IMG/VR virus record: IMGVR_UViG_3300046003_004989
Span: 32,001 to 96,000 of that record
Length of the DNA stretch: 64,000 nt
From: a virus
Direction: 5' to 3' (one strand)
Shown: positions 1 through 64,000 of the stretch, one piece after another
How the letters are laid out: every line of letters starts with the position of its first letter
How positions within the stretch are numbered: position 1 is the first letter of the stretch
The notes under the pieces: generated by a model
Seen by the model: only the letters and a program-made list of their open reading frames with translations
What the model was told of the DNA's origin: nothing
The model's database searches: none
Program-made: the position numbers and the translations under genes

Positions 1-1152
1 TTCGGTTGGTACTGGAACTTTGGAAGAAACGATGTAAATCTTGAATCTTTGTAGAATTGCATCGAATTTATCCTTGTGAATGAAATTCTTATCTGTAAAA
101 TGTTTCCAGATGTTTTCGAATGTCATTATATCTGACGGTTGTACATTAGGACCGAATGCAATTTCAGTAACCGCTTCTGGTGTATTCGTAACAAACTTAT
201 CTTGATCGTGTAGAAGTTTAGCTGTTTTAACTAGACCTTTTGCACCCATAAGAGTTTTTGTTACTTCGAAAATACCTTGACCTAAACGTATAACGAATTG
301 TTTGTATTCTTGAGTCTCACCTTTATCTGTAAGTTTCGTTGCTTCTTTTTTGCATTCAGAAACAACTGACATGAGAAGTACATTTCTGTACATCCCTTTA
401 TATTTTGATTCTGCTGCTCTAAAATCAGGTGAGTGATACATGAAAGTTGACCAATCTAGTGAAGATGTCATCATCAAATCAACTTGAGCAATTCCATTAG
501 ATGCTTTACCTGCAATTGGAACGCCAATAGAAACTTGATTAAATCCAACTGATTTTACTACAGTTATGCCGTTCTTCTTCATTGTTGCTTCAACAAAATC
601 AAGAACATCAGGGATAGAAATTGAATTTACTCCAGCAATACGATCCATTGAACAAGCAATATCCAAGTCACCTGAAAGCTGATCAGCTAGTTTTTTATTG
701 AATGAACCGATCGGTTTTGCAGAATCTTTATCTAAACCGATAAGTGGAAGAATCTTCTTTACTACATAATCGAATGTACCTACAGCTTCTTCTTGTGTCA
801 TAGGACGAGATTCAACTGCATTACCACCCTCATTAACAAATTCTACGGATTCTTCAACGAAATTCTCAACTCGTATAATTGATTTCGGATGATCTTTCAT
901 TGCATCGTGGTCATGAGGAACTAGGAATTCTTCACCGTCTTTCTTTCTAACATTATTCCAAACTCTTTTCAGGATGAATCCTTTCTTAGTATTGCTAATT
1001 ACACGAGAAACTTCTCCTACATTTGGTCCATCGGCAATATAATCACCTGGAGCAACGTCATCCCAATTAACATTTTGAGTTTTGTATTTGTTACTTGTTC
1101 TGTTGAACTTGTTTTCTAGAACAGTATCAACGAATTGTTTGAATTTTAACAT
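1..1152 (-). CDS. Pol-beta-superfamily nucleotidyltransferase with capsid-targeting-like leader (partial; runs off the window start; missing from the ORF track)
   Basis: Manual translation from ATG at 1152 (TAATG overlap): MLKFKQFVDTVLE...EFVNE/GGNAV...IGSFNKK...SGDLDIA...QVDLM, no stop seen before position 1; GS/DxD/D is the Pol-beta NTase signature. Confidence 0.75.
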   Translation of the reverse strand, partial: MLKFKQFVDTVLENKFNRTSNKYKTQNVNWDDVAPGDYIADGPNVGEVSRVISNTKKGFILKRVWNNVRKKDGEEFLVPHDHDAMKDHPKSIIRVENFVEESVEFVNEGGNAVESRPMTQEEAVGTFDYVVKKILPLIGLDKDSAKPIGSFNKKLADQLSGDLDIACSMDRIAGVNSISIPDVLDFVEATMKKNGITVVKSVGFNQVSIGVPIAGKASNGIAQVDLMMTSSLDWSTFMYHSPDFRAAESKYKGMYRNVLLMSVVSECKKEATKLTDKGETQEYKQFVIRLGQGIFEVTKTLMGAKGLVKTAKLLHDQDKFVTNTPEAVTEIAFGPNVQPSDIMTFENIWKHFTDKNFIHKDKFDAILQRFKIYIVSSKVPVPTE

Positions 1153-1769
1153 TATTTAATTTGGCTTATGTTAGTTACTTTTTTACCTTTTTTCTCTTCA
1201 TCATCAGCATCTGCAAAGAAAAGTAAACCTGCTTTAATTAATCTATTGTAGATTTCGTCTTTAACGATTCCAAAATCAATTGTGTCTGATGAATTTTCCC
1301 AAGTATCAGCAACGTATTCTGGATCGATCCAACCGTAACCTGATTTGATATTCTTAACCATGTCTGCAAAATCCATCTCAAATGCTTTTACTGCTCCTTC
1401 ATTCACAGACTCTTGAATATTCAACGGCTTCACTTTTGGATTTCTAGATCCTCTATAAACTGCGTTAAGCAATTTCTTATAGTCTTCAGGAGAATAGAAT
1501 TCTTCTTCCAATCCACAATAAACGAATTTAACATCCGAAGTGTTCATTGATTTTCCTGCATCTTTTCCGTGAGATATGAGGTTCGATGTTCTTTGTGTTA
1601 CAATTGCTGATCTTCCATCTTTCGTAAAGAAGATATCAATACCTTGACCTTCATATGCCTTAACAAAAGTTAAAGGTAAATCATGGTTCAGGTTATATGC
1701 AAGTTCTTCACCCCAAGTTATTCTTGCTTCATTGACAAAATCTTCGAAGCTTGGTATGTGTTTGTTCAT
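1152..1769 (-). CDS. Leader-bearing putative internal head protein, two segments
   Basis: MNKHIPSFEDFVNE leader; internal ESVNE. Confidence 0.7.
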   Translation of the reverse strand: MNKHIPSFEDFVNEARITWGEELAYNLNHDLPLTFVKAYEGQGIDIFFTKDGRSAIVTQRTSNLISHGKDAGKSMNTSDVKFVYCGLEEEFYSPEDYKKLLNAVYRGSRNPKVKPLNIQESVNEGAVKAFEMDFADMVKNIKSGYGWIDPEYVADTWENSSDTIDFGIVKDEIYNRLIKAGLLFFADADDEEKKGKKVTNISQIK

Positions 1770-1771
1770 TT

Positions 1772-2446
1772 TTATGATTGTTTGTTTAGTATTTCGAATG
1801 TTCTAGGTTGCTCGTCTAAGTATGCTTTAGTATCAACCCAAACTTGTCCTAAATGCTTCTCGTTTTCCTTATCAGTGATATCATATATCGTTAGTAAGGT
1901 TGTGTTAACTGATTGACCTTCCTTACCTTGCATTTTAAGTTGATAATCATTCAACCAATATTGAGAATTATGAATTCTGTATGTAGGTCTGTCTGGTCTA
2001 TTACCATGAGGCTTAACTATGAAATATTGAAAGTGTGCGAACATTGTTCCACCTTCAAAATCCCAGATTCTTTCCATTGCTTCATCCGTTGTTGCAGATG
2101 TTCTAGGCATAAGCTTCTTAAACAGCTTAGGATCGATAGAATTCTTTTTGTCCAAGACTACAGGTTTGAAATTATTAAATGTAGTTTCATTTAGAACTGA
2201 TTCATTTAGAATTTCTTGAACTCTAGAAATTATCTCGTCTTTCATTCCTTTCTTTGTAGCTTGGAATAAAGCTGGACTATATTTCTTAATTGCTTTTTCT
2301 ATTTGTTCATCAGTGAATTTTCCGTCTTCATCAGCACTAGTATGATTTGGCATAGAATAAGCTAGATCTTTTGCAGCTTTTTCTATTCCAGGATGAGATA
2401 TTTTAGCCTCATTAACGAATGATTCGAATGTAGGTATATTTTTCAT
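1772..2446 (-). CDS. Leader-bearing putative internal head protein, two segments
   Basis: MKNIPTFESFVNE leader; internal ILNESVLNE. Confidence 0.7.
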   Translation of the reverse strand: MKNIPTFESFVNEAKISHPGIEKAAKDLAYSMPNHTSADEDGKFTDEQIEKAIKKYSPALFQATKKGMKDEIISRVQEILNESVLNETTFNNFKPVVLDKKNSIDPKLFKKLMPRTSATTDEAMERIWDFEGGTMFAHFQYFIVKPHGNRPDRPTYRIHNSQYWLNDYQLKMQGKEGQSVNTTLLTIYDITDKENEKHLGQVWVDTKAYLDEQPRTFEILNKQS

Positions 2447-3252
2447 TATGATAGATTCTTTTTAAGTTCGTTATAGAATGGATGTACAGACTTAGGAGTC
2501 ATTTCGTCAAATGTTTTCTTATCATCTGCAAGGATTGCTTCACGTACTTTAGTACCTGAAGGACCTCCAGTTTGACGATCATCTACATTTTTTAGAATGA
2601 ATGGTTCAGATACAGGTACGTCCGATTTTTCAGAATTGATGTATTTAATTTGTGGTTCGTAAGCTTTCATACGATCAGAACCAGCACCCATTCCGATTGA
2701 TTCATATCCTTTTTCACGTAGGAATTTAACCATTTGTGGAATTACTGTCTTTCTATCGGATGGATATAAGAAGTAGTCTGCCATAAAGCTAAATTCTTTT
2801 GCAACTGCTTTACCAATCTTTTGAAGTAAAGCATCAGGAAAAGGAGACTTATCAGTTTTAGATAGGATTTGAAGTGGAATAACTTTCACACCGAATTGTT
2901 TTGAAGTTCTTTCTAGAGCTGCAATATGTCCGTTATGAAAAGGTTGGAAACGGCCAGGGAAGATACAAACTCTTTCACCGCTAGCAGCTTCAAACATAAA
3001 TAGACCTGCAGTTTCATTAATGGCACCTTTCTGAATAAACATATTCAAATTGATAGTCATTGTGCTACCACCTTTAATAGGTTTTACTGTAAGTATTGCA
3101 CCATTGTTTTTAACGACTTCGTATCTTGATCCTAGATAGAGGACGATTGAACCTACTTCGATAGCTTCAAATTCCTCGACACTCATCTTTTGACCATAAG
3201 CTTTCTTAAAGCCTTCATTAATAAATTGGTCGAATGCAGGTATGTTTTTCAT
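2446..3252 (-). CDS. HIGH-family cytidylyltransferase-like nucleotidyltransferase with leader and small N-terminal beta domain
   Basis: MKNIPAFDQFINE leader; FPGRFQPFHNGH (HxGH), GSDR, SGTKVRE motifs. Confidence 0.8.
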   Translation of the reverse strand: MKNIPAFDQFINEGFKKAYGQKMSVEEFEAIEVGSIVLYLGSRYEVVKNNGAILTVKPIKGGSTMTINLNMFIQKGAINETAGLFMFEAASGERVCIFPGRFQPFHNGHIAALERTSKQFGVKVIPLQILSKTDKSPFPDALLQKIGKAVAKEFSFMADYFLYPSDRKTVIPQMVKFLREKGYESIGMGAGSDRMKAYEPQIKYINSEKSDVPVSEPFILKNVDDRQTGGPSGTKVREAILADDKKTFDEMTPKSVHPFYNELKKNLS

Positions 3253-3268
3253 ATTACTTTTTATAAGA

Positions 3269-3305
3269 CAAATATAATCAATTTCTGCTTAACAGAAAAA
3301 CTTTT
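3269..3305 (-). promoter_or_regulatory. Bacteroidota-type -7 promoter (TTATATTTG) in a 37 bp element duplicated at 8865-8901
   Basis: caaatataatcaatttctgcttaacagaaaaactttt just upstream of the 3252 start; matches TAnnTTTG. Confidence 0.65.
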
Positions 3306-3323
3306 TGTCAATTATTTTTGATT

Positions 3324-3602
3324 TTATTTTACTTCTTCAGTTGAATCTTTGTCCCATTCACCCTTTTTAACAAATCCATGAACTGCAAAGTTAGCACGAG
3401 GTTCACCAGTAGTTTTCACCAATTTATCAATTGCCATATCTTCAGCTTTAGTGTTTTTAACACCTTTAATGTATCGAGCCTTGTATTGCTTTTTGGTTTT
3501 AAAATCTCCAAGAATAAATCCATCATAGAATTTAGTCATATCTCCTTCATTAATTATAGATTCATTAATGAAGTCTTCGAATGTTGGTATGTGTTTATTC
3601 AT
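3324..3602 (-). CDS. Leader-bearing putative internal head protein
   Basis: MNKHIPTFEDFINESIINE. Confidence 0.7.
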   Translation of the reverse strand: MNKHIPTFEDFINESIINEGDMTKFYDGFILGDFKTKKQYKARYIKGVKNTKAEDMAIDKLVKTTGEPRANFAVHGFVKKGEWDKDSTEEVK

Positions 3603-3603
3603 T

Positions 3604-4071
3604 TTAGTATACTCTTTTTAGGTTTATTGATTTTTTATGACGATGTCCCATCATTTCATTTGCTGCAAATGATTCAAATCCAAGTTCTTTAATTGCATCA
3701 AGGATTCCATTTTCTCTTGTTATCCACTCTTCTAATGCATTGAACATATCTTCCAATTCAGCTTTTGATGTTTCTTTTGTAATTCCTCTCATAGGCAAGT
3801 GTTTATCACAAACACCTTTCCATTGTTGAACTAGGCTATCGAAGTATTGTTGATGATATAGTGTATAAGCTGCTTGGAATTCTGGATTCAAAACAATAGA
3901 AACTTTATCTTCTTTGGTTTTAGCTTTTGTAGCAGGGAATCTCTTTCCTACCTCATAGCTTTTACTAACCAACCATTTATGTATGTCGGCTGCTTTAATT
4001 TTTGGATCGTCTAATGTTTTGTATTGAACTGATTCATTTACAAAATCTTCAAATGTTGGTATATTTTTCAT
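3604..4071 (-). CDS. Leader-bearing putative internal head protein
   Basis: MKNIPTFEDFVNE. Confidence 0.7.
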   Translation of the reverse strand: MKNIPTFEDFVNESVQYKTLDDPKIKAADIHKWLVSKSYEVGKRFPATKAKTKEDKVSIVLNPEFQAAYTLYHQQYFDSLVQQWKGVCDKHLPMRGITKETSKAELEDMFNALEEWITRENGILDAIKELGFESFAANEMMGHRHKKSINLKRVY

Positions 4072-4748
4072 TACTTTAATAATTTTCTAATGTTTTCGAT
4101 AACTATTGATCGATGATTGATAACTGCCTGAGCTTCTTTAGGATGTCTTTGCATAAGTTTCATCGTTTCTCTTGCCCAATTTTCTATTTCACGAGTTAGC
4201 TCAAGAGTTTTTGGCCAAGTAGAATCGTTAACGACATCAAAATCTTGATTACCTTCTAGAGATTCAATTCCAGTTTCTACGCTTTTATCGATGTTCGACC
4301 AATATCCACCTCCTTTAGAACTTATGATAGTTCCAACTGGTACTTTTACTTTTCTAGTTCCTCTGATATTTTTAACTTCGGTGTCTTTATTAGCAATATA
4401 AACATTCCAATATTCTCCACCAACTGATAAAAATCTAGATTCATTCATAGCCGATTCAGTAAGATTACCTCCACTGTCAATTCCAGCACTATGCCAATAA
4501 TCGCCTTTACCATTATAAGTTTTAGTAAATGCTACATATTCTTTTGTTTTAGGATTCCAAAAGTGACTTTCACCATTAGAGGCTGCCATCATTTTCAAAA
4601 TACCGCTTTTAGCATCTTTTATGAGTTTTAATTGAACTGCTCTAGTTAGAGGCTCTCTGACAGTTAATTTATCCGTAGATGCTGCAGAGAGAGCTTCATT
4701 GAGAACAGGCTCATTAACAAAGTCTTCAAATTGTGGTATATTTTTCAT
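4071..4748 (-). CDS. Leader-bearing putative internal head protein, two segments
   Basis: MKNIPQFEDFVNEPVLNE; internal LTESAMNE. Confidence 0.7.
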   Translation of the reverse strand: MKNIPQFEDFVNEPVLNEALSAASTDKLTVREPLTRAVQLKLIKDAKSGILKMMAASNGESHFWNPKTKEYVAFTKTYNGKGDYWHSAGIDSGGNLTESAMNESRFLSVGGEYWNVYIANKDTEVKNIRGTRKVKVPVGTIISSKGGGYWSNIDKSVETGIESLEGNQDFDVVNDSTWPKTLELTREIENWARETMKLMQRHPKEAQAVINHRSIVIENIRKLLK

Positions 4749-4754
4749 AATTGA

Positions 4755-5621
4755 TTAGTTGCTCCAACTAGCTGCTACGCTTAATCGAAGATTATATTTT
4801 TTTGCGAATTTTTCTAATTGGTCCATGATTCTTCCTTGGAAAGTTGAGAATTTGCTATACTCTTTAGAAGATGTAGTATTTCCTCCATATTCATTTTCAT
4901 GACGATACTCTCTAGGTTCATCAATTCTCATACGAACTTCTCGATTTTTCAAATCTAAATAAGGAGATCTTACTTCAATTCTTAATTTACTAGCATAAGT
5001 TCTCATTTCATTGTATAGAGGATCTATCTTAGCAGAAAGTTTTCTGAAGTCGTCTTCAATACGCTTTCTATCATTAGCGAGTTTTTGAGCTTGTCTAGGA
5101 TTGAAATATGCACCCATTTTCTTTTCATATTCATCGAAAATATGTACAATATCTTGTAAAACTCCAGTATGATTAGAGATTGATTTGTAACCTCCATAAA
5201 CTACATTTCCAGTTTTAAGAATATCACCATCTGTGTCTCTTATACCGTCGAAATAATGACCGAATGAATATTGAGGCTTACTCGTTGAATTACCTGAAGA
5301 GTATTGGAAAGGTCCGTCTGCATAAGTAGATCTACTCATACCTTTCACAGCAATAACTACTACGAGATTTCCACCATAATTCCATTCAGAACGATAAACA
5401 TATACGTCTAGTGGAACTTTGAGATTTTTGCTTAGATATTTAACAGCTTCAATTCCTTTACCGAAGTTAGTATTAGTTTCGTTACCTTCAGGAGTTCCTT
5501 TAATAGCTTTTAAGAAATTAGCTGGAGACATCGGCTCCATTGAATTGAAAAGAGGTTTTTTGTCTTTAGTATAGAGCATATCTTCATTAATAAAGTCCTC
5601 AAATATTGGAATGTTTATCAT
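4755..5621 (-). CDS. Leader-bearing putative internal head protein
   Basis: MINIPIFEDFINE. Confidence 0.7.
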   Translation of the reverse strand: MINIPIFEDFINEDMLYTKDKKPLFNSMEPMSPANFLKAIKGTPEGNETNTNFGKGIEAVKYLSKNLKVPLDVYVYRSEWNYGGNLVVVIAVKGMSRSTYADGPFQYSSGNSTSKPQYSFGHYFDGIRDTDGDILKTGNVVYGGYKSISNHTGVLQDIVHIFDEYEKKMGAYFNPRQAQKLANDRKRIEDDFRKLSAKIDPLYNEMRTYASKLRIEVRSPYLDLKNREVRMRIDEPREYRHENEYGGNTTSSKEYSKFSTFQGRIMDQLEKFAKKYNLRLSVAASWSN

Positions 5622-5658
5622 TATCTTCTTTTACTTTAGTTATTTATTCGAGATCAAA

Positions 5659-6417
5659 TTAGTCCCAAACTTCGGTGTATGTTCCACCAACAATCATAAC
5701 TCCTTGTTTCCAATCGAAATCAACTCTATCTTTTCTAAAGAAAAAATGATTTTTGATTATTTCTTCGGTTTGTTCTTCAGTCTTACCAAAAGCTACATTA
5801 AGATCTTTAATTACATAAGCTTTATCGTAAGATTTTGTGATATGAGTTGATGCTTGACTTCCATAACCCTGATCTCTTGTATTGATCGTTTTATAGTCGG
5901 CTTTTGATGATTTCCAGAATTGTATGATTCTATTAATCATATCATCATTAAGGGGTTGTTTCTGTGAGAATTTGATCCAATCTTTTACTTGCTTTGCGAT
6001 ATTAGCTTTCTTCGGATTTGATAGATCGAAAGCACGATAATTGTTAATGTAATCGTTTCCTGATACGCCAATTCCACCTCTAGGTTCTCTAGGCTGCTTA
6101 TCAGAAATTACTTCGGTGATCGTGATTGAAGCTTTTATCCACATATTACCAACATTACAGTTTTGTAAAATTTTTGCACGTTTAGCATCTATCCAAGACC
6201 AATCGTTAGTCTCATATTTATTAGATATGTGAATATGTCCGTTACCGTAGTCATAATACTTATCTTCTTTTCCACCTCTTTGATATGCTACATCTTTAAA
6301 GTTAGAAGTTAGTGCAGTTTGTAATTGTCTATCTAGAGCAGCATCTAGAGGATTGATTGTTCCTTCATTTAGAGTTGATTCATTAATGAAGTCTTCGAAT
6401 TGTGGGATATTTTTCAT
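5659..6417 (-). CDS. Leader-bearing putative internal head protein
   Basis: MKNIPQFEDFINESTLNE. Confidence 0.7.
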   Translation of the reverse strand: MKNIPQFEDFINESTLNEGTINPLDAALDRQLQTALTSNFKDVAYQRGGKEDKYYDYGNGHIHISNKYETNDWSWIDAKRAKILQNCNVGNMWIKASITITEVISDKQPREPRGGIGVSGNDYINNYRAFDLSNPKKANIAKQVKDWIKFSQKQPLNDDMINRIIQFWKSSKADYKTINTRDQGYGSQASTHITKSYDKAYVIKDLNVAFGKTEEQTEEIIKNHFFFRKDRVDFDWKQGVMIVGGTYTEVWD

Positions 6418-6818
6418 TATTTGTAATTTTTATTTAAGTACCAATCAATATCAGCCTTATCATAACCTAAAAGCTCACCGATTTTTTTGCTTTCCTGTTT
6501 AGTAGCCTCATATGATAGAAACCCACCATATTTATTAGCAATCTTTGCTAATTCTTTGGCTTTTTTCTCGGCACCTTTATTAAAATAAATATAAGCTTCG
6601 TATGGATTTTCAGGTAATTTGATTGTTCCTAAATTATTAGTCTTAATTAAATTCCAAAATTCATCTTTATTTATATCGACCGAAGTTTTGATAGTAATAA
6701 ATCCCACATCTCGCTTTCCGTCGATAACAGTTTGTATACCACTTTTATCTCGGTGAGCTTCTTCCGCTTTGATACTTTCAGATACGAATTCGTCGAATGT
6801 AGGAATGTGTATGTTCAT
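6417..6818 (-). CDS. Leader-bearing putative internal head protein
   Basis: MNIHIPTFDEFVSE. Confidence 0.7.
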   Translation of the reverse strand: MNIHIPTFDEFVSESIKAEEAHRDKSGIQTVIDGKRDVGFITIKTSVDINKDEFWNLIKTNNLGTIKLPENPYEAYIYFNKGAEKKAKELAKIANKYGGFLSYEATKQESKKIGELLGYDKADIDWYLNKNYK

Positions 6819-6827
6819 TTCACCTTT

Positions 6828-7517
6828 TTATATTTTTCCAGCTTTTACTCTATCTCTAGAAACACTGTTGATGTATTTTAGCTCATCTGCAGTCAATTTA
6901 GGAGAGATTAATTTTTTCCATTGTCCTTCTTGTTTAGCTTTAGGTAACTGCAAAAATTCAATAACGTCTTGATCGTTTTTTAGCTTATCAAGTATTGATT
7001 GAACTGCTTTATCTCTCTTATGTTCTCTCCACCAATCTTTTAAATCTTCAATTGGATGGAAGTCTACTCTATTTGCTAACATTGCAATTTGACCACCTAC
7101 TGCAGCTGCTTGTAGCATTAGTATCACTGTCATTGCGTCTTCATTAATAGGTTCAACTGATTCTCTAACGATATCGAAAAATTTCTTACGATCTGCAGGC
7201 CAAAATTGTTTTTGTCCTGGAATCTCGTCTAAGCATCTAAATGACATAGGCATAGAAGATCCTAAATCATTTTCATGTTCATCTTGATATGAAGTTACCC
7301 ATTTTCTAACTTTGTCATTTGCGTCTTTAACGACTACTCTAACAGCAAAACCTTTTGGGTGAGATTTTAACATTTGATAATCTATTGCATCAATTTTTAA
7401 TTCTCTTTCTAGGTCATCAATGAATTTAGCTGCAACTTTATTAGCTTTATCAGCAGCTGAGGCTTCGTTAAGAATAGATTCATTAACGAATTCTTCGAAT
7501 TGGGGAATATTTTTCAT
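6828..7517 (-). CDS. Leader-bearing putative internal head protein, two segments
   Basis: MKNIPQFEEFVNESILNE; internal VRESVEPINE followed by a hydrophobic helix. Confidence 0.7.
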   Translation of the reverse strand: MKNIPQFEEFVNESILNEASAADKANKVAAKFIDDLERELKIDAIDYQMLKSHPKGFAVRVVVKDANDKVRKWVTSYQDEHENDLGSSMPMSFRCLDEIPGQKQFWPADRKKFFDIVRESVEPINEDAMTVILMLQAAAVGGQIAMLANRVDFHPIEDLKDWWREHKRDKAVQSILDKLKNDQDVIEFLQLPKAKQEGQWKKLISPKLTADELKYINSVSRDRVKAGKI

Positions 7518-7777
7518 TTATGTTTAATGATTTTTATTTGTAAGTCTTTAGTCCCTTTGATTACTCGATGCATAGCACCTTTAGGGATGAATATCTCTTT
7601 ATTGAGCGATATAGGCAATTCATTATCGAATTGGAATTGCCAATCCGTTTTCTTAATTGCTTTTATCGTTCTGTCTTCTTCGTCCCAATGCCATTTTAAC
7701 TCCTCTTCTTCTGTTGATTGAAGGAAAGTTCGAATGTATGTGCATTCGTCTGATTGATATTCACAGTATGCTTTCAT
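7514..7777 (-). CDS. Small cupin-like protein without leader
   Basis: WHWDEEDR...WQFQFDNELP...IFIPKGAMHRVIKG cupin-like pattern. Confidence 0.55.
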   Translation of the reverse strand: MKAYCEYQSDECTYIRTFLQSTEEEELKWHWDEEDRTIKAIKKTDWQFQFDNELPISLNKEIFIPKGAMHRVIKGTKDLQIKIIKHK

Positions 7778-7778
7778 A

Positions 7779-8324
7779 TTACCAAGGTAGATCGGACTGA
7801 AGTCCTAATTGTTTATTGAAGAGTGAAGGTGCATAGCAAGACCAAAACTTTGCAGTTAGCGGATCTTGTGATTTTTTTAAGTCACATTGTTGTCTTGCCC
7901 AGTAAGAAGCTGCTGCTCCTGGATTGTCGTTTTTAATAACCATCTTAGGTTGACCCCAACCGATTTCAACGGCAATAATATTTCCGTCGTCGTCTTTCTT
8001 ACCACTATCATGATAGACTTTAAATTTTCTTTCTCCACCTCTAGTAGGTTCATCGAGTTTTACATCGATCCATTTACCATCAGCGGTTTCAAATTTCGCC
8101 TTTTCTCCGACTTTAAGATTCTTAGACATCCAAGCTTCTTTATCATTGAGAATAACGTTACCCTTATCCCACCATTCTTTAGTTTCTTCGAATAGTTTTT
8201 GATATGCTTCTGATCCAATACGGAATACAGATTCTGTAATGCCTAATCCACGATCTAAGTGATAAAGGAATGCTTCTGATGCATTCTCTCTCAAGTATTG
8301 ATCGAATTCTGGTATATTTTTCAT
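7779..8324 (-). CDS. Leader-bearing conserved phage protein (DUF6321-like C-terminus)
   Basis: MKNIPEFDQYLRE leader; KFKVY...WG.P.M.IK..NP...SYWAR..C...AKFWSC pattern recalled from large phages. Confidence 0.55.
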   Translation of the reverse strand: MKNIPEFDQYLRENASEAFLYHLDRGLGITESVFRIGSEAYQKLFEETKEWWDKGNVILNDKEAWMSKNLKVGEKAKFETADGKWIDVKLDEPTRGGERKFKVYHDSGKKDDDGNIIAVEIGWGQPKMVIKNDNPGAAASYWARQQCDLKKSQDPLTAKFWSCYAPSLFNKQLGLQSDLPW

Positions 8325-8325
8325 T

Positions 8326-8847
8326 TTACTTTTCTGATTTTTCTATATGTTGATCAGCTTTCTTTTTATCGCTTGCTGATAATTCATTGTAAAGTTTTTG
8401 TACAAATACATCATGATTTTTACCGCTATCGTAAGCTCTTGGATCGTCTGCATACATATAGTATTTATCAGACATCTCGTAATGACGTAACCATTTATCG
8501 AAAGGTTTGTACATTTTATCTTCTATTTGCTTACGGATTTGAGAATCTTGCATTTTCTTTTTATTCAAATACCATTCCCAAGAACCTCTAAACTGTCCTG
8601 TCTTAAAAGCGTGAATTATATCACCATCTTTTAATTTGATTTCGAATTTAATGCCTTTCGCATCATCACTAACGTCTTCGATAGATTTGATTTGCTTTTC
8701 AGCTTCTTCCCATTTAACAGGAATCAAATGCTTAACTGAAATAGTAACATCCATCTTAAGGTCTTCGGGAGTTCCCCAACCTTTTTTGAAGTCTGAGTAA
8801 GTTTGATACTCATTTACGAATGATTCGAATGTAGGTATATTTTTCAT
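8326..8847 (-). CDS. Leader-bearing putative internal head protein
   Basis: MKNIPTFESFVNE. Confidence 0.7.
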   Translation of the reverse strand: MKNIPTFESFVNEYQTYSDFKKGWGTPEDLKMDVTISVKHLIPVKWEEAEKQIKSIEDVSDDAKGIKFEIKLKDGDIIHAFKTGQFRGSWEWYLNKKKMQDSQIRKQIEDKMYKPFDKWLRHYEMSDKYYMYADDPRAYDSGKNHDVFVQKLYNELSASDKKKADQHIEKSEK

Positions 8848-8864
8848 ATTGTATGTTTATTTAG

Positions 8865-8901
8865 CAAATATAATCATTTTCTGATTAACAGAAAAACTTT
8901 T
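8865..8901 (-). promoter_or_regulatory. Bacteroidota-type -7 promoter, second copy of the 37 bp element
   Basis: caaatataatcattttctgattaacagaaaaactttt, 2 mismatches to 3269-3305. Confidence 0.65.
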
Positions 8902-9337
8902 AGCTACATGTTTTTCTAATAGTTTCAACTTGTGAACCACTAAAGCCCATTTCTCTTAGAGCTTTTTCGCATTCAAGACCAACGTTGATTCTATCTTTTT
9001 CAACTGGTAAACCTCTAGAATAACCAACTGATTCTGAATATCCGTAATTTGAGATGAAAGCTTTACATCTTCTGATCATTTTAATTGGATCTTTGATAGC
9101 TTTTAATTGTGCTCTTGTCTTACCTGCATAAGGAGCTCTATTACCATAGAAAGAACTACCCATCCATTGCAAATCTTCTGCACGGTCTAGGTCTTTTTTA
9201 TCTGGCATGATTTTTGATATCTCTTCATCTGTCATAGATGATGGAATGACTGCTGATTCGTTGATAGCGTCATCTTGGTCAATAGATTCATTGATAGCGC
9301 TTCTATTCAAGAATTCGTCAAATGTAGTTAATTTCAT
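8900..9337 (-). CDS. Leader-bearing (variant) putative internal head protein
   Basis: MKLTTFDEFLNRSAINESIDQDDAINE. Confidence 0.65.
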   Translation of the reverse strand: MKLTTFDEFLNRSAINESIDQDDAINESAVIPSSMTDEEISKIMPDKKDLDRAEDLQWMGSSFYGNRAPYAGKTRAQLKAIKDPIKMIRRCKAFISNYGYSESVGYSRGLPVEKDRINVGLECEKALREMGFSGSQVETIRKTCS

Positions 9338-9348
9338 TTCTTTATATT

Positions 9349-9645
9349 TTATTTTTCTATAACGTCTATTACGGAATCTTCAGATCCTTCGTAGTCTACA
9401 TCGAAACCTGATGAATCTGCTAGATCAATAAACTGATCAAACTCTCTCCTAGGAAGAGAGTAATATGAATCTCCTTTAATATCTTCAAAATCTAAATTAC
9501 GAGCAAACTTATCATTTAAGATTTGATCTAATTTATCATCATCTACACTAAATAAAACAACATCACTGTGTTTATATGTAGTTTTCATTCTCGCTTCATT
9601 AACAGATTCATTTACGAACTCATCAAAAGTTGGTATGTAATTCAT
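9349..9645 (-). CDS. Leader-bearing small acidic protein
   Basis: MNYIPTFDEFVNESVNE; mature part D/E-rich. Confidence 0.7.
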   Translation of the reverse strand: MNYIPTFDEFVNESVNEARMKTTYKHSDVVLFSVDDDKLDQILNDKFARNLDFEDIKGDSYYSLPRREFDQFIDLADSSGFDVDYEGSEDSVIDVIEK

Positions 9646-9659
9646 TTTTATGTTTGATT

Positions 9660-10109
9660 TTATTTTGCAGAATATGCTATATGTTTAAAGAATCTTTGTT
9701 GTACAAAACTTTGTATGCTAGATATTGCAAACATCGATGTAAAATTACCTTTAAATTTTTGTTTGTTTATATCCAATGAGCATGTAAGATAACCTTTAAC
9801 TACGTTACCTTCAGTTATCATTACCAGTGCCTGATCAGAAGATATCGATATTTGTCCGATATTCCACTTATTTTTATTGTCTTTGATTTTTTTCCAAAGT
9901 TCGTTCATTGGATTTTGGACTTGAACGTCAATTGAACCGGAAACAAAATTATAACTCATATTATTTGTTGCAGATTGAACCTCTTCAGCTGCATCTAAAA
10001 TAACTTCCCAAATCATTTGAGCAGTTTCTTCAGTTAATCTAACGTCTTTTATTGCTTCATTTATCGTAGATTCATTTATGAATTCTTCAAAACTCGGTAT
10101 GTAATTCAT
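9660..10109 (-). CDS. Leader-bearing putative internal head protein (start revised from 10193)
   Basis: Internal ATG gives MNYIPSFEEFINESTINE, matching the leader family. Confidence 0.7.
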   Translation of the reverse strand: MNYIPSFEEFINESTINEAIKDVRLTEETAQMIWEVILDAAEEVQSATNNMSYNFVSGSIDVQVQNPMNELWKKIKDNKNKWNIGQISISSDQALVMITEGNVVKGYLTCSLDINKQKFKGNFTSMFAISSIQSFVQQRFFKHIAYSAK

Positions 10110-10210
10110 TTCTTTCTTTTTATTTTTATATCCTCTAAAAGGATTGTGATTGCAAATATTGCCAATATAGTGAATAATACTATTGGTGGACAAGTTGGGT
10201 CCTGTGACAT
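10106..10210 (-). CDS. 34-aa single-helix membrane peptide (not in the ORF track)
   Basis: MSQDPTCPPIVLFTILAIFAITILLEDIKIKRKK*, fills the gap and overlaps the next start by ATGA. Confidence 0.5.
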   Translation of the reverse strand: MSQDPTCPPIVLFTILAIFAITILLEDIKIKRKK

Positions 10211-10222
10211 TTTTCTATCTAC

Positions 10223-11518
10223 TTATTTTTTATAAGCAAGGATAGATCGGATTTGATGCAATGGTGCAAAAATTCCAGTGTACTTGTAAAGTTTACCTTT
10301 GAATAAGAATGTAATACCTTCAGTCGGTACAATTGATTCTAATCCACCAGCAGCAGAAACACGAGTTAGCTCATGTTCCATCTTTTCTACATCAACTTCA
10401 TCTCCATTTGTACGGATCTTAGAAATTGTAGAATCGATTTCTTTACGCATATCTTCAGCGGCTTTAGTAGGATTTGCAGAAAGGAAAGATGAAATATTTT
10501 TCATCATTTCTGTTCCAATTTCGAGGAAGATAGATTCAAGTGGTGCATATACTGCACGTTTCCATTTCTTAGCCATTTTCTTTTCAAGATCAGTGAACCA
10601 AGTAGCATTATCACCTAAGTCTTTCTTAATCATAGGAACTGAGTAAGACTTATCGATATCTGCTATTCTTCTAGCAAGACCATCAAGAGATTGTTCAGGA
10701 AGTGTGATTTTTGCTGAAGCAGCTTCAGCTTTAATGATATTCTTACCCATACCTAGTGCATAATCACCTACAGTAGAATTCTGAGAACAACCACTTTCTT
10801 TCATGATTGATGCCAATTTAGATTTGTAGTATGATGCTCTAGCTTTTGTATTAGGGAGTGGTTTTGATGCGATGTCTTGAGGACCTCTAACAAAGAATGT
10901 TTCTTGTGCTGCTGCATTTGCATCTGCAACTATTTTACCGAGATCTCTACCAGCTTGTTTATCTTCATCAATTACTTTTCCTGCTTCGTCATATTCGAGT
11001 ACTCCATGGAATACTAACATATTAAGTCCGTAAGGAACAGTGTTTTGAGTTACAGGTGTAATGATTTCAATAGATGCGAATTTCTTACCTTCTGCGAAGT
11101 ATTTTTCTTTGTCTTTAGGTGAAAGTGCTCCGATTGAAGCAGTTAGATCTTTCATTGCTGCATTATAAACAATTTCTATATCACCTCTACCAGCGAAAAG
11201 ATCTGCAACACCTTGAATTGTCATTGCATTTTCACCAGCATTCTTTAAATGAGAACCGTTTCTAGCAGCTATTAAAGCACCATTTTTCCAAGAGATGGAA
11301 AGTTGTTGACCGTCAGTTTTTTCTTGTACGAAGTTTTCAGGACCGAAAGCTCCATTAACTGTAGTCATTAGCATTTCTTCCAAATCCAAAAAGGTCAACC
11401 CAATATCCTCGAAAGGATGTGTGAGATGACCGTAAGCACCACCTTCATTTAAAGGTTCTACTTTAATGGATTCATTAAGATATGCTACAAATTCTGTAAA
11501 TTTGAGTAATTTTCGCAT
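10223..11518 (-). CDS. RNA/DNA-ligase-like (KxDG) nucleotidyltransferase, DUF6267-like, with leader variant
   Basis: MRKLLKFTEFVAYLNE...PLNE/GGAYGHLTHPFED; QEKTDG (motif I), EG-hydrophobic and YKYTG (motif IV/V-like). Confidence 0.6.
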   Translation of the reverse strand: MRKLLKFTEFVAYLNESIKVEPLNEGGAYGHLTHPFEDIGLTFLDLEEMLMTTVNGAFGPENFVQEKTDGQQLSISWKNGALIAARNGSHLKNAGENAMTIQGVADLFAGRGDIEIVYNAAMKDLTASIGALSPKDKEKYFAEGKKFASIEIITPVTQNTVPYGLNMLVFHGVLEYDEAGKVIDEDKQAGRDLGKIVADANAAAQETFFVRGPQDIASKPLPNTKARASYYKSKLASIMKESGCSQNSTVGDYALGMGKNIIKAEAASAKITLPEQSLDGLARRIADIDKSYSVPMIKKDLGDNATWFTDLEKKMAKKWKRAVYAPLESIFLEIGTEMMKNISSFLSANPTKAAEDMRKEIDSTISKIRTNGDEVDVEKMEHELTRVSAAGGLESIVPTEGITFLFKGKLYKYTGIFAPLHQIRSILAYKK

Positions 11519-11543
11519 TGATTGTGAGTCTTTTATTTCATTT

Positions 11544-11551
11544 TATATATC
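11544..11551 (-). promoter_or_regulatory. Putative late promoter GATATATA
   Basis: Recurrent GATA[ATC]ATA motif upstream of virion genes; resembles T4 late TATAAATA. Confidence 0.5.
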
Positions 11552-11574
11552 TTCGAAGAAGACATAAGACTCAC

Positions 11575-11805
11575 CTAGTCCTTTTTAGCTTTCTTTGCAG
11601 CCTTTTCTTCGGCTTTCAAAGCAGCTTTTTCTTCAGCGATACGTTTAGCTTCTTCTTTACCGAAGTCTCTTACGTTAGTTTTCCATTCAGATTTCGGACA
11701 AAATGTCCAACCTTGGTAAGCAACAGCGTGATCTGCTACTTTATCTTCTGATCTACGGTATTCAACCTCATTAGTTTTCGGGTTGATTTTCTTTAATGTC
11801 TTCAT
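11575..11805 (-). CDS. Hypothetical basic protein
   Basis: ORF track; GWTFCPKSEWK core and K/A-rich tail. Confidence 0.55.
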   Translation of the reverse strand: MKTLKKINPKTNEVEYRRSEDKVADHAVAYQGWTFCPKSEWKTNVRDFGKEEAKRIAEEKAALKAEEKAAKKAKKD

Positions 11806-11992
11806 ATTTGATGTATTTTTTGATTTCTATTTTAACTTGATTGTTTGTTTTTCGATCAATCAGAACGAGTAGAATTACATCATCTTTGGAGTCATCATGA
11901 GAATAAACTTCCCACTCAGGGGAAGTTATCTCTTTATCATTGATCCAAGAAGCAACCGTAATGTCTTCTCTTCTATTCAATTTTAGTTGCAT
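11771..11992 (-). CDS. Hypothetical protein
   Basis: ORF coupled to neighbours. Confidence 0.5.
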   Translation of the reverse strand: MQLKLNRREDITVASWINDKEITSPEWEVYSHDDSKDDVILLVLIDRKTNNQVKIEIKKYIKYEDIKENQPEN

Positions 11993-13230
11993 TATTTAGC
12001 GAAAAATTTCTTATTGTTTGTTAATCTCTCGATTTCCCATTCAGGTACGATACCACCCTTTTCTACTAATTTCCAAAGCTTTTTGAAAGTTTCTTCAGAT
12101 TCTTGTCTACGACCTGACCACCAACAAGAAATTGAATGTAGATCGTATATTTTCCAAGCATAGATTGCTCCATCTATGAATAGTGCAGATGTTGGCATTG
12201 GATTCTTACCAGCGAATTTCATAGCATGTGAGCTATAGATATATGCAGTGTCGAACTCCTTAATTGAATGATAGTGTAGAATGATAGGAATTAAGTGTTC
12301 TGTTCTATGAACGTTAGCTTTACCACATTTACGATAATCTTCTAGGATTTCATTAACTGGATAATTAAGAGCACCTTTCAAAGAAGCAACCATTAACAAC
12401 GAATAATAAACTTCTTCCCAGAATCCATCATTAATCATATTAGATCTTTTCTCGTACCACTCTAATGCTTTTGCTTGATTTTCTGGGGTTCCTGCATCTC
12501 GATAAGATTGAGCTAAATAGAATACCCAACGTGGATCTTTCTTCGGATCATTTTCTACATAATCAAGTAGAATCTTAGCATGACCTTCGTATTTTTGTTG
12601 TTGAGTTTCAGAAGTCCAAGAGTTACCATCTGGAGTTACTAAAGTCGTTAGACCTTCGGCTTCACCTACATGAAAACCGTTTGGATCGTCATTTACAAGT
12701 ACTTCGTGTACTGGACCGTACCACCTCCAAGGTGATGTCGTGCTAAAGAATTGCATACGGAAGTAATTCTGACCTCCATAAGAAACTTTAATATTTGCCC
12801 CTGTAAATTGTGTAAGATTTGCTTTAAACATTTGAAGATTGAATCGAGGATCGATAATCAATTGCTCATCGGCATCAATCCAGAAACCGAAGTCTGCTTT
12901 ACCTTCAACAGCTTTTAAAGCTGTATTACGAGCATCTTCGAAGTTTTTCCAAGGATGATCGATTACTTCTCCTGGAATATTTTTCTCTTCAAAGAATTTT
13001 CTGATAATGTCTTGAGTTCCATCAGTAGATCCTGTATCGATAACTACATAATAATCGAGAATAGGATAAACAGAGTTTAACATACGCTCTATTACTTTTG
13101 CTTCGTTCTTAACGATAATGGAAAGTGATACAGTAGCTGGTTTGCCTGTTGGCATTTTTGCTACTTGAGGTCTTTGTACCTGAGGCCTTTGATTTTGCGA
13201 GGGCTTACGCTTTTTGTTATTCTTCGCCAT
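11992..13230 (-). CDS. GT2 glycosyltransferase with C-terminal TPR-like helices (SunS/SgtA-like)
   Basis: IVKNEA, DTGSTDGT, WIDADE, GPVHE, FYLAQSYRD motifs. Confidence 0.85.
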   Translation of the reverse strand: MAKNNKKRKPSQNQRPQVQRPQVAKMPTGKPATVSLSIIVKNEAKVIERMLNSVYPILDYYVVIDTGSTDGTQDIIRKFFEEKNIPGEVIDHPWKNFEDARNTALKAVEGKADFGFWIDADEQLIIDPRFNLQMFKANLTQFTGANIKVSYGGQNYFRMQFFSTTSPWRWYGPVHEVLVNDDPNGFHVGEAEGLTTLVTPDGNSWTSETQQQKYEGHAKILLDYVENDPKKDPRWVFYLAQSYRDAGTPENQAKALEWYEKRSNMINDGFWEEVYYSLLMVASLKGALNYPVNEILEDYRKCGKANVHRTEHLIPIILHYHSIKEFDTAYIYSSHAMKFAGKNPMPTSALFIDGAIYAWKIYDLHSISCWWSGRRQESEETFKKLWKLVEKGGIVPEWEIERLTNNKKFFAK

Positions 13231-13420
13231 GTTTTGTTATTTTTGTTTCTTCTCCACGAAGTGTGTCTTCGGTTCCGCGAATTCTACCTTCATCAAAGGC
13301 GAATCCTACAATATCATAAAGCAATTCTCGGTCACGTTGAGTAGCATCAATTCTACCAATGTAAGCGTCGATTGCAATCTGTAATGCTGGAGAAACGTAG
13401 TCTAAGTTTTTAAATGACAT
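13217..13420 (-). CDS. Hypothetical protein
   Basis: ORF downstream of a CATATAA motif. Confidence 0.5.
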   Translation of the reverse strand: MSFKNLDYVSPALQIAIDAYIGRIDATQRDRELLYDIVGFAFDEGRIRGTEDTLRGEETKITKHGEE

Positions 13421-13475
13421 AGGAGTTATTTAGAGTTCTATAATTATATGAAGATATTTGGTTTTGATTCAACAC

Positions 13476-13507
13476 GAAAAGCAATAAACCGAAGTCTATT
13501 GCTTTTC
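13476..13507 (-). terminator. Rho-independent terminator
   Basis: gaaaagcaata-aaccgaagtc-tattgcttttc inverted repeat. Confidence 0.65.
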
Positions 13508-13526
13508 ATTGTTAAAATTTTAATTC

Positions 13527-14069
13527 TTATTTGATCCATCCATAATCGTCGATAGATCCATCATGCTTTAACTCTTGATATCTTGTGCCCTTATCGAAAA
13601 GAGTACCGAAATGTTTACCTTTATTAAAGAAGTAAATCTCTTCACCTCTACTAATATGTTCATAACGATCAAGCATATCTCGGAGTAAATTACTTTTCAA
13701 ACCTACTAGGATTTTAGTTTTACTTCCACTAAAATCTTTTACATCTTTCAATGTAACTGATTCATTTAGAAATTGTTCAAATGATTCAGTGAGTTTATTT
13801 AACTCAGCTTTATCATATGTACCGAAATCTTGATGAGGTAGAGTAGTTTTAGTTTGAACTTTTTTCACAGGATGTGTGAGTTCAACTCCTTCATAAGGAT
13901 CGGCTTTTACACCTCTCTTCTCCCAATAATCGAAGAAGTTCTTCCATGTTCCGTGATAATAGCGAATCTTTTCTAGATCGGAATCTTGTCCATGAGTCAT
14001 ATCAACTGTTTCTTGACCTGACCCCTTTGGGTTCTTTTCTGGTATTGGCATAATTTGAAATAACTTCAC
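13527..14069 (-). CDS. Hypothetical protein with an internal leader-like segment (start possibly 14051)
   Basis: Internal KLTESFEQFLNES. Confidence 0.55.
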   Translation of the reverse strand: MKLFQIMPIPEKNPKGSGQETVDMTHGQDSDLEKIRYYHGTWKNFFDYWEKRGVKADPYEGVELTHPVKKVQTKTTLPHQDFGTYDKAELNKLTESFEQFLNESVTLKDVKDFSGSKTKILVGLKSNLLRDMLDRYEHISRGEEIYFFNKGKHFGTLFDKGTRYQELKHDGSIDDYGWIK

Positions 14070-14229
14070 CTTTAAGATGAATGTTTAATTTTTTTATTCC
14101 TGCAAAATCTTCTTCGGTTTCCTTGATAATATCAAGTACTCTGACAAAAACCCCAGGTTCAACTTCTAAGATATCTCCAATTTGAAGAGAAGAATCAATA
14201 TCTTCACCTTCTTTAAAAAGTCGTATCAC
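14002..14229 (-). CDS. Hypothetical protein
   Basis: GTG-start ORF. Confidence 0.45.
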   Translation of the reverse strand: MIRLFKEGEDIDSSLQIGDILEVEPGVFVRVLDIIKETEEDFAGIKKLNIHLKGEVISNYANTRKEPKGVRSRNS

Positions 14230-14244
14230 GGAAAAAGGCTTTTT

Positions 14245-14451
14245 TTAAGCCGTAGGTCCTTCTTCTAATGTTTCGGTTTCAGGTTCTACTGGCTGAGATT
14301 GGCCATTCATTGCCATTAAAAAATCGATTGAAGATTTTACGATAATAGCGTCATCGAATGATAGAATTCCACTCTTTTGAGCTAATTCTGCTGTTTGAAC
14401 TAATACGGAGATTGCTTCTCCAACATTTTCTACTTGTTTTCTTTTTGACAT
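14245..14451 (-). CDS. Hypothetical protein
   Basis: ORF after CATATAA motif at 14470-14476. Confidence 0.55.
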   Translation of the reverse strand: MSKRKQVENVGEAISVLVQTAELAQKSGILSFDDAIIVKSSIDFLMAMNGQSQPVEPETETLEEGPTA

Positions 14452-14494
14452 ATGATTTGTTTTTAGAAGTTATATGATATTCTTGTTGTTTTGA

Positions 14495-15727
14495 TTAATC
14501 GTAGTAGTTTAGATTTGCAACTACTGCTCTAATTTTTGTAGATCCAGAAATTACTAAAGGTGTTACACATATCCACATAATATCTCGTGTTCCATCAATA
14601 CAAACACCCGGTTTAATCAAGTTGTCTAATAATTGGAAGTTATCTGTGGTTGCGGCATTACCTTTTCCAATATATGATTTGATGATATTTCCTGAAACAT
14701 TAACGGTCATAGTACCGTTACCTTGAGAGAATTCGACTGGAGTGTCTGGAATCTGAGTATAAGTAGGTGTACCACCTGTAATGCCAGGATTCATTTCAAC
14801 AGTAATTAGATAATCTGTACCTGTTACTTGATTCAATGCGAATAGAGAATCTAATACGATATTAGCACCTCTCCAATCTTGATCGCATCTATATCCGAGA
14901 AGTGGATATTTAACTCCAGGAGTTAGAAGAGTTCTTTCCGTTGAATTTTGTATCGATACTGCTTTAAGAAGTGCATTTTGAGAACCTTCTACAGCATAAT
15001 GAGAACATAATTGATGGAAAACTCCTGAACCTGCACCAGTTTGACGAATTTCATAACGGATAGGTTGATTAGGATTTGTCATGTAAGGATCTTCGATAGT
15101 GTTAGCTGAACAAACTTCACCAAATTGTACGAAACCTTCATCAGGTAGAACTAAACCGAAACGCATTCTACCAACACCTAACCATTGGAAGTCACACCAG
15201 AATAACTGATCTAATTGCCAATCTATAGTTAGAGGATCAAATTTATCAGTTCTCCATTGTGAGATATCAATGCTATAAATTTGAGTTCCAGTTCTCCAAA
15301 CCTGAAAAGTTATAGTATTTGTATCTCCATTGGATTCTAAAAAGAATCCATCTAAAGCTGTATTGTAAGGAGCCGTAGTACTGCTAGAAAAGTAACCTAC
15401 TCTCTTTATTACATTATCTTGAACGTGGAAATTCATAAATGTAGCTTCAAATAAACCACCTTTTCCAGGGGAATAAACTCCTCTAGCTTTAGTTGAACGG
15501 ATAACATAATCACCATTTAGTGACGTATCCATTTCAACGTCGGAATTAGTTGGAGTCCAAGTCGAAGTTGCTGATCCACCTTTAAGTTCATCGATAAGAA
15601 GAGGATTTTTATCGTAAACGTGTTTGATTTCTAGTATACTGTTTAATTGAGAAGTACGGAATCTGCTAAATGCATCAACCTGAGGAGTACCTTCAAATGA
15701 AACTGTATTATTAAATGCGTATGACAT
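14495..15727 (-). CDS. Putative virion structural beta-rich protein
   Basis: DAFSRFRTS and FQWLGVGRMRFG patterns recalled from large-phage proteins; lies downstream of the fibre gene. Confidence 0.5.
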   Translation of the reverse strand: MSYAFNNTVSFEGTPQVDAFSRFRTSQLNSILEIKHVYDKNPLLIDELKGGSATSTWTPTNSDVEMDTSLNGDYVIRSTKARGVYSPGKGGLFEATFMNFHVQDNVIKRVGYFSSSTTAPYNTALDGFFLESNGDTNTITFQVWRTGTQIYSIDISQWRTDKFDPLTIDWQLDQLFWCDFQWLGVGRMRFGLVLPDEGFVQFGEVCSANTIEDPYMTNPNQPIRYEIRQTGAGSGVFHQLCSHYAVEGSQNALLKAVSIQNSTERTLLTPGVKYPLLGYRCDQDWRGANIVLDSLFALNQVTGTDYLITVEMNPGITGGTPTYTQIPDTPVEFSQGNGTMTVNVSGNIIKSYIGKGNAATTDNFQLLDNLIKPGVCIDGTRDIMWICVTPLVISGSTKIRAVVANLNYYD

Positions 15728-15742
15728 TTGTGTATATTTATT

Positions 15743-17608
<1,866 letters not shown>

Positions 17609-17624
17609 TTATATTGTTCTTATT

Positions 17625-17960
17625 TTAGAATATTCTCGTACCAGAAAACTTAAACCATTGAGTGCCATTATGCACAAACATATCTGCACCAGTGGATCCG
17701 GTATTTCTAAATGCCATTTGACCTAAAGAACCAGCTGAGTTATAAGCGGTTGGTGGAGAAACTATAATATATGAACCCATATAAGTTCCACCAGTAGGTC
17801 CTAAAAGTCCAAATTTACCAGTCATACCGACAGGACCCATAAGAAGAGAGTCTTCAGCTCGATTATATGATGAGTCAATCAAATCTGTAAAGTATGATTC
17901 GGTTGCCATGTTTCCGTCTTGAAATTCGGCCTTAAGATTGTTTCTATTGATTACTGACAT
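17625..17960 (-). CDS. Short paralogue of the fibre N-terminal domain
   Basis: NRNNLKAEFQDGNMATESYFTDLIDSSYN vs [29 protein letters not shown]. Confidence 0.65.
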   Translation of the reverse strand: MSVINRNNLKAEFQDGNMATESYFTDLIDSSYNRAEDSLLMGPVGMTGKFGLLGPTGGTYMGSYIIVSPPTAYNSAGSLGQMAFRNTGSTGADMFVHNGTQWFKFSGTRIF

Positions 17961-17969
17961 TGTTTTATA

Positions 17970-18503
17970 TTAATTTGCGTAAAGTACGGATACTGAAACT
18001 GGATATGGAGATATGTTGTTTATCTTCATAGGAGTTGTTAATTGAGAATTTGAATTCAAATGAAACAAATCTTTCATAACCATGTGCTTATATGTAGTAG
18101 AAGTTGGCAATCCGATTAAGAAAGGAATTGTCATTCCAACGTATCCAGGTTGTTCACCTATACCAATTTCAATTAGCTTTTGTTCTTCTAATGCTGTAGA
18201 AGGCCAAGCAGCTTTTGCTAAAACATACTTGGAATATAAGTCAACATAAGCAACTTCTTCTGGTTGCAATAGAACTGTTACAAAATTGTAAGTATCTACT
18301 ACTTGAAACCAGCTACATAGAGCAAAGTCGTTAGATGTAAATAAAGTTTGTGAAGATTTGAATACGCTAGGCTTACATCCTACCCAACGTATAACTTTTC
18401 TGCCATCTGTATCATTACAACAAAAAGTAGATTGATTGTCTATTGTTTGTTGTGAGAAATGAGAAGCGTTAAGTCCTTCTACTGTAGTATAGATTTCTGT
18501 CAT
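17970..18503 (-). CDS. Hypothetical protein (fibre operon)
   Basis: ORF track. Confidence 0.55.
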   Translation of the reverse strand: MTEIYTTVEGLNASHFSQQTIDNQSTFCCNDTDGRKVIRWVGCKPSVFKSSQTLFTSNDFALCSWFQVVDTYNFVTVLLQPEEVAYVDLYSKYVLAKAAWPSTALEEQKLIEIGIGEQPGYVGMTIPFLIGLPTSTTYKHMVMKDLFHLNSNSQLTTPMKINNISPYPVSVSVLYAN

Positions 18504-18506
18504 TTT

Positions 18507-19346
18507 TTACATTCCACTGGTTATTCTACGGACTTCCTGAGGTGCTTCAGATTCTTGATCTCCCTCGATCGTAGGTGTTTCAGTTTTAGTATATTTATCT
18601 TCTCCCTCGATTTCTCTTAGTTTGTCTTCAATTTGTTTTTTGATTTCAGGATTTTTAGCAATAACCTTTGCTATTTTCTGCTCTGTCTTCTTAGATTTCT
18701 CTTTGTTAGACAGATTTTCATCTTCTTGAATGTTTTCTATCTCAGTTTCTAATGCTTCTAGAGTAGGATTCTCGGCAGACTCCTCGATAGCTTCTAAAAG
18801 TTCTTCAGATATTCCAAGTTCTTCAGCAGCTTCTATTCTAGCCTCTCTTTCAAGTTCCTCTTCAATAGCATGTTTAGCTTCAAATTCAGCTTTAATCTCT
18901 TCTGCATTAGAAGGACGGATATAATCAACAAGGGATTTGATGAATCCTAAAGCAACAAGTGGAAGGATAGCTCCAGAAACAATGGATAGTACACGTTTCT
19001 GGAATATCGGTTCTTCTTCAATCAGACCAAATAGTTCTGACCAATTTTTATAGTCTTCTAAATGAGTATAAGCGAAGTACATATTACCCATCATTTGCAT
19101 TAATGTGATGGTTATAAATAGACCCCAAACCATACTTTTACTTGTTTTATCAAGAATGATAATAGCTGCCAATGAAGCAGCAGCACCAACCTCGAAAGCG
19201 ATAGCTAATGTTACAGCTAACCAATCAGGATTAGATAATTTAAAGAAGTCTATCACGTGGATAGTGGAGATTATCGATACCATCGCATATAGACCTACGA
19301 ATATCGAGATAATCGACCATTTAATAATGTTGTCTCTTTTACTCAT
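18507..19346 (-). CDS. Four-helix membrane protein with acidic C-terminal tail
   Basis: Four hydrophobic segments, then E-rich coil. Confidence 0.65.
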   Translation of the reverse strand: MSKRDNIIKWSIISIFVGLYAMVSIISTIHVIDFFKLSNPDWLAVTLAIAFEVGAAASLAAIIILDKTSKSMVWGLFITITLMQMMGNMYFAYTHLEDYKNWSELFGLIEEEPIFQKRVLSIVSGAILPLVALGFIKSLVDYIRPSNAEEIKAEFEAKHAIEEELEREARIEAAEELGISEELLEAIEESAENPTLEALETEIENIQEDENLSNKEKSKKTEQKIAKVIAKNPEIKKQIEDKLREIEGEDKYTKTETPTIEGDQESEAPQEVRRITSGM

Positions 19347-19351
19347 TTTAT

Positions 19352-19654
19352 TTAATTTTCTTTTACGAAAGTGCCATTGACCATTTGACCTTTACGTTTA
19401 GCTATTACTCCATAAGATCCGTTAATACAATCTTCAATGTTATAGCCTTTTAATTTTGCTAGATTTGTCAGAACGACTACACAATCACCAATAGCGTCTT
19501 GAAACTCATCATCATTTTTCTTTAATAATGACATTGCCAATTCACCCATTTCTTCGGATAGTTTAGCAAATTGTGTTAAAGGATCACCCTTTTCATAGAT
19601 GCCTTTGTCTTGTGCCCATTCTCTAATTGAATGGAATTCGTTAGTTAAGTTCAT
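19352..19654 (-). CDS. MazG-like NTP pyrophosphohydrolase
   Basis: KLSEEMGELA...DAIGD, RKGQMVNGTFVK. Confidence 0.85.
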   Translation of the reverse strand: MNLTNEFHSIREWAQDKGIYEKGDPLTQFAKLSEEMGELAMSLLKKNDDEFQDAIGDCVVVLTNLAKLKGYNIEDCINGSYGVIAKRKGQMVNGTFVKEN

Positions 19655-19681
19655 ATAGTTATGTATCTTGTTTAAAATTGA

Positions 19682-20041
19682 TTAAATTGAGAAGTGTTTT
19701 GTTACAAAATGTGATGTATTCATTTCAGTTGTTGCTGATTCAACTAGTCTATGAGAACCTTCAAAAATCATTTTCAGATCGAAGTTCACTCTAATCATAT
19801 CAGGATTCTTGATGTCTGGTGCTGTTTGATAGCCTTTAACTTCAAATACTCCAAGAACTTTGTTTGCTTTAACAGGGAATATGTACTTCATATTTTCTGC
19901 TACTTCAGGTTTCATGACCCACCAACCTCTTGAAACTTTTAGAAGATCCGAAAGAGGATATTTTCCGTTTGCTGTTGGTACCGATATCGTTACATTTACG
20001 AACGATGCATTGTTTGTTGAATTTTCCATTGAATTTTCCAT
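19682..20041 (-). CDS. Early hypothetical protein (start revised from 20077)
   Basis: ATG downstream of the -7 promoter at 20066; SRGWW...VLGVFEV. Confidence 0.55.
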   Translation of the reverse strand: MENSMENSTNNASFVNVTISVPTANGKYPLSDLLKVSRGWWVMKPEVAENMKYIFPVKANKVLGVFEVKGYQTAPDIKNPDMIRVNFDLKMIFEGSHRLVESATTEMNTSHFVTKHFSI

Positions 20042-20065
20042 TTTAGAATTATTTAAGATTATATA

Positions 20066-20124
20066 CAAAGATAACAAAAAGTTCCCCTAAAAGGAAAGAT
20101 TTCGATCAAAAGTTATTAACATTT
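20066..20124 (-). promoter_or_regulatory. Host-type -7 promoter (TTATCTTTG) with TTATTAACA box at 46 bp
   Basis: caaagataa at 20066; gttattaac at 20112. Confidence 0.7.
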
Positions 20125-20981
20125 TACTCGGCTGATACAGCTCTTCCTACTTGTTTTGTCCAATCTAGATCTGTTCTTACTTCAGTATTTTTTGCAATAG
20201 TAGCAGTTAACATTGTAGTATCGACATTTAAAGATTTTGCTAAGAATTGTAAAGCTGCTATATCTTTAGGGAAGCAGTGTCCACCGAATCCAAAATCGCC
20301 ATCAGGGCCTGGAACTGACCAATGTGAATTACCTAAACGATCATCATAACGAGCATATTCAATTACCTTATCATAATCAATACCTAAGCCTTGACATAAT
20401 TGGAATATTTCATTTGCATAGGAAACTTTCATTGCTAAGAATGTATTTGTTACATATTTGATAGTTTCTGCAATAGTAGAAGATGTTTTGATGATAGGCA
20501 CTTTAGGGAATGCTTTTGCGAAAATAGCTTTTACTTTCGTAGAGCCAGGTCTTTCACCACCTACAATGATTCTATTTTGATTTTTGTAGTCTTCATTCGC
20601 ATTAGCTTCTGTTAAGAATTCTGGATTGAAAACGATATCTAGAGTTTGATATATTGAATTGAGTGTTTCTGTAGTTCTTGGTGGAATAGTTGATTTGATA
20701 ACTACGATATAACCGTCTTTATTAAGTGCTTTTACGCAATCAGCTATTTCGTTTAGTGCAGATGCAAGAATGCCTAAATCACATTCACCTGATTTTTTCA
20801 TTGGAGTCGGTACGCATAAGAATGTCATTTCTGTGTTTTCTACAACTTCAAAAATACTTCTTACCGTACTGTTTTTATTAGGGTCTTTGTCGAATGCAGC
20901 TATATTGTAATAGTTTTTCATTCCTTCTCGAACAGCTGATCCTACAAAGCCTTGTCCGATGATACCGATTGTCTCTTTCAT
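20124..20981 (-). CDS. ugd: UDP-glucose/GDP-mannose 6-dehydrogenase (short form)
   Basis: GQGFVG, CVPTP, KSTIPP, NPEFL, GFGGHCFPKD. Confidence 0.85.
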   Translation of the reverse strand: MKETIGIIGQGFVGSAVREGMKNYYNIAAFDKDPNKNSTVRSIFEVVENTEMTFLCVPTPMKKSGECDLGILASALNEIADCVKALNKDGYIVVIKSTIPPRTTETLNSIYQTLDIVFNPEFLTEANANEDYKNQNRIIVGGERPGSTKVKAIFAKAFPKVPIIKTSSTIAETIKYVTNTFLAMKVSYANEIFQLCQGLGIDYDKVIEYARYDDRLGNSHWSVPGPDGDFGFGGHCFPKDIAALQFLAKSLNVDTTMLTATIAKNTEVRTDLDWTKQVGRAVSAE

Positions 20982-20983
20982 TT

Positions 20984-21391
20984 TTATTTAGTTAGTTCTT
21001 CAATTAATTTAGTGATACGATTACGTCCTTTCTCTCCGATAGGAATTGGATTTCCTTCTTCGTCGATATGTACAAACTTTATATGCGTTTTAAGAACTAA
21101 AGTTTGCTTTCCAGTGTAAACGTTATGTGCTCTTGCTTCAAGATAGAGTGTGATGGATGAATTTCCTAATGCACTCGGTTGTCCGTATATTTTTAGTAAT
21201 TGACTCTCTTTTGCAGGTTTTTCAAATATACATTTGTCTATCGAAACAGTAACCATTCGTGGAGAATCACACAACTGCATGGAAAACCCTGCGGCTGCAG
21301 CGTCAATCCATGCTAGTAATTTCCCACCAAACAAATTGCCATGGAAACCAAGGTCAGATTTCTTAATGGGATGTGTGTTCAGTAATTCCAT
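20984..21391 (-). CDS. Hotdog-fold acyl-CoA thioesterase
   Basis: HGNLFGGKLLAWID...MVTVSID...FVHIDEEG. Confidence 0.85.
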   Translation of the reverse strand: MELLNTHPIKKSDLGFHGNLFGGKLLAWIDAAAAGFSMQLCDSPRMVTVSIDKCIFEKPAKESQLLKIYGQPSALGNSSITLYLEARAHNVYTGKQTLVLKTHIKFVHIDEEGNPIPIGEKGRNRITKLIEELTK

Positions 21392-22041
21392 TATTGTACG
21401 TCTTTACGATCTTCTTCAGTGAAAGAAAGAGCATCAGCTACTGCAGCAGATGAGATATTAACATCCATCTTAGCTGAACGATAGTTAGAAATTTTAGATG
21501 AGAAGTTCATGTACATTTTTGAATTAGAAGCATCATTTGCATTGAAAGTCATTGAATTTCCAGCATTGATACCCATAGCACCACCTGCTTTAATTGCATC
21601 TTGATTAGCTGCTAAGAATAAGAAATTCCATCCATCTTTCTTTTTGTCTTCAATCAATTTGAAAACTTTTGCTTGATCGTATTCTTTACTTGCATTTTCA
21701 TAACCATCGGTGATGATTACGAATACTACATCATTTTTAGTTTTTACATCTTTTATCGTTTGACCTACTGCATCGTAAAGAGCAGTTGTTGCACGAGGTA
21801 CAAATGTTTCACCTAAAATAAGGTCTTTTGCTTCATTGATTGGAAGCTCTTTATAATCAACTTGATATTGATTATCGAATTGCACTAAAGTGATATTTGC
21901 TTCACCTTCTGCAGCTTTCTGTTCTTTAACGAAAGTATTGAATCCGTCTACGGTAGACTGACCAATAGAATCCATAGAACCAGAACGGTCTAAAACAACG
22001 ATAATATCAGTTGCTTTAGGAGTTACTTTTTTCTTTGCCAT
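21391..22041 (-). CDS. von Willebrand factor A domain protein
   Basis: LDRSGSM MIDAS, TALYDA, ITDGYEN. Confidence 0.9.
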   Translation of the reverse strand: MAKKKVTPKATDIIVVLDRSGSMDSIGQSTVDGFNTFVKEQKAAEGEANITLVQFDNQYQVDYKELPINEAKDLILGETFVPRATTALYDAVGQTIKDVKTKNDVVFVIITDGYENASKEYDQAKVFKLIEDKKKDGWNFLFLAANQDAIKAGGAMGINAGNSMTFNANDASNSKMYMNFSSKISNYRSAKMDVNISSAAVADALSFTEEDRKDVQ

Positions 22042-23312
22042 TAGTTATTGAGTTTTGCTTTTATTGTGTCGTGATGTTTATAATCTACAAGACGGAAATA
22101 TGAGATATCCATATCTTTACTTGTTATCATATTCCTAACTGGTGTATCGAATACTAATTTAGGAAGTGGGAAAGGTTGTCTTGTGTGGACTTGAATTTTT
22201 GAAACGAATTTTTTCTCTTCAGCTCTTGCAGCAGCTGCTTCTTCATATTTCTTTTCTTTAACCAAAGAAATTTTTCTTTTACGGATTTCTGCTAATTCTG
22301 GATGAGCTTCATCTAACTCTTCTTCAGTGAAGAATCTTCCAATTTGTTCTGCTGCTTGTTCTAAATGATTCAAGTATAAATGAGTATCACCTAGATTACC
22401 AATTAATTGATCTGGCATCATACCAACTTCTCTTGCTAAGATTTCTAATAGAAGACCGTAAGATGCTATATTGAAGGGTAAACCGAGTAGTGTATCTACG
22501 GATCTTTGATTCCACATTAAAGAAAGAGCTTTCTTTGGAATACGAAGAGCATCACAATGCATTTCAGATATAGTTTGACCAATTTTCCAAAGTTGATTAC
22601 GATCTCCATAAGCAATTCTTTCTTGCATAGTTAAATCTCTCGTATAACATTGAAAACCGTAATGACAAGGAGGGAGAGTCATTTTATCAATTTCTCCTGG
22701 ATTCCAAGCATTAACCATTAATCTTCTACTATCAGGATTATTCTTCAAGTCATGAATCAGATCAGCAATTTGATCGATATGATTTTCATTAACCATTGGA
22801 CGTGAACCGTTCATCCACCAATCTCCATGAAACCAATCTCTCCACTGTTTACCGTAAATAGGTCCAAGATTACCGAATTGAGTATTGAAGTCATCATTTG
22901 CGAGGATCTCTTCTTCAAATTCCTTTTCTGTTAACATAACCATTGCATCAGCTTTAACAAATTCTGCAATTGCTTCTTGTCCGGTTGTTTGTGGATTTGC
23001 TACAGAATCTTTTAAACCATTGAACCATTTTTGATACTTCTTATAAGCATCTCCTGTCCAAATATGAATTCCATTTTGTAGAAGATAACGTAAGTTTGTG
23101 TCTCCGTTCAAGAACCAAATAAGTTCTCCTACAACTCCTTTAAAAAACAACTTTTTAGTTGTTAATGCAGGGAATCCTTCTTGCATATTATGTCGAATCG
23201 TATACCCGAAAATGGATTTCGTTCCAACACCTGTTCTGTCTTTCTTTTCAATACCATACTCTAAAATGATTTGTAGTAAGTCTTGGTATTGTACGTCGAT
23301 GTTTCTTTTCAT
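22041..23312 (-). CDS. thyA: Thymidylate synthase with insertions
   Basis: DRTGVGT, GPIYGKQWR, SRR, LPPCH, QRSVD..LGLPFN, GDTHLY. Confidence 0.95.
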   Translation of the reverse strand: MKRNIDVQYQDLLQIILEYGIEKKDRTGVGTKSIFGYTIRHNMQEGFPALTTKKLFFKGVVGELIWFLNGDTNLRYLLQNGIHIWTGDAYKKYQKWFNGLKDSVANPQTTGQEAIAEFVKADAMVMLTEKEFEEEILANDDFNTQFGNLGPIYGKQWRDWFHGDWWMNGSRPMVNENHIDQIADLIHDLKNNPDSRRLMVNAWNPGEIDKMTLPPCHYGFQCYTRDLTMQERIAYGDRNQLWKIGQTISEMHCDALRIPKKALSLMWNQRSVDTLLGLPFNIASYGLLLEILAREVGMMPDQLIGNLGDTHLYLNHLEQAAEQIGRFFTEEELDEAHPELAEIRKRKISLVKEKKYEEAAAARAEEKKFVSKIQVHTRQPFPLPKLVFDTPVRNMITSKDMDISYFRLVDYKHHDTIKAKLNN

Positions 23313-23594
23313 TTAATTAACTTTGTGTAAAGGTTCGCCTATAAATTTTTCTAGTACTTCAAGTTTCGGTTTAGCGTTTGAATGTTCTTTAGCAAAATTC
23401 CATTCTTTGTTATGAGAATCTAATATTGAAGTTCGTCCTTCTATAAATTCTCGCATTTCATCATCTAGCATAATTGCTACAATTTCTTTCCATTGATCAG
23501 TAATAATGAATAGGTTTTGTCTTTTGTGAGCTACAAGGACATCACCTTCAAAATTTAGCAAACCTAGCTTAGGAAACGGAATCATTTTTTTCAT
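23313..23594 (-). CDS. Hypothetical protein
   Basis: ORF track. Confidence 0.5.
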   Translation of the reverse strand: MKKMIPFPKLGLLNFEGDVLVAHKRQNLFIITDQWKEIVAIMLDDEMREFIEGRTSILDSHNKEWNFAKEHSNAKPKLEVLEKFIGEPLHKVN

Positions 23595-23814
23595 CTTCTA
23601 CGAATATTAGTTTAACGGTTTTCATTTCAGTTCCTTCAGGAAGGATAGTATTCTCGGGAAGAATACGAAACAGAATTTCCATATCTGCTTCGGGACTCAT
23701 TAATTGAGGCATCGATGAATGTCCCCAATGAACTTCATCAGATAGAGGAGAAAATTCGAAATGTACGAATTGACCGTGCTTAGCTTCCCATAATGTTTTG
23801 TAAGTGTTTTCCAT
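23569..23814 (-). CDS. Hypothetical protein
   Basis: ORF track. Confidence 0.5.
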   Translation of the reverse strand: MENTYKTLWEAKHGQFVHFEFSPLSDEVHWGHSSMPQLMSPEADMEILFRILPENTILPEGTEMKTVKLIFVEDEKNDSVS

Positions 23815-23815
23815 A

Positions 23816-24691
23816 TTAATTGTTATATGTAGATTTTAGAGATAGAATATAATTCGATAGAATATGTTCGGCTTTCCAGCCTAATTTTGCATACGTTTCT
23901 ACAGTATTACATAGAGTATGTTGTCCTTCATTTTTTCTGAGTGGTACAAATTTTATTTTTGTAGTATCATTTCCACAATAAAGCATAGCTACTTCTAATA
24001 TGGAAATAGGCATACCTCTACCTAAATCGAAGTTATCACCTTTTCTTTTTTCGTTACTAGCTGCAATAAGTCCTTTACAAATATCTTCAACATGAGTAAA
24101 GTCTCTACTTTGTTTTCCGTCACCTACAATCGTTATCGGTTCACCTTCTTCAAATTGTCTACCGAATTTAGCTACTACGGTTGCCCATTCACCAATACGA
24201 GGTTCTCTCGGTCCATACACATTATAAAATGTACACATTGATGCATTCAAATCAAAACACTCAACATAAGTTTTTAGAATTCCTTCACCTGCTACTTTTG
24301 AGAACGTATAAGGTGTTAGATAGGGTGTTCCGTGATTCTTAGAAGAAGTTGTTGCATACACAAGAGATGCGTTAGAAATTCTTGCGAGTTCACATACGGC
24401 TGCAGTTCCAAGAGTATTTGCGTCGAAGTATTCAAGAGGTTTTTCAAATGAAGGTTGGATTCTAGCCAATGCGGCTAAGTGAAATATTTTATCAAATTTT
24501 ATGTTTGCATAATGTACATTAACGTTTTGTACATCTCCGAGGATGTATTCTGCAAACTCATTCGAATATTTTAAAGAAGAAGATTCAGAAGATAGATTAT
24601 CGATCCCATAAACTTCATGTCCTTGTGCTACTAACATATCTACCAGATTGGATCCGACGAATCCCAAAGCACCTGTGACTAAAATTTTCAT
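23816..24691 (-). CDS. NAD-dependent sugar epimerase/dehydratase (start revised)
   Basis: MKILVTGALGFVGS, YTFSK, NVYGP, SRDFTHV. Confidence 0.9.
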   Translation of the reverse strand: MKILVTGALGFVGSNLVDMLVAQGHEVYGIDNLSSESSSLKYSNEFAEYILGDVQNVNVHYANIKFDKIFHLAALARIQPSFEKPLEYFDANTLGTAAVCELARISNASLVYATTSSKNHGTPYLTPYTFSKVAGEGILKTYVECFDLNASMCTFYNVYGPREPRIGEWATVVAKFGRQFEEGEPITIVGDGKQSRDFTHVEDICKGLIAASNEKRKGDNFDLGRGMPISILEVAMLYCGNDTTKIKFVPLRKNEGQHTLCNTVETYAKLGWKAEHILSNYILSLKSTYNN

Positions 24692-24735
24692 ATTATTTAG
24701 TTTATTATTGTTATATGAAGAAAGCACTCCAAAGT

Positions 24736-24764
24736 ACAAAAGACCGAATTTCTTCGGTCTTTGT
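24736..24764 (-). terminator. Rho-independent terminator
   Basis: aaagaccgaa-tttc-ttcggtcttt hairpin. Confidence 0.7.
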
Positions 24765-24785
24765 TGTTGAGTTAAGGCAACTCTG

Positions 24786-25076
24786 TTATTTTGAAAGGCT
24801 TTCTAGTTCTTTGTCTATTTGAGATTGACGATTAACATCTAGAATTTTACGATCAGTTGATTGTATCATTCTTTTCTCAGACTTAAGACCTTCAATTTGT
24901 AGGTCTTTCTTAGTGACAGTTGTAGATTGGAGCGTATCAACTTTTTCTGTAAGCTTATCAATTCGCTTATTGATACTTTTTGTGTCACTGCTGCAAGTTC
25001 GTAGGAATAGAATAACTAGCAAAGATAGAACTATTAGGTTGAAATACCTTCCAATAAATTCGTTAAATTTATTCAT
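24786..25076 (-). CDS. Putative lipoprotein/membrane-anchored coiled coil (spanin-like?)
   Basis: Hydrophobic N-terminus ending LFLRTC, then coiled coil. Confidence 0.45.
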   Translation of the reverse strand: MNKFNEFIGRYFNLIVLSLLVILFLRTCSSDTKSINKRIDKLTEKVDTLQSTTVTKKDLQIEGLKSEKRMIQSTDRKILDVNRQSQIDKELESLSK

Positions 25077-25311
25077 TTTCTTTCTTTTTAGGTTTTATGA
25101 TCTTGTTAGGTCTCGGTGTTTGCTGTGAGATTTTAGCATTATAATAATCATCGGTATAACATTCGCAAGGAAGTTTAGATTGTCCACATTTAGGACATGC
25201 TAGATTATCATCAGGGCTTGCATTCGGTTTAGGGACTTCAACCTCTTCGATATCCTTTTTGTTTGGTTTTTTACCTTCTACTAAAAACTCAATAAATTTC
25301 TTAAAAGCCAT
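25069..25311 (-). CDS. Small Cys-containing protein with leader variant
   Basis: MAFKKFIEFLVE; CPKC...CEC; GATAAATA upstream at 25333-25340. Confidence 0.55.
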   Translation of the reverse strand: MAFKKFIEFLVEGKKPNKKDIEEVEVPKPNASPDDNLACPKCGQSKLPCECYTDDYYNAKISQQTPRPNKIIKPKKKENE

Positions 25312-25340
25312 TTTGTATGTGTACTTTTAAGTTATTTATC

Positions 25341-25874
25341 TTAGCGTCCTTGATTCTGTAATTGAGCTTGAGCTTCCAATGACTTAACCAAATCTTCTAC
25401 TGGAATTCCTTGTTCAATTGAAACTAATTCCAACGAAAGATCTCTCAATTCTTGACGGTCTTCATTAACTTCTTTCACAGGTAAAGCGAATTGGTCACAA
25501 ATACCTTTGAATAATTTAGCAGATTCTTGTCCACGAGATACGTAATTTTTCAAGAAGTGGAAGATAGCTTCAGTGATTTCTACTTCAGTTTTACCTTTCA
25601 ATTCACCTTTATCGTTTCTAAGAACTGATAAACGATCAAATGTTTCAGAGATTGCGTAAGACTCATAACCTTTCCATTCTACGTTATTATAAAAAGTATC
25701 GAAGAAGAATGCTGTTTGTTCAGCAGTTAAGTAGATGTCATACTTCTTAGTTTCTAGTAGTTGACGGAAATTGTCAAACTTTTCTTGTGCTGCAGCTAGA
25801 GCTTTTTGATCTACTACTGGAGCTTGAGTTGGTTGAGTTGCTTCAGCAACTTCATCAGCTTTAATTACTTTCAT
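25341..25874 (-). CDS. Hypothetical helical protein (start revised)
   Basis: MKVIKADE start after CATATAA at 25897-25903. Confidence 0.55.
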   Translation of the reverse strand: MKVIKADEVAEATQPTQAPVVDQKALAAAQEKFDNFRQLLETKKYDIYLTAEQTAFFFDTFYNNVEWKGYESYAISETFDRLSVLRNDKGELKGKTEVEITEAIFHFLKNYVSRGQESAKLFKGICDQFALPVKEVNEDRQELRDLSLELVSIEQGIPVEDLVKSLEAQAQLQNQGR

Positions 25875-25921
25875 GTTTATTGATTTGTTTAGTTTATTAT
25901 ATGTTGATTTTGAATTTTTGT

Positions 25922-26653
25922 TTATGCTGGACCGTTCTGTGCAAATAAATTTTTCCATTTATCGTTAAAAACTTTCTCTTGTTCTACCGTAATTTTGCTC
26001 TGTTCCGCAGAAGTGAGAGAATTACCAGTCTTTCCTAACATATTTTCGTGATGATTAACTACGGATGCAGGAACTAAAAAGTGATTGATATTTTTAGTTT
26101 GTAACTCTAATGCATAATCGTTATCACAATACCAAAATGTGAATTTTTCATCAAGTTCTCCAATGATATCATAGATTTTTCTTTGTTGAAATATACACCA
26201 ACCAGCAATTTCACCTCTTACTCGATATCCTGCAAATAGAGAATTGCCATGTGGTTTATTATCACCTTGTGTTTGAGGACACCAAGGAGAAGCTGAAAGG
26301 AATTGAGGGTGAGCTTCCATCGCTAAAATGATGTTAGAAGCCCAAGAATTTTCAAAAGTTAGATCAGAATTACAAAGAACTACATAAGGTGAATTACCTG
26401 CACGTCTTCCTATATTTAGGAATTTATGATATCCGAAAGTTTGGTTTGGGTGTATCGTGGTAGTTGTATGTTTACGATATGTTTGATTGAATTGATCGTA
26501 ATTTACATCTGGATTTGTTTCTACTACATATGCATGAAAAGTTACATCACCGGAAGGTTCAGATCCAAAAAGAGAATCTAAGCCTTGATGAGTTACTTGA
26601 AGAAGCTCTTCATTTTTAGCCCATGAAATAATTACTATGTCTACGTGTTTCAT
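25922..26653 (-). CDS. GT2 glycosyltransferase (start revised)
   Basis: VDIVIIS, LNIG, LCNSDL, FWYCDND. Confidence 0.8.
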   Translation of the reverse strand: MKHVDIVIISWAKNEELLQVTHQGLDSLFGSEPSGDVTFHAYVVETNPDVNYDQFNQTYRKHTTTTIHPNQTFGYHKFLNIGRRAGNSPYVVLCNSDLTFENSWASNIILAMEAHPQFLSASPWCPQTQGDNKPHGNSLFAGYRVRGEIAGWCIFQQRKIYDIIGELDEKFTFWYCDNDYALELQTKNINHFLVPASVVNHHENMLGKTGNSLTSAEQSKITVEQEKVFNDKWKNLFAQNGPA

Positions 26654-27108
26654 TGATTTTTGTATTTTGTTATTATGTCCGAACATATAGCTATACATTC
26701 AGTTATGTTATCGTTATGTATTTCTGGCATTACTGCAATGCTATTTTTGATAGGTTGCTTTCCAGGATAAGCCCAAATATATTTATGTGAAGTTAGTGTT
26801 AATGTATCTTCTTCATGCCAAAAGAAATTATAGTCATATTCATGACTAGCAAAAAATTCAACAGCTTCAATATTTTTACAATGAATCCAAAGCTTATTAA
26901 TTCTATCAGAAAACCATCTAAAATCTACACCATACTGCGGTTTGTCATGTCCTAGAAAAAGCTGCCAACCGAATTGTTCAGTTTTAATGTACCAAACATC
27001 TACTTCTACATCGAACCCTTCTTTGATAGCTTGGTCTATGTAATTTGGTTCATTTTCATATGACTCAAATTTACCGTTAGTATTTCCTCTATGTGCAATA
27101 TACTTCAT
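26650..27108 (-). CDS. Glycerophosphodiester phosphodiesterase-like protein
   Basis: IAHRGN, EN, DVEVDV, LGHD, WIHCKN. Confidence 0.75.
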   Translation of the reverse strand: MKYIAHRGNTNGKFESYENEPNYIDQAIKEGFDVEVDVWYIKTEQFGWQLFLGHDKPQYGVDFRWFSDRINKLWIHCKNIEAVEFFASHEYDYNFFWHEEDTLTLTSHKYIWAYPGKQPIKNSIAVMPEIHNDNITECIAICSDIITKYKNQ

Positions 27109-27875
27109 TATGTGATGTATTTGATTAATTGTTCTTCAGTTATTCCGTAATTTTTTGCCATTTCTAAATTGAATACGCCTTTATCTTTAGGAATCCAGCC
27201 CAATCTTCTAACTAATTCTTGATCGTTTCCTGCAATAATATTATCTCCTTGAAAAGGAGTATTAGAATTTGCCATATGTCTGCTATAGACTTCATGTGGA
27301 TTCGGTTGATTGAACAAGCTAATCGAATCAAAAGTAGATTTTAATGTATGTAAATGTTTAGTGCTTAACACGAAATGAAAGTCTCCTCTATTACCTACAA
27401 AATTATTACAATACACTACATCTTGATTGTAATTAGAGAGAATCATATCTTTCCATAGCAAGACATCTGGACGATAGAAAATTAATCGATCATACTCATT
27501 AGCAAAAGGTTCAATTAATTCACAAGATTTTTTAATTGATAGAGCTTGTGAAACTTGACTAAATTTACTACTATCAGATAGGGAATCTGATAGTTTCTTG
27601 TTTATTGCGTCTTTGTATATATCGTTATCTTCGAAAGAATGAGCTATCGGTGAATATATTTCAATCAAATCTTCTTTTAGATCTGGATTCCAAGATTGAA
27701 TAAAAAAATCGAAATCGTATTCAGAGTTTGTTTCTATTATATGCTTTTGAATGCTCTCGAAGACACATTTAAAATTTATGTACTCATCATCTCTATAGAT
27801 ATCATTCGGATTCGAAAACCCTCCAGATATCTTGGACATTCCACCTCTTAATATTATAGCTACTTTTGATTTCAT
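27108..27875 (-). CDS. Putative glycan-related transferase
   Basis: KVAIIL.G, DFFIQSW, YDRLIFYRPD pattern; cluster context. Confidence 0.5.
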   Translation of the reverse strand: MKSKVAIILRGGMSKISGGFSNPNDIYRDDEYINFKCVFESIQKHIIETNSEYDFDFFIQSWNPDLKEDLIEIYSPIAHSFEDNDIYKDAINKKLSDSLSDSSKFSQVSQALSIKKSCELIEPFANEYDRLIFYRPDVLLWKDMILSNYNQDVVYCNNFVGNRGDFHFVLSTKHLHTLKSTFDSISLFNQPNPHEVYSRHMANSNTPFQGDNIIAGNDQELVRRLGWIPKDKGVFNLEMAKNYGITEEQLIKYIT

Positions 27876-27880
27876 TGCAT

Positions 27881-28561
27881 TTATTTCTTACATCTAACGT
27901 AAATCCAATTTGTATGATTAACGTCTGAATAAGGTTCGTGTATCTCGAAAGTGATATCTGTGAATCCGATTTTTATTAGATCGTCTACTAATTGCTGCGG
28001 ATCCGTAACTTTAGTATCATTTCCACCATTAGAAGTAGTTGCATCATATCCATTATCATAATAATCTCTATTATTACGATTTGAATCTTGTGTATCGTAT
28101 CCCATTTGAAAAGAGAATATTCCACCTTTCTTAAGGACTCTGAAAATTTCTTTCTTGATGTTATATCTAATCTCATGTACACATATATGTTGTAAAACTA
28201 TAGTAGACATTATGAAGTCATATTCGTTTGATTTCAAATCAGACAAATCTTCTCCATTATTTTTATAGAAGTTAGATTTCGTTAAGTTGAAATTTTTCTT
28301 ATTAGAATTGATGTTATCGACACTCACATCAACACCGTCAATTCTTGCAAAATCTGCTAAAGAAAACATATTAGTTATGTTTCTGCCTTTCCCACAGCCG
28401 AAGTCTAATGCTATTTTGTTTTCAAATAGTGATGGATTTTCTTTAATATCTTTTAGAAGCAAATCCCAATAAAGTGGATTTGAGTTATGTTCTGCGTGAT
28501 TAGTTGTACCTTTTAAATAAAACTCATTGAGCATTTGAAGATAATCGTTTACTGTTTTCAT
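27881..28561 (-). CDS. Class I SAM-dependent methyltransferase
   Basis: LDFGCGKGR, GVDVS, VLQHI, RVLKKGG. Confidence 0.9.
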   Translation of the reverse strand: MKTVNDYLQMLNEFYLKGTTNHAEHNSNPLYWDLLLKDIKENPSLFENKIALDFGCGKGRNITNMFSLADFARIDGVDVSVDNINSNKKNFNLTKSNFYKNNGEDLSDLKSNEYDFIMSTIVLQHICVHEIRYNIKKEIFRVLKKGGIFSFQMGYDTQDSNRNNRDYYDNGYDATTSNGGNDTKVTDPQQLVDDLIKIGFTDITFEIHEPYSDVNHTNWIYVRCKK

Positions 28562-29301
28562 TAAAATCGTAGTATTTTTATTTTGTCCATTCTTGGATTT
28601 TCTAGACCTTCCAATAGAGGTCTTTCATATCTTTCAAATTCTTCAGGATGAGATTCTCTTGTGATTCCCATAATTTCCCACTGTTTCATTTCCCATGCAT
28701 GTACCGATTCATCATTATGTTCATGTGTCATACCGTATGTGTAAGGTGAATAGTCAATGAAAGAGTATATGTTAAAATTTAGATCAGGATATGCAGCTTC
28801 AATAGCTTCACATAATTCCACAGGAACAGAATTATATCGCATTAAGATGAAGTTGATTTTATCGTAATTGCTAAGATAGTATCTAAAATTCTCTATTCGT
28901 TTATTGTATCTTTCAATGAATAATTCAAAATTGTTATCGACAAAATGATTGATTCCGTTTGGCCATCTTTCATTCAGATACAAATCTCCATGTCCAGGAG
29001 ATTCATGATTAAAAACGAATCCGTAATATGTGTTAACTATTTGAAATTCGGTTTTTGGTTGTGCATGCATTGCAAAATGCTCAGAACAAAAAGTACCTTC
29101 AACTAATTTCAAATGATTTGGATCTGTAAAGTATTTAAAGTCATCTTTAATACATTCAACTACTCCAAGGTAGTTGCTATTATGTAAGTCAAAAGGACCT
29201 GTTCGATAGCCTTCAGATCTTACTCCACGTAAACCTAAATTTACGCCTATCTGTGCTGATTCACAACGCCATCCAAGACTAATTGCTTCTGTCTGTGTCA
29301 T
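28561..29301 (-). CDS. DUF1796-like (putative papain-like) protein (start revised)
   Basis: ISLGWRC...GPFD...FNHE...RYNKRIENF. Confidence 0.6.
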   Translation of the reverse strand: MTQTEAISLGWRCESAQIGVNLGLRGVRSEGYRTGPFDLHNSNYLGVVECIKDDFKYFTDPNHLKLVEGTFCSEHFAMHAQPKTEFQIVNTYYGFVFNHESPGHGDLYLNERWPNGINHFVDNNFELFIERYNKRIENFRYYLSNYDKINFILMRYNSVPVELCEAIEAAYPDLNFNIYSFIDYSPYTYGMTHEHNDESVHAWEMKQWEIMGITRESHPEEFERYERPLLEGLENPRMDKIKILRF

Positions 29302-29303
29302 TT

Positions 29304-30665
29304 TTATATTTTGTTTTTGAGATAAAAATCGAGATCTTCTGGAGTTCCTATACCCCACATTTCCTCTGCGTTATAAGTTCTAATTTGCTTTCCGTCTTCA
29401 ATAGCTTGATTGAATACTGGACAAACATAAAATTCATTGTTTACTCTGATATCCTTTTCGATCATTTCTTCGGCATATTTAACAAAATCAGAACCATTCT
29501 TCCAATAATAGAATCCTACTGTTGCTAAGTCTGAAATTGGATTCTTTTCTGCTACTTCAGTAACAAAGCCATTTTCGTCAGTTTTAGCAAACGACCATTT
29601 AGGATGAGTGGCTTTAAATGTAACTATTCCACCATCGCATTGAGTTTCATTCATCTTGTACATAAATTCGTTAGAATCCCATTCTACATACTGATCAGAA
29701 TTTGCAAAAAATAGAGGAGCGTCATTATCAATAAATTCTTTTGCCATTAAAGCAGTACAAGCTGCACCTTCAGTTAGACCATTAACTTCAACAATTTTAC
29801 ATCCAGGAGCTATGATATTTAATAATGTGTCTAAATTGTATTTTTCTCTATGAGCTTTTTGTACGATAAAAATGTAATTTGCATCTATGTTAAGATTTTC
29901 AACTACTACTTGAATCATCGGTTTTTTGTTTACTTCTATAATTGGCTTAGGGAAAGTGTAACCGGCATTCTCAAATCGACTACCTGCACCAGCCATAGGA
30001 ATTAAAATGTTCAATTTAGAATCCTTCCATTTTGGTGTTGTCATAAGTTTATTTTCTTTTATGTTTTTTATCTTTTCGGAGATGTTTAGATAATTCACTT
30101 CTTCTGGATTTCTAACTCTCAATATATGAGATTTGCTTCTAGAAGCAGCTAATAAACCATAAGGTGAATCTTCAACGATTAATGTTTCTTCGGGTAAGCA
30201 ACTCATTTTGGATATTGCTTTCCAATACATTTCTGGATGTGGTTTAGAATTTTGAACGTCTTCGTTGGATACGATATAATCAAAGAATTCAATGATACCT
30301 AATTTAGAAAGAACCGTTAGTACAGTCTTTCTAATACTATTTGAACAAACGGCTAATCTATAACCTTCTGTTGTTAAATTTTGCATAGTAGAGATTAGAT
30401 TCTCATCAGCTTTTAAATTTCTTAAAGCTTGAAGAGTGTACATCTGTTTGTTGTCCCATACTTCTTTATGCATTTCTAAAGGAAGACCTTTATTTTGAGT
30501 TAACATATCCAATTTCTGATTAGTCTTCAGACCGTCATAAATTGATAAATGTTCGTTCCATTCGATGGAGTATTCAGGACCTAAAGCATCATTTAATGCT
30601 TCATAGTGTATTGTTTTAGCTTCAACTAAAACTCCGTCCAAATCGAATATGATTAGTTTTATCAT
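29304..30665 (-). CDS. HAD phosphatase fused to sugar-phosphate nucleotidyltransferase
   Basis: FDLDGVL, KPHP, EDS; then IPMAGAGSRF...PKP, EK, GTPEDL. Confidence 0.9.
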   Translation of the reverse strand: MIKLIIFDLDGVLVEAKTIHYEALNDALGPEYSIEWNEHLSIYDGLKTNQKLDMLTQNKGLPLEMHKEVWDNKQMYTLQALRNLKADENLISTMQNLTTEGYRLAVCSNSIRKTVLTVLSKLGIIEFFDYIVSNEDVQNSKPHPEMYWKAISKMSCLPEETLIVEDSPYGLLAASRSKSHILRVRNPEEVNYLNISEKIKNIKENKLMTTPKWKDSKLNILIPMAGAGSRFENAGYTFPKPIIEVNKKPMIQVVVENLNIDANYIFIVQKAHREKYNLDTLLNIIAPGCKIVEVNGLTEGAACTALMAKEFIDNDAPLFFANSDQYVEWDSNEFMYKMNETQCDGGIVTFKATHPKWSFAKTDENGFVTEVAEKNPISDLATVGFYYWKNGSDFVKYAEEMIEKDIRVNNEFYVCPVFNQAIEDGKQIRTYNAEEMWGIGTPEDLDFYLKNKI

Positions 30666-31324
30666 GCTCTATAATTGATTATTTTTCGGAATTGTGTATA
30701 TTGATCGTTAATCAATCGGTAATAATCATATGCGCCTTCTAGTGGATCGATATTAATTCCATACATATCGAAAAGAACACCCCAACCTCGTTCAAGACCC
30801 ATTTGTAACATTTTATTTGTAGGCCAAACTAGGTGTTTTTTATCAATCTTTTGAGCATCTTCATTCATGATAGCAAACATAGGACCGAAAATTCCTTGAC
30901 TAAATTCAGCTTTACCGAAGTTATTCAAGCAAAAGTCTATTTGTTCTTGACTATCATATGTGTTTGCTGGAAATGTTATGAGAGGAACTACAGTTCCCGG
31001 CTTTAATTTCGAATCGATATTTTTAAAGAAGTTCAATGTTTTTATACGAATCGAATCTTGTATAAAGTAAAAACGTTCAGCTTTTATATTATTTATCGCA
31101 TACATATATGCACCACTATCAAACCCACGATAAGGAGTTTGATGAATTTGTAATTTGAATCGATAAGGATTTTTTTCGTCTAGCTCATTAAGGAATTTTA
31201 TAGTTTCCTCATCATTAGATTGAGTGTCTATGATAGAAACTCCACAATCGGGGTTAATCACGTTTATAACCGAGAGTAGTTCGATCAAGTGATTCTTTCC
31301 ATTATTTGTTGCTATTACGATCAT
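30662..31324 (-). CDS. GT-A fold glycosyltransferase-like protein
   Basis: IVIAT, IIDTQS, FIQDS, LERGWG. Confidence 0.6.
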   Translation of the reverse strand: MIVIATNNGKNHLIELLSVINVINPDCGVSIIDTQSNDEETIKFLNELDEKNPYRFKLQIHQTPYRGFDSGAYMYAINNIKAERFYFIQDSIRIKTLNFFKNIDSKLKPGTVVPLITFPANTYDSQEQIDFCLNNFGKAEFSQGIFGPMFAIMNEDAQKIDKKHLVWPTNKMLQMGLERGWGVLFDMYGINIDPLEGAYDYYRLINDQYTQFRKIINYRA

Positions 31325-31356
31325 ATTTGATTATATGCTGATTAAACGGGTCAGTT

Positions 31357-32085
31357 TCAATTATTAGGGAACTTCTCATGATACGTTCGTAGATCTTTAT
31401 GGAATTCATTAAACCAGTGTTTGATTTCCTCTCTACCCATTTCAAAAAGCTGAACTTCACCAGTTTCACAACTGATCCAAATTTCACATGAATCTGGAAA
31501 GATTCCATGTCTTTCATGTAAAGCTACGGAATATGCTGCTGTTTGTTTCTTATATCCTCCAATCCATTCCTCTTTCTTCGGTTTTCTACTCGTTTTAAAG
31601 TCGATAACTCTAGGAGATTTCGGTTTACCCCAAATAGACAAGTCCATTCTACCTGCATATCCACCTCCAATAAAAGACCAAAGTGGAATTTCTTGAAACA
31701 TAACAGATTCAATTCTTTCATAGAAGTCTGAATTGTTATGAAATTGTAAGAACAGATTTTTACCACATTCGATTTCCTCTTTGGTCAGTGTATTACACTC
31801 TGCCATAGCCTTAATAAATGCTTGTTGTAGTGGTTTTGCTTCATTATATACGAAGCGAGAATTAAGATAGTGTTCGTGAAGTGCATGCATGAAAGTTCCT
31901 CGGTTTGCAGAGAAAGTAGATATTCTTTCTGCTTCAGCTTCACCTACTCGATTTTTCCACTCAATTAACCCAGACTTATCAGAAGTCTCGGTTAATATTG
32001 TTGTAACGGAAGGAAGTTTTATGCTCTTGTTTTCATCAACTACATAGTATCTTCCATAACCGTGATTTCCTACTGTAGTTTTCAA
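31357..32085 (-). CDS. PD-(D/E)xK exonuclease (MGME1/Cas4-like fold, no Fe-S cysteines seen)
   Basis: PSVTTIL, RGT.MH, AGRMD, IDFKTS, Q..AY. Confidence 0.85.
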   Translation of the reverse strand: MKTTVGNHGYGRYYVVDENKSIKLPSVTTILTETSDKSGLIEWKNRVGEAEAERISTFSANRGTFMHALHEHYLNSRFVYNEAKPLQQAFIKAMAECNTLTKEEIECGKNLFLQFHNNSDFYERIESVMFQEIPLWSFIGGGYAGRMDLSIWGKPKSPRVIDFKTSRKPKKEEWIGGYKKQTAAYSVALHERHGIFPDSCEIWISCETGEVQLFEMGREEIKHWFNEFHKDLRTYHEKFPNN

Positions 32086-32567
32086 ACGAATAGAGAGATT
32101 ACAAAGTCAATAATAGATTGATTGAATGCTTTTATGCAAATTTTATTTAACATCAAGAATGTTAAACTGACTACTCCTAGATTGAATAGCCAACGAAAGA
32201 ATTTACCCCAGCTTAGTGATTCCGATGAAGGAGCTAACACTACCAGATACGATGGTGCTGATTCAATTTTCTTTACTTCAGGATAGACTATTTCATTTAG
32301 CTGTCTAGACATAAGAAGTTCATCTAACTCCCTTAGTTGTTCAACCATCCAAGGCCAAACTTGATCTTGCTTTTCTAAAGGCCATAGTTCTTCAGGTACA
32401 TTAATTACCGTATAGATTCTGCCTAGCTTATCTATTCGAAGTTCATACTTGAAAGCCTTTAAAGCTTCTAAAGTTTCTGTTTCTTTTAATGCCGTTCTAA
32501 CAAGAAACCAGAGACGAATGTCTTCATAGATTTCTATCGGCCATTTCCAAATGTTATACCAAGTCAT
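32082..32567 (-). CDS. Membrane-associated hypothetical protein (start revised)
   Basis: MTWYNIWK start avoids overlap; C-terminal hydrophobic helix. Confidence 0.55.
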   Translation of the reverse strand: MTWYNIWKWPIEIYEDIRLWFLVRTALKETETLEALKAFKYELRIDKLGRIYTVINVPEELWPLEKQDQVWPWMVEQLRELDELLMSRQLNEIVYPEVKKIESAPSYLVVLAPSSESLSWGKFFRWLFNLGVVSLTFLMLNKICIKAFNQSIIDFVISLFV

Positions 32568-32571
32568 ACGT

Positions 32572-32871
32572 TTAAATTTCAAAATCGTCAATATCCTCGT
32601 CGCCCAATGCTTTGGAGAAGATTGCTTCTTTTTGTTTAACAATTTTATTTTGTGAGATAATTGCCTGTTTAAGCTCTTCTCTCTTAGTCGGATTTTCTTT
32701 TGCTGTTTTGACGAATTCATTCTGTAACTGTTGAAGTTTAAGTTGAGCATCATGATATTCTTCAGTAGCTTTTTGTAGCTTCTTTGAAGATTGTCCTGCT
32801 GCTTCATGGACTTTCTTTTCTTCGAATGTCTTGTGGAATTCGTTGAACGATGGTAAAAGTTCCTTTTTCAT
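32572..32871 (-). CDS. Coiled-coil protein with leader variant
   Basis: MKKELLPSFNEFHKTFEEKKVHE. Confidence 0.55.
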   Translation of the reverse strand: MKKELLPSFNEFHKTFEEKKVHEAAGQSSKKLQKATEEYHDAQLKLQQLQNEFVKTAKENPTKREELKQAIISQNKIVKQKEAIFSKALGDEDIDDFEI

Positions 32872-32907
32872 TATATGCTTTTCTTTATTTTATATATACG
32901 CAGACAA

Positions 32908-32925
32908 GGCTGCCCGAAGGCAGCC
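32908..32925 (-). terminator. Terminator with cUUCGg tetraloop
   Basis: Minus strand GGCTGCC-TTCG-GGCAGCC after the sigma gene. Confidence 0.7.
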
Positions 32926-32951
32926 AAGTTCTGGATCAAATTAAAACATTT

Positions 32952-33551
32952 TTACACTTCGTATTTTTCTGCGATAATACGTTTACCACGAGAAATACGA
33001 TTCTTAACAGTGTGAAGAGGGATTTCAAGTTTTTGTGCGATTTCTTCATACTTTAAATCATTGAAGAATTTTTCTTCGATAACTACTCGATATTCATCTG
33101 GTAAAGAACTTACAATCTTACGAAGACGTAAAGCATTTTCATCAGTTTCTGCTTTTTCTTCGGCTACAATAAGGTGATCGGTATAGTTTTCAATAGAATC
33201 GAATTCTATCTTAGACATCAAGTTCTTATTTTCAGAGCTTTCGATATCGGACATATGTGTTACTTTACGACCTTTTCTGTAACGTAATTCCATACAAGCA
33301 GATGTATATGCTATACGATAAATCCAAGTTGAAATATGCCATTTTGGATCGTACTTATCTATTTTATTATAGACGGTAGACATTACATAGGATATCAAGT
33401 TTTCTGTATCGTCATGATTCTTAACGACTTGATAGATGTAATTGTAAAGACCTGGTCGAATTCTTTCGTATAATTCGGTGAAAACCTTTTCGGAACGAGT
33501 TTGTTTGAATTTGTAACCCAAATCTTTAAGTGAATCTGCTTGTTTAGCCAT
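32952..33551 (-). CDS. ECF-type (group 4) RNA polymerase sigma factor (start revised)
   Basis: Region 2 ISTWIYRIA; region 4 LP..YR......F..LKYEEIA..L.IP..TVKNRISRG. Confidence 0.9.
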   Translation of the reverse strand: MAKQADSLKDLGYKFKQTRSEKVFTELYERIRPGLYNYIYQVVKNHDDTENLISYVMSTVYNKIDKYDPKWHISTWIYRIAYTSACMELRYRKGRKVTHMSDIESSENKNLMSKIEFDSIENYTDHLIVAEEKAETDENALRLRKIVSSLPDEYRVVIEEKFFNDLKYEEIAQKLEIPLHTVKNRISRGKRIIAEKYEV

Positions 33552-33572
33552 AGTTTGAATAATTTTATAGTA

Positions 33573-33631
33573 CAAATATAATCAATTTTTTTGAATAAGT
33601 AAACTGATTTGATAAAAACTTATTAACAATT
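33573..33631 (-). promoter_or_regulatory. Host-type -7 promoter with TTATTAACA box at 46 bp, upstream of the sigma gene
   Basis: caaatataa at 33573; cttattaac at 33619. Confidence 0.7.
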
Positions 33632-34018
33632 TTAGATCAGCTTCGTAGAGAAACGATTTTTCATTCTTTCTAAAGCTTCGGTAGGAACACCATGAACGTT
33701 AGTAGAACCATGACGGTTTTCAACAATAACAGTTGAGATTCGGTAGCCATAATCTTCTGCTAATTCGAAATATGTTTCCATTTCCCAATCTGTAGTGAAT
33801 GTGTTTGCAACTCCAATAGTTTCAACTTCATCTACCATTGCTTGTTCGACTTGTTCTTTACACCATTTATGTGCTTGTGGTAATTTTGTTGCATCAAAAT
33901 CATATCCACCGTTTTGTTCGAAGAACATATCTGCTGAAAATGTTGATTTGCAAAGTGTCTCGGATAAGGACGATTTTCCAGAACCTGGTAAGCCTCTAAA
34001 TAAGATTATGTTTTTCAT
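33632..34018 (-). CDS. P-loop kinase (AAA_33/polynucleotide kinase-like)
   Basis: RGLPGSGKS, SAD.FF, AH.WC, NVHGVP. Confidence 0.85.
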   Translation of the reverse strand: MKNIILFRGLPGSGKSSLSETLCKSTFSADMFFEQNGGYDFDATKLPQAHKWCKEQVEQAMVDEVETIGVANTFTTDWEMETYFELAEDYGYRISTVIVENRHGSTNVHGVPTEALERMKNRFSTKLI

Positions 34019-34022
34019 AAGT

Positions 34023-34031
34023 CAAATATAA
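34023..34031 (-). promoter_or_regulatory. Host-type -7 promoter directly before ATG (possibly leaderless mRNA)
   Basis: caaatataa 4 nt from the start codon. Confidence 0.5.
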
Positions 34032-34057
34032 AACAAATTATTGAAAGAAAAAAATTT

Positions 34058-34387
34058 TTATGCAAAAAAGTGATGAAATAAATGTGCAGCTCCCCAGACG
34101 ATTAAGAATGATGTAGCATACATAACAAGTTTTAACCAACCGCTATAATCACCTTCTGCTTCTTTCTTAGGTAATTTAGACGAGAAGATTCCCCAAACGA
34201 TCGTCAATCCATATAATTGTATGAATGTTAATTCTTTCAAATGTGGAATATTGAATAAATTAGATAGATCTCCAATGATGTAAGCTTCTAAAGCACTAAT
34301 ACCAAAAATCATTGAGAATAAAATTACAATTCCAATTGAAATTGCGATGAAACCACCAAAGGCTTCTGCTGTTTTGTCTGTAGACAT
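34058..34387 (-). CDS. Small membrane protein
   Basis: Three hydrophobic segments. Confidence 0.6.
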   Translation of the reverse strand: MSTDKTAEAFGGFIAISIGIVILFSMIFGISALEAYIIGDLSNLFNIPHLKELTFIQLYGLTIVWGIFSSKLPKKEAEGDYSGWLKLVMYATSFLIVWGAAHLFHHFFA

Positions 34388-34389
34388 AT

Positions 34390-34587
34390 TTACGAGTTTA
34401 AAGGTTTTACTGTGATTGAATTTGAACCAAATCTTTCTTTTACCATTTGAATTGCCATTTTAACTTTAGGTGAATCTTGTACGATATAAGACGTAAGAGT
34501 ATTCGAATAAAAAGGAATATTGTTTGCTTTAAGATCTTTAAGAAAAGATTTGGAAGCTGTAAAAGTTAATGTGATGATTTGTTCCAT
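34390..34587 (-). CDS. Early hypothetical protein
   Basis: Directly after a -7 promoter. Confidence 0.55.
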   Translation of the reverse strand: MEQIITLTFTASKSFLKDLKANNIPFYSNTLTSYIVQDSPKVKMAIQMVKERFGSNSITVKPLNS

Positions 34588-34606
34588 TTGTTTTAATTTT
34601 ATAGTA

Positions 34607-34664
34607 CAAATATAAACAAAAAACCCAACACTGAAAAATGCTGGGTTAAAAAGTTATTAACAAT
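34607..34664 (-). promoter_or_regulatory. Host-type -7 promoter with TTATTAACA box at 46 bp
   Basis: caaatataa at 34607; gttattaac at 34653. Confidence 0.7.
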
Positions 34665-35296
34665 TAATCGATGAATTCATCGAATTCTCCATTCTTTCGT
34701 TTAGATTCGAGAATCTTCCAAGTTTCATAAGCGTTTCTTCTTATTGTTTCGGTTCTTTCTCTTTCAGCAATTTCAGCAATTTTGATATTCTCTTCTAAAA
34801 TACCTTTAGCTCTTTCAACCATTGCTTGATATTTTGGATGGGCTTTAATCATATCGATTACTTCTTCTCCTTCAAGTACTACATCATTACTGATCCAATA
34901 TTCAGTTCGAAGATATTCGTCTGCTTCGTTAGTAGCTCCTTTAGTCATAACGACTTTTTCCTTCTTGACAATTTGAAATTTCATATTAGGATTGATAAAG
35001 CCTCGATTAGCAATTCCATCGTTTTCGAATTCTTTTTGATCTTCCATCCAATTGGTAACTGCATCTTGATCGTGTAAAAATTGTTCAATTAGAGAATCGA
35101 CATCTTCTCGATGTCTCTTAAATTGCCAATTAAGAGGAGTTTTCCCGAAATTAAAAGACATATATGGAGTAACCATTTCATACATGGTTTCGATCGGAAC
35201 CGAAAGGATTCCATCTTCAATTGTATAATTTTTGACTAAATCGGTAGCTTTACTTAAAGTTCGATAGTCCATTGTGTTTTCAAATACGTTGTACAT
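34664..35296 (-). CDS. Hypothetical protein
   Basis: ORF track. Confidence 0.55.
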   Translation of the reverse strand: MYNVFENTMDYRTLSKATDLVKNYTIEDGILSVPIETMYEMVTPYMSFNFGKTPLNWQFKRHREDVDSLIEQFLHDQDAVTNWMEDQKEFENDGIANRGFINPNMKFQIVKKEKVVMTKGATNEADEYLRTEYWISNDVVLEGEEVIDMIKAHPKYQAMVERAKGILEENIKIAEIAERERTETIRRNAYETWKILESKRKNGEFDEFID

Positions 35297-35297
35297 G

Positions 35298-35804
35298 TTA
35301 TTGTTTATTAGATTCTATAAGTTCTTTGAAGAAGTCGAATTCGATCGGAGCGTTATTCCAATTTGAAACATTGGCATTGAATCGATAACCATCTTCTAAA
35401 TTAGTAGATTGAGTTCCTCCATGAACATGGATATAATCTTCTTCTTTACCGATCCAATCTAATAGAGGCCAATGAGATATAATGCAATTGATATTTGGTA
35501 TGATTGCTATCTGATGGCTTATAATCGAATGTCTTCCTAATTTAATGAGAGACATTTCTGGTAAATGAGAATCATATTGCCCTGACAAGAAATTGATTTT
35601 TCCATTTAGATGAATCATTGAGCTTTCACATGCAATTGGATCCCATGCAAAATTTCCTAAATGATAAACTATATCATTCTTACCGACTCTCTTATTCCAA
35701 TTTTCTATGTATGTATCGAACATCTCTTCATCTGAAGAGAATCCTCTTTCAATAGCCGTTAATTTACGACCGAAAAATGTGTCACTTGTAAAGAATATCT
35801 TCAT
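35298..35804 (-). CDS. Calcineurin-like metallophosphoesterase, catalytically degenerate
   Basis: FTSDTFFG, YHLGNF, SGQYD, SHWP, HVHG align to the DxH/GD/GNHD/H/GHxH motifs with substitutions. Confidence 0.75.
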   Translation of the reverse strand: MKIFFTSDTFFGRKLTAIERGFSSDEEMFDTYIENWNKRVGKNDIVYHLGNFAWDPIACESSMIHLNGKINFLSGQYDSHLPEMSLIKLGRHSIISHQIAIIPNINCIISHWPLLDWIGKEEDYIHVHGGTQSTNLEDGYRFNANVSNWNNAPIEFDFFKELIESNKQ

Positions 35805-35980
35805 TCTACTTTTTTGGCTATTTCGTCATTAAAAATTACGTAGGTCGAACAACAAAACGAGCAAATCCATTGCTCGTCATGCCAAGGTTCATCGGCAGGA
35901 TTGTACTCTATTTCATCTCGTTTGCAATGCAAGCAAGACTGTACTTCGTATTTCTTTTCACCTACCTCTACTATCTTCAT
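35801..35980 (-). CDS. 59-aa zinc-ribbon protein (not in the ORF track)
   Basis: MKIVEV...CLHC...WICSFCC...*, ATGA overlap with the next gene, GAAAC-N16-CATATAA upstream. Confidence 0.6.
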   Translation of the reverse strand: MKIVEVGEKKYEVQSCLHCKRDEIEYNPADEPWHDEQWICSFCCSTYVIFNDEIAKKVE

Positions 35981-36016
35981 TTACATTATATGAAGATAGA
36001 GAGTAGATGTTTCAGT

Positions 36017-36775
36017 TTATTTCTTACGTTTTGCGATTTCTTCTGCTACTTCATCGAATACTTCTTCAATGATTTTAATGAGTGGATTTCTTACGATATC
36101 ATCTTCTGTGAATTGCATGATACCAAAGTCTTCTTTAGTAGAGAATTTTTCCATAATGATTGGAAGTGAGGAGATTTTAGTTCCTGTGAGGTCTTTCTGT
36201 TTTACGTCACCCAAGAATACTAGCTTACAATTAGAACCTAAACGAGTCATTATTGTATGCATATTATCAGGAGTAATGTTTTGACATTCGTCGATGAGTA
36301 CAATACAGTCATCAAAATTAATTCCACGTAAATAAGCAATTGGCATTACTTCAATTGACTTATTAGCTCTTAGGGATTGAGTAATAGATCTTCCTACGAT
36401 CTTCTCAAAATTATGAATGAATGAAAAAACGAAAGGTTCCATTTTCTCTTCTAGAGTTCCTTTAAGGAAACCTATCTCTTCATCTTTAAGTGTTGTAACA
36501 GATTTTACAATATATATGCGTTTATATTTTGCATCATCTTTGAAAAGTTTTAAAGCTTGAGCACAAGCTATATAGGTTTTTCCTGTACCTGCAGGTCCAG
36601 AACAAATAGTGACTTGTTTGTTCTCGATATGTTCAGCAAAAGTTTTTTGATTTTTGTTTTTGAACTTTAGCTCAATCTTTGTGTTTTTCAACGTATGATT
36701 GTGCGATTGGCTAACAATTGATTCGAGGATTTGTTGTTCTTCTTCCTCGGTGTACTTTTTGCGTCTACTACCCAT
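36017..36775 (-). CDS. phoH: PhoH-like ATPase
   Basis: GPAGTGKT, IGFLKG.LEEK, YLRG, DECQN, TRLG, GD..Q.D, DIVR. Confidence 0.95.
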   Translation of the reverse strand: MGSRRKKYTEEEEQQILESIVSQSHNHTLKNTKIELKFKNKNQKTFAEHIENKQVTICSGPAGTGKTYIACAQALKLFKDDAKYKRIYIVKSVTTLKDEEIGFLKGTLEEKMEPFVFSFIHNFEKIVGRSITQSLRANKSIEVMPIAYLRGINFDDCIVLIDECQNITPDNMHTIMTRLGSNCKLVFLGDVKQKDLTGTKISSLPIIMEKFSTKEDFGIMQFTEDDIVRNPLIKIIEEVFDEVAEEIAKRKK

Positions 36776-36792
36776 GTGGATTTTTGTTTTTA

Positions 36793-39700
36793 TTAACTAC
36801 TAAACATTCCTTCGGATTTTGTTTTAATAGTTACAGAGGTTAATGCTTGAGTGAATGCTCTTTGTAGATCAGCTACTGATATTTGATTACCTTTAGCAGG
36901 TACTTGATTTGTAGGCGCATTGCCTTTTGGTGCTGGACCAGTTGCGGTAGGGGTTGCTGGAGCTGCTTGAGTTCCTGCAGTTTGAGCACCACCTCCACCA
37001 GCTCCATTTAATTCTTTTATAGCAGCTACGAGTTCCTCAAATGCGGATTTGATAGATTCATCTATTTGACTAGCGATTGCTTCAGGATTCTTAGCTAAGA
37101 TTGCTAAAGATTTCATCATAGAATCTGTCAATGTAAGTTTTTTCAAATCGAACGAATTAACGTGCTCTTTGAATAACTTCATCGATTTTTGAATCTTGTC
37201 AAAATTATCAGCTAATTTAGTCATTTGATCTGTAGTATCTGCCATTGTTTGTAGATTAGTAGCAAATGCCGAGAAGTAATAACTAATCTTAGGCATATTT
37301 GGATTGAGTTTTGGATCGAATGCATTATTTACTTGAGATAAGAATGCATTGATGGATTGTCCAGTTTTATCAACATCTTTTAATTTACCCCATGCTTCAA
37401 CTGGTTTAGCTGCATCAGCCAAAGCAGATGTCATATCAGGCAGAACATCTAAAGCAGAATCAACTGCTGATCGATTAGCTTCAACTAATCTTCCAGTGGA
37501 TGCAATTCCATGAACTAAAAGCGATAAGATAGTTTGAAGATTAAATGCAGCTTTCTTAAAGTCACTTGAGTTCATTTTTCTTGTTGAAACTGGAACTAAC
37601 TGACCTTTACTGTCAACCTTATATGTTGTGATTTCTGAATTTGCTAATTTAATAACTGCATCGGCAACTGATGATATATTTTGTCCTAGACCTTGAATCG
37701 CTTGAACACCTTTCTTAACATATCCATCCGAGAACCAACCTTCTGAATTGTCTTCCATTTCACCAATTTTAGCAATCTCTCTTGCAAGGAATCCTGTTAT
37801 CATTCCAATATTAACAGCTGCAGTAACGAAGTCTGTAGGATTCATTTTTCTAACAGATTTGATAACTAATTGTGGCTTACCGTCGATCATCTTAACTTCA
37901 TTTTCGACAAGTTCCATGTTTGCCATTTTCTGAATTACTTCAGCCATAGCAAGTAAGTTATCTCCAAGACCAGCAATAGATTCAACCCCTTTAGATACAA
38001 ATCCTCCTGAGAAGATACCAGAAGAATCTGATTCCATTTTACCGATTTTAGCTAATTCGTTAGCTAAGAAACCAGTTACCATTCCTATATTGAGAGATGC
38101 AGAAACAAAATCAGATGTAGACATTTTTCTAACTGATTTCGGAACGATCTTAGCATCTTTTGTACCAGCATTAACAACTTCATATTCGGTGATTTCCAAA
38201 TTAGCCCAAGCTTTAACTCCTTGAGCCAAATTAACGAGAGTATCACCTGAATTTTTAAGTGCATCAACACCTTCAGCAACTAAACCACCACCAAATATTG
38301 CATCGTATAGTGGATCTCCTGAAGATTTACCTCGATTAAGCATACCAACTTTTGCGAAAGGTGCAGCAATAGCTGAAATAACAAGTGCCATTCCGTTAGC
38401 TGCATTTTCAAAGTCAGACTTACCAAGTTTTCTCTTATTTTTAATTACAAGTTTTGCTTTTGCTGTTCCACCATTGATAACTTCCCATTCAGTTACTTCC
38501 AAATTAGCCCAAGCTTGAACACCTTCAGCTAATGAAGCAAGAACAGAACCAGCACCAGAAAGTGCTGCAACTCCAAGCATAAAGTCGAACCAATTAACAT
38601 TGATTCCCATTTTCTTTTGAGCTTCTTTATCTGTGATTATAGAGAATGCTCTAACAATTCCACCAATAGCATATTGTAGATTATCACTATCTCCTTGATT
38701 GAATCCAATTTTCTTAAATATTGCTAGACCAGCAGAAATTGATATTAGAGCAAGACCTGCAAGAATCATAGGTCCTACTGTGATAAGAAGTAAAGCGGCT
38801 CTAGCTGCTGCGGCTGCAGCAAATTTAAGTCCTTCAATAATTCCTCCTGGCATATCACCTCCAAGGAAACCAGAAACTACAGATCCTAAAGCATTCTTTA
38901 AACTCTCACCATCTTCATTCTTCCAACCGATAGCTTTAAATACTGCTAATCCACCAGAAAGAAGGAGAAGTGAGATACCTGCAACCATCATTGCGGCTGA
39001 ACCAGCAATAATAAATGGTGAAGCAAGACCTGCAAGACCCATTACAATACCTAATCCACCAATAGTTGCACCTAAAACTAGTGCATCATCCATTGTGAAT
39101 TTAGCTGCTTTGAATAGGACAAGACCTACAGAAATAAGAATTAATGAGATTGCAGCGATTGTCATACCAATAGCACCTTGAATAATTACTGAACCGAATG
39201 CTCCAGCAAGAGCCATTGCTACTGCCAATCCACCAACAGTAAGACCTAGAATGAGAGCATCATCCATTGTCATATTAGCTGCTTTATAGACCATTAAACC
39301 TACTCCTAAAAGAATAAGAGAGAATGAAACTATAAGAAGTGCTATAGCACCTTTAGCAATATCTTTCCAGAATTGACCTATAAAATAGAATACTGCTGCA
39401 AATCCAGCAATTGTAATAATTGCATATAGAGAATCTTGTGGAGTTACCATCATTGAAAATAGAACAATAGATAGACCGAACAAGATAATACCAAGTGAAG
39501 TATAGAGAAGTGATTTTACTCCATGTCTAACAGTGTCTGTTCCCATAACATAAAGTGCTATAGAAAGACCTAACATAGAAAGTGTAACTGCTAATGTACC
39601 CATAAGAATCATAGGTGCCATCATAGAAACGACTACCATCGTTAAAGCGTATAAAATTACACCTAATGCAATTTTAAGAGGAACTTTAGCTCTTGCTTCT

Positions 39701-40431
39701 GCTTCTTCCGGTTTCCCGAAAGTACCCATCGTTAAGAATAGAAGTCGTATGGTTAACCCAAATAGAACTGTACCTATCATAACAATTGGAGCCATGATAG
39801 TATAAAGAATCATAGTCAATCCAAAGATAAGAACACCTTTACCTAGTCCTGCGACTGCTGCCATACCTTTAGCAGAATCTTCATCTACAGTTCCAGCAGT
39901 AGTCATTAAAAGTCTTACAGTTAGTCCGAATAGAACTGCTCCTATCATTGCAAGAGGAGCCATAATAGAATAGAGTGTTAGGTATGCACCAAACTTAAGG
40001 ATATTCGAACCTAGACCATTGATGAGTAGACCCATAGCCTCAGCTTTTTTCGGATCTACATCAGCCATTGCATCATTTAGATTAGTGAAGAATTTTTTAA
40101 GTTTATCTCCAGCTTTATCATCTAACTTATTAACAGCTTTGATAATTTTTTCTAATCCGTTTGCTAGACCTCCGAGCAATTCTTTAAATGCTTTTGGATC
40201 TCCTCCAGTAGCATCATTCATCGCAGCATCTTTCATCTTAGCCTCAATAGACATTAAGATGTTAGTTTGCTTCTTTAGCTCGGCAGATACCTCCGTTTTT
40301 GTGACGGTATCTATCGAGCTTAGAAGTAATAGTGAATTTTCATTTGTAGTTTTAGCAGATTCCACCATGGCATCCATCTTCTTGAGGATACTCATCATAG
40401 AACTGTTTACATCTTCTTGCCTTACAGCCAT
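36793..40431 (-). CDS. Tape-measure-like protein with many hydrophobic helices and internal repeats
   Basis: 1212 aa, A/G-rich helical, immediately downstream of tail chaperone-like genes. Confidence 0.7.
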   Translation of the reverse strand: MAVRQEDVNSSMMSILKKMDAMVESAKTTNENSLLLLSSIDTVTKTEVSAELKKQTNILMSIEAKMKDAAMNDATGGDPKAFKELLGGLANGLEKIIKAVNKLDDKAGDKLKKFFTNLNDAMADVDPKKAEAMGLLINGLGSNILKFGAYLTLYSIMAPLAMIGAVLFGLTVRLLMTTAGTVDEDSAKGMAAVAGLGKGVLIFGLTMILYTIMAPIVMIGTVLFGLTIRLLFLTMGTFGKPEEAEARAKVPLKIALGVILYALTMVVVSMMAPMILMGTLAVTLSMLGLSIALYVMGTDTVRHGVKSLLYTSLGIILFGLSIVLFSMMVTPQDSLYAIITIAGFAAVFYFIGQFWKDIAKGAIALLIVSFSLILLGVGLMVYKAANMTMDDALILGLTVGGLAVAMALAGAFGSVIIQGAIGMTIAAISLILISVGLVLFKAAKFTMDDALVLGATIGGLGIVMGLAGLASPFIIAGSAAMMVAGISLLLLSGGLAVFKAIGWKNEDGESLKNALGSVVSGFLGGDMPGGIIEGLKFAAAAAARAALLLITVGPMILAGLALISISAGLAIFKKIGFNQGDSDNLQYAIGGIVRAFSIITDKEAQKKMGINVNWFDFMLGVAALSGAGSVLASLAEGVQAWANLEVTEWEVINGGTAKAKLVIKNKRKLGKSDFENAANGMALVISAIAAPFAKVGMLNRGKSSGDPLYDAIFGGGLVAEGVDALKNSGDTLVNLAQGVKAWANLEITEYEVVNAGTKDAKIVPKSVRKMSTSDFVSASLNIGMVTGFLANELAKIGKMESDSSGIFSGGFVSKGVESIAGLGDNLLAMAEVIQKMANMELVENEVKMIDGKPQLVIKSVRKMNPTDFVTAAVNIGMITGFLAREIAKIGEMEDNSEGWFSDGYVKKGVQAIQGLGQNISSVADAVIKLANSEITTYKVDSKGQLVPVSTRKMNSSDFKKAAFNLQTILSLLVHGIASTGRLVEANRSAVDSALDVLPDMTSALADAAKPVEAWGKLKDVDKTGQSINAFLSQVNNAFDPKLNPNMPKISYYFSAFATNLQTMADTTDQMTKLADNFDKIQKSMKLFKEHVNSFDLKKLTLTDSMMKSLAILAKNPEAIASQIDESIKSAFEELVAAIKELNGAGGGGAQTAGTQAAPATPTATGPAPKGNAPTNQVPAKGNQISVADLQRAFTQALTSVTIKTKSEGMFSS

Positions 40432-40440
40432 TTATTTAGA

Positions 40441-40758
40441 CTATATTTTTAAAGAAGAGGGGATCCCAGGGAAAGATGCCGGTGAATAAGTATTCATATT
40501 TGGCATTTTCGGTGTTTTCATACCTCCAGGAAGATTACGGCTTGCATCTTTCATTAACTGTCCAGGTGACATATCTTTATATTGCTTAGATTGGCCTTCT
40601 TCTGCTTCCTGTTTTTCTTTTAGTATATCTATCAGGTTTTGTACGATAAATTCGTATTCATAGAAAGGAAGTTGTTCAACTTCCGAAGGTTGCAATCTAA
40701 GATGGTATAGAAGATACGTCTTAGTCTTAAAGAAGTTCTCCAGAGATATCTGAAACAA
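40441..40758 (-). CDS. Tail/baseplate assembly chaperone C-terminal part (gp51/gpT-like); TTG start or +1 frameshift product
   Basis: LQPSEVEQLPFYEY motif; no early ATG; overlaps the upstream gene in the +1 frame. Confidence 0.6.
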   Translation of the reverse strand: MFQISLENFFKTKTYLLYHLRLQPSEVEQLPFYEYEFIVQNLIDILKEKQEAEEGQSKQYKDMSPGQLMKDASRNLPGGMKTPKMPNMNTYSPASFPGIPSSLKI

Positions 40759-41692
40759 CGAAAAGACTTTTGATGCCTCCGGGAAAGCTAATGGGAGTGG
40801 TTACCTCGGAACCACATTTTTCGCATTCTTTCTTTAAAATTTCTTTAACACCAATTCTACACATATCTGTTAATGAATACATTGTTTGATATTTAGTAGA
40901 ACTCCAAGACATAAATTCAATCTCTAAGTTATTGATTGCTGCTTCATTGAAACCTCTCCATTCTAATTGTAAGTATGGAAGAACTTTGATAAATGATTGG
41001 TCAAGTTTCTTTCCTTCTTGTTGACGTTTTTGGATGTATTTTGTTACTTCCATCATAACACCAATTGAAGGTGGAGTCATGATAATTGTACCATTTGACT
41101 TCGTTTGAATTTCAAATCTACGAGTTTCTTCATTGTAGTATTTTTCCATTTTTTGGTCTACTTCATTATGCTCGAAAGATTCGTTAGTTATTTTAACTTC
41201 ATTTTCATGATTACACTCTTTACAAGGAGTTTTGATAATCAATTGATTTTCACCTTTAGGGAATGTCAAATCTCTTACCGCAAGAATCAAGTGGATTCTG
41301 TCTTCTTCTCGTAAGTCTTTAAATGACATTTGTCTATTAGGTTGTCTAATCATTAAACAAGATTTCAAGATTTCATTTAATGCTTCATCAATAGAAAATG
41401 GATCTTGTTCATTAATGGTAGAAAAGTGTCTTACTTCTCGAACTTCTGCTGAACGGATAAAAAATCTAGTTCCAGTAGGATAGAAAAGTCCTTTTGATGG
41501 GAAGTTCTCTGACCAAGTTTCGATGTAGCCAGGAAGTAAAGCTGGTTCATCACGTCCTTCATTTTCATAGCCTGTTGCTTTTCCAAGTGAAGTAATTTTT
41601 GGTTGTTCTTGTTGTGTTTCTTCAGTCTGATTTGCATTGAATTCTCTTGATTCCATGTCTCTTTCAGCTGCGTTTTCAAATTCTTTACTCAT
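40727..41692 (-). CDS. Baseplate hub/tail assembly chaperone (T4 gp26-like)
   Basis: PSKGLFY, L...DR..L.L.VR..TF, CKEC and CEKC pairs. Confidence 0.65.
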   Translation of the reverse strand: MSKEFENAAERDMESREFNANQTEETQQEQPKITSLGKATGYENEGRDEPALLPGYIETWSENFPSKGLFYPTGTRFFIRSAEVREVRHFSTINEQDPFSIDEALNEILKSCLMIRQPNRQMSFKDLREEDRIHLILAVRDLTFPKGENQLIIKTPCKECNHENEVKITNESFEHNEVDQKMEKYYNEETRRFEIQTKSNGTIIMTPPSIGVMMEVTKYIQKRQQEGKKLDQSFIKVLPYLQLEWRGFNEAAINNLEIEFMSWSSTKYQTMYSLTDMCRIGVKEILKKECEKCGSEVTTPISFPGGIKSLFVVSDISGELL

Positions 41693-41942
41693 GTTCTATT
41701 TGATTTGTTTGATTTTCAAATTTTGTTTGTTTGATAATTTCTTTTACTTTGTCGTTAACAAAGGATGTTTGTTCCCCTTCATACTCTTTTATGTGATTAA
41801 GTATGAGCTCTCGAACATAGGCTGAGCTTGTCATTAGTTTGCCTTTCTGTAAAGACCAATTTAGAATGATGTTTTTTAGCTTATGATGGTCCGAGCTGGA
41901 GAGGAGAACTTGAATCTTTTCGTCTTTGTTCTCTTTACTCAT
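41685..41942 (-). CDS. Small ribbon-helix-helix-like protein
   Basis: KIQVLLS...SSAYVRELI. Confidence 0.45.
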   Translation of the reverse strand: MSKENKDEKIQVLLSSSDHHKLKNIILNWSLQKGKLMTSSAYVRELILNHIKEYEGEQTSFVNDKVKEIIKQTKFENQTNQIEHE

Positions 41943-41958
41943 AGATCGAATTTTATTG

Positions 41959-41971
41959 TATATATCTCAGA
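41959..41971 (-). promoter_or_regulatory. Putative late promoter GATATATA
   Basis: tatatatctcaga, identical 13-mer at 50461. Confidence 0.55.
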
Positions 41972-42080
41972 TCTATGATAAAATAATCAAGTAACAATAT
42001 ATTATTTTATTCAAAAAGACAAACCAATAGAGGCCATCTGAGGAACTTTGGGTAGTTGTATTGATGAACTAATATAACAC

Positions 42081-42117
42081 AAAAAAGGGACTATCAGTAT
42101 TACACTGAGAGTCCCTT
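42081..42117 (-). terminator. Rho-independent terminator
   Basis: gggact-atcagtattacactgag-agtccc hairpin with T-run on the minus strand. Confidence 0.75.
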
Positions 42118-42161
42118 GCATCAAATTAAAACTATATGATAATGGAATTTCTTCCGTTTGT

Positions 42162-43544
42162 TTATTTAGCTATTTTCTTACGTAGCTCTTTCAAATCTGA
42201 TTGATACCAATCCGTTGGAATAATTGCTTGAACTCGTTTAGTTTCAGCTTCATTTTCACCGATTTGTTTAAGTAGCTCTTCATATTTTTCTTTCGTTAAA
42301 GAGTGAATAGCCATACTTAAAAGGTAGTCGTAAGAATCTTCTGTCTTATCGAATTTTGCTTTCTCTAAATCTGTGATGATATCTGCTTTTGGTCGATTGT
42401 TAACTTTCAATTTTCCATCAATAATCATCTTAATGAACTTAGCTCGATTTGACATCTTGCTATTTTGTTCTTCTAATTGATTAACTAAATAGCTTTTACG
42501 CTTATCGTAGAAGGTTAAACGGAATTTAACAAAATGATTGATTAACTCAGTAACGGATTTGAAGATAATCAGCTTACCGTTTTCGTCAAGACATGTAATA
42601 TTTTCTGTTTCATTTTCAACTAATTTCAAAGTGCTTTCTAAATTGTCTTTAGCAATTCGATTTGCTAATTCTTGTCTAGAGAATTTGATTGTATAGCTAA
42701 TATCAGTTTTTGTAGAATTGTCATCGTAATATGAGATGATGTTTTTCTCTTGCAACCAATTCAAATGAGCTTCATATTTTTGATATGTCATAGACGGTGG
42801 CAATTCAGTAACTTTTACGGTTGTAGTGTTTTGAACTTCATATCTTCCTTTGATTTGAAATGAACTTGTTGCTACATCAGATTTTGTAACTATTCCATTG
42901 AAACCATTCCACCAAGGAAGTGGCTCTTGGAATTTTTTTCCTTCTAATGATTTGAGAGATGCATCGATTAAGTCAACTGCATTTCGATTCAAGATGTTTG
43001 TCGAGAAACCTACAGCGATACCAGAAGAACCGTTAAGCAGAACTGCTGGAATAATCGGTAAGAAGAATGTTGGTTCAATTTCATAACCTTCTTCGTATTG
43101 AGATTCGAGTAACTCGAAGTCTTTATAAAGTAGTCGGAAATTACCATTCAATTTAGTTGATATGTATCGAGCAGCACCTGGTTCTGGAGAACGAAGTGAA
43201 CCGAATTGACCGATACCGTCAAGAAGTGGCATCGAATTCTTAAATGTTTGAGCCATACCGATGATAGCTGAATTCAGTGAAGTATCACCGTGATGATATT
43301 GTGCATCGGATGCAATTTTACCACCGAATTGAAATACTTTAAGTGGTTTGTCATTTCCACCTTTCCAAACTCTATTGGCTACAAAAATAATCTTTCTTTG
43401 TGTTGGTTTGAATCCGTCAATTGCAGAAGGGATAGCTCGATTTTCAATAGTGTACATACCATAGGCTGCATACTCGTTATCAAGATATTCTGTTATTGTT
43501 CTTTGTGGAACTTCGTTCTTAGTAGATTGTGATATCTTCGACAT
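42162..43544 (-). CDS. gp52: Type II topoisomerase medium subunit (GyrA/ParC-like)
   Basis: RAIP..IDGFKP.QRK, YHHGD, GQFGS, AARY. Confidence 0.95.
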   Translation of the reverse strand: MSKISQSTKNEVPQRTITEYLDNEYAAYGMYTIENRAIPSAIDGFKPTQRKIIFVANRVWKGGNDKPLKVFQFGGKIASDAQYHHGDTSLNSAIIGMAQTFKNSMPLLDGIGQFGSLRSPEPGAARYISTKLNGNFRLLYKDFELLESQYEEGYEIEPTFFLPIIPAVLLNGSSGIAVGFSTNILNRNAVDLIDASLKSLEGKKFQEPLPWWNGFNGIVTKSDVATSSFQIKGRYEVQNTTTVKVTELPPSMTYQKYEAHLNWLQEKNIISYYDDNSTKTDISYTIKFSRQELANRIAKDNLESTLKLVENETENITCLDENGKLIIFKSVTELINHFVKFRLTFYDKRKSYLVNQLEEQNSKMSNRAKFIKMIIDGKLKVNNRPKADIITDLEKAKFDKTEDSYDYLLSMAIHSLTKEKYEELLKQIGENEAETKRVQAIIPTDWYQSDLKELRKKIAK

Positions 43545-43863
43545 TGTCTAATTGTTTTGCTTTGTAAGTATTTTTTATGAAAGTGTACAAATCGTTATCT
43601 TTCAAAATTTGTTTATGCTGCTTCTTCAATTCTTTTGAAGGAGTCTTACCTTCAGGTTGAAGTGATTTATCCATGATGACTTCTGGCCAATGTGGATTGA
43701 CGACTAAACCGATGGATTCGCATATTTTAGTTATATGTGCTTTATGTTCTTTGTCTATCTTATCGGCTGTAAGACCTTTTCGATTGATTTGAAAAACCCC
43801 TGAGATGTATTCGTGGTAGTCTTCATAAGATTCACCATTTCCTTGTTTGATTACGAGTATCAT
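43519..43863 (-). CDS. Hypothetical protein
   Basis: ORF track. Confidence 0.5.
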   Translation of the reverse strand: MILVIKQGNGESYEDYHEYISGVFQINRKGLTADKIDKEHKAHITKICESIGLVVNPHWPEVIMDKSLQPEGKTPSKELKKQHKQILKDNDLYTFIKNTYKAKQLDNVEDITIY

Positions 43864-44015
43864 TATTTAGCGTATTGTAAGTTTAACAATTTGTCTGCTT
43901 TTTTAAGCTCTTTCTTAGCCGATTTGATGTTTCCTGCGAGGGTAAGTTTTAGAGCTTTAATCATTGCTATTCTAGCAGGTGTAGTTTCTTTAGATGATTG
44001 AGATTGCTTACTCAT
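43863..44015 (-). CDS. 50-aa basic early protein (not in the ORF track)
   Basis: MSKQSQSSKETTPARIAMIKALKL...*, TAATG coupling, follows a -7 promoter. Confidence 0.55.
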   Translation of the reverse strand: MSKQSQSSKETTPARIAMIKALKLTLAGNIKSAKKELKKADKLLNLQYAK

Positions 44016-44038
44016 ATTGATGTTTTAATTGTGATATA

Positions 44039-44097
44039 CAAATATAAAACAAAAGTTTCAAATTAAAAAATTTTTATTCAAAAAGTTATTAACAATT
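44039..44097 (-). promoter_or_regulatory. Host-type -7 promoter with TTATTAACA box at 46 bp
   Basis: caaatataa at 44039; gttattaac at 44085. Confidence 0.7.
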
Positions 44098-45933
44098 TTA
44101 GAACTTCAATAATCTGTCTTTACGAGGTTGAGAGTCACCACCAAACCAAGCTTTAAGAGATTCTCGATAAATTGCATCGTTTCTCATTTGTATCGTTTTT
44201 GGATTCGTAATGATTTCCTGATACTCATCATCTTCAAGAGCGGCAAGACCCTTTTTGTATTCTACGTTCCAAGTCTTAGTGTTCGTTTTAGATTCCCATT
44301 CTGCATATTCGTCTTTAGTGTAGAATGAAAGAACTTCCTTACCTTTCTTAGCAACAACCAGTGGAGTAAGAACTCGATAGACAAGACCTTGATCGAATAA
44401 CTCTGGCCAGAACTTGTTAAAGAAATTCATCAATAGACCAGCAATTGCATCACCATCAGGATCGGCATCGGTATAGATTAAAATTTTACCGTATCGAAGA
44501 TTTGCAGGTTCTTCACCTAATCGAAGACCAAGAGAACCCATCAAATTAACAACCTCGTCGTTTTTAATGATTTCTGTGTTCTTCATTTCAGATACGTTCA
44601 AGAACTTACCTTTCAAAGGGAAGGCACCAAATACTTGTGGATCTCGGAATTGTCTTACAGCTGATTTAGCCGAATCACCCTCGAAGATACCGAGAGTACA
44701 CAAATGTCTGTTATCTCTAGCTTTGGCATCAATTAACTTTAAAATCTTGTTTGCATTCAAGTCTTTATTAAGTTTTCTCAATTGTGCTCGTTCATCTGCC
44801 ATTGCTTTCTTTTCAATCCAATCCAAAATAGATGCAACGATCTCTGATCCAAATATTTGTTTAGCAAACCTATCAGAAATTTCATGAAGAGAACCGAATT
44901 CTTTTGGTTCGGTAATAAGTTTCTCTTTAGTTTGAGAAGAGAATGCTGGATTGATTACCGTACAATTGATGAAAATCATCATGTGATTTCTGATATCTGA
45001 AGGTTTGATATCGACTTTATGTTTCTTTTTGATTAATTGTCGTAACTTATCTACGATTTGATTAACGATATAATTAACATGAGTACCACCATCTTTAGTT
45101 TCGACCGAATTGACAAATGAAATTGCTTGGAATCCACCGTTTGTAGGTGATATTGCAATTTCCCAATTTTCAGATCTTTCATAGAAAGCTGATTCGATAT
45201 ACAGCTCTGCATATTCTTTGAATGTACGGAATTTGAATTTCTCTTTATTGAATTGAACTTTCAAATTAGGGTTACATGCAGCGATATCAATTAATCTCTT
45301 ACGAATCATATTGATATGTTCTTCATTAATAGATTGCATATCGAAACGTGAAAGATCTGGAACGTAACTGATTTCTGTGAACTTCCTATCTGATGCTTGT
45401 ACTTTAGCTTCAGATTTCTTACCCATATTATCCGTGAAAGTTTGAACGAAATTATTTTTACCGTCTGCAGTTTTTACTGTGAATTTTTTAGAGAAGATAT
45501 TTGTAAGTGTAGAACCTACACCATTTGTACCTGCAACTGTTCGGTCTTCATCGTCGTTGAAATTTGAACCAGCTCTAAGGTTAGAGAATATCATTTCAGG
45601 AATCCATTGTTTCTGTGTATCATGTATGATTACAGGAATTCCACCATTATCTTGAATTGAGATTTCGTTAGTTTTCTCGTTTATTGATACGGTTACTTGA
45701 TTAAGATTTTGATTACGTTTCGATTCATCGACTGAGTTAGAAACGATTTCGTCGAATAATTTCAGAAAACCTGGATTGTATTGAATTTTCTGCTTTTCGA
45801 ATTTTTGTCCATTGAATAAGTATTCTTCGGAATCATGTGGCTTAGTAGAACCGATATACATTCCAGGTCGTTTGAGAACGTGTTGGATTTCGTCTAGCAG
45901 TTCGTACTTTTTACTGATTTCGGATGTCTTCAT
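44098..45933 (-). CDS. gp39: Type II topoisomerase large subunit (GyrB-like, T4 gp39+60)
   Basis: HVLKRPGMYIG, EI..N..DE, G.NG.G, EGDSA, PLKGK, DADPDG. Confidence 0.95.
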   Translation of the reverse strand: MKTSEISKKYELLDEIQHVLKRPGMYIGSTKPHDSEEYLFNGQKFEKQKIQYNPGFLKLFDEIVSNSVDESKRNQNLNQVTVSINEKTNEISIQDNGGIPVIIHDTQKQWIPEMIFSNLRAGSNFNDDEDRTVAGTNGVGSTLTNIFSKKFTVKTADGKNNFVQTFTDNMGKKSEAKVQASDRKFTEISYVPDLSRFDMQSINEEHINMIRKRLIDIAACNPNLKVQFNKEKFKFRTFKEYAELYIESAFYERSENWEIAISPTNGGFQAISFVNSVETKDGGTHVNYIVNQIVDKLRQLIKKKHKVDIKPSDIRNHMMIFINCTVINPAFSSQTKEKLITEPKEFGSLHEISDRFAKQIFGSEIVASILDWIEKKAMADERAQLRKLNKDLNANKILKLIDAKARDNRHLCTLGIFEGDSAKSAVRQFRDPQVFGAFPLKGKFLNVSEMKNTEIIKNDEVVNLMGSLGLRLGEEPANLRYGKILIYTDADPDGDAIAGLLMNFFNKFWPELFDQGLVYRVLTPLVVAKKGKEVLSFYTKDEYAEWESKTNTKTWNVEYKKGLAALEDDEYQEIITNPKTIQMRNDAIYRESLKAWFGGDSQPRKDRLLKF

Positions 45934-45987
45934 ATATGACTTTTTAGATATTTTGTTGTTTTATGACGTATTATGTATCGTGGTTTT

Positions 45988-46341
45988 TTAAGAGACTTTA
46001 GTAATGCTAAGGTAACCGTTATAACCTTTACATTTACCTGTACTACAAGTTACATAGTGCATTGCATATGTTTCAGTAGCTTCTTTAAGTGTTTTTCGTT
46101 CGTCCGAAACAGCCCATTCATCTACTAATGTGATAAATGCAGAAACATTTTTACCAGTAGAGTAGTTATGTTGTTTTCTGTATTGTTTATCACCATACAT
46201 AGTGAAAAGCATTTTTGCTAGTTTCCAATTTGAATCGTTTTTACGAACCGGAACACCGAAGTCGCAAGCATCGTCATAGATTTGAATTGATTCAGATTGA
46301 ATTTGATTTAATGCGTGGTAACCTTCTCTGTAAATTGCCAT
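45988..46341 (-). CDS. Early hypothetical protein (start revised)
   Basis: MAIYREG start after a -7 promoter. Confidence 0.55.
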   Translation of the reverse strand: MAIYREGYHALNQIQSESIQIYDDACDFGVPVRKNDSNWKLAKMLFTMYGDKQYRKQHNYSTGKNVSAFITLVDEWAVSDERKTLKEATETYAMHYVTCSTGKCKGYNGYLSITKVS

Positions 46342-46365
46342 ATTGTAATTGATTAATTTGATATA

Positions 46366-46425
46366 CAAATATAAAACAATTATTTGTAAATAAAAAATAA
46401 AGTTTCAAAAAGTTATTAACAATTT
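46366..46425 (-). promoter_or_regulatory. Host-type -7 promoter with TTATTAACA box at 46 bp
   Basis: caaatataa at 46366; gttattaac at 46412. Confidence 0.7.
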
Positions 46426-46433
46426 CTCTACAC

Positions 46434-46460
46434 AAAAAGGGACCCAAATATGAGTCCCTT
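46434..46460 (-). terminator. Rho-independent terminator after the tail tube gene
   Basis: aaagggac-ccaaatatga-gtcccttt. Confidence 0.7.
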
Positions 46461-46486
46461 TGAAATTCTTTAAAAGTTGATGAAGA

Positions 46487-47038
46487 TTAAACGATGTTTT
46501 CTTCCCACCAATCAGAGTTAAATTTAACCTCCATTGCTAGAGCATCAGATGATTGATAATCTAAAGCGAATTCAGGCAAATCTCCTGTTGGGAAACAGTC
46601 ATGGAAAGTTCTTTGCCAAAAGATATCACCTTTACGGTTGTAGTTAGTAACGATAATCGTTCCTATGTAGTCTTTCTTAAGACCTTGTTCTCCTGTAAGA
46701 GGATTGAAGATAATTCTAGACCAATTACGTAAAGTTTTGTACACATATAATTCGTTAGCGTCGTTCAAGTTAAGAGAAAAATCTATACTTAATGTATTGA
46801 CAGTATCTGTCGGCAGTCCACCTGCGTAAGAACGTTTTGCGAATTTGTATGATTGTGTGATTGCTTCTGTACCTCTATCTTGAGTAAGACCACCGATTTT
46901 ATTAACGTGCTCTAGTAAAATAGATCCTCCACTAACAGTAGCAGGAGGCATCAGCGTTACTTCAAACAAGTTGCCATAAAATGGCTCAAACCATCTAGAC
47001 GAAGCTTTTGCATTTTGATAATGTGGTAAACCTGGCAT
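46487..47038 (-). CDS. gp19: Tail tube protein
   Basis: FEV...P, W...IFNPLTG..G.K.DY, FP..L....LDY; follows the sheath gene. Confidence 0.85.
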   Translation of the reverse strand: MPGLPHYQNAKASSRWFEPFYGNLFEVTLMPPATVSGGSILLEHVNKIGGLTQDRGTEAITQSYKFAKRSYAGGLPTDTVNTLSIDFSLNLNDANELYVYKTLRNWSRIIFNPLTGEQGLKKDYIGTIIVTNYNRKGDIFWQRTFHDCFPTGDLPEFALDYQSSDALAMEVKFNSDWWEENIV

Positions 47039-47059
47039 TGTATATTTTCTTATTTTTAT

Positions 47060-47067
47060 TATTTATC
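47060..47067 (-). promoter_or_regulatory. Putative late promoter GATAAATA
   Basis: tatttatc upstream of the tube gene. Confidence 0.6.
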
Positions 47068-47075
47068 ACGATTTG

Positions 47076-47115
47076 AGAAAAAGAGAAAGCCGACCGATTA
47101 AAATCGGCTTTTCTT
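47076..47115 (-). terminator. Terminator after the sheath gene
   Basis: aaagccga-ccgattaaaa-tcggcttt. Confidence 0.65.
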
Positions 47116-47123
47116 TATATTTC

Positions 47124-50100
47124 TTACAAGAAGTTACCTGTAGCGATAGTACCAGTTCTTAGAATTGTAGTTCTGTGAACTAAGATACCCATACCTCTAA
47201 CTGGTTCGATGTAAGTATCTAAGATACCAATGTTATTATCGATTACTTCGTTAGTGTTATTTGTGCTATCCATGATATTTTGGAAGTCGTAAACTCCACC
47301 GTCAGCTAAAACTTGAGATAAGAAGTTATCTGCTAAAGTTTTGATTTCTAAACGATTTTGAGCAGTATTGAATTCCCAACGGTAATTTTTAAGAATTGCT
47401 TCTATACCATCTTGGATGTAAATTAGCAATTCACGAACGTGTACTTGTGAAAGTGCTGATTTAACAGTTTGTTGAGCAGTTTGGTTAGCGTTGATAGTTA
47501 AACCAAAACCTCTCTTATTTACAATTGCATTGTAACCAAATGGTTCAATCCAATCTAGATCAGTTCTATCGAAGTTATATTCAACCCCTACTAGACCAGC
47601 CCCAGTTACTACTCCTCTACGAGGACCTGCAACGATTGAGTATGGAAGAGCTAGAGTATACTTATCGATGAATAAGTTAGATACGTGACCAGCAGGTGGT
47701 ACAGAAACATTAGATCCATTTTCACGGATAACTAAGTTAGGACCATAGAATCCGGCATAATTAGCACCATCAGCAATACCTGGAAGGTTGAAGATATTTG
47801 AAGGGTTTAAGTTCAAGTTACCACCAGTAGGTACATATTGAGTATCAAATGATTGAGTTGTATCAAATTTGAATAATGGGTTAGTACTATCTTTAAATTG
47901 TTTTACAGAAGGCATGTTACAGATTGCCAATGCTGATTGACGATTCTTAGCAAGCTTAGTAAGACGTATTTTAGATGCAGGTTCAATTAAACCTTGGAAT
48001 GAATCCACGATATAACGGAATGTAATAACTTCACGATCTTCTAAAGCTTGAGCGATATTAGAATTGTACATTACATCTAGAATTGCATTCTGACGATCAC
48101 CTGTACCATTCGGCATTTGTGCGTCTCTTAAGGCATAACCATTAAGTGAAGAGAAACGGTAGTGTTCTACAAAGTTTCTAATGTCTTGATATCTTTCAAC
48201 TTCAGCGATTCCACCACTTACATTAACGTAGATTGGATCGTTAGTTGTTACTTTAATTTTTTGATATGTAGCAGCATCTAATGGATTCGAGTATTGAACT
48301 ACTGAAATAATTCTAGTTAAACGAGATTTTCCAGTTAGAGGGCTTATATTAGTTGGAGTTGAAGTTCCACCAAAGTTTTGTACCAAGTACTGTCCTTTGA
48401 TAATTTTTCCATTGTAGCCATTCAATCCTAAAGGACCGTTAGCTGAGTTATCCAACCAAATTGTAGTTGTAGGATCTGCAGGAGTTAATGTCGCATCAAC
48501 TTCTAAAGATTCATTGATATTACCAGTGTAAGATCTGAATGCGAATGTTGTTCCAGCAGGAATAGTTTGTGCTGAACCTGTCAATCCTGGGAAAAGGAAT
48601 GAAGAAACAGTTGAGAAGTTAATTATTCTATTGAAGATTGGGTTAACTCCATTGAATTGTGTAGTATAACCTGATGAGAAGTTATTTGTACCACCTCTTG
48701 TAAATTCAACATAAGTGAATGTAGCACCAGTTCCATTGAAACCTGTTGCAGAGAATGCTATTCTATCTCCATCAGTAATAAGACCATTCAAGTTTGCTTG
48801 ATAGATATCTGAATCTTGTCCAGCTAAAATACCAGCAGTAGCACCTGTATCGTTATATTTCCATGCATTTGAACGGATAATAGTTGCAGTTGCAGTTCCA
48901 CCACCATTTGTAACACCAGCACCACCAATATAATACCAACCTAAGCTAGTAGAAGTAGGACCAGCAACTGTAGATGTAGAATCTTGAGTTAAAGGAATTT
49001 TAACTGTTAGTGTGTTAGTTGTAAGGTTAAGTTCTTTAGAATTAATTCCAATGTAATTAGCATTACCAGTTGCACCTCCAACAGCAAATACTGAACCTGG
49101 AAGGAATGATTTTCCAACAGCTATTGTAGCAGCAAAAGCTTCGAATTGAGCTTGTGATGTAAAGTATGAAGTAAACAATGGAGGCATAGCTGATGAAGCA
49201 GGACCGTAGATTGTTAATGTATCATAATAACCTGTACCACCAACTGAAGTCCAACCTGTACCACCAGAAGTTAAAGCGGTAGAAGCAGTATATAAAGCTT
49301 GAGCACCTGTAGTTCCAGCAGTTGCAGAAACTATGAAAGGGATCGTAATAGCTGTAGCACCATTAGAAGCTCTATAAACTAAGTCTTCTTGAATCGAACC
49401 GTAATAAGAAAGGAATTCAATAATACCTTCTGGGTTTGATTCTAAAGTATGACCTACTGTATCAATTAAGTCACCAGAAACTCTACGAGATTCACCAGCA
49501 ATACTGAATGGATCATCGTCAAAAGCATCAGGGTTAAGAGCCATAAGTAAACCTGTTTTAGATGTTTCTAAGTTTACTAGGTCTTGAATATAGATATTGT
49601 TACCATTTTTATCTTGGAATTCTGGAATCATAGCACCAGTATAAACTCCAAGTACATTAACTTGAGGTAAAGCAAGGAAAGAAGTAAGACCGTCTCTTTC
49701 GAAACCGAATTGGTCGATGATAGTCTTTTTAACTCCTGTAGCATCGAAATAAGGTCCGAAGATTGGATCGATTGCTAATGTTGTGTAAGATGAGAAGTCA
49801 CCTTCAACTACTATTACGTCGATCATATAATCAGTAACGTAATCATTTTCATTCATCCAGAAAGGAACTTTACCAACACCGAACCAGTCTTTTGCAAGAA
49901 CATCAAATCCAAGAACATCGGATTTACGAGTAATTACAGAGATAGGTTTTCTACCAACGTTAGAGAAGTTAAGTAGTCTGTTTTGAGAAAGTGATTGGTT
50001 TGCTGCAGCTGAAGTGATTAAAGCTGCTGGATCTGTGAACCAGAATTTATCTTTATTGAAGAACGAAGATACTGGAGCAGAATCTACAACACCGTTAACA

Positions 50101-50441
50101 TCTGTTGCACATGTTGAAATTGATTGAAAGTTTGAAGTATCTAGTACGTCATCTAAATTTAAAAGGTTTAGAACGATCACTGGTCCTCTGTCTAAGCAAG
50201 TTAATGCTGTTCTGTGGAAGAATGAACCTTTACGCTCTAATGTCGTATCAATGTCTCCAAAGATATCCTTGAAGAAAACATTGTCTTGTACAAACACTGG
50301 AGTGTTGAATGGTCCTTTCTTTGAGAATCCAATAATTAAACGGATAGTCTCAGAGGGGATGTTAGTGATTTGGCTCTTATCAAATTCTAGACGGTAAACA
50401 CCACTAGATTTGAATTGTTGTAAGCTTGGTGATAGTGCCAT
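47124..50441 (-). CDS. gp18: Contractile tail sheath protein with large insertion
   Basis: SGVYRLEFD, GFSKKGPFNTP; C-terminal VPPAG, AGPRRG, HVRELL, WEFN. Confidence 0.9.
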   Translation of the reverse strand: MALSPSLQQFKSSGVYRLEFDKSQITNIPSETIRLIIGFSKKGPFNTPVFVQDNVFFKDIFGDIDTTLERKGSFFHRTALTCLDRGPVIVLNLLNLDDVLDTSNFQSISTCATDVNGVVDSAPVSSFFNKDKFWFTDPAALITSAAANQSLSQNRLLNFSNVGRKPISVITRKSDVLGFDVLAKDWFGVGKVPFWMNENDYVTDYMIDVIVVEGDFSSYTTLAIDPIFGPYFDATGVKKTIIDQFGFERDGLTSFLALPQVNVLGVYTGAMIPEFQDKNGNNIYIQDLVNLETSKTGLLMALNPDAFDDDPFSIAGESRRVSGDLIDTVGHTLESNPEGIIEFLSYYGSIQEDLVYRASNGATAITIPFIVSATAGTTGAQALYTASTALTSGGTGWTSVGGTGYYDTLTIYGPASSAMPPLFTSYFTSQAQFEAFAATIAVGKSFLPGSVFAVGGATGNANYIGINSKELNLTTNTLTVKIPLTQDSTSTVAGPTSTSLGWYYIGGAGVTNGGGTATATIIRSNAWKYNDTGATAGILAGQDSDIYQANLNGLITDGDRIAFSATGFNGTGATFTYVEFTRGGTNNFSSGYTTQFNGVNPIFNRIINFSTVSSFLFPGLTGSAQTIPAGTTFAFRSYTGNINESLEVDATLTPADPTTTIWLDNSANGPLGLNGYNGKIIKGQYLVQNFGGTSTPTNISPLTGKSRLTRIISVVQYSNPLDAATYQKIKVTTNDPIYVNVSGGIAEVERYQDIRNFVEHYRFSSLNGYALRDAQMPNGTGDRQNAILDVMYNSNIAQALEDREVITFRYIVDSFQGLIEPASKIRLTKLAKNRQSALAICNMPSVKQFKDSTNPLFKFDTTQSFDTQYVPTGGNLNLNPSNIFNLPGIADGANYAGFYGPNLVIRENGSNVSVPPAGHVSNLFIDKYTLALPYSIVAGPRRGVVTGAGLVGVEYNFDRTDLDWIEPFGYNAIVNKRGFGLTINANQTAQQTVKSALSQVHVRELLIYIQDGIEAILKNYRWEFNTAQNRLEIKTLADNFLSQVLADGGVYDFQNIMDSTNNTNEVIDNNIGILDTYIEPVRGMGILVHRTTILRTGTIATGNFL

Positions 50442-50460
50442 TTGACTCTAATTTTTTTAT

Positions 50461-50473
50461 TATATATCTCAGA
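50461..50473 (-). promoter_or_regulatory. Putative late promoter GATATATA
   Basis: tatatatctcaga upstream of the sheath gene. Confidence 0.6.
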
Positions 50474-50486
50474 CTCTATAGCATAT

Positions 50487-52280
50487 TTAGAATAGTCCGC
50501 TATAAATGTCGTCATCGTCCGATGTCATTTCGATAGTCTTATCGATTTTCTTTTGTATGTTTTGATCGAGGTGATCGAATAGTTCTTCTACTGTTTCTGT
50601 AAAGTCTAAAGTGTCAAATATTGATGCTGCTGTTACGCAAGTCATCATACAGTCATCATTACCTGATTGAGCTGAGTACGTACCATTAGGATTTCTAGAG
50701 AAAGCCTTCGCTTCTTCTATAGTTCTCGGTTCTGTGAGTATTAGTTGACCTCCACCGACACATTTTTTCATCTTTTCACAGAATAGAATTTTATTGTCTT
50801 TATTGATTCTGATACCTTGATTCTTCACTTTCGTACCAACTCGATGATGATATCTTACAATAGTTTCTTCATCAAAATCATTACTTGCAGGGAATAGCGT
50901 AGTCAAATTTTTGATTAATTCTGAACCGTATGTATTGTATTCGATAACTAATCGTAGGTTTTCCTGATCAAATACTTTCACACATAGAGTGTAGAGTATT
51001 TTAGAGAAGTCTTCTAAGTTATGTATATTGGAACGGAATAAACCCACTTGCTTAAGTCCGAAAAACTCTGTAATCGAACCGGGTGAGTTCATCATATCCA
51101 TATCGGATTCAGCAATTGCTACTACTTTAAATATATTGACTACTGTAAAATCTCTACCGATACCTTCGGCTAGATCTATCGATAGAACAAAGAAATTCTT
51201 CGGATCTTCAACTTCTTCAATGTCAAAATCTTCAGCCCATTTAAGTGCTGAATAATCAATACAAAGGTCATCTAGAGGATCGATTTCTCTAAATGAGAAT
51301 TCTTGTTGATTCTTTTCTAAACGAAGAATTTGTTCTGATGTAAGGAGAAGTGATGATGCATTAAGGAATTGACATCCATATTGCTGATTAAATGCTTCTT
51401 CCGATCCAAGATTAGCTATCTCTCGAGCTCTCCATGCTTCGTCTCTTCCGGGAACTTCCCACCAGTCCACACGAAGGGCAGTATATTCATTAGCACCATC
51501 TACAGATCCTTGATACAGATCATGGAATAAGTCATATCCATTTGGTGTAGATGTGATAATTACACGTGATATTTTAGAAGATGATAGCGTTGGATAAACG
51601 TTTTCATAGAATGGCTTCTTAATATTAGTTGGAATGTGAGCAAACTCATCAAGGAATAGTAAGTGAATCGTAAAACCAATACCACCTGTTTTTGTAGTAT
51701 TTTGACCAATGATTCTACAACGATTGTCGTATATCATTGTCATTACATCTTTCTTAGCTGTTCCAGGTTTTAAGAAGAACGGCAGACCTTCCATAATGGC
51801 TTTAATCTTGTCCATAATCTCTTTGGTAGTAGCACCCTTATTCGACATAAGCAGTACGTTTTTATCAAAGTGAAATAGGAGATACCAAGTCAGGAATACT
51901 GATGATGTGATCGTCTTACCAACCTGTCTAGGTGCTAGGAAGATATTCCATCTATTGTCTTGATATGATCGAAGAACTCGTTCTTGATAAGGACGAAGAC
52001 GGATTTTTTGATATCCATCATCCGTCATTACTTGACAGTAATTATTTGCAAAGTGAACGATATCCTTTGCACATTTTTTAACCTCGGCATACTCCTCTTC
52101 GGTATACTCGAATACGATATTTGCTCTTTTATAAGACGGATCACCTTCAAAGAATGGATGTTGTGGTGGATCGTAACCCTCTTCCATTGCTTGTAGTAGC
52201 TTTTCAACCTTTTCGGTATTCCAAACTACTTTCTTGTCATCATTCTTATTTTCGTCTTTATATTCTTTTACCTTAAACAC
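50487..52280 (-). CDS. gp17: Terminase large subunit
   Basis: LRPYQ, PRQVGKT, LFLDEFA, TSTPNG, IDLAEG, NDD. Confidence 0.95.
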   Translation of the reverse strand: MFKVKEYKDENKNDDKKVVWNTEKVEKLLQAMEEGYDPPQHPFFEGDPSYKRANIVFEYTEEEYAEVKKCAKDIVHFANNYCQVMTDDGYQKIRLRPYQERVLRSYQDNRWNIFLAPRQVGKTITSSVFLTWYLLFHFDKNVLLMSNKGATTKEIMDKIKAIMEGLPFFLKPGTAKKDVMTMIYDNRCRIIGQNTTKTGGIGFTIHLLFLDEFAHIPTNIKKPFYENVYPTLSSSKISRVIITSTPNGYDLFHDLYQGSVDGANEYTALRVDWWEVPGRDEAWRAREIANLGSEEAFNQQYGCQFLNASSLLLTSEQILRLEKNQQEFSFREIDPLDDLCIDYSALKWAEDFDIEEVEDPKNFFVLSIDLAEGIGRDFTVVNIFKVVAIAESDMDMMNSPGSITEFFGLKQVGLFRSNIHNLEDFSKILYTLCVKVFDQENLRLVIEYNTYGSELIKNLTTLFPASNDFDEETIVRYHHRVGTKVKNQGIRINKDNKILFCEKMKKCVGGGQLILTEPRTIEEAKAFSRNPNGTYSAQSGNDDCMMTCVTAASIFDTLDFTETVEELFDHLDQNIQKKIDKTIEMTSDDDDIYSGLF

Positions 52281-52294
52281 ATATTCAGATATTT

Positions 52295-52933
52295 TTAAAG
52301 CTCAGTCTGATTGTCTGAGTCGAAGTCTGTAGGATCTTCTTCTGGCTCTTCATTACCTAATTCTGCTTGAATTTCTTTCATTAGGTTTCTAGTTCCTCTA
52401 GCAACATTTCCGCTTTCTAGCTTCTTAGTTGGTTTTGCTTCACCTCCACCTCTTGCATCATCTGCATAGATATCGATGTCACGTTTAAGTTTTTTCATAT
52501 TCTCTTCGGATGCCATCATATGAAGTGTTTGATGTTTCATAATATCTAACATTGTCTTTTGAAGACCTGCTAGAACCTCAAACATACGAGGAGTAACTTC
52601 ACCTGTATCAATGGTTCTCATTAATGTAGTGATAGCTCGCTCAGAGTATTGCATTTGTTGAATCAAATTAGATAGCGTTAGCATTTCTAATTTCGCCTTA
52701 GCTTGAATGTACTCGTTATTGTCTATCAGCTCTTGTGAAAGATAGAATTTAAGTAGTGAGTTCATCATCTTCTTAGATTTATTCATAGAAGAAGCTTTCA
52801 TCTCGTCATAGTCGATAGGCTCATTCAATTGGAATGCTGGAAGACCACCTCCACTTGTTGCAGGAACGTTATCGTCGTTCAAAAGGTCCTCGACTGATCT
52901 CCTTGCTGGATTGTCTTGTTTATCGTTTTCCAT
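52295..52933 (-). CDS. Probable terminase small subunit
   Basis: Helical protein directly upstream of TerL; PRMFEVLA..QK and GTRNLMK resemble T4 gp16 patterns. Confidence 0.6.
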   Translation of the reverse strand: MENDKQDNPARRSVEDLLNDDNVPATSGGGLPAFQLNEPIDYDEMKASSMNKSKKMMNSLLKFYLSQELIDNNEYIQAKAKLEMLTLSNLIQQMQYSERAITTLMRTIDTGEVTPRMFEVLAGLQKTMLDIMKHQTLHMMASEENMKKLKRDIDIYADDARGGGEAKPTKKLESGNVARGTRNLMKEIQAELGNEEPEEDPTDFDSDNQTEL

Positions 52934-52964
52934 ATTATTGTATTCTTATAGTATATGTATCTCT

Positions 52965-53070
52965 GTACGTCGGAGCGGAACCTCGACTTGACAGCCTCCT
53001 CGTGTTTTACTGTATTCCCTTTACCTGAAACCCAGTAAGGGTTATATGTTACCGAGCCGAGCTGTGTTTC
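52965..53070 (-). other. GC-rich structured non-coding element
   Basis: Three predicted hairpins, GAAAC-N17-CATATAA upstream, no minus-strand ORF. Confidence 0.4.
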
Positions 53071-53079
53071 AGAATCAAT

Positions 53080-53115
53080 AAAAAAATGCGATAAACCTTT
53101 CGAGATTCATCGCAT
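53080..53115 (-). terminator. Rho-independent terminator
   Basis: atgcgat...atcgcat hairpin with T-run. Confidence 0.7.
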
Positions 53116-53134
53116 ATAATTAAGTTAGGGATTA

Positions 53135-53476
53135 TTATTTCTTGTAAGTAAAAGCATAGGAACCATCTCTAGTATAGCTCTTATTAATCTTGCTTTTATG
53201 TGAAGCGAAAACTTTAGCTACTAAGTCCTTAGCAAATTTTTCATCTTCTTTTAATTCGGAACCTAGCTTAGAAGTGCTAACTACCAAAGTTTCTTTTTTG
53301 AAGCCAAATCCACCCACAGTATCTAATAAAATACCCTGAGATCCATCTAATTCAAATTTACTATGCTTCTTGCAAGCATCTACTAAGTCTTTCATAAAGT
53401 TCTCTAGGTCTGTGTATGAGCCTTCATTAATAGAAGATTCATTTAGGAACTCTTCAAATGTTGGAATGTGTTTCAT
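53135..53476 (-). CDS. Leader-bearing putative internal head protein outside the array
   Basis: MKHIPTFEEFLNESSINE. Confidence 0.7.
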   Translation of the reverse strand: MKHIPTFEEFLNESSINEGSYTDLENFMKDLVDACKKHSKFELDGSQGILLDTVGGFGFKKETLVVSTSKLGSELKEDEKFAKDLVAKVFASHKSKINKSYTRDGSYAFTYKK

Positions 53477-53491
53477 GATTATATTTTGTGT

Positions 53492-55348
53492 TTATCTTAC
53501 GTATTCTTTTACCATTCTCAAAGGTGGAATAGCATTATCGATCATTAAAGCTTGATCTTGATCTCTTACTACAAATTGATTAAGAGTTATAGGTTGAACC
53601 TCTTCTTCCATTGATTCTTTCCATATTCTAATATTAGTTAGAAGTGTAGTTCCAGCTCTTAACATGAAAGATGTATCGGTTGGAGTTATCGCTTCAGGAG
53701 TCATATTAGAATTTTGAGTAAACAGAAGTCTAAGATTAGTAGTTTTAATTTGTCCATTTGGTGGTAAAGATGAATCGTATCTCATACCCCAAATATGAAC
53801 TGATGTTTGAGAGAATTCATTCATATGATTAACTACAATTCCATACCAATCATTAGGATTCAATTCAGGGAAATTCTGATCAAAAACCATTGTTTGAGTG
53901 TTTCTAACAACAGTTATCGATTTTGTTTTTCCTGTGATAGGATCGTAATCTAAAGTGATTCCAATACCTTTATTTTCTGATGGATTGTAACCATCAATTA
54001 GAATATCTGATCCATTTCCAGTAGGCTTAAACCAAGCAGAAAATGCAGTATTCACTTTGTCATCTCGATTTACCGCTAATTTATACTTAACCGCAATATC
54101 ATTTTTAGTCATACCTACAGGTAAGTTGTAGAAGTACTTACCAACTACCGTAAAGTAATTTGTTAGATCTTTTGTTTCGATAACTAGCTTATCGTGAATA
54201 TGACTTCTTACGTGATCGAATCCACCGATAGAAATTGTACGATACTGTAAGGGTTTCGTAATCTCTTCATATTCTCTTTGGATTTCTCCACCAAGAACTT
54301 CGTCTAATGAAACATGAAGATCGTTAACGTACTGATCGATTTCAGGGATGTTACGCATAACATTTAGTTTATCTTGCCATTTGAATAGATTGACTCTGTA
54401 ATAAGCTTCAGTAGCCATAAAATCACGTCTCAAATATGCCGAGTTAACTTCATATATACGATCAATTAGAGGGAAATACAAATAATCTCTTTGTTCAGGA
54501 AGATCGTCTTGTCCGAATGCTCTTTCGAAATGTTCTTTGACGATATGCACTTCTAGACCATCACCAAAATCCATATCATAAGGTAAGAATGCGATAGCAT
54601 TGTCTGGGAATTGATTGTCAGGAATCATAATCTTGATATCCTTCACTTCCGTTACCTCATATAGTGAAAACTCTTTTAGAACTGGATCAGCAGATTCAGC
54701 TTTAACTTGAGTTTTGAAATATCGAACACAATGACCAAACATTTCCGAAACTGCACATGACATTTCGTGATAGATCTTAATAGCTGGACTCATTACATCA
54801 TAAGGACGGAATAGAGCACCATCACAATTAATTGTAATTCCAGAAGAGAAATTTGTAGTAGGACAAGCATTAGCTTTACAGCCGTCTTGCGTGATTATTT
54901 TCGGAGCAACTCCTGTAGGTGTAACACCTTCTTCGAAATTGATAACAATTCTTTCAATCATTCTTGCTCCAGTTTCTGGACCTTTTCTGACTAATCTAAA
55001 TTGTAAGTCAAATGAATCAGAAATTTTATGCGGATTAGGATCAGTTGGACGAATAATGCCATTCAATGTAGATCGTAAACTTTCTAATTGCTGACCATTC
55101 TCTGCAATTTTAACCCAAGCTGACCAAATAACATGAGGCTTTCCGGTAGCTCTATCTATTGTTGCAATATCATAACTCCATCTAATGTAAATGTCATGAT
55201 AATTCTCCGCAGTCTCTAAAGGAGAGAAGTCAAATTCAATATTTTGTATTGATTTGATATAATAGAAAGCATTCGAAAAGTCCACAAGCAGGGTATCACC
55301 TGCATTGTAAGTTATGTTATTATTGGTTATTTGATAATCGAAACGCAT
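53492..55348 (-). CDS. Neck/head-closure protein (gp14-like core) with extra domains
   Basis: FGHCVRYF, DPVLKE, PEQRDYLYFP..DRIYEV; C-terminal LamG-like AFSAWFKP...WYGIVV. Confidence 0.65.
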   Translation of the reverse strand: MRFDYQITNNNITYNAGDTLLVDFSNAFYYIKSIQNIEFDFSPLETAENYHDIYIRWSYDIATIDRATGKPHVIWSAWVKIAENGQQLESLRSTLNGIIRPTDPNPHKISDSFDLQFRLVRKGPETGARMIERIVINFEEGVTPTGVAPKIITQDGCKANACPTTNFSSGITINCDGALFRPYDVMSPAIKIYHEMSCAVSEMFGHCVRYFKTQVKAESADPVLKEFSLYEVTEVKDIKIMIPDNQFPDNAIAFLPYDMDFGDGLEVHIVKEHFERAFGQDDLPEQRDYLYFPLIDRIYEVNSAYLRRDFMATEAYYRVNLFKWQDKLNVMRNIPEIDQYVNDLHVSLDEVLGGEIQREYEEITKPLQYRTISIGGFDHVRSHIHDKLVIETKDLTNYFTVVGKYFYNLPVGMTKNDIAVKYKLAVNRDDKVNTAFSAWFKPTGNGSDILIDGYNPSENKGIGITLDYDPITGKTKSITVVRNTQTMVFDQNFPELNPNDWYGIVVNHMNEFSQTSVHIWGMRYDSSLPPNGQIKTTNLRLLFTQNSNMTPEAITPTDTSFMLRAGTTLLTNIRIWKESMEEEVQPITLNQFVVRDQDQALMIDNAIPPLRMVKEYVR

Positions 55349-55366
55349 TAAGCATTATTCGTATTT

Positions 55367-55750
55367 TTAGTGCTTTGTCATCATTTGGAAGATTAGTGCA
55401 ATAGTTAAACCTGCAACTGTAGTGAAAATAAACCAAAGAGCTTTATTAACACCTTCTTGCCATTTTTCCAAATTATCTAAACGATTTCTTAGATCCGGAA
55501 TTTCTTCTATTTGATCTTCAAATCTTAGGATAGAATCCGTATTCTTGTTTATTCTAACAATAACACCATCATCTGGATTGAAGAGTCTTTTTTTGAAGTA
55601 TTCCAAATCCTCTTTAATAGATTTTTGGTCTTGACTAAGAGACTCAATCGAGCGTTTTATACTCTCAAGTTCTCCGTTTGGAAGTTTGGTCTTGATGATA
55701 TCAAGGGCTTTAAGAATATCTTCTATTCTTGGATCTGAGGTAGTAGCCAT
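55367..55750 (-). CDS. Coiled-coil protein with C-terminal TM helix (holin/XhlA-like?)
   Basis: RLDNLEKWQ...ALWFIFTTVAGLTIALIF; GATAAATA at 55771. Confidence 0.45.
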   Translation of the reverse strand: MATTSDPRIEDILKALDIIKTKLPNGELESIKRSIESLSQDQKSIKEDLEYFKKRLFNPDDGVIVRINKNTDSILRFEDQIEEIPDLRNRLDNLEKWQEGVNKALWFIFTTVAGLTIALIFQMMTKH

Positions 55751-55793
55751 CTATAATTCTCTTGTTTTTATATTTATCCGTGAACCAAGAGAA

Positions 55794-56447
55794 TCATTTC
55801 TTCATGATTACAAGTGCAGTAGAATTATCTCGTTCCAATTTATGACCAAAAGCAGCCATTATATTTACAACATTAAGATATTCGTCGTCTTCTTTTTCGA
55901 ATTGATAAGAATAATTTTGAAGACGTACGAAAAGGTCACGGACAGCAACCTCAAAATAAGGTTTGGGATTGTATATTGTAGGTTGATAGACTCCAATATG
56001 TTTGAAGATTCTCTCACAATCTACTAAAAATTCAGGAAGAACTTTATTAGCGAGATCTATCCTAGAATGCATAATTTTATACTCAAATTTTTTGTTCTCG
56101 GATGATTCTGTAGTTTCGGATACATGAACTCTAAAGTATTTGAGTTTTTTAAATTCTCTCATAGCCGCCTCTAAATAATAAATAGAGTTAGCATTAGCTT
56201 GGAAATTTGAAGGTGAAACCGAATCAAAATTTGTGATATCTTTACGATATTTCTCCCAAAGGATCTCTTCTACCTCATGCACTTTCACGAAGAAAGAAGA
56301 ACTATCATAGTCAGGGACTGTAACAATCTGTGCTTTCTTTTTGAAGTCATTTATCAATAAACGGTCTTTGTAATTGTTCTTATTGAGATAGATCTCTAGA
56401 ATTAGAGGTTCAATCATAAAATTAGTATCTTCAAAGTTATCGATCAT
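55794..56447 (-). CDS. Hypothetical protein
   Basis: ORF track. Confidence 0.55.
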   Translation of the reverse strand: MIDNFEDTNFMIEPLILEIYLNKNNYKDRLLINDFKKKAQIVTVPDYDSSSFFVKVHEVEEILWEKYRKDITNFDSVSPSNFQANANSIYYLEAAMREFKKLKYFRVHVSETTESSENKKFEYKIMHSRIDLANKVLPEFLVDCERIFKHIGVYQPTIYNPKPYFEVAVRDLFVRLQNYSYQFEKEDDEYLNVVNIMAAFGHKLERDNSTALVIMKK

Positions 56448-56853
56448 ACATTTCGATTTGTTTTTCTAATGCAGAAAAACTCTTCTTCATACCTTCTGGA
56501 TTGTATTTGATAGCTTCATGTAATTCTCTTTCGCCTATCTGATTTCTTTCCATCCAAAGTTTTGCAACTTCTGGATTAGGTTTCCAGACTTTTTCGGTTG
56601 AAGATGTAGTCCTCTTAGTCTTTGTATATATCCAACCAGGGACTCTTTGGAACCTTGATGCTACGATTTGCCATAAGTCGACGACCGCTGATCCATTGAT
56701 TCCATTTCGATTTAATTGTTGTGCAGTTGCAGGATGTTTAATCGACATGAATCGATTGACCATAAAGAAGTGTTTACCTTTCTCTGCACTTTTTTGTTCT
56801 GCGTATTGTTTTGGGTTCGTGAACATTACACGAACGAAGTCAAATAGTTCCAT
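56437..56853 (-). CDS. Possible clamp-loader small subunit (gp62-like; start revised)
   Basis: FMVNRFMS....A.QLN and P.W..K pattern recalled from gp62 homologues. Confidence 0.5.
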   Translation of the reverse strand: MELFDFVRVMFTNPKQYAEQKSAEKGKHFFMVNRFMSIKHPATAQQLNRNGINGSAVVDLWQIVASRFQRVPGWIYTKTKRTTSSTEKVWKPNPEVAKLWMERNQIGERELHEAIKYNPEGMKKSFSALEKQIEMYDR

Positions 56854-56868
56854 GTTAGTTATATGCAA

Positions 56869-57174
56869 TTAAAGTTTATCGTAATCAGTCAAATCTATTT
56901 CTGTTCCGTCCCAACTTTTAGCACTGACCATATTTCCTATGCCAGTTAAAGTGAAACATATCGTAGTTCCACCTCCAATAGCACCTAAATACTTCTTTGG
57001 TTTAGATCTTTCCCATGCACGTAATTTTCTGATTTGTACTTCATCTAATTCGAATTGCCAAGACTCAGAAGTATACACTCCTTCAGGAACGACATTCCAT
57101 TCTTTTGGTAAACATTTCTCCGTACACCTTCCATTTTTCTTGATGCATTTTTTGCAAAGGATTTCTTTACTCAT
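56869..57174 (-). CDS. Hypothetical protein with Cys-rich N-terminus
   Basis: CKKC...C..KC; GAIGG..T..F..TGIG, IDLTDY. Confidence 0.55.
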   Translation of the reverse strand: MSKEILCKKCIKKNGRCTEKCLPKEWNVVPEGVYTSESWQFELDEVQIRKLRAWERSKPKKYLGAIGGGTTICFTLTGIGNMVSAKSWDGTEIDLTDYDKL

Positions 57175-57481
57175 TTTCAAATTCTTTTTTAAGACGTAGA
57201 TAGCTTTCTCGTCTACGATTCTTCATTTCAATTTCGCTTCGTTTATTCCTTTCAATTCGTTTTTCAAATTCTTCATCAGACTCTTCAACCATCCGAGTAA
57301 TTTGATTATGCCAATATCCATGATAGTCGAAGTTATCATCATCAACCCAACCAGAATGAATGATGTCATCGTCTTCTAATTGTAAATTTTTGATATGAGA
57401 CCATTTCATTGGGCCGTTATTATATCCATGGAATATTTGTTTTTCCTTTAAGATTTTCTTTGGTGATTTTGTATCTTCCAT
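57167..57481 (-). CDS. Hypothetical protein (start revised)
   Basis: MEDTKS start with TAATG coupling. Confidence 0.5.
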   Translation of the reverse strand: MEDTKSPKKILKEKQIFHGYNNGPMKWSHIKNLQLEDDDIIHSGWVDDDNFDYHGYWHNQITRMVEESDEEFEKRIERNKRSEIEMKNRRRESYLRLKKEFENE

Positions 57482-58299
57482 TATTTTTGTATTTGTGGTA
57501 CCCAATGTGTCATTCTGCCTTCTCTCGTTACTTCTTTAACGACTGGATATCCTTGTTCGCAAATGTTTCTTCCGTAAACTTTAAATGAGAAAACGAAATC
57601 TCCATCTTCTCCGTCCATACCTTTATATGTGCTAATACTTGCTCCTCGATTAGCAAAAGAAGATTTGATTACTTCTTCAGTTGCTTTATTCAGTTTAGAG
57701 AATTCGGAATCTGTGATAGATTTTACTACTCTATGTGGTGAAACTCCAGCTCTATAGAGAACTTCTGCTTTGATGTAATTTCCGATTCCACCGATCAGTG
57801 ATTGATTCATTAAAACTTCTGGCATCGTAGCTTCAGGGAATTTCATTAGCCTTTCTTTGAATAGCTCATCAGATATGATATCTGCTAGATGATTAGGTCC
57901 GATAGACTTTATTTTCTTTTTAGTCTGTTCGATATCATCTATGAATTTCATAGTTCCAAAGTTTCTAGCATCAGTAAAAAAGACCGAATTATCTTCAGTC
58001 TTAAATTCTATATGGCCATGTTTTGTATGATCGGCTCTCCAACCGCCAGACATTCCGAGAGTATTCCAAGCCCACCATTTTTTTCCGCTTTTCCCTGTGA
58101 ACTGAAATAAAATCAGCTTTCCACAGAAAGTTACTTCATCTACTTTTGCAGGCAATTCTTCTCTAAATGCAGATAGACCGACTGGATCTCCATGTCTGAC
58201 ATATCTACCAGAGTGAATGATAACTTCGGTTAGTAATTTACCGTTGATTCTTTGATTAATCGACAGTGCTGTCCTCGCTACTTCTGGTAATTCTGGCAT
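57481..58299 (-). CDS. Fpg/Nei DNA glycosylase-AP lyase
   Basis: MPELPEV, GK, LGMSG, D.RNFG, H2TH GIGNYIKAEVLY. Confidence 0.9.
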   Translation of the reverse strand: MPELPEVARTALSINQRINGKLLTEVIIHSGRYVRHGDPVGLSAFREELPAKVDEVTFCGKLILFQFTGKSGKKWWAWNTLGMSGGWRADHTKHGHIEFKTEDNSVFFTDARNFGTMKFIDDIEQTKKKIKSIGPNHLADIISDELFKERLMKFPEATMPEVLMNQSLIGGIGNYIKAEVLYRAGVSPHRVVKSITDSEFSKLNKATEEVIKSSFANRGASISTYKGMDGEDGDFVFSFKVYGRNICEQGYPVVKEVTREGRMTHWVPQIQK

Positions 58300-58468
58300 T
58301 TTCGTTTTTTTCGTTAATGAATCTTTTTTGTTCTATTAGCAATTTTTTCCCTTCGATTTTATTTGATTCGTTTAGGGCTTCGGTTAGCTTTCCTAGAACG
58401 TCTACTAATTTAGGTAGATCGTGTTCTAAGAATTTTTTACCTACTCTTGATGATGCAAAGTCTTCCAT
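58256..58468 (-). CDS. Hypothetical protein
   Basis: ORF track. Confidence 0.5.
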   Translation of the reverse strand: MEDFASSRVGKKFLEHDLPKLVDVLGKLTEALNESNKIEGKKLLIEQKRFINEKNENARITRSSEDSTVD

Positions 58469-58472
58469 TTGT

Positions 58473-58889
58473 TTAATTTATTTGTTCACGATTCCAAGTG
58501 TATTCTTTCACTTCACCGTTAATGTATTCTTTCCAAGTCTTCTTCCAAGGACCTGCTATTAATAATGTGACACAACCTCTAGGGGATTCACCTATGCAAT
58601 GATAGGAATCTCGAGGAAAGTATCGTATAAATTGTGTTCTTTCTATTGTTGTAATTTCTCCAGTGGATTCATCATCCAATACATATTCTCTGTATCTCCC
58701 AAAAAGTTTGAAACTTAAAGCATTAAATGCATGAGTATGAAACCTATCTTGAAAATTATCACTTTTAACGAAATGAAAGATGACTATACTAAAGAGCCAC
58801 TTACATTCGAAAATAACATATTGGTGAATCTTCCGATTACCGAAGTTAAATGTGTTCTTATGTAAAAAACTTATTGCGTTACTCTTCAT
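58473..58889 (-). CDS. Cupin-like protein
   Basis: FHTHAF..S....G.Y.E...H.I...TL...GP. Confidence 0.55.
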   Translation of the reverse strand: MKSNAISFLHKNTFNFGNRKIHQYVIFECKWLFSIVIFHFVKSDNFQDRFHTHAFNALSFKLFGRYREYVLDDESTGEITTIERTQFIRYFPRDSYHCIGESPRGCVTLLIAGPWKKTWKEYINGEVKEYTWNREQIN

Positions 58890-59271
58890 GGTTTTCTAAG
58901 TCCCAACAGATGTCAGTCAAAAAGTTTTCATCTGTTAGAGTTTTCATTAATTCGTTTTTATGTTGTCTATTGAATTGTTCAGCTTCTTCTAGCGTTTTAT
59001 TTCCCCAAACCGTAACTTGATCGAAATGATTCAATCTAGCTAATCTGACTAATTCATTATAGTCTTCTTTTCTCAAATGCCCTTTAAGTGGCATAAGCCT
59101 ACCTACGCAGGTATTCCACTTAAATTTTCTACCGTCGTAAGTAACCCAATAATAGTCCATATCATCTTCACCTACTGCTACTAATCTTTCGATATCCCAA
59201 CTGCAATTAATGACGAATTGTCCTTTTAGTTCTTCAAACTTCCGAATGATGAGTGTTTTATTATCTTCCAT
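58879..59271 (-). CDS. Hypothetical protein
   Basis: ORF track. Confidence 0.5.
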   Translation of the reverse strand: MEDNKTLIIRKFEELKGQFVINCSWDIERLVAVGEDDMDYYWVTYDGRKFKWNTCVGRLMPLKGHLRKEDYNELVRLARLNHFDQVTVWGNKTLEEAEQFNRQHKNELMKTLTDENFLTDICWDLENHEE

Positions 59272-59641
59272 ATTCGTATCTAGATGCTGTTTTATCTTTA
59301 TATGTGATAGATTTGATCTCGTTTGGAGTAGACTTCTTGTACACTTCTTCTACAATATAAAGATTTTCCCATTCAACATTAGTGTTTTGCATAACCCATT
59401 GAGTGCTTTCATCCCATGTCATTTGACGAGTTTCGATAACTATACCCCATTGATCTGAGAATGATTGATCTGACTCAGCCATCGCTTCAAACATCTCGAT
59501 TGAAGGTTTTCTATAAGAAGTTTTACCGTCAGTTCGAGATACTAAGAGAGTTAACCCTATCGAATTATCTCTCTCGTAAGCATCGGAATAATCTTTGTAA
59601 GCTTTCTCAAGTAGATGATTGTATTGCATTTCAGTATTCAT
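59261..59641 (-). CDS. Hypothetical protein
   Basis: ORF track. Confidence 0.5.
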   Translation of the reverse strand: MNTEMQYNHLLEKAYKDYSDAYERDNSIGLTLLVSRTDGKTSYRKPSIEMFEAMAESDQSFSDQWGIVIETRQMTWDESTQWVMQNTNVEWENLYIVEEVYKKSTPNEIKSITYKDKTASRYEYGR

Positions 59642-60005
59642 TTATCTTCAAATTAAATTTTTCAAATATTTTTAGAGCTTCTTCGATACGGACTTTTATC
59701 CAAATAAAGACTTCACCGTAAGAATTGCTACCGATATTACATCCACCAAATTCCCAATAATCTTCTTCATTGCTTACATAAGATGCATTACGGAATGAAA
59801 TGACCCAATGAGGTTTATTCGATTGTATAAGCTCATAAGCCTCTTCGTAAGTTAGCTTACTCGGTCTTCTTGTAGCATATCCAGGATTGTCTATTGTGCT
59901 CTTTTCATCGACCCAAGAATCGAAAGATTTACTTAGAGCATAATCAAAAATCTCCTTCGGATCACTAGGGAGATTTTGAATATTTGCATGTTTGTAAAGT
60001 CCCAT
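59631..60005 (-). CDS. Hypothetical protein
   Basis: ORF track. Confidence 0.5.
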   Translation of the reverse strand: MGLYKHANIQNLPSDPKEIFDYALSKSFDSWVDEKSTIDNPGYATRRPSKLTYEEAYELIQSNKPHWVISFRNASYVSNEEDYWEFGGCNIGSNSYGEVFIWIKVRIEEALKIFEKFNLKINEY

Positions 60006-60006
60006 C

Positions 60007-61284
60007 TTACTTTAATAAGTCTTTCCAAAATTCATCGTCGAAACCTTTGTCAGTTTCTGATGTCGATGTGATAATTACTTCACCTACAGGTTTTTCTGCA
60101 GAAGCTTTAGGTATTGCTGCTTTGAACAATCCAGATTCATTGAATGATTCTGCTTTGTCTTTTGTATATGTCGTACCTTCAAGAATTTTGTCTTTATTCA
60201 TGATGGTATGTAACTCCATTGCAGAGAATGAATGCAATTTATTTGGAGTGATAGTCATAAACATTGCTTCGAGAATTTCTGCAGGAATACAATTTTTATG
60301 TAAGAAAACAAGATCTCGATTAAGTAACCATTTAGTACGAATTTCTGCAGGTTCTTTTTCAATTTTAATTACTCGTTTAGCAATTGAAACGATTTGATCG
60401 ATGTATTCGTCGTTGAAAAAATGTGATTGATTAACGAAAACCTTATCATCCTTGAATTCGTTTAGAATTGTATTTGCGTGATTATCAGTAACACCAAAAC
60501 GTCTAGGACCTCCTTTAGTTTCTTTGATTACGACATGTAAAGGAGAAACGTTATCGCCCATATCCCCTATAAGAACTTTTCGGAATAAAAATTCATTAGT
60601 ATTGACTTCGTCAAGTTTCATCTTATTCATTTTGATGATGTCCTTAAGGTGTTGTTTTGAGTTTGAAACGAGGTCGATAGGTAGATTGAAGATATCGTTT
60701 GTTGTATTGAAGTCTTCTTGATCTAACCAATTTTTAAAGCCAGGGAATACGTGCAAATCCTTATCGAATTTATTGTAGTAAAGTGTGTTTGCACCTGAGG
60801 AATTGTCTTTATTTACTAATTGAAGTAAGTCGTTATCTCCTGAGATAATCATTGCATTTTGACCTTGTTGATTAAGGTGAGCAGACCAAGCGAAGATTAA
60901 GTCATCGGCTTCGGCACCACGAACTCGAGAAACAATGATACCAAGTTTTTCGAGACCTGCAACGAATTCGTTATGAACTTCATAGATTTTATTCCAATCG
61001 ATTTCAGAAGATTTTGTACGATTAGCTTTATACGTTTCGCCACCTGCATAGGTTTTTCGCCAAGATGATGAGTCGATAGTATAGACGATTCGATTTGTAA
61101 TTCCTTCGAATCTTTTAATTTCAGAAGCAAAGTCTACTGAAAGTTTCCAAAGAAGTAAGTTTTTATCTTCTTCAGGTTCGTCGATAAAATTGAATGGCTT
61201 GCCTTGCTTGATTTTTTGACCAATGAAGAAAGTTTTATGTAGCCAGAAGTTACCGTCGAAAATTAATGTGTATTTACCAGTCAT
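60007..61284 (-). CDS. rnh: T4 RNase H-like 5'-3' exonuclease (FEN family)
   Basis: FDGN, SWRK, YKANR, EADD, SGDND..QL, GD.GDN. Confidence 0.9.
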   Translation of the reverse strand: MTGKYTLIFDGNFWLHKTFFIGQKIKQGKPFNFIDEPEEDKNLLLWKLSVDFASEIKRFEGITNRIVYTIDSSSWRKTYAGGETYKANRTKSSEIDWNKIYEVHNEFVAGLEKLGIIVSRVRGAEADDLIFAWSAHLNQQGQNAMIISGDNDLLQLVNKDNSSGANTLYYNKFDKDLHVFPGFKNWLDQEDFNTTNDIFNLPIDLVSNSKQHLKDIIKMNKMKLDEVNTNEFLFRKVLIGDMGDNVSPLHVVIKETKGGPRRFGVTDNHANTILNEFKDDKVFVNQSHFFNDEYIDQIVSIAKRVIKIEKEPAEIRTKWLLNRDLVFLHKNCIPAEILEAMFMTITPNKLHSFSAMELHTIMNKDKILEGTTYTKDKAESFNESGLFKAAIPKASAEKPVGEVIITSTSETDKGFDDEFWKDLLK

Positions 61285-61328
61285 ATGTATACGATTTTTT
61301 AGTTTTATGCAGAATTTGATTCGTGGTT

Positions 61329-61472
61329 TTATCTGTCTGCTAATCTTTTGAAGACATCGATATTTTGATCGATCTTAACGAACAATTCTTTCATTTTGTC
61401 ATCTAAGAATTTTTTGTACTCAGCGTCGTTTTTGAAACGGCTTTTATCGTAGTTTAATTTTTGTTTTGCCAT
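61329..61472 (-). CDS. 47-aa protein (not in the ORF track)
   Basis: MAKQKLNYDKSRFKNDAEY...VFKRLADR*. Confidence 0.5.
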   Translation of the reverse strand: MAKQKLNYDKSRFKNDAEYKKFLDDKMKELFVKIDQNIDVFKRLADR

Positions 61473-61770
61473 TGTTCGTTGGAGTTGAAGTTATTGTTTG
61501 AACGTTTTTCGGAGTATAGTAGAATTGTAGATTTGAATCCATTGTTACGAAGTCTTCTGGAAACATATTAAAGTCGTAAAGATTATTTTTGTTGTTTTCT
61601 ACTAACTTATTGAAGTATCTTAAGTACATAAAACCGTAACGATGTTGAGGAATACAAAATACAAAAACACATAGAGCATTTTTATGAGAACCTTTAGTAA
61701 CTTTTACAATGTCACCTAATTCGATTTGATTGTTGTTTTGATCAGTAAAATGTAATGGATTGAATTGCAT
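61444..61770 (-). CDS. Early hypothetical protein (YopX-C/KOW-like)
   Basis: D.N...IE.GDIVK; follows a -7 promoter. Confidence 0.5.
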   Translation of the reverse strand: MQFNPLHFTDQNNNQIELGDIVKVTKGSHKNALCVFVFCIPQHRYGFMYLRYFNKLVENNKNNLYDFNMFPEDFVTMDSNLQFYYTPKNVQTITSTPTNNGKTKIKLR

Positions 61771-61795
61771 AATTGAATTGTTTTAATTTGATATA

Positions 61796-61864
61796 CAAAT
61801 ATAATACAAAAACTCGACATTAAAAAATGCCGAGTCAATTATTTTCAAAAAGTTATTAACAATT
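61796..61864 (-). promoter_or_regulatory. Host-type -7 promoter with TTATTAACA box at 56 bp
   Basis: caaatataa at 61796; gttattaac at 61852. Confidence 0.7.
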
Positions 61865-62091
61865 TAAGCCCAAAAGTTATCATATCCGTTTTGATATGAT
61901 TCCTGAAGCTGAGGTGTAATTGTTATGTGAGTGTATGCTTTTGGTACATTTAGATGCTCACAAGCTCTATCGATTGCTCCTTCATAATAGGCACAATCTA
62001 ATAAGAAGTGAGAATCTCTAAACCAATTAGCTACTCCGTTTTTGTAGACTTCAATTACTCTGTCTAGTCTTTCTTGTGTGATGTTTTCCAT
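61864..62091 (-). CDS. Hypothetical protein
   Basis: ORF track. Confidence 0.5.
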   Translation of the reverse strand: MENITQERLDRVIEVYKNGVANWFRDSHFLLDCAYYEGAIDRACEHLNVPKAYTHITITPQLQESYQNGYDNFWA

Positions 62092-62096
62092 ATTCT

Positions 62097-62618
62097 TTAT
62101 ATGATGATTATAACTCTTATTCTTTGACCTATAATAGCTCCACCGTACTTATAATCAATTTCAATATCTCCATTTGAAACATTTACTCTTGTATTATTTG
62201 ATGGTACTCCAGTTGAAACTATAGAACCTTCAGTCATAATATGATTCCATTGTGTAGCACCGGCAATAAATGACCACATTGATATACTCATATCAGGAAA
62301 CTGTGGAATATCATTACCTGCTAATCCACCTGCTGGAGGAGTTAGTATAATTCCAGGATTCAAACCATCAGGAGAAACAGCAGCTAATAATTCAGATCGA
62401 GTAATTGTCAAAGTTGTAGGTCCTAAAGGGAAAAACTCTTTTACGAATTTAATTGGAGAAGAAGTTGAACCTGCAGATCCAGCAGATCCAGCTGGTCCGG
62501 TTGGACCGATAGAACCTGTAGGACCGACTAGACCTAGGGTTGATATGTCTATCGGATTTCCGAAATAATCTACGAATCTACCGTTTTCGATAAAAACTGC
62601 GTTGGAACTTGATGGCAT
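62097..62618 (-). CDS. Short collagen-motif virion protein
   Basis: GLVGPTGSIGPTGPAGSAGSAGST. Confidence 0.6.
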   Translation of the reverse strand: MPSSSNAVFIENGRFVDYFGNPIDISTLGLVGPTGSIGPTGPAGSAGSAGSTSSPIKFVKEFFPLGPTTLTITRSELLAAVSPDGLNPGIILTPPAGGLAGNDIPQFPDMSISMWSFIAGATQWNHIMTEGSIVSTGVPSNNTRVNVSNGDIEIDYKYGGAIIGQRIRVIIII

Positions 62619-63574
62619 TAATTTGTACGAACTATATTTTGTATTTTATATATCAGTGATAGCATCGTTACTACTGGATCGATTACGAAACGAAGTTCGT
62701 ATGAATGCTTATTTACTTCATAGCAAATTTCACCTGCTTTACGCATTAATTGAGGTCTTTCTAATTGTACATATTCAATGAAGTCAGTTCCCATTGCTTG
62801 AATTACGTCATCTACTTTTGATGAGTAATTTGAAACGAGATATTGATAGTTTTTTACTTCATCGTTTTGTGGATTGAAAACATGTTCGTAAAGATCTTTG
62901 AATACTCCATGAAATTTCTTAACGTCATCGGCAGTAATTTTAGTCTTACCTTCGGCATGATAGCCTTGCAAAACATTAATTGTCGAACGTAAGTCTGGGA
63001 ATTTTCTACGAACAAGTTCAATTAAAGCATCTTTTTCGATATCCATGCCTTCACCTTTAATGATGTCATAGACACGTTTAAAGTATTTCTTTTCAATTTC
63101 TGCTTCTTCTGCTTCGGAAAAATCGAAGTTAAAGCATTCAAAACGAGATTGGATGTTATCAGGAATCTTATTGATGTAATTACAAGTTGCAACGAATCTA
63201 GCAGTTTTTTCAAATTGCTCGATAGTTCCACGAAGTGCTTTCATATATTGATCAGATACTCCATCGAACTCATCTAATATGACAACCTTAAGTTTCTTTT
63301 CGCCATCAATAACAGACAACGTAGAACAAAATTCCATAATCTTAGTACGAACAGTATCAACTCCTGTTTCAACTGAACAGTTAATGTACATATATGGATT
63401 GTCACCTGCAATAACTTTAGCAGTTGATGTTTTTCCAGTTCCTGGAGATCCATGGAATAAGAAGTTCATATACAAACCATTGCTTAGTTTGGTTGCGATT
63501 CTTTCTGGAAGAATCAATTCATCTAAAGTAGAAGGACGATATCTTTCAGTCCACAGAGCTTTTTTTGGATTCAT
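62618..63574 (-). CDS. gp44: Sliding-clamp loader AAA+ subunit (RFC-like)
   Basis: LWTERYRP, GSPGTGKT, ILDEFD, LRG..E, SRF, FPDLR. Confidence 0.95.
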   Translation of the reverse strand: MNPKKALWTERYRPSTLDELILPERIATKLSNGLYMNFLFHGSPGTGKTSTAKVIAGDNPYMYINCSVETGVDTVRTKIMEFCSTLSVIDGEKKLKVVILDEFDGVSDQYMKALRGTIEQFEKTARFVATCNYINKIPDNIQSRFECFNFDFSEAEEAEIEKKYFKRVYDIIKGEGMDIEKDALIELVRRKFPDLRSTINVLQGYHAEGKTKITADDVKKFHGVFKDLYEHVFNPQNDEVKNYQYLVSNYSSKVDDVIQAMGTDFIEYVQLERPQLMRKAGEICYEVNKHSYELRFVIDPVVTMLSLIYKIQNIVRTN

Positions 63575-63632
63575 GCTTAAATTGTCTTTTTTAATTATAT
63601 GTCGGAAATTGCTTTATAGATCACAAATGACA

Positions 63633-63974
63633 TTACTTGAGTGTAATGTCATTTTCTATTTGTTGAAGATTGAGAACCGTTCGGCTATCATACTTGGATT
63701 CTATTACGGTAGTTCGTTTTTCTAAAGCTCTATCAAAAGCTTCTTTAATTGAATCCATTCTACCGTTCGGTAGCCAGACGTAATATGAGAATTTACCATT
63801 AGTGATGGTAACCGCATTACCTGAGAATCGGATAAGGTAATTGCTGTTTTCTATGTAATTTGTACCTGAAAGAGGTGCAGGAACTAGAAGAGAATTCGGA
63901 TGAGCGATTAGCTTCCTCGTAATTGAAAAGGCTTTTAGTTGAACTTCTGATAGCTTTTCTTCTTTCGAATCCAT
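63633..63974 (-). CDS. Hypothetical protein
   Basis: ORF track. Confidence 0.55.
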   Translation of the reverse strand: MDSKEEKLSEVQLKAFSITRKLIAHPNSLLVPAPLSGTNYIENSNYLIRFSGNAVTITNGKFSYYVWLPNGRMDSIKEAFDRALEKRTTVIESKYDSRTVLNLQQIENDITLK

Positions 63975-64000
63975 TATTGATTTTAGCTTTCTTCGAAACT

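What the first reader, a model, noticed from the sequence alone, without database searches (positions are those of the whole stretch)
1..11518. Array of 17 unrelated proteins sharing a capsid-targeting-like leader: candidate set of packaged, injected proteins
Seen: 17 of 19 consecutive genes start with a shared leader. Fourteen have M-x(2,3)-IPxFxx[FY]xxE (e.g. MKNIPTFEDFVNE) and three have variants (MLKFKQFVDTVLE, MKLTTFDEFLN, MRKLLKFTEFVAYLNE); the bodies after the leader show no similarity to each other by eye. The array continues off the window. Known: T4 IPII/IPIII begin MKTYQEFIAE, a capsid-targeting sequence cut off by prohead protease gp21 after Glu in [IL]-x-E; the mature proteins are injected with the DNA, and IPI* blocks GmrSD restriction. 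Inference: this is a much-expanded modular 'address tag + cargo' system delivering many candidate anti-defence or host-takeover proteins at infection.
Basis: partly seen in the sequence, partly recalled or inferred. Interest (0 to 1): 0.95.

Follow-up and report, generated by a model that had tools for sequence, protein, structure and literature searches.

The report
Head-targeting leader on many phage proteins
An uncultured 144-kb phage distantly related to T4 puts the same 13-residue "load into the head, then cut here" tag on about 32 unrelated proteins. Its packaged protein cargo can therefore probably be read from the genome, though packaging, cutting and injection have not been measured.

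Summary
I count 18 ORFs in window 1-11518, and 17 of them start with the leader: 14 canonical M-x(2,3)-IPxFxx[FY]xxE and 3 variants. One more leader gene lies just off the window, and about 32 genes carry it genome-wide.

- **Selection is on the peptide.** Synonymous codons are randomised and upstream DNA is not conserved.
- **The bodies are unrelated.** They include different folds: ligase-like, PolX-like, cytidylyltransferase-like and RimK ATP-grasp.
- **The head machinery is T4-type.** The phage has a gp23 capsid protein, a gp20 portal and a gp21/S77 prohead protease with the catalytic His and Ser.
- **The leader matches the T4 targeting sequence.** Its four conserved positions (aromatic, aromatic at +3, aliphatic at +4, Glu at +6) match the four mapped positions of MKTYQEFIAE.
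- **Comparative data support cutting.** In 115 relatives of the ligase-like cargo, a variable 14-81-residue N-terminal piece ends in [LIVM]-x-E in 97-99% of cases, directly before an invariant GGAYGH. Internal leader-like linkers join mobile modules.
- **Expression looks late.** A late-type promoter precedes the array.

Best reading: a greatly expanded T4-type capsid-targeting and processing system. Injection and anti-defence roles remain inference. An earlier follow-up in this scan reached the same reading on another window of this genome.

The parts
1..1152 (-). Leader gene. The last 10 codons lie off the window; the full gene is 394 aa. Variant leader MLKFKQFVDTVLE, then a ~95-aa unmatched module, then an internal leader-like linker FVNE|GGNAVE (window 829-837), then a PolX-like nucleotidyltransferase body.
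1152..1769 (-). Leader gene, 205 aa, MNKHIPSFEDFVNE. The internal site SVNE|GAVKAF (window 1398-1406) precedes an 81-aa module. In relatives this module sits directly behind a leader or at the end of other proteins.
1772..2446 (-). Leader gene, 224 aa, MKNIPTFESFVNE. Two internal LNE sites at window 2186-2209. Body has no known family.
2446..3252 (-). Leader gene, 268 aa. Leader, then a ~65-aa module, then AINE|TAG (window 3013-3021), then a cytidylyltransferase-like domain (HxGH type, NMNAT-like). In relatives the enzyme sits directly behind the leader.
3269..3276 (-). Host-type (Bacteroidota-like TAnnTTTG) promoter-like box 24 nt before the ATG at 3252, preceded by a short hairpin.
3324..3602 (-). 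Leader gene, 92 aa, MNKHIPTFEDFINE with a second site IINE|G.
3604..4071 (-). Leader gene, 155 aa, MKNIPTFEDFVNE. Best HMM score of all.
4071..4748 (-). Leader gene, 225 aa, with a second site VLNE|A and an internal AMNE|S.
4755..5621 (-). Leader gene, 288 aa, MINIPIFEDFINE. Body has no known family.
5659..6417 (-). Leader gene, 252 aa, with a second site TLNE|G.
6417..6818 (-). Leader gene, 133 aa, MNIHIPTFDEFVSE.
6828..7517 (-). Leader gene, 229 aa. Its N-terminus gives a weak hit to PHROG 7673 'internal head protein' (E 0.0034). Internal PINE|D site.
7514..7777 (-). The only ORF of the array without a leader (87 aa). Linked to the 181-aa leader gene in relatives as well.
7779..8324 (-). Leader gene, 181 aa, MKNIPEFDQYLRE. 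Conserved in 8 related arrays.
8326..8847 (-). Leader gene, 173 aa, MKNIPTFESFVNE.
8865..8872 (-). Second host-type TAnnTTTG promoter-like box, 25 nt before the ATG at 8847. Same hairpin-plus-box cassette as at 3269-3276.
8900..9337 (-). Leader gene, 145 aa, variant MKLTTFDEFLN, followed by AINE|S twice.
9349..9645 (-). Leader gene, 98 aa, MNYIPTFDEFVNE.
9660..10109 (-). Leader gene, 149 aa from the ATG at 10109 (MNYIPSFEEFINE). The upstream TTG extension is probably not translated. A late-like box lies just upstream.
10223..11518 (-). First gene of the array, 431 aa. Variant leader MRKLLKFTEFVAYLNE, then a short linker, then PLNE|GGAYGH (window 11444-11452), then a ligase-family nucleotidyltransferase body with a KxDG motif.
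11542..11551 (-). Late-type promoter box GATATATAAA, 33 nt before the first array gene. The same box at the same spacing precedes the protease, portal, sheath and tube genes.
53135..53476 (-). Isolated leader gene inside the window, 113 aa, MKHIPTFEEFLNE with a second site SINE|G.

Best explanation
The shared N-terminal peptide has the clade consensus M-K-[HN]-[IL]-[KP]-[TS]-F-E-[EQ]-F-[LIV]-N-E, followed by a small residue. It is a T4-type capsid targeting sequence.

Proposed mechanism:
- The short helix, through its two aromatic residues three positions apart, docks each protein onto the scaffolding core while the prohead assembles.
- The gp21/S77-type prohead protease of this phage then cuts after the Glu of [LIV]-x-E and frees the mature cargo inside the shell.
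- Extra copies of the cut site lie directly behind the leader. Leader-like linkers also lie between modules, so some genes are small polyproteins.
- The cargo stays with the DNA and probably enters the host with it.

What is shown: the motif, its position-by-position match to the T4 sequence, the protease, the conserved junctions and the promoter class.

What is inferred: docking, cutting, retention in virions and injection.
For: 1. Motif statistics.

2. Selection on the peptide, not the DNA. Identical residues use the same codon in 0.565 of pairs against 0.526 expected from codon usage. The 40 nt upstream are 37% identical.

3. Unrelated bodies: BLASTP, plus distinct folds and families.

4. 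T4-type head genes: Pfam Gp23, Portal_T4 and Peptidase_S77, PHROG head maturation protease, and a match to the T4 gp21 structure 5JBL. His85 and Ser140 are conserved.

5. Match to the T4 CTS. T4 ipII and ipIII start MKTYQEFIAE. In T4, residues 4 and 7 are needed for targeting and residues 8 and 10 for processing (PMC9026906). These are the four most conserved leader positions among 390 distinct leaders of the clade: F/Y 90%, F/Y/W 98%, L/I/V 95%, E 94%.

6. Junction in the ligase-like cargo. Among 115 cluster representatives the N-terminal piece varies from 14 to 81 aa. The residue before the invariant GGAYGH is E in 112, and P3 is L/I/V/M in 114. AF2 models the leader as a helix and the linker as disordered.

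7. Same rule for other modules. It holds before the PolX-like body ([GS]GN[AS][IV]) and before a mobile 81-aa module.

8. Protease and capsid protein sites. The protease's own scaffold-like tail has 34 [LIV]xE against 13.5 expected, and 11 [LIVMF]NE. The capsid protein keeps invariant LINE, IIE and L-x-E sites in its N-terminal piece across relatives.

9. Gene context. A late-type promoter precedes the array, as it does the head and tail genes. Nine leader genes sit inside the head module.
Against: - No virion proteomics, N-terminal data or expression data exist for this uncultured clade.
- The nearest cultured relatives, the Tenacibaculum phages (capsid protein 32% identical), lack the motif.
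- Two host-type promoter-like boxes lie inside the array, so part of it may be made early.
- The conserved L/I-x-E before mature domains could in principle belong to the folded domain.
- Cargo bodies are only weakly, if at all, depleted of [LIV]xE (88 observed against 88 expected by shuffling; other proteins 725 against 606).
- PHROG 'internal head protein' hits are marginal.
Confidence: 0.72

Rival explanations
1. The leader does target proteins to the prohead, but most of them are scaffold or core parts. Like T4 gp22, gp67 and gp68, they would be degraded and expelled at maturation rather than kept and injected.
For: Nine leader genes lie in the head module next to the portal, protease and capsid protein. 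T4 gp68 starts MLLIPETHELVLE, which fits the same pattern. Many leader proteins are small and have no known family.
Against: The conserved array members are enzymes with intact catalytic motifs: KxDG, HxGH, a PolX-like palm and an ATP-grasp. Cargo bodies show no excess of [LIV]xE sites. The scaffold-like proteins carry 2.1-2.5 times the expected number. Array content is highly variable between relatives, unlike structural parts.
Confidence: 0.13
2. The leader is an N-terminal module unrelated to the head. It could be a docking helix for a chaperone or regulator, a degradation tag, or a sequence favoured for translation start.
For: No direct evidence of packaging exists. Two host-type promoter-like boxes lie inside the array. 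The leader forms a simple amphipathic helix in the model.
Against: It would be a coincidence that its four conserved positions are those mapped in the T4 CTS. The same applies to its ending in the gp21-type cut motif, to internal copies bounding mobile modules, and to its clustering in the head module behind late-type promoters.
Confidence: 0.1
3. The shared start is a DNA-level cassette (promoter, ribosome site and first codons) spread by recombination or recent duplication. The comparison is with the mobile promoter stem-loop cassettes of T4-type phages.
For: The genes are tandem and tightly packed. Modules have clearly been shuffled between leaders in relatives.
Against: Synonymous sites are saturated: 0.565 against 0.526 expected. 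Upstream DNA is unrelated: mean 37% identity. The leader is kept across relatives whose capsid proteins are only 55-80% identical.
Confidence: 0.03

Closest known systems
T4 internal proteins IPI, IPII, IPIII (and Alt) with the capsid targeting sequence, processed by prohead protease gp21
   Same: - N-terminal 10-19-residue tag.
- Aromatic residues at i and i+3, then aliphatic-x-Glu.
- A gp21/S77-type protease, gp23-type capsid protein and gp20-type portal.
- Cargo bodies unrelated to each other.
- Cargo loci that vary between related phages (PMC3012670, PMC9026906).
   Different: - About 32 tagged genes instead of a handful.
- A three-residue N-terminal extension (NIP or similar), with Asn preferred at P2.
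- Frequent tandem second cut sites.
- Leader-like linkers inside genes (polyprotein-like cargo).
- Enzyme cargo (ligase-like, PolX-like, cytidylyltransferase-like, RimK-like).
- The protease is fused to a long scaffold-like tail.
- A likely Bacteroidota host.
Head and inner-body / ejection proteins of phiKZ-like giant phages (phiKZ gp175, SPN3US gp245 substrates)
   Same: Many head proteins are cut after Glu by a distant gp21 relative, with multiple cuts per propeptide. The proteins are ejected with the DNA (PMC10052503, PMC9026906).
   Different: There the motif is S/A/G-x-E and the propeptides share no common leader. Most propeptides are long (111-254 residues). Nine substrates are known in SPN3US. 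Here P3 is aliphatic in 95% of leaders and the tag is a fixed 13-residue peptide.
Encapsulin cargo-loading peptides
   Same: A short terminal peptide addresses unrelated enzymes into an HK97-fold shell, so the cargo can be predicted from sequence. This comparison rests on established knowledge and was not tested here.
   Different: Encapsulins have no protease step, no DNA and no delivery to another cell. Their peptide is usually C-terminal and binds the shell protein itself.
Phage P1 Dar system (DarA, DarB, Ulx, Hdf, Ddr head proteins)
   Same: A set of proteins is loaded into the head and injected to protect the incoming DNA (PMC9024508, listed; not read in detail).
   Different: It has no common cleavable leader of this type. 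Loading depends on an ordered protein hierarchy. Homology was not tested here.

Membership tests
T4-type capsid targeting sequence (CTS) propeptides | Tag lies at the extreme N-terminus and is about 10-19 residues long. | tested here: met
   The first aromatic sits at a fixed offset from Met1 in 250 of 390 leaders, giving a 13-residue leader. The motif is 12.7-fold enriched in the first 40 residues.
T4-type capsid targeting sequence (CTS) propeptides | Targeting residues are two aromatics at i and i+3 (T4 Tyr4 and Phe7). | tested here: met
   F/Y in 90% and F/Y/W in 98% of 390 leaders. T4 sequence. Mapping from PMC9026906.
T4-type capsid targeting sequence (CTS) propeptides | Processing residues are aliphatic at P3 and Glu at P1 (T4 Ile8 and Glu10; the gp21 motif L/I-x-E). 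| tested here: met
   L/I/V in 95% and E in 94% of leaders. In the ligase-like family E is P1 in 112 of 115 and L/I/V/M is P3 in 114 of 115, directly before the mature domain.
T4-type capsid targeting sequence (CTS) propeptides | The phage encodes a gp21-type (Peptidase S77) prohead protease with its catalytic residues. | tested here: met
   PF03420 at E 4.5e-12. Match to 5JBL. His85 and Ser140 align.
T4-type capsid targeting sequence (CTS) propeptides | A T4-type scaffolding core (gp22-like) to which the tag binds. | tested here: inconclusive
   No gp22 homologue was found. Scaffold-like candidates are the protease's C-terminal 450 aa and a 554-aa protein, both strongly enriched in [LIV]xE.
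T4-type capsid targeting sequence (CTS) propeptides | The tag is attached to mutually unrelated proteins. | tested here: met
   No BLASTP hits among the bodies. Different folds.
T4-type capsid targeting sequence (CTS) propeptides | Expression together with the head genes (late). | tested here: inconclusive
   The late-type box GATATATAAA lies 33 nt before the first array gene, as it does before the protease, portal and sheath genes. Two host-type boxes also lie inside the array. No RNA data.
T4-type capsid targeting sequence (CTS) propeptides | The tag is sufficient for packaging and is removed in the head, and the mature protein is ejected with the DNA. | not testable with these tools
   This needs virion mass spectrometry, protease assays and reporter fusions.
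phiKZ-type head protein processing (Peptidase S80, S/A/G-x-E) | A small residue (S/A/G) at P3 of the cut site. | tested here: not met
   P3 is L/I/V in 95% of leaders. The S80 Pfam hit (E 8.9e-7) is weaker than the S77 hit.

The most novel reading that the evidence does not exclude
The clade uses the tag as a general construction kit in three ways.
- Leader-like [FV]-x-E linkers turn fused genes into polyproteins. The prohead protease would cut these inside the shell into several independent cargo modules.
- A conserved core of packaged enzymes (ligase-family nucleotidyltransferase, PolX-like polymerase, NMNAT-like cytidylyltransferase) would be delivered with the genome, to repair or protect the incoming nucleic acid before any phage gene is expressed.
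- The variable remainder would form a fast-turnover arsenal against host defences.

About 15% of the genes would then encode virion cargo.
Probability: 0.35. Interest if true: 0.85.

Novelty: new variant of a known kind. Interest (0 to 1): 0.72.

Why it matters
If the tag works as in T4, the packaged and probably injected proteome of a whole abundant, uncultured phage clade can be listed from sequence alone. The ligase-like cargo alone has 854 protein clusters in public metagenomes.

This gives a ready catalogue of candidate first-minute effectors, mostly of unknown fold. It also shows how such cargo evolves: gene gain and loss behind a fixed tag, and module fusion through reusable cut sites.

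It points as well to a compact, natural tag-and-release system for loading foreign proteins into large capsids, beyond the single T4 example.

Tried and rejected
- **Megablast of window 1-12000 against phage records:** no match.
- **Family searches on the cargo bodies:** Pfam, PHROGs and NCBIfam named only the cytidylyltransferase-like and RimK-like proteins.
- **PHROG 'internal head protein' hits:** only two marginal ones (E 0.0034 and 0.065), so not used as strong evidence.
- **ESM Atlas on the 181-aa and 288-aa cargoes:** no functional lead.
- **phmmer of the capsid protein against PDB:** nothing.
- **Foldseek on the ligase-like model:** sub-threshold RNA-ligase rows only. The wider VIA search gave Trl1-type tRNA ligase at Z 7.2 (rmsd 3.7, 115 aligned), which is middling. 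The ligase call therefore rests on fold plus the KxDG motif and is tentative.
- **Depletion of [LIV]xE in cargo bodies:** the effect is weak (88 against 88 by shuffling, while other proteins are 1.2-fold enriched) and is not claimed as evidence.
- **Leader pattern in cultured Tenacibaculum phage PTm1:** absent, so no proteomics from a cultured relative can be borrowed.
- **False positives of the broad regex:** it also picks a T4 ORF that is not a head protein, the 76-aa ORF at the end of the uvsW region. Weak single matches should therefore not be counted.
- **DNA-cassette explanation:** considered and rejected.


Full report
**Setting.** The window is bases 32001-96000 of a single 144,480-bp contig with 34% G+C. 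Almost all genes lie on the minus strand. Megablast finds no close relative among deposited phages.

The head genes are of the T4 type:
- a capsid protein with Pfam Gp23 (E 7e-37);
- a portal with Portal_T4 (E 3e-73);
- a DNA end protector;
- a 634-aa protein whose first ~140 residues match Peptidase_S77, PHROG 'head maturation protease' and the T4 gp21 crystal structure 5JBL.

T4 His85 and Ser140 align with His and Ser in this protein. By capsid protein, the nearest named relatives are uncultured huge phages, Lak phages and Tenacibaculum phages, at 31-56% identity. IMG/VR holds hundreds of contigs with capsid proteins 55-81% identical.

**The observation.** In window 1-11518 I count 18 packed minus-strand ORFs, of which 17 start with the leader. 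The exception is an 87-aa ORF at 7514-7777. The ORF listed from a TTG at 10193 almost certainly starts at the ATG at 10109, where the leader begins.

The array runs one gene beyond the window edge (L002:10867-11940:-). That makes 18 leader genes in 19 ORFs over 12.6 kb.

An HMM of the 14 canonical leaders, run on all 2354 start-anchored ORFs of the genome, gives 15 hits at E 1e-9 to 7e-13. A tail of weaker but recognisable variants follows. Counting these by eye, about 32 genes carry the leader. One is elsewhere in the window (53135-53476). Nine lie in the head module just beyond the window (L003). Others lie near genome positions 132-133 kb and 143-144 kb. The core motif is 12.7 times denser in the first 40 residues of proteins than elsewhere.

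**Selection acts on the peptide.** Across the 14 canonical leaders, Ile, Pro, both Phe and Glu are invariant, yet their codons vary freely. Where two leaders share a residue, they share the codon in 0.565 of cases. Genome codon usage predicts 0.526. The 40 nt upstream of the ATG are on average 37% identical. This rules out recent duplication, gene conversion, or an RNA or DNA element as the reason for conservation.

**The bodies are unrelated.** All-against-all BLASTP of the bodies gives no hit at E <= 0.01. Those that can be classified have different folds:
- a cytidylyltransferase-like domain of the HxGH, NMNAT-like type;
- a RimK-type ATP-grasp;
- a PolX-like palm-thumb fold (Foldseek probability 1.00, E 6e-5, about 236 aligned columns);
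- a ligase-family nucleotidyltransferase with a KxDG motif. Its best structural matches are Trl1-type tRNA ligases (Z 7.2, rmsd 3.7, 115 aligned), a middling score.

**Comparison with T4.** T4 ipII and ipIII, read from NC_000866, both begin MKTYQEFIAE. The review PMC9026906 reports four points. The first 10 residues suffice for packaging. Targeting depends mainly on residues 4 and 7. Processing depends on residues 8 and 10. Asp at position 10 blocks cutting but not targeting.

Aligned on the final Glu, the leader here reads MK-(NIP)-TFEDFVNE. I collected 390 distinct leaders from this genome and its IMG/VR relatives. The four best-conserved positions are exactly those four: aromatic (F/Y 90%), aromatic three residues on (F/Y/W 98%), aliphatic (L/I/V 95%) and Glu (94%). 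A small residue follows. T4 gp68 (MLLIPETHELVLE) fits the same frame.

**Comparative evidence for cutting.** The ligase-like protein is the first gene of the array and is conserved in all 26 related arrays fetched. In the alignment, the mature part is 74% identical on average and starts sharply at an invariant E|GGAYGH. The preceding 14-45 residues vary in length and sequence, apart from the leader residues.

I extended this to 115 cluster representatives from public metagenomes. The N-terminal piece ranges from 14 to 81 residues. Even so, the residue before GGAYGH is Glu in 112. P3 is L, I, V or M in 114. P2 is mostly Asn. The AF2 model shows the leader as a helix (residues 7-17) and the linker (18-31) as disordered.

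The PolX-like family behaves the same way. Its conserved start [GS]GN[AS][IV] is always preceded by F-[VIL]-x-E. In short forms this is the leader itself. In long forms, including the window's gene, it is an internal leader-like copy (ESVEFVNE|GGNAVE), which follows 80-190 residues of inserted modules.

An 81-aa module at the C-terminus of the 205-aa protein (after SVNE|GAVKAF) occurs in relatives directly behind a leader, or at the end of other proteins. It is always preceded by [LV]-[ND]-E. The cytidylyltransferase-like domain follows AINE in this genome, but follows the leader directly in relatives. Modules therefore move between genes together with a cut-site-like junction. Some genes look like small polyproteins.

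**Sites in the head proteins.** The scaffold-like tail of the protease has 34 [LIV]xE sites against 13.5 expected by shuffling, including 11 [LIVMF]NE. A 554-aa head-module protein has 27 against 12.7. In the capsid protein, the N-terminal piece keeps three invariant sites across relatives down to 55% identity: M(x)LINE, IIE, and an L-x-E that aligns near the T4 gp23 maturation site. In the distant relatives this last site reads LNE|S, the same as the leader.

**Expression signals.** Three upstream motif classes are visible. The box GATA[TA]ATA lies 24-33 nt before the ATG of the protease, portal, sheath and tube genes and of two head-module leader genes. It also lies 33 nt before the first array gene (window 11542-11551). 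It occurs 20 times on the coding strand and once on the other strand. I read it as the late class, by analogy with T4 TATAAATA.

Two sites inside the array (window 3269-3276 and 8865-8872) carry the host-type TAnnTTTG box, as seen before presumptive early genes. Part of the array may therefore also be made early. This does not contradict packaging, but it is a caveat.

**Variation between relatives.** Arrays behind the ligase-like gene hold 1-12 leader genes per 10 kb, with very different content. Eight of the 17 cargo bodies in the window have no homologue in the 26 related arrays. The ligase-like, cytidylyltransferase-like and PolX-like genes recur in 26, 23 and 19 of them. This repeats, on a larger scale, the polymorphic internal-protein loci of the T-even phages, where only the CTS is conserved (PMC3012670).

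**What is not shown.** No data exist on virions, N-termini or transcripts. The cultured Tenacibaculum phage PTm1 has the same fused protease-scaffold gene but no such leader. Cargo bodies are not clearly depleted of cut-site-like triplets. Injection and anti-defence roles are inference from T4. The nameable cargo looks like nucleic-acid repair and nucleotide enzymes. Some head-module leader proteins may be core parts that are destroyed at maturation.

**Verdict.** The targeting-and-cleavage reading is well supported (about 0.7). The 'injected arsenal' reading is plausible but untested. The principle has been known from T4 since the 1990s, so this is a new variant of a known kind. Four features make it notable:
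- its scale, about 32 genes, against nine known protease substrates in SPN3US;
- its fixed 13-residue tag;
- the linker reuse between modules;
- the conserved enzyme cargo.

An earlier follow-up in this scan (e1-5766152) reached the same reading from another window of this genome. The tests here were run independently of it.

Noticed in passing
window 7514-7777 (-) with 7779-8324 (-): The only leaderless ORF of the array (87 aa) directly follows the 181-aa leader gene. The pair recurs in related arrays (e.g. L088:13077-13894). It could be a non-packaged partner of that cargo, such as an inhibitor or immunity protein. This is pure conjecture.
   Followed up: partly
window 53492-55348 (-), around window 54358: The 618-aa ORF contains an in-frame internal leader-like stretch, MRNIPEIDQYVND, about 330 residues in (HMM E 0.0018). 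It could be an internal start, a fused gene or chance.
   Followed up: no
whole genome; examples upstream of window 14451, 35980, 62574 (genome 46451, 67980, 94574): A third upstream motif class, CATATAA[CT], precedes several replication and other genes. It is distinct from the host-type TAnnTTTG cassettes and from the late-type GATATATAA boxes, and may be a middle class.
   Followed up: partly
L003:7909-9813:- (genome 103909-105813): The prohead protease is fused to a ~450-aa scaffold-like tail with repeated segments (…EYTKVVA.KAD.GIE…) and 11 [LIVMF]NE sites. Tenacibaculum phage PTm1 annotates the same fusion.
   Followed up: partly
L003:1441-2934:- (genome 97441-98934): A leader-tagged RimK-type ATP-grasp protein (Pfam RimK E 2.7e-34) has a weak Zn_protease-like C-terminal stretch. 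It is conserved with its leader in relatives.
   Followed up: partly
L003:6132-7742:- and relatives: The capsid protein starts with an invariant M(x)LINE in all relatives examined. This recalls T4 gp24 MAKINE, and suggests that a very short N-terminal peptide is also removed.
   Followed up: partly
L109:11895-13247:+: A relative's PolX-like gene carries three leader-like junctions in series (FIAE, EEFVNE, ESFISE) separating two inserted modules from the enzyme. It is the clearest polyprotein-like example.
   Followed up: partly

Follow-up and report, generated by a model that had tools for sequence, protein, structure and literature searches.

The closest described counterparts of the proteins analysed here are the internal proteins IPI, IPII, IPIII and Alt of bacteriophage T4, in which a short N-terminal leader precedes unrelated, fast-evolving proteins (PMC9026906, PMC3012670, PMC5694885). 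The capsid-targeting sequence (CTS) of T4 and its processing are established (PMC9026906, PMC3012670). The published cleavage sites of the T4 head protease gp21 end in L/I-x-Glu (Alt ITE-6 and LTE-619, gp21 LIE-9; PMC5694885, PMC9026906), and the protease acts on Alt at both of its ends, at the two sites named (PMC5694885). The jumbo phages phiKZ and SPN3US also have many head-internal proteins, including ejection and inner-body proteins, and their protease (gp175/gp245), a distant relative of gp21, cuts after the Glu of a three-residue motif, with multiple motifs in single proteins (PMC5694885, PMC10052503). The extra cuts fall into long N-terminal propeptides, which are then cleared, and the cuts identified in SPN3US, other than the self-cleavage of the protease, do not produce second cargos (PMC10052503). 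The protease of these phages belongs to family S80 and has a different motif (sites such as ARE-12, ALE-111 and AQE-203 in SPN3US, SLE-13 in phiKZ), in contrast to family S77 and [VIL]NE in the phage described here, and no reports describe that independent modules are shuffled at these sites. In T4, the scaffold and core proteins gp22, gp67 and gp68 are cut into fragments by gp21. The searchable literature yielded no description of phage polyproteins that are cut by a prohead protease, or of shuffled multi-cargo polyproteins. The polyproteins of RNA viruses, with a viral protease, a short repeated motif and several products, are evolutionarily unrelated and offer only a functional analogy; here, processing would occur during capsid assembly, inside the capsid, and its purpose would be the loading of cargo.

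The analysed window, a stretch of 64,000 nucleotides, represents half of the record of an uncultured T4-like jumbo phage. The genome encodes a gp21-type head protease, which was recognized with a score above the curated threshold of the Pfam profile Peptidase_S77 (PF03420, E = 6.8e-14) in an ORF of 634 aa at window positions 71909-73813 that also comprises a scaffold part. The motifs GELDHP and ISSRAAG of the protease are conserved in relatives, and they look like the motifs that contain the catalytic His and Ser. The scaffold part contains 10 [VIL]NE sites. In an alignment with five relatives, VNE164, which directly follows the protease domain, was invariant in all five, and the sites at 374, 420, 557 and 606 were conserved in four, the fifth relative having Glu-ending tripeptides at these positions (LAE, INE, LSE and KKE). 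These several conserved sites recall the fragmentation of gp22, gp67 and gp68 in T4; however, protease and scaffold are one polypeptide here, and the putative cargo consists of folded modules and not of a coiled-coil scaffold that is to be destroyed. A Gp23-type capsid protein, a terminase, a sheath protein and a topoisomerase II are also encoded. The propeptide of the capsid protein can be aligned with its counterpart in T4 gp23 and contains the sites LINE, IVE and LYE.

Positions 1 to 11518 of the window are occupied by a tandem array on the minus strand, which consists of 17 leader-bearing genes and one leaderless gene (7514-7777). The 17 proteins start with the leader MKNIPxFEDF[VI]NE (MKNIPxFE[DE]F[VI]NE and variants), which ends with F[VIL]NE at residues 10-14, a hydrophobic-x-Glu motif of the same class as those in the capsid propeptide and the scaffold. 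Throughout the genome about 30 otherwise unrelated proteins carry the leader, compared to a handful in T4, and leader-bearing genes are also found inside the head-gene block (window 64935-83412). The leader ending in hydrophobic-x-Glu, the gp21-family protease and the clustering of the genes are shared with the T4 internal proteins, while the leader itself differs in sequence and its end is often doubled. An all-against-all BLAST revealed that the similarity among the array proteins is confined to the leader, i.e., the first 13-20 residues, and no paralogous cargo modules were found within the array, so that halves of proteins could not be matched inside their own genome. The codons of leaders and linkers differ at silent positions while the leader peptide is kept, and thus selection acts on the peptide. 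A joint for recombination at the DNA level, with linker DNA fixed at silent positions, had been considered and is unsupported here due to this silent variation. Copies of the motif inside the proteins have no start codon.

A late-type promoter motif, GATATATAA, is located 33 nt upstream of the gene that opens the array (11543-11551, minus strand), and it was also found 24-42 nt upstream of the genes for the sheath, the portal, the protease-scaffold protein and other head genes. In addition, two host-type promoters (TAnnTTTG) were recognized by their motif within the array, which suggests that some of the genes are also made early. The TAnnTTTG promoters point to Bacteroidota as the likely hosts. 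When ten array proteins were compared with Pfam, the sole named domain was CTP_transf_like in ORF 2446-3252. Sequence searches of the PDB with the C module of ORF 1-1152 and with a ligase-like protein gave zero matches, and a Foldseek search of the PDB with the model of ORF 1772-2446 gave nothing at E <= 0.001. Candidates for an enzyme arsenal in this phage are an NMNAT-like enzyme as well as nucleotidyltransferase-like, ligase-like and ATP-grasp-like proteins. The array modules were not found in cultured phages, as both a megablast search of phages with window positions 1-12000 and a tblastn search of phages with the protein of ORF 1772-2446 yielded zero matches.

It had been proposed from the sequence that the terminal motif of the leader recurs at domain junctions inside seven array proteins, so that one leader would carry two cargos that are separated by the head protease. 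All seven quoted peptides were found on the minus strand in the respective ORFs. Six of them were confirmed as module boundaries. The seventh protein, ORF 8900-9337, does not have the proposed two-module architecture: it has a tripled leader end, FLNR-SAINE-SIDQDDAINE, with extra cleavage-type motifs, and its two INE sites (9287-9295 and 9257-9265; residues 15-27, minus strand, 9257-9295) are inside this extended leader and thus fail as a junction between domains. For each of the six two-module proteins, at least one half recurs elsewhere: as the only module after a leader, combined with other partners, with the order reversed (P0020, P0033) or in chains of three to five modules (P0016, P0032, P0164, L005, L010). 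In P0169, N modules that belong to two separate genes in the window are even joined into one chain.

ORF 1-1152 (394 aa, with a 3′ end beyond the window edge) starts with the leader MLKFKQFVDTVLE (1114-1152), which is followed by an N module and the junction ENFVEESVEFVNE/GG with VNE at 829-837 (829-1152 in total, minus strand). Its C module (1-828, minus strand) contains the sequence GS..SGDLDI, presumably a Pol-beta-type nucleotidyltransferase motif. The N module recurs in P0029, where a different C module follows the same junction, ESVETVNE/, and the C module is a separate gene in at least 10 related loci, to which the leader is joined at the same point, e.g., MLKFNQFVNLVLNE/GGNAIE in L004 and MKYVKLYEQFINE/SGNS in L012. 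In ORF 1152-1769 the junction IQESVNE/GA (VNE at 1398-1406, minus strand) separates residues 15-124 from residues 125-205. This C module occurs as the last or an internal module of frames of 336-574 aa in L004, L006, L010 and L005, and it always follows a Glu-ending joint (LDE/G in L004 and L006, ESTLNE/A in L010, ESSVNE/A in L005). The doubled junction ILNESVLNE/TT of ORF 1772-2446 (2186-2212, minus strand) lies between an N module of residues 14-87 and a C module of residues 88-224, which directly follows a leader in about 90 protein clusters among those listed and was seen behind at least eight different N modules.

In ORF 2446-3252 a short N module of about 65 aa ends with the junction GAINE/TAGLFMFE/AA (2989-3021, minus strand, INE at 3013-3021). 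The C part is a CTP_transf_like enzyme (NMNAT-type HxGH), and the Pfam domain begins at residue 97, 17 residues past the site. Relatives have the enzyme directly behind the leader (MKNIPTFEDFVFE/ATLNGKRVCIFPG in L010, MKHVKLFEQFINE/AD.. in L014), and in L005 a different N module of 130 aa is located ahead of it. The junction LTESAMNE/SR of ORF 4071-4748 (minus strand, N residues 20-103, C residues 104-225) contains MNE (4440-4448) and thus departs from the internal motif [VIL]NE, which had been predicted and holds for the other sites. Its C module is found alone behind a leader in P0156-P0162 (135 aa, MSKLPTYDEFLNE/STFL..), and its N module is present in proteins of two to five modules (P0163-P0172), in which the end NLMES.LNE is kept ahead of five different downstream modules. 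The C module of ORF 6828-7517 (junction ESVEPINE/DA, 7140-7163, minus strand; N residues 20-126, C residues 127-229) starts with a hydrophobic helix. It occurs alone behind a leader in P0013, P0018, P0021, P0027 and P0030, behind several other N modules, and as the first module in P0020 and P0033. Stand-alone homologues with a leader, which had been expected, thus exist for five of the C halves, and that of ORF 1152-1769 was found only inside longer proteins. An eighth case lies beyond the range of the original prediction: ORF 13527-14069 has the leader-like junction ESFEQFLNE/SV (13761-13787, minus strand). In L004 and L006, its N half (residues 27-103) is encoded on its own, by a short ORF with an end just past the motif.

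In comparisons with metagenomic proteins and related phage loci, the edge of homology was within a few residues of the motif in five of the six proteins. The tblastn matches begin at residue 106 of ORF 1-1152 and at residue 122 of ORF 1152-1769, and they stop at residue 106 of ORF 4071-4748 and at residue 103 of ORF 13527-14069. For 702 ORFs, 18 and 35 match boundaries were at most three residues from [VILM]NE, compared to 5.3 and 8.3 expected, a noisy genome-wide statistic of supporting weight only, as conserved enzymes also yield fragmented matches. The junction Glu was invariant in both alignments that were built: Glu87 of ORF 1772-2446 in 58 sequences, and N125 together with E126 of ORF 6828-7517 in 21 sequences, regardless of the upstream module. 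Part of this conservation could reflect history and not selection, because many junctions are inherited leader ends. AlphaFold models of these two proteins place both sites between folded domains, in agreement with the original prediction. In ORF 6828-7517 a low-confidence coil spans the site (overall pLDDT 64.6), and in ORF 1772-2446 the site is predicted where the helical N module ends, with a dip in pLDDT, and not in a free loop. The structural part of the original prediction is strongly supported: each of the six internal sites separates modules that recur independently.

The frequency of the motif was determined for a proteome of 222 ORFs, and the bare tripeptide [VIL]NE was compared with permuted tripeptides. 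It occurs 114 times (34-48 for the permuted tripeptides), including 42 times in the first 32 residues (2-8 for the permuted tripeptides). Beyond the N-terminal region, its density per 1000 aa is 2.45 in leader-bearing, 6.22 in head-morphogenesis and 1.24 in other proteins, with 0.95 expected from composition. The rate ratio of leader-bearing versus other proteins is 2.0 (Poisson p = 0.007), and thus internal sites are modestly enriched on the tripeptide alone. The extended motif ES..[VILM]NE is far more specific: nine occurrences in 6,947 aa of leader-bearing proteins and six in the 2,412 aa of head proteins contrast with a single one in 29,942 aa of all other proteins (1.3, 2.49 and 0.03 per 1000 aa, respectively). 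The predicted excess over non-virion proteins was therefore observed at both levels, two-fold in leader-bearing and five-fold in head proteins for the tripeptide, and about 40-80-fold for the extended motif.

With a probability of roughly 0.6, the array encodes prohead-addressed proteins, the linkers of which are cut by the gp21-type protease into separate cargo modules. The N-terminal leader would address the proteins to the prohead, as the CTS does in T4. Its first part, MKNIPxFEDF, would bind the scaffold core, and its end, [VIL]NE, which in many cases is doubled to NES.[LI]NE, would serve as the site at which the protease cuts behind Glu. Six genes encode a second, unrelated module behind a linker that has kept the putative cleavage part only (ES..[VILM]NE, then a small or acidic residue). 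The entire chain would be loaded via a single leader, and one leader thus probably delivers two cargos in these six proteins. Once active, the protease would separate the chain into its folded modules of about 8-32 kDa each, and these are expected to be too large to exit from the shell, to remain with the DNA and to be ejected into the host. The mature products would then outnumber the genes. The attribution of the cuts to the head protease, part of the original prediction, is well motivated by the Peptidase_S77 protein in the genome, by the L/I-x-Glu sites of T4 and by the presence of the motif throughout the scaffold. The second, distal cut of Alt at LTE-619 has a possible counterpart here, where such cuts are predicted from sequence. 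In contrast, chains of two to five modules with cleavage-type linkers, which are shuffled in relatives, have not been described for T4, and it is again the sequence from which they are known here. The linkers may have originated when neighbouring leader-bearing genes fused or recombined at leader or linker sequences, which would also allow a reshuffling of modules among related phages.

Alternatively, the N modules might be long disposable propeptides for targeting, scaffolding or enzyme inhibition, which are degraded or expelled after the cut and leave one mature product per gene. This would resemble SPN3US, in which propeptides of head proteins have 79-127 residues with several cleavage motifs, and all identified cuts yield N-terminal propeptides with the exception of protease self-cleavage (PMC5694885, PMC10052503). 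The N modules of the array are small (65-110 aa), and the named enzymes, CTP_transf_like and nucleotidyltransferase-like, are always the C module. However, modules switch roles: the stand-alone ORF 3324-3602 (92 aa) carries a cargo that L005 and L010 have as an internal module, and the "C" module of ORF 6828-7517 takes the first position in P0020 and P0033. In addition, the N modules are mutually unrelated, are predicted to fold as domains (pLDDT 80-93 in ORF 6828-7517 and 81-93 in ORF 1772-2446) and have no further internal cleavage motifs for a break-up into small peptides. A disposable role of the N modules is thus unlikely.

The linkers could also be uncleaved scars of gene fusion, i.e., old leader ends that persist as neutral relics or flexible linkers in two-module proteins that are packaged and act as a whole. 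The junctions indeed look like decayed leaders (compare FFDIVRESVEPINE with FEDFVNESVEPINE, and ENFVEESVEFVNE with EDFVNES), complete internal leaders are present in P0017, L015 and L019, and four gene pairs of the array overlap as TAATG, so that a small indel would fuse each pair. Nevertheless, the junctions have kept the cleavage part of the leader alone, and the targeting part (MKNIPxF) has degenerated. Over many independent contexts and at 45-95% sequence divergence the Asn-Glu pair does not vary, the N module of ORF 4071-4748 keeps NLMES.LNE before all five downstream modules, and the motif also marks those scaffold sites that are conserved and the point where the protease domain ends. 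Such a selective retention makes neutral scars an improbable explanation. That the leader is another sorting signal or a conserved 5′ element for mRNA or translation, with internal motifs unrelated to head maturation, is highly improbable: its link to the capsid does come from sequence, host-type promoters lie inside the array, and for most cargo modules no function emerged from the sequence searches of Pfam and the PDB, but the peptide is kept while its silent codons vary, start codons are missing from the internal copies, the head-gene block contains leader-bearing genes as well, the leader end matches the specificity of the encoded protease, and a late promoter motif heads the array.

Cleavage of the linkers by the head protease, and thus the delivery of several cargos per leader, is therefore the preferred reading of the array. 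It is tempting to extend it, more tentatively and at a little less than even odds, to a large clade of uncultured jumbo phages related to T4, which would use a two-part code of a capsid address and a protease joint. Modules would be chained, loaded on one address, released in the capsid and injected, and the DNA of the joint would serve as the point of module exchange, resulting in a combinatorial, fast-evolving enzyme arsenal. If the linkers are cut, the number of proteins that these phages inject is understated by gene counts, and the dozens of unannotated modules become candidates for factors of host takeover in the first minute or of anti-defence. The address of 13 residues and the linker of about 8 residues would then represent a natural multiplexed system for protein delivery. 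The CTS of T4 is already in use for the packaging of foreign proteins, and the system described here would be comparable, but richer. The exchange of modules at the joint would also explain how the arsenal diversifies.

Seventeen consecutive genes at window 1-11518 (minus strand) form an array in which each protein starts with MKNIPxFE[DE]F[VI]NE or a close variant of it, and this leader is frequently lengthened to ...NES[VIT][LI]NE. The sole leaderless member is an 87-aa gene (7514-7777, minus strand), which six related loci share at 54-60% identity. All-against-all BLAST revealed that the similarity of the array proteins is confined to the first ~20 residues. With a looser pattern, about 30 leader-like N-termini were found genome-wide, many of them within the head-gene block.

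The original prediction had been that internal [VIL]NE linkers divide leader proteins into two cargos that are separated by the head protease, and seven sites had been listed. All seven peptides are present and six of the sites lie at module junctions, but the sites of ORF 8900-9337 (residues 15-27) turned out to be a tripled leader end and no domain junction. The site of ORF 4071-4748 reads MNE, and an additional internal junction was found further on, at 13761-13787. An IMG/VR scan with the protein of ORF 2446-3252 yielded 80 loci, including the syntenic relatives L004-L025. When all array proteins were compared with related loci by local tblastn, match edges (start or end) coincided with the motif, and three large protein searches with many more sequences gave the same boundary picture. 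The location of the sites at module boundaries is the strongest result.

Stand-alone, leader-bearing homologues were found for five of the C modules (the parts following the junction). The C module of ORF 1-1152 is a gene of its own in at least 10 relatives, with the leader joined at the identical point (LNE/GGNA, INE/SGNS); its N module (the part preceding the junction) also occurs in protein cluster P0029, where it precedes the C module of ORF 6828-7517 and the junction ESVETVNE/ is kept. The latter C module was found alone behind a leader, preceded by any of several other N modules, or at the start of a chain (P0020, P0033). The 81-aa C module of ORF 1152-1769 is one bead of 336-574-aa frames in the loci L004, L006, L010 and L005, and in the last two the preceding bead is the cargo of the stand-alone 92-aa ORF 3324-3602. 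The C module of ORF 1772-2446 stands straight behind the leader in about 90 of the clusters listed, and is elsewhere preceded by at least eight unrelated N modules. The CTP_transf_like enzyme of ORF 2446-3252 directly follows the leader in L010, L014, L012 and others, and a relic leader end, LFMFE/AA, persists after AINE/TA. The C module of ORF 4071-4748 is alone behind the leader in at least seven clusters, while its N module was found in proteins of two to five modules; in P0169 the N modules of ORFs 1772-2446 and 4071-4748 are linked in one chain to a third module, which is also present in P0020. The fused forms are carried by many independent assemblies, which rules out assembly artefacts as their source. 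The N modules could be disposable propeptides in the style of SPN3US (PMC10052503), but modules change position and also occur alone, which argues against this explanation.

At window 6828-7139 (minus strand) a conserved hydrophobic helix (DAMTVILMLQAAAVGGQIAMLA) opens the C module of ORF 6828-7517 immediately past the predicted cut, and this module may be a membrane-active cargo that is exposed only once processed. Outside the window, at genome-window 101191-102384, a 397-aa leader protein with three doubled motifs (ESVEEEVNE/R, INESNINE/G, INESVDESIDE/S) is a candidate four-module polyprotein. Four jumbo-phage contigs of 250-480 kb (L027, L030, L036, L043) encode 650-680-aa proteins in which a ligase-like N-terminal domain (VNEKMDGSAF) and an NMNAT-like domain are separated by an internal leader-like peptide, ESE[IM]PSFLDF; in the studied genome, each of these two enzymes has a leader-bearing gene of its own.

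Constraint on the junction is seen in both alignments. Glu87 is invariant in an alignment of 58 relatives of ORF 1772-2446, and among 21 relatives of ORF 6828-7517 Asn125 and Glu126 never vary and Asp127 hardly does, regardless of the upstream module. In the AlphaFold model of 1772-2446 (pLDDT 87.5, pTM 0.64) the motif is at the seam where a helical N module (residues 19-86) meets an alpha/beta C module (87-223), and confidence is 71 over residues 81-90 versus 86 and 94 in the adjoining blocks. For 6828-7517 the model is of lower confidence overall (pLDDT 64.6); its N module is confident (residues 21-100), the site is within a low-confidence coil, and the C module is helical from residue 127. 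In both modelled proteins the sites thus fall between modules and not within folded domains, as had been proposed. In the internal linkers the targeting part of the leader has been lost, and its cleavage part remains (e.g., FFDIVRESVEPINE versus FEDFVNESVEPINE). This selective loss and the invariance of Asn-Glu across contexts argue against the possibility that the linkers are fusion scars left uncleaved. Linkers of this kind could have arisen where adjacent leader genes fused; four gene pairs overlap as TAATG, and P0017, L015 and L019 contain complete internal leaders. Recombination at the joint also fits. Short ORFs in two related loci (L014:15284-15652, L018:5233-5592) end in a complete leader-like peptide with a stop a few codons on (..KKKRKMKHVKTFESFLADSK), and the same frame reads through into a cargo module in L015 and L019; a frameshift, or a recent split or fusion of genes, may account for them.

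Proteome-wide, [VIL]NE occurs 114 times versus 34-48 times for permuted tripeptides, and N-termini make up much of the excess (42 versus 2-8). Past the N-terminus there are 2.45 sites per 1000 aa of leader protein versus 1.24 per 1000 aa of ordinary protein (a ratio of 2.0 at p = 0.007), and 6.22 per 1000 aa of head-morphogenesis protein. The enrichment case from the bare tripeptide is modest. The extended context ES..[VILM]NE is highly specific for leader and head proteins, with nine occurrences in 6,947 residues and six in 2,412, respectively, versus one in 29,942 residues of ordinary proteins.

The IMG/VR virus record (144,480 bp, CheckV completeness 53%; the window represents bases 32001-96000) belongs to a T4-related myovirus with nearly all genes on the minus strand. 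It encodes a Gp23-type major capsid protein and a vertex paralogue, a large terminase, tail sheath, topoisomerase II, and a Peptidase_S77 (gp21-type) prohead protease (E = 6.8e-14, passing the cut-off). By terminase, its closest matches among database phages come from uncultured huge phages, Sphingomonas phage PAU and Tenacibaculum/Flavobacterium jumbo phages (30-43% identity); close relatives from metagenomes are up to 294 kb long (91% complete) and have a capsid-protein identity of 81%. Host-type promoters (TATATTTG) with the Bacteroidota -7 pattern TAnnTTTG were found at window 3269-3276, 8865-8872, 33580, 34614, 44046, 46373 and 61803, two of them within the leader array and many with an upstream TTGTTAATAAC box and a hairpin; the pattern suggests a Bacteroidota host. 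The motif GATATATAA is a candidate late promoter, [GA]ATATATA[AC] (window 11543-11551, 50468, 62654, 41966; genome-window 70061, 73840, 75510, 83436, 84406, 105100). It stands 24-42 nt ahead of head and other structural genes, among them those for sheath, portal and protease-scaffold, and it also precedes the first array gene.

The gp21 cleavage sites published for T4 share a hydrophobic-x-Glu ending, as in ITE-6 and LTE-619 of Alt and LIE-9 of gp21 (PMC5694885, PMC9026906). In the T4 capsid-targeting sequence (CTS) the N-terminal residues are responsible for targeting, and processing is controlled by residues 8 and 10 (PMC9026906). In the protease of the phage (genome-window 71909-73813, minus strand, outside the window; L001:10-1914), the S77 domain (residues ~1-164) continues into ~470 aa of scaffold-like sequence, which contains coiled-coil-like repeats (YTKVVAEKADQGIE) and 10 [VIL]NE sites; the fusion is kept in four relatives. 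VNE164, immediately past the protease domain, is invariant across five relatives, an arrangement that recalls how related proteases are reported to cleave themselves C-terminally (PMC5694885). Sites 374, 420, 557 and 606 are kept in four of five relatives, with a Glu-ending tripeptide in the fifth. The capsid-protein propeptide aligns with that of T4 gp23 and contains LINE, IVE and LYE; LYE43 directly precedes the segment aligned to the start of mature gp23. T4 gp23 is cut after Glu65. In a 140-aa ORF (genome-window 99777-100199, outside the window), also present in the relatives G001 and G003, a VNE site is immediately followed by 47 residues that copy, at 47% identity, residues 40-86 of the capsid protein, which span the predicted mature N-terminus. 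The scaffold sites, the capsid propeptide sites and the candidate late promoter fit the T4 gp21/CTS picture. The silent positions of the leader codons vary, showing that conservation acts on the peptide, and this, the internal copies and the match to the encoded protease argue against the leader being no capsid address.

The leader would direct the whole chain to the scaffold core. From cutting onward, we infer that the protease would take off the leader and cut the ES..[VILM]NE linkers, and that the folded modules (~8-32 kDa) would remain in the head and then be ejected with the DNA. The literature describes the T4 CTS, double processing of Alt and propeptide processing in giant phages; the literature searched contained no account of multi-cargo polyproteins that are shuffled and processed by a prohead protease. 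Compared with the CTS/gp21 system of T4, the system would here be extended to chains of modules. Leader-bearing proteins include a ligase-like protein (EKTDGQQ; window 10223-11518, minus strand; 65-78% identity among the closer relatives listed), an ATP-grasp-like protein of 497 aa (genome-window 65441-66934), and a protein containing a module (window 1-828, minus strand) whose GS..DLD motif resembles that of Pol-beta-type nucleotidyltransferases. These enzymes suggest that nucleotide- or RNA-modifying activities are delivered alongside the DNA.

Follow-up and report, generated by a model that had tools for sequence, protein, structure and literature searches.

The locus examined here raises the question of how an open reading frame with no early start codon comes to be translated when it lies in the +1 frame across the stop codon of a tail chaperone gene. 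The window (the whole stretch of DNA that was analyzed, 64,000 nucleotides covering positions 32,001 to 96,000 of IMG/VR virus record IMGVR_UViG_3300046003_004989) carries all features and genes of this locus on its minus strand. The gp26-like chaperone gene ends GGA GAA CTT CTT TAA G, with the two CTT codons at 40735-40733 and 40732-40730, the TAA at 40729-40727 and the G at 40726, and the initial annotation had this gene end correct in every letter. At the junction the +1 frame reads TTT AAG ACT; it stays open from position 40800 down to a TAG at 40443-40441 (product P0003). ATG and GTG are absent from this frame 5' of the junction, and the earliest start-like codon is a TTG at 40758-40756. 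It had been suggested from this layout that ribosomes shift +1 at the stop codon as they do in prfB, joining the second ORF (hereafter ORF2) to the chaperone as a pair like lambda G/GT. Our comparison of relatives upholds a link of the two ORFs by +1 recoding next to the tape-measure gene, which we regard as well supported since the +1 arrangement recurs in about 120 distinct relatives and no start is conserved, but not a site at the stop. Short and long forms of the chaperone are very probably made by a +1 slip of some ribosomes, and the features on which this reading is built are collected in Table 1.

Table 1. Features of the chaperone locus and its tail module, in window coordinates.
Feature	Position	Strand	Description
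Tail sheath gene	47124-50441	-	PHROG tail sheath, 3.9e-142
Tail tube gene	46487-47038	-	PHROG tail tube, 1.9e-10
gp26-like hub/tail assembly chaperone gene	41692..40727	-	321-codon ORF; P0001, short zero-frame product
GC-rich hairpin	40815..40797	-	6-bp stem GUGGUU/AACCAC, loop CCGAGGU; ends 10 nt before UUU
Proposed +1 shift site UUU_CCC	40786-40781	-	Phe303, then rare Pro codon; conserved UUU_C + rare codon
Dual-coding overlap	40782..40727	-	Frame 0: gp26-like tail; frame +1: linker and N-terminal helix of ORF2
ORF2 part of the putative long form, +1 frame	40782..40441	-	P0003 residues 7-119; ends at TAG 40443-40441
CUU CUU UAA G, earlier-proposed stop-dependent shift site	40735-40726	-	Present in the sequence
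Tape-measure-like protein	40431..36793	-	1212 aa; ATG at 40431; directly downstream of ORF2; named from position and composition

The source is a giant phage of the Bacteroidota-phage type, and the tail tube and tail sheath genes upstream of the chaperone gene place the locus in a tail module. The same gene order (sheath, tube, gp26-like, +1 ORF) is found in phages PAU, pT24 and MA9V, and in relatives too ORF2 immediately precedes a homologous tape-measure-like gene. Neither the tape-measure-like protein nor ORF2 gave a single family match in Pfam or PHROG. Positions 42162-45933 of the window are taken up by small ORFs and by genes for two topoisomerase II subunits (gp52-like and gp39-like), which split the tube gene from the chaperone gene and so interrupt the tail module; that module is contiguous in PAU, pT24 and MA9V.

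To describe the locus across its family, we drew on relatives of the gp26-like gene from several sources. By tblastn the gene was found in the Lak megaphages, the LR7565xx huge phages, Chryseobacterium phage MA9V, Tenacibaculum phages pT24 and PTm1 and Sphingomonas phage PAU, and more than 500 homologues are held in IMG/VR. In 11/11 of the distant phage records (Lak, LR7565xx, MA9V, pT24, PTm1, PAU) the gene is followed by a +1-frame ORF that is open across the stop, and these ORFs all share a motif Q-P-S-E followed by P-[FY]-Y-E. The downstream ORF is likewise +1 and open across the stop in 80/80 IMG/VR loci found through ORF2. This set was picked with a +1-frame peptide pattern and is biased, so a second, unbiased set was drawn using as query an alignment of the gp26-like body minus its last 20 residues. 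Of its 65 distinct loci, 59 are of the overlap type (type A, +1 and open across the stop) and 6 carry ORF2 as a separate gene with its own ATG (type B), which in some follows a terminator-like hairpin and in some lies in a different frame. The earlier description of the next ORF as +1, lacking an early AUG and standing just before the tape-measure gene is thus confirmed and exceeds what chance would give, and the +1 arrangement is kept in about 120 distinct relatives, a count that overstates independence because the sequences are kin. The ORF2 family itself comprises 499 clusters at 50% identity, for which gene callers place the start at no fewer than eight different positions. No fused in-frame homologue of ORF2 was found among proteins of 228-728 aa, nor among the best 150 of the 499 profile matches, all of which are 56-180 aa long. 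Right after the +1 ORF2 of LR756500.1 stands a second, ATG-started ORF (L001:2697-2876), a standalone paralogue that shares the helix and the motif N-L-P-Y-Y-E-F with ORF2.

The substitution pattern before the stop bears directly on the frame in which this stretch is read. Across 57 distinct type A sequences of the unbiased set, the zero-frame wobble entropy is saturated at 1.4-1.9 bits upstream of codon -16 and is 0.00 at codons -15, -10, -9, -7, -6 and -5. From codon -15 to the stop the positions that do vary are the wobble sites of the +1 frame, and several +1 residues are invariant. Read from the alignment, frozen zero-frame wobble combined with free +1 wobble is the signature of +1-frame translation before the stop. 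The type B loci provide a natural comparison: at the 3' end of their gp26-like genes the free wobble sites are back, the last codons are varied, the stop is TAG or TAA and the +1 frame contains 2-3 stops. Moreover, the +1 reading upstream of the type A stop aligns without gaps with the N-termini of the standalone ORF2 proteins of the six type B relatives. These ATG-started homologues show that what the +1 frame encodes ahead of the stop is genuine protein sequence. In the AF2 model one continuous helix spans the junction (P0003 residues 7-34, pLDDT about 80).

It is also important to consider how far upstream the +1 frame must be entered. Stops in the +1 frame occur at codon -21 (in 9/57 sequences and in LR756500) and none occur later. 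Every overlap-type lineage has a +1 frame that is open over 20 or more codons ahead of the stop; in the gene bodies only 21-24% of 20-codon windows are open in the +1 frame. The Lak phages and LR756501 are included in this, with an ORF2 domain that lies wholly downstream of the gp26-like stop and yet a +1 frame that is open for at least 20 codons upstream of it. Since the +1 stops end at codon -21 and the constraint begins at codon -15, entry would take place between codons -20 and -15.

Within this interval, the proposed site in the window sits at codon -19 relative to the stop. TTT occupies this codon in 51/57 relatives, and the first base of codon -18 is always C, while the residue that codon -18 encodes varies between P, R and Q. 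The codons chosen for these residues are unusual: where codon -18 encodes Pro it is CCC in 23/33 sequences (70%, vs. 3% in gene bodies), and where it encodes Arg it is CGC in 11/23 (48%, vs. 2% in gene bodies) and never AGA, the codon used for 73% of Arg elsewhere. The A-site codon after UUU is accordingly CCC, CGC or CGT in relatives, many of which carry exactly NNC_UUU_CGY. The TTT CCC dicodon occurs once in the 19,103 codons of the window's ORFs, in which CCC is used 1.0 times per 1000 codons and for 3% of Pro, and in LR745206, LR756502, LR756501 and pT24 the CCC after TTT is the sole CCC of the whole gene. As far as the aligned relatives can tell, UUU followed by C and a rare codon is the only conserved signal of the entry window that does not depend on the encoded residue, and UUU_CCC is most likely the shift site, or at least its best candidate. 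The signal is not universal. One clade of six sequences lacks UUU_C and has TTC CCA instead, plus a GTG in the +1 frame; PTm1 is without the site, MA9V has no UUU_C at this position and one further downstream, and L013 has only CCC_A. Since UUU_C is missing or displaced in these lineages, the site would have moved or been replaced there. The +1 A-site codon, CCG, is rare as well, which counts against a shift at UUU_C. A second UUU_C (TTT CAG, 40757-40754) lies inside the +1 reading of the window and was positive in a four-letter translation test.

These patterns have to be weighed against other ways of connecting, or not connecting, the two ORFs. A prfB-like shift as proposed earlier would have the tRNA-Leu slip from CUU to UUU at CUU_UAA_G (40732-40726), joining the whole gp26-like tail to K-T-K and what follows. 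Several observations agree with this: most of the window's clade keeps CUU (or AUU) with UAA and a purine after it, the CUU-UAA site is conserved in 74/80 of the ORF2-found loci and 49/65 of the unbiased ones, the Lak phages have UUU_UAA with the whole ORF2 domain downstream of the stop and no ATG, and T4 gp51 has the look of a complete gp26-like domain, with its tail, to which an extension is added. The conservation that had been put forward as a check is thus real, but the +1 residues F-F-K account for the letters CUU-UAA-R, which therefore give a slip at the stop no support of their own. Several clades end the zero frame with UUA or CUA, a change that leaves the frame-0 residue as it is, replaces F by Y in the +1 frame and makes re-pairing poor or absent. 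The purine run GGAGAA, read earlier as an SD-like element 3 nt upstream of CUU, is not conserved and gives way to TCTGAA, GCTGAA, ACAGAA or GACGAA elsewhere in the family. A slip at the stop would further leave unexplained the +1 purifying selection on the 15 codons before it, the match of that stretch to standalone ORF2 N-termini and the universal openness of the +1 frame for at least 20 codons upstream, and we consider it very unlikely. As for an assembly or sequencing error, or a decaying gene with one true frame and a dead ORF2, single-base frame breaks near T runs are a common artifact; however, upwards of 100 independent assemblies have the same break and selection acts on both frames, so that this explanation is already contradicted and its probability is negligible.

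The main rival is that there is no fusion and that ORF2 is an ordinary overlapping gene initiated on its own inside the gp26-like gene, whether at the TTG at 40758, at another near-cognate codon or by termination-coupled re-initiation. Six relatives do, after all, encode ORF2 separately with an ATG of its own, a GTG stands at +1 codon -17 in one clade, an ATG, GTG or TTG is present somewhere in the entry window in 44/58 distinct sequences, and the databases hold short ORF2 proteins only (as seen in the best 150 of 499 matches). Against this, no start codon is conserved in position: the window and 13 other distinct sequences (14/58) have no ATG, GTG or TTG before codon -13, and the TTG at +1 codon -10, which had been named as a possible UUG start, is not maintained, being TTA in half of the 58 relatives. 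The strict +1 relation would also be unexpected for independent genes, since the usual ATGA and TAATG overlaps give the other frame, and the UUU_C and rare-codon signal would lack an explanation. On balance, independent initiation seems to us unlikely. A +1 shift could instead occur at another site in the overlap, such as AAA_A (40771-40768) or CUU_UUC (40765-40760), or at several weak sites. Both of these permit re-pairing in the window, (C/A)UU_UUC at an L/I-F motif recurs in distant relatives, and MA9V has its UUU_C there. About half of the relatives, however, have AAG in place of AAA or a U after it, 13/57 show CUC_UUU or the like instead of CUU_UUC, and neither site accounts for the frozen wobble at relative positions -43 and -37 or for the C at -54, which makes such a placement of the shift quite unlikely.

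Upstream of UUU_C the composition of the gene changes in a way that is consistent with a recoding signal. The GC3 of codons -30 to -16 is 0.59 in type A, compared with 0.22 in the gene body and 0.16 in type B, and the median fold energy is -10.2 kcal/mol in type A vs. -3.0 in type B; neither the rise in GC3 nor the hairpin, which falls within these codons, is present in type B. The stems of the hairpin vary between clades and in distant relatives, with a GGAGG-type loop retained. An arm-swap test and pair counts lend the hairpin modest to moderate support. RNAalifold returned zero pairs on relative positions -89..+69 and -92..-41, with no single-register consensus, because the stems sit in different registers. 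When pairs are counted in a single register, 66% of cells are paired and the covariation is 0.34 vs. 0.26, a value reached by 2/500 shuffles, which is only suggestive. No stable structure that might serve as a downstream stimulator was predicted in the fold of 40800-40640 (z = -1.3). Published upstream hairpins that stimulate +1 shifts adjoin the E site (PMC3639245, PMC6321510), whereas the one described here is 10 nt off.

With this in mind, we propose that the gp26-like gene is decoded in two ways. Most ribosomes would read to the UAA and release the 321-aa chaperone. In a minority, the tRNA-Phe on UUU (40786-40784) would slip +1 while the very rare CCC waits in the A site, re-pair with UUC and allow the +1 reading to continue to the TAG at 40443. 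The long product would be a 416-aa fusion of gp26-like residues 1-303 and P0003 residues 7-119, the latter forming a helical extension of 113 residues, and about 55 nt from the shift site to the UAA would be coding in both frames. The upstream GC-rich hairpin and the cluster of rare G/C-ending codons would probably tune the slip. What the data show are the conservation patterns given above; that a slip takes place, how efficient it is, what the hairpin does and how the products function are our inferences. Taken in full, with the shift at UUU_C, the 416-aa fusion and the dual-coding overlap of about 55 nt, this is a reading that we regard as evenly poised between right and wrong. The pair would represent short and long hub or tail assembly chaperones in the manner of lambda G/GT, as suggested by the order of tube, chaperone and tape measure and by homology to T4 gp26 and gp51. 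A search of the literature found no paper on frameshifting in gp26-type genes.

The relation to the T4 proteins rests on profile comparison. P0001 gives a weak match to PF12322 (T4_baseplate) with E 4e-5 and 23.9 bits against a gathering cut-off of 24.5, and the family is matched by 6/13 aligned relatives, the best at 3.4e-8. T4 gp26 (208 aa) and gp51 (249 aa), which are hub assembly chaperones (PMC3004832), match PF12322 over about 200 residues with 215 and 177 bits, gp51 carrying a 48-aa C-terminal extension. Alignment of the gp26-like protein to T4 gp26 alone by hhalign is weak, and a Foldseek search of its AF2 model (pLDDT 82.5) against PDB returned nothing at E <= 0.001. The gp26-like protein ends in ELL as T4 gp26 does, with a shared tail G-(I/L)-K...ELL before the stop. 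By eye, the gp51 extension has I-F-x-F-x-Q-I and P-x-E motifs at the same 25-residue spacing as ORF2. Profile comparison of ORF2 with T4 gp51, the C-terminal part of gp51 and gp28 gave no significant match (hhalign E 0.15 for the gp51 extension). With gp51 built as a gp26-like domain plus an extension, T4 gp26 and gp51 look like the short and long forms proposed here, but T4 has two separate genes and no frameshift, and the conserved G-T frameshifting of tail chaperones has been described as holding "except T4" (PMC5009743). A second overlap in the T4 hub cluster is that of genes 27 and 28 (L175:6349-6404), where gene 28 has its +1-frame start 56 nt within gene 27.

Comparison with established frameshift systems clarifies which parts of the arrangement are familiar. 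As in lambda gpG/gpGT and P2 E/E+E', two overlapping ORFs stand just before the tape-measure gene in the tail module. Here the ORFs overlap between tube and tape measure, the second has no start (nothing before +1 codon -10), and a conserved slippery site, UUU_C with a rare codon, is found where the second frame opens. As in lambda, the downstream ORF is startless, and the minor long form proposed here would share its N-terminal part with the abundant short form; neither of the G/GT-type forms is expected in virions (PMC5009743). The differences are equally clear. The direction is +1 in every relative rather than -1 on an X XXY YYZ heptamer, the chaperone is a member of the T4 gp26/gp51 family and not of the G family, the overlap is long (about 18 codons) with both readings conserved, and the counterpart of the T part is a separate gene in some relatives.

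The slippery sequence itself has closer parallels outside tail genes. UUU_Ynn is a recognized +1-prone sequence in bacteria, and UCC_UUU_CGU is the cassette of the influenza PA-X shift (PMC5009743). The window's TTT CCC combines a P-site UUU, a pyrimidine and a rare A-site codon, and it resembles influenza A PA-X and Yersinia YopN-TyeA in having P-site UUU followed by C, the possibility of tRNA-Phe re-pairing on UUC and a rare, slow A-site codon. Unlike those cases, the site lies in a phage tail gene with a hairpin before it and a dual-coding stretch after it, and the shift is one that we only propose. E. coli prfB (RF2, CUU_UGA with an upstream SD) has in common with the locus the letters CUU_U plus stop at a gene end. 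It differs in that our locus has no conserved SD-like element, uses UAA as its stop, would change frame upstream of the stop and has no autoregulatory logic. The Listeria phages PSA, A118 and A500 (CCC_UGA, ACA_CCC) likewise shift +1 in structural genes of low-GC genomes with rare CCC, but CCC there is the slipping P-site codon, whereas CCC or CGY here would be the hungry A-site codon after UUU.

Frameshifting of tail chaperones is a textbook rule for long-tailed phages to which T4 is the stated exception (PMC5009743). If gp26-type short and long forms are indeed made by a +1 shift in hundreds of jumbo phages, the T4-type phages would join this rule, gp26 being their short form and gp51 their long one. 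A widespread orphan ORF, which gene callers now start at random places, could be better annotated, and the locus would offer a natural bacterial case of +1 recoding at UUU_C plus a hungry codon with a long stretch selected in two frames. The hosts in question, Bacteroidota, largely ignore SD sequences, and their anti-SD is normally hidden. A wider conjecture is that the hairpin with its GGAGG-type loop, a spacer of about 10 nt, UUU_C and a rare codon form a so far undescribed bacterial +1 signal that works on Bacteroidota ribosomes, is common to jumbo and mega-phages from Lak to Sphingomonas phage PAU and is ancestral to the separate T4 genes 26 and 51, which would have arisen when the 18-codon dual-coding overlap was resolved. 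We hold this to be doubtful rather than probable.

The tRNA genes of the phage and its relatives are also of interest. A tRNA with anticodon CUA, an amber suppressor, is encoded outside the window (G000:C1 4789-4860, complement; L176:491-561) and scores 67.4 bits against Rfam tRNA. TAG ends 0/50 long ORFs in the window; ORF2 ends with TAG and its relatives with TAA. TAG may be suppressed or reassigned in this phage as it is in Lak phages. Some 17 codons past the gp26-like stop, the ORF2 reading of Lak-B5 (L005) contains an in-frame TAG at the position of a GAA in Lak-C1 (L007), which fits the known TAG reassignment of these phages. Near the CUA gene lies a tRNA-like gene with a GAA (Phe) anticodon (G000:C1 4548-4622, complement; L176:249-323). 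Its anticodon loop has six members, position 38 being absent, its discriminator is A and its score is below the Rfam tRNA threshold. Homologues of it were found neither in the phage collection nor in five related contigs, and its pattern matches in IMG/VR were unrelated. More remote, and a matter of speculation, is the possibility that this tRNA-like gene of the phage drives the slip. A close relative (294 kb, IMG/VR, the contig of L003) has a cluster of more than 30 tRNA genes, and one of the tRNAs encoded by this relative (L190:255-327) has an eight-membered anticodon loop, with the anticodon given by ARAGORN as agcg.
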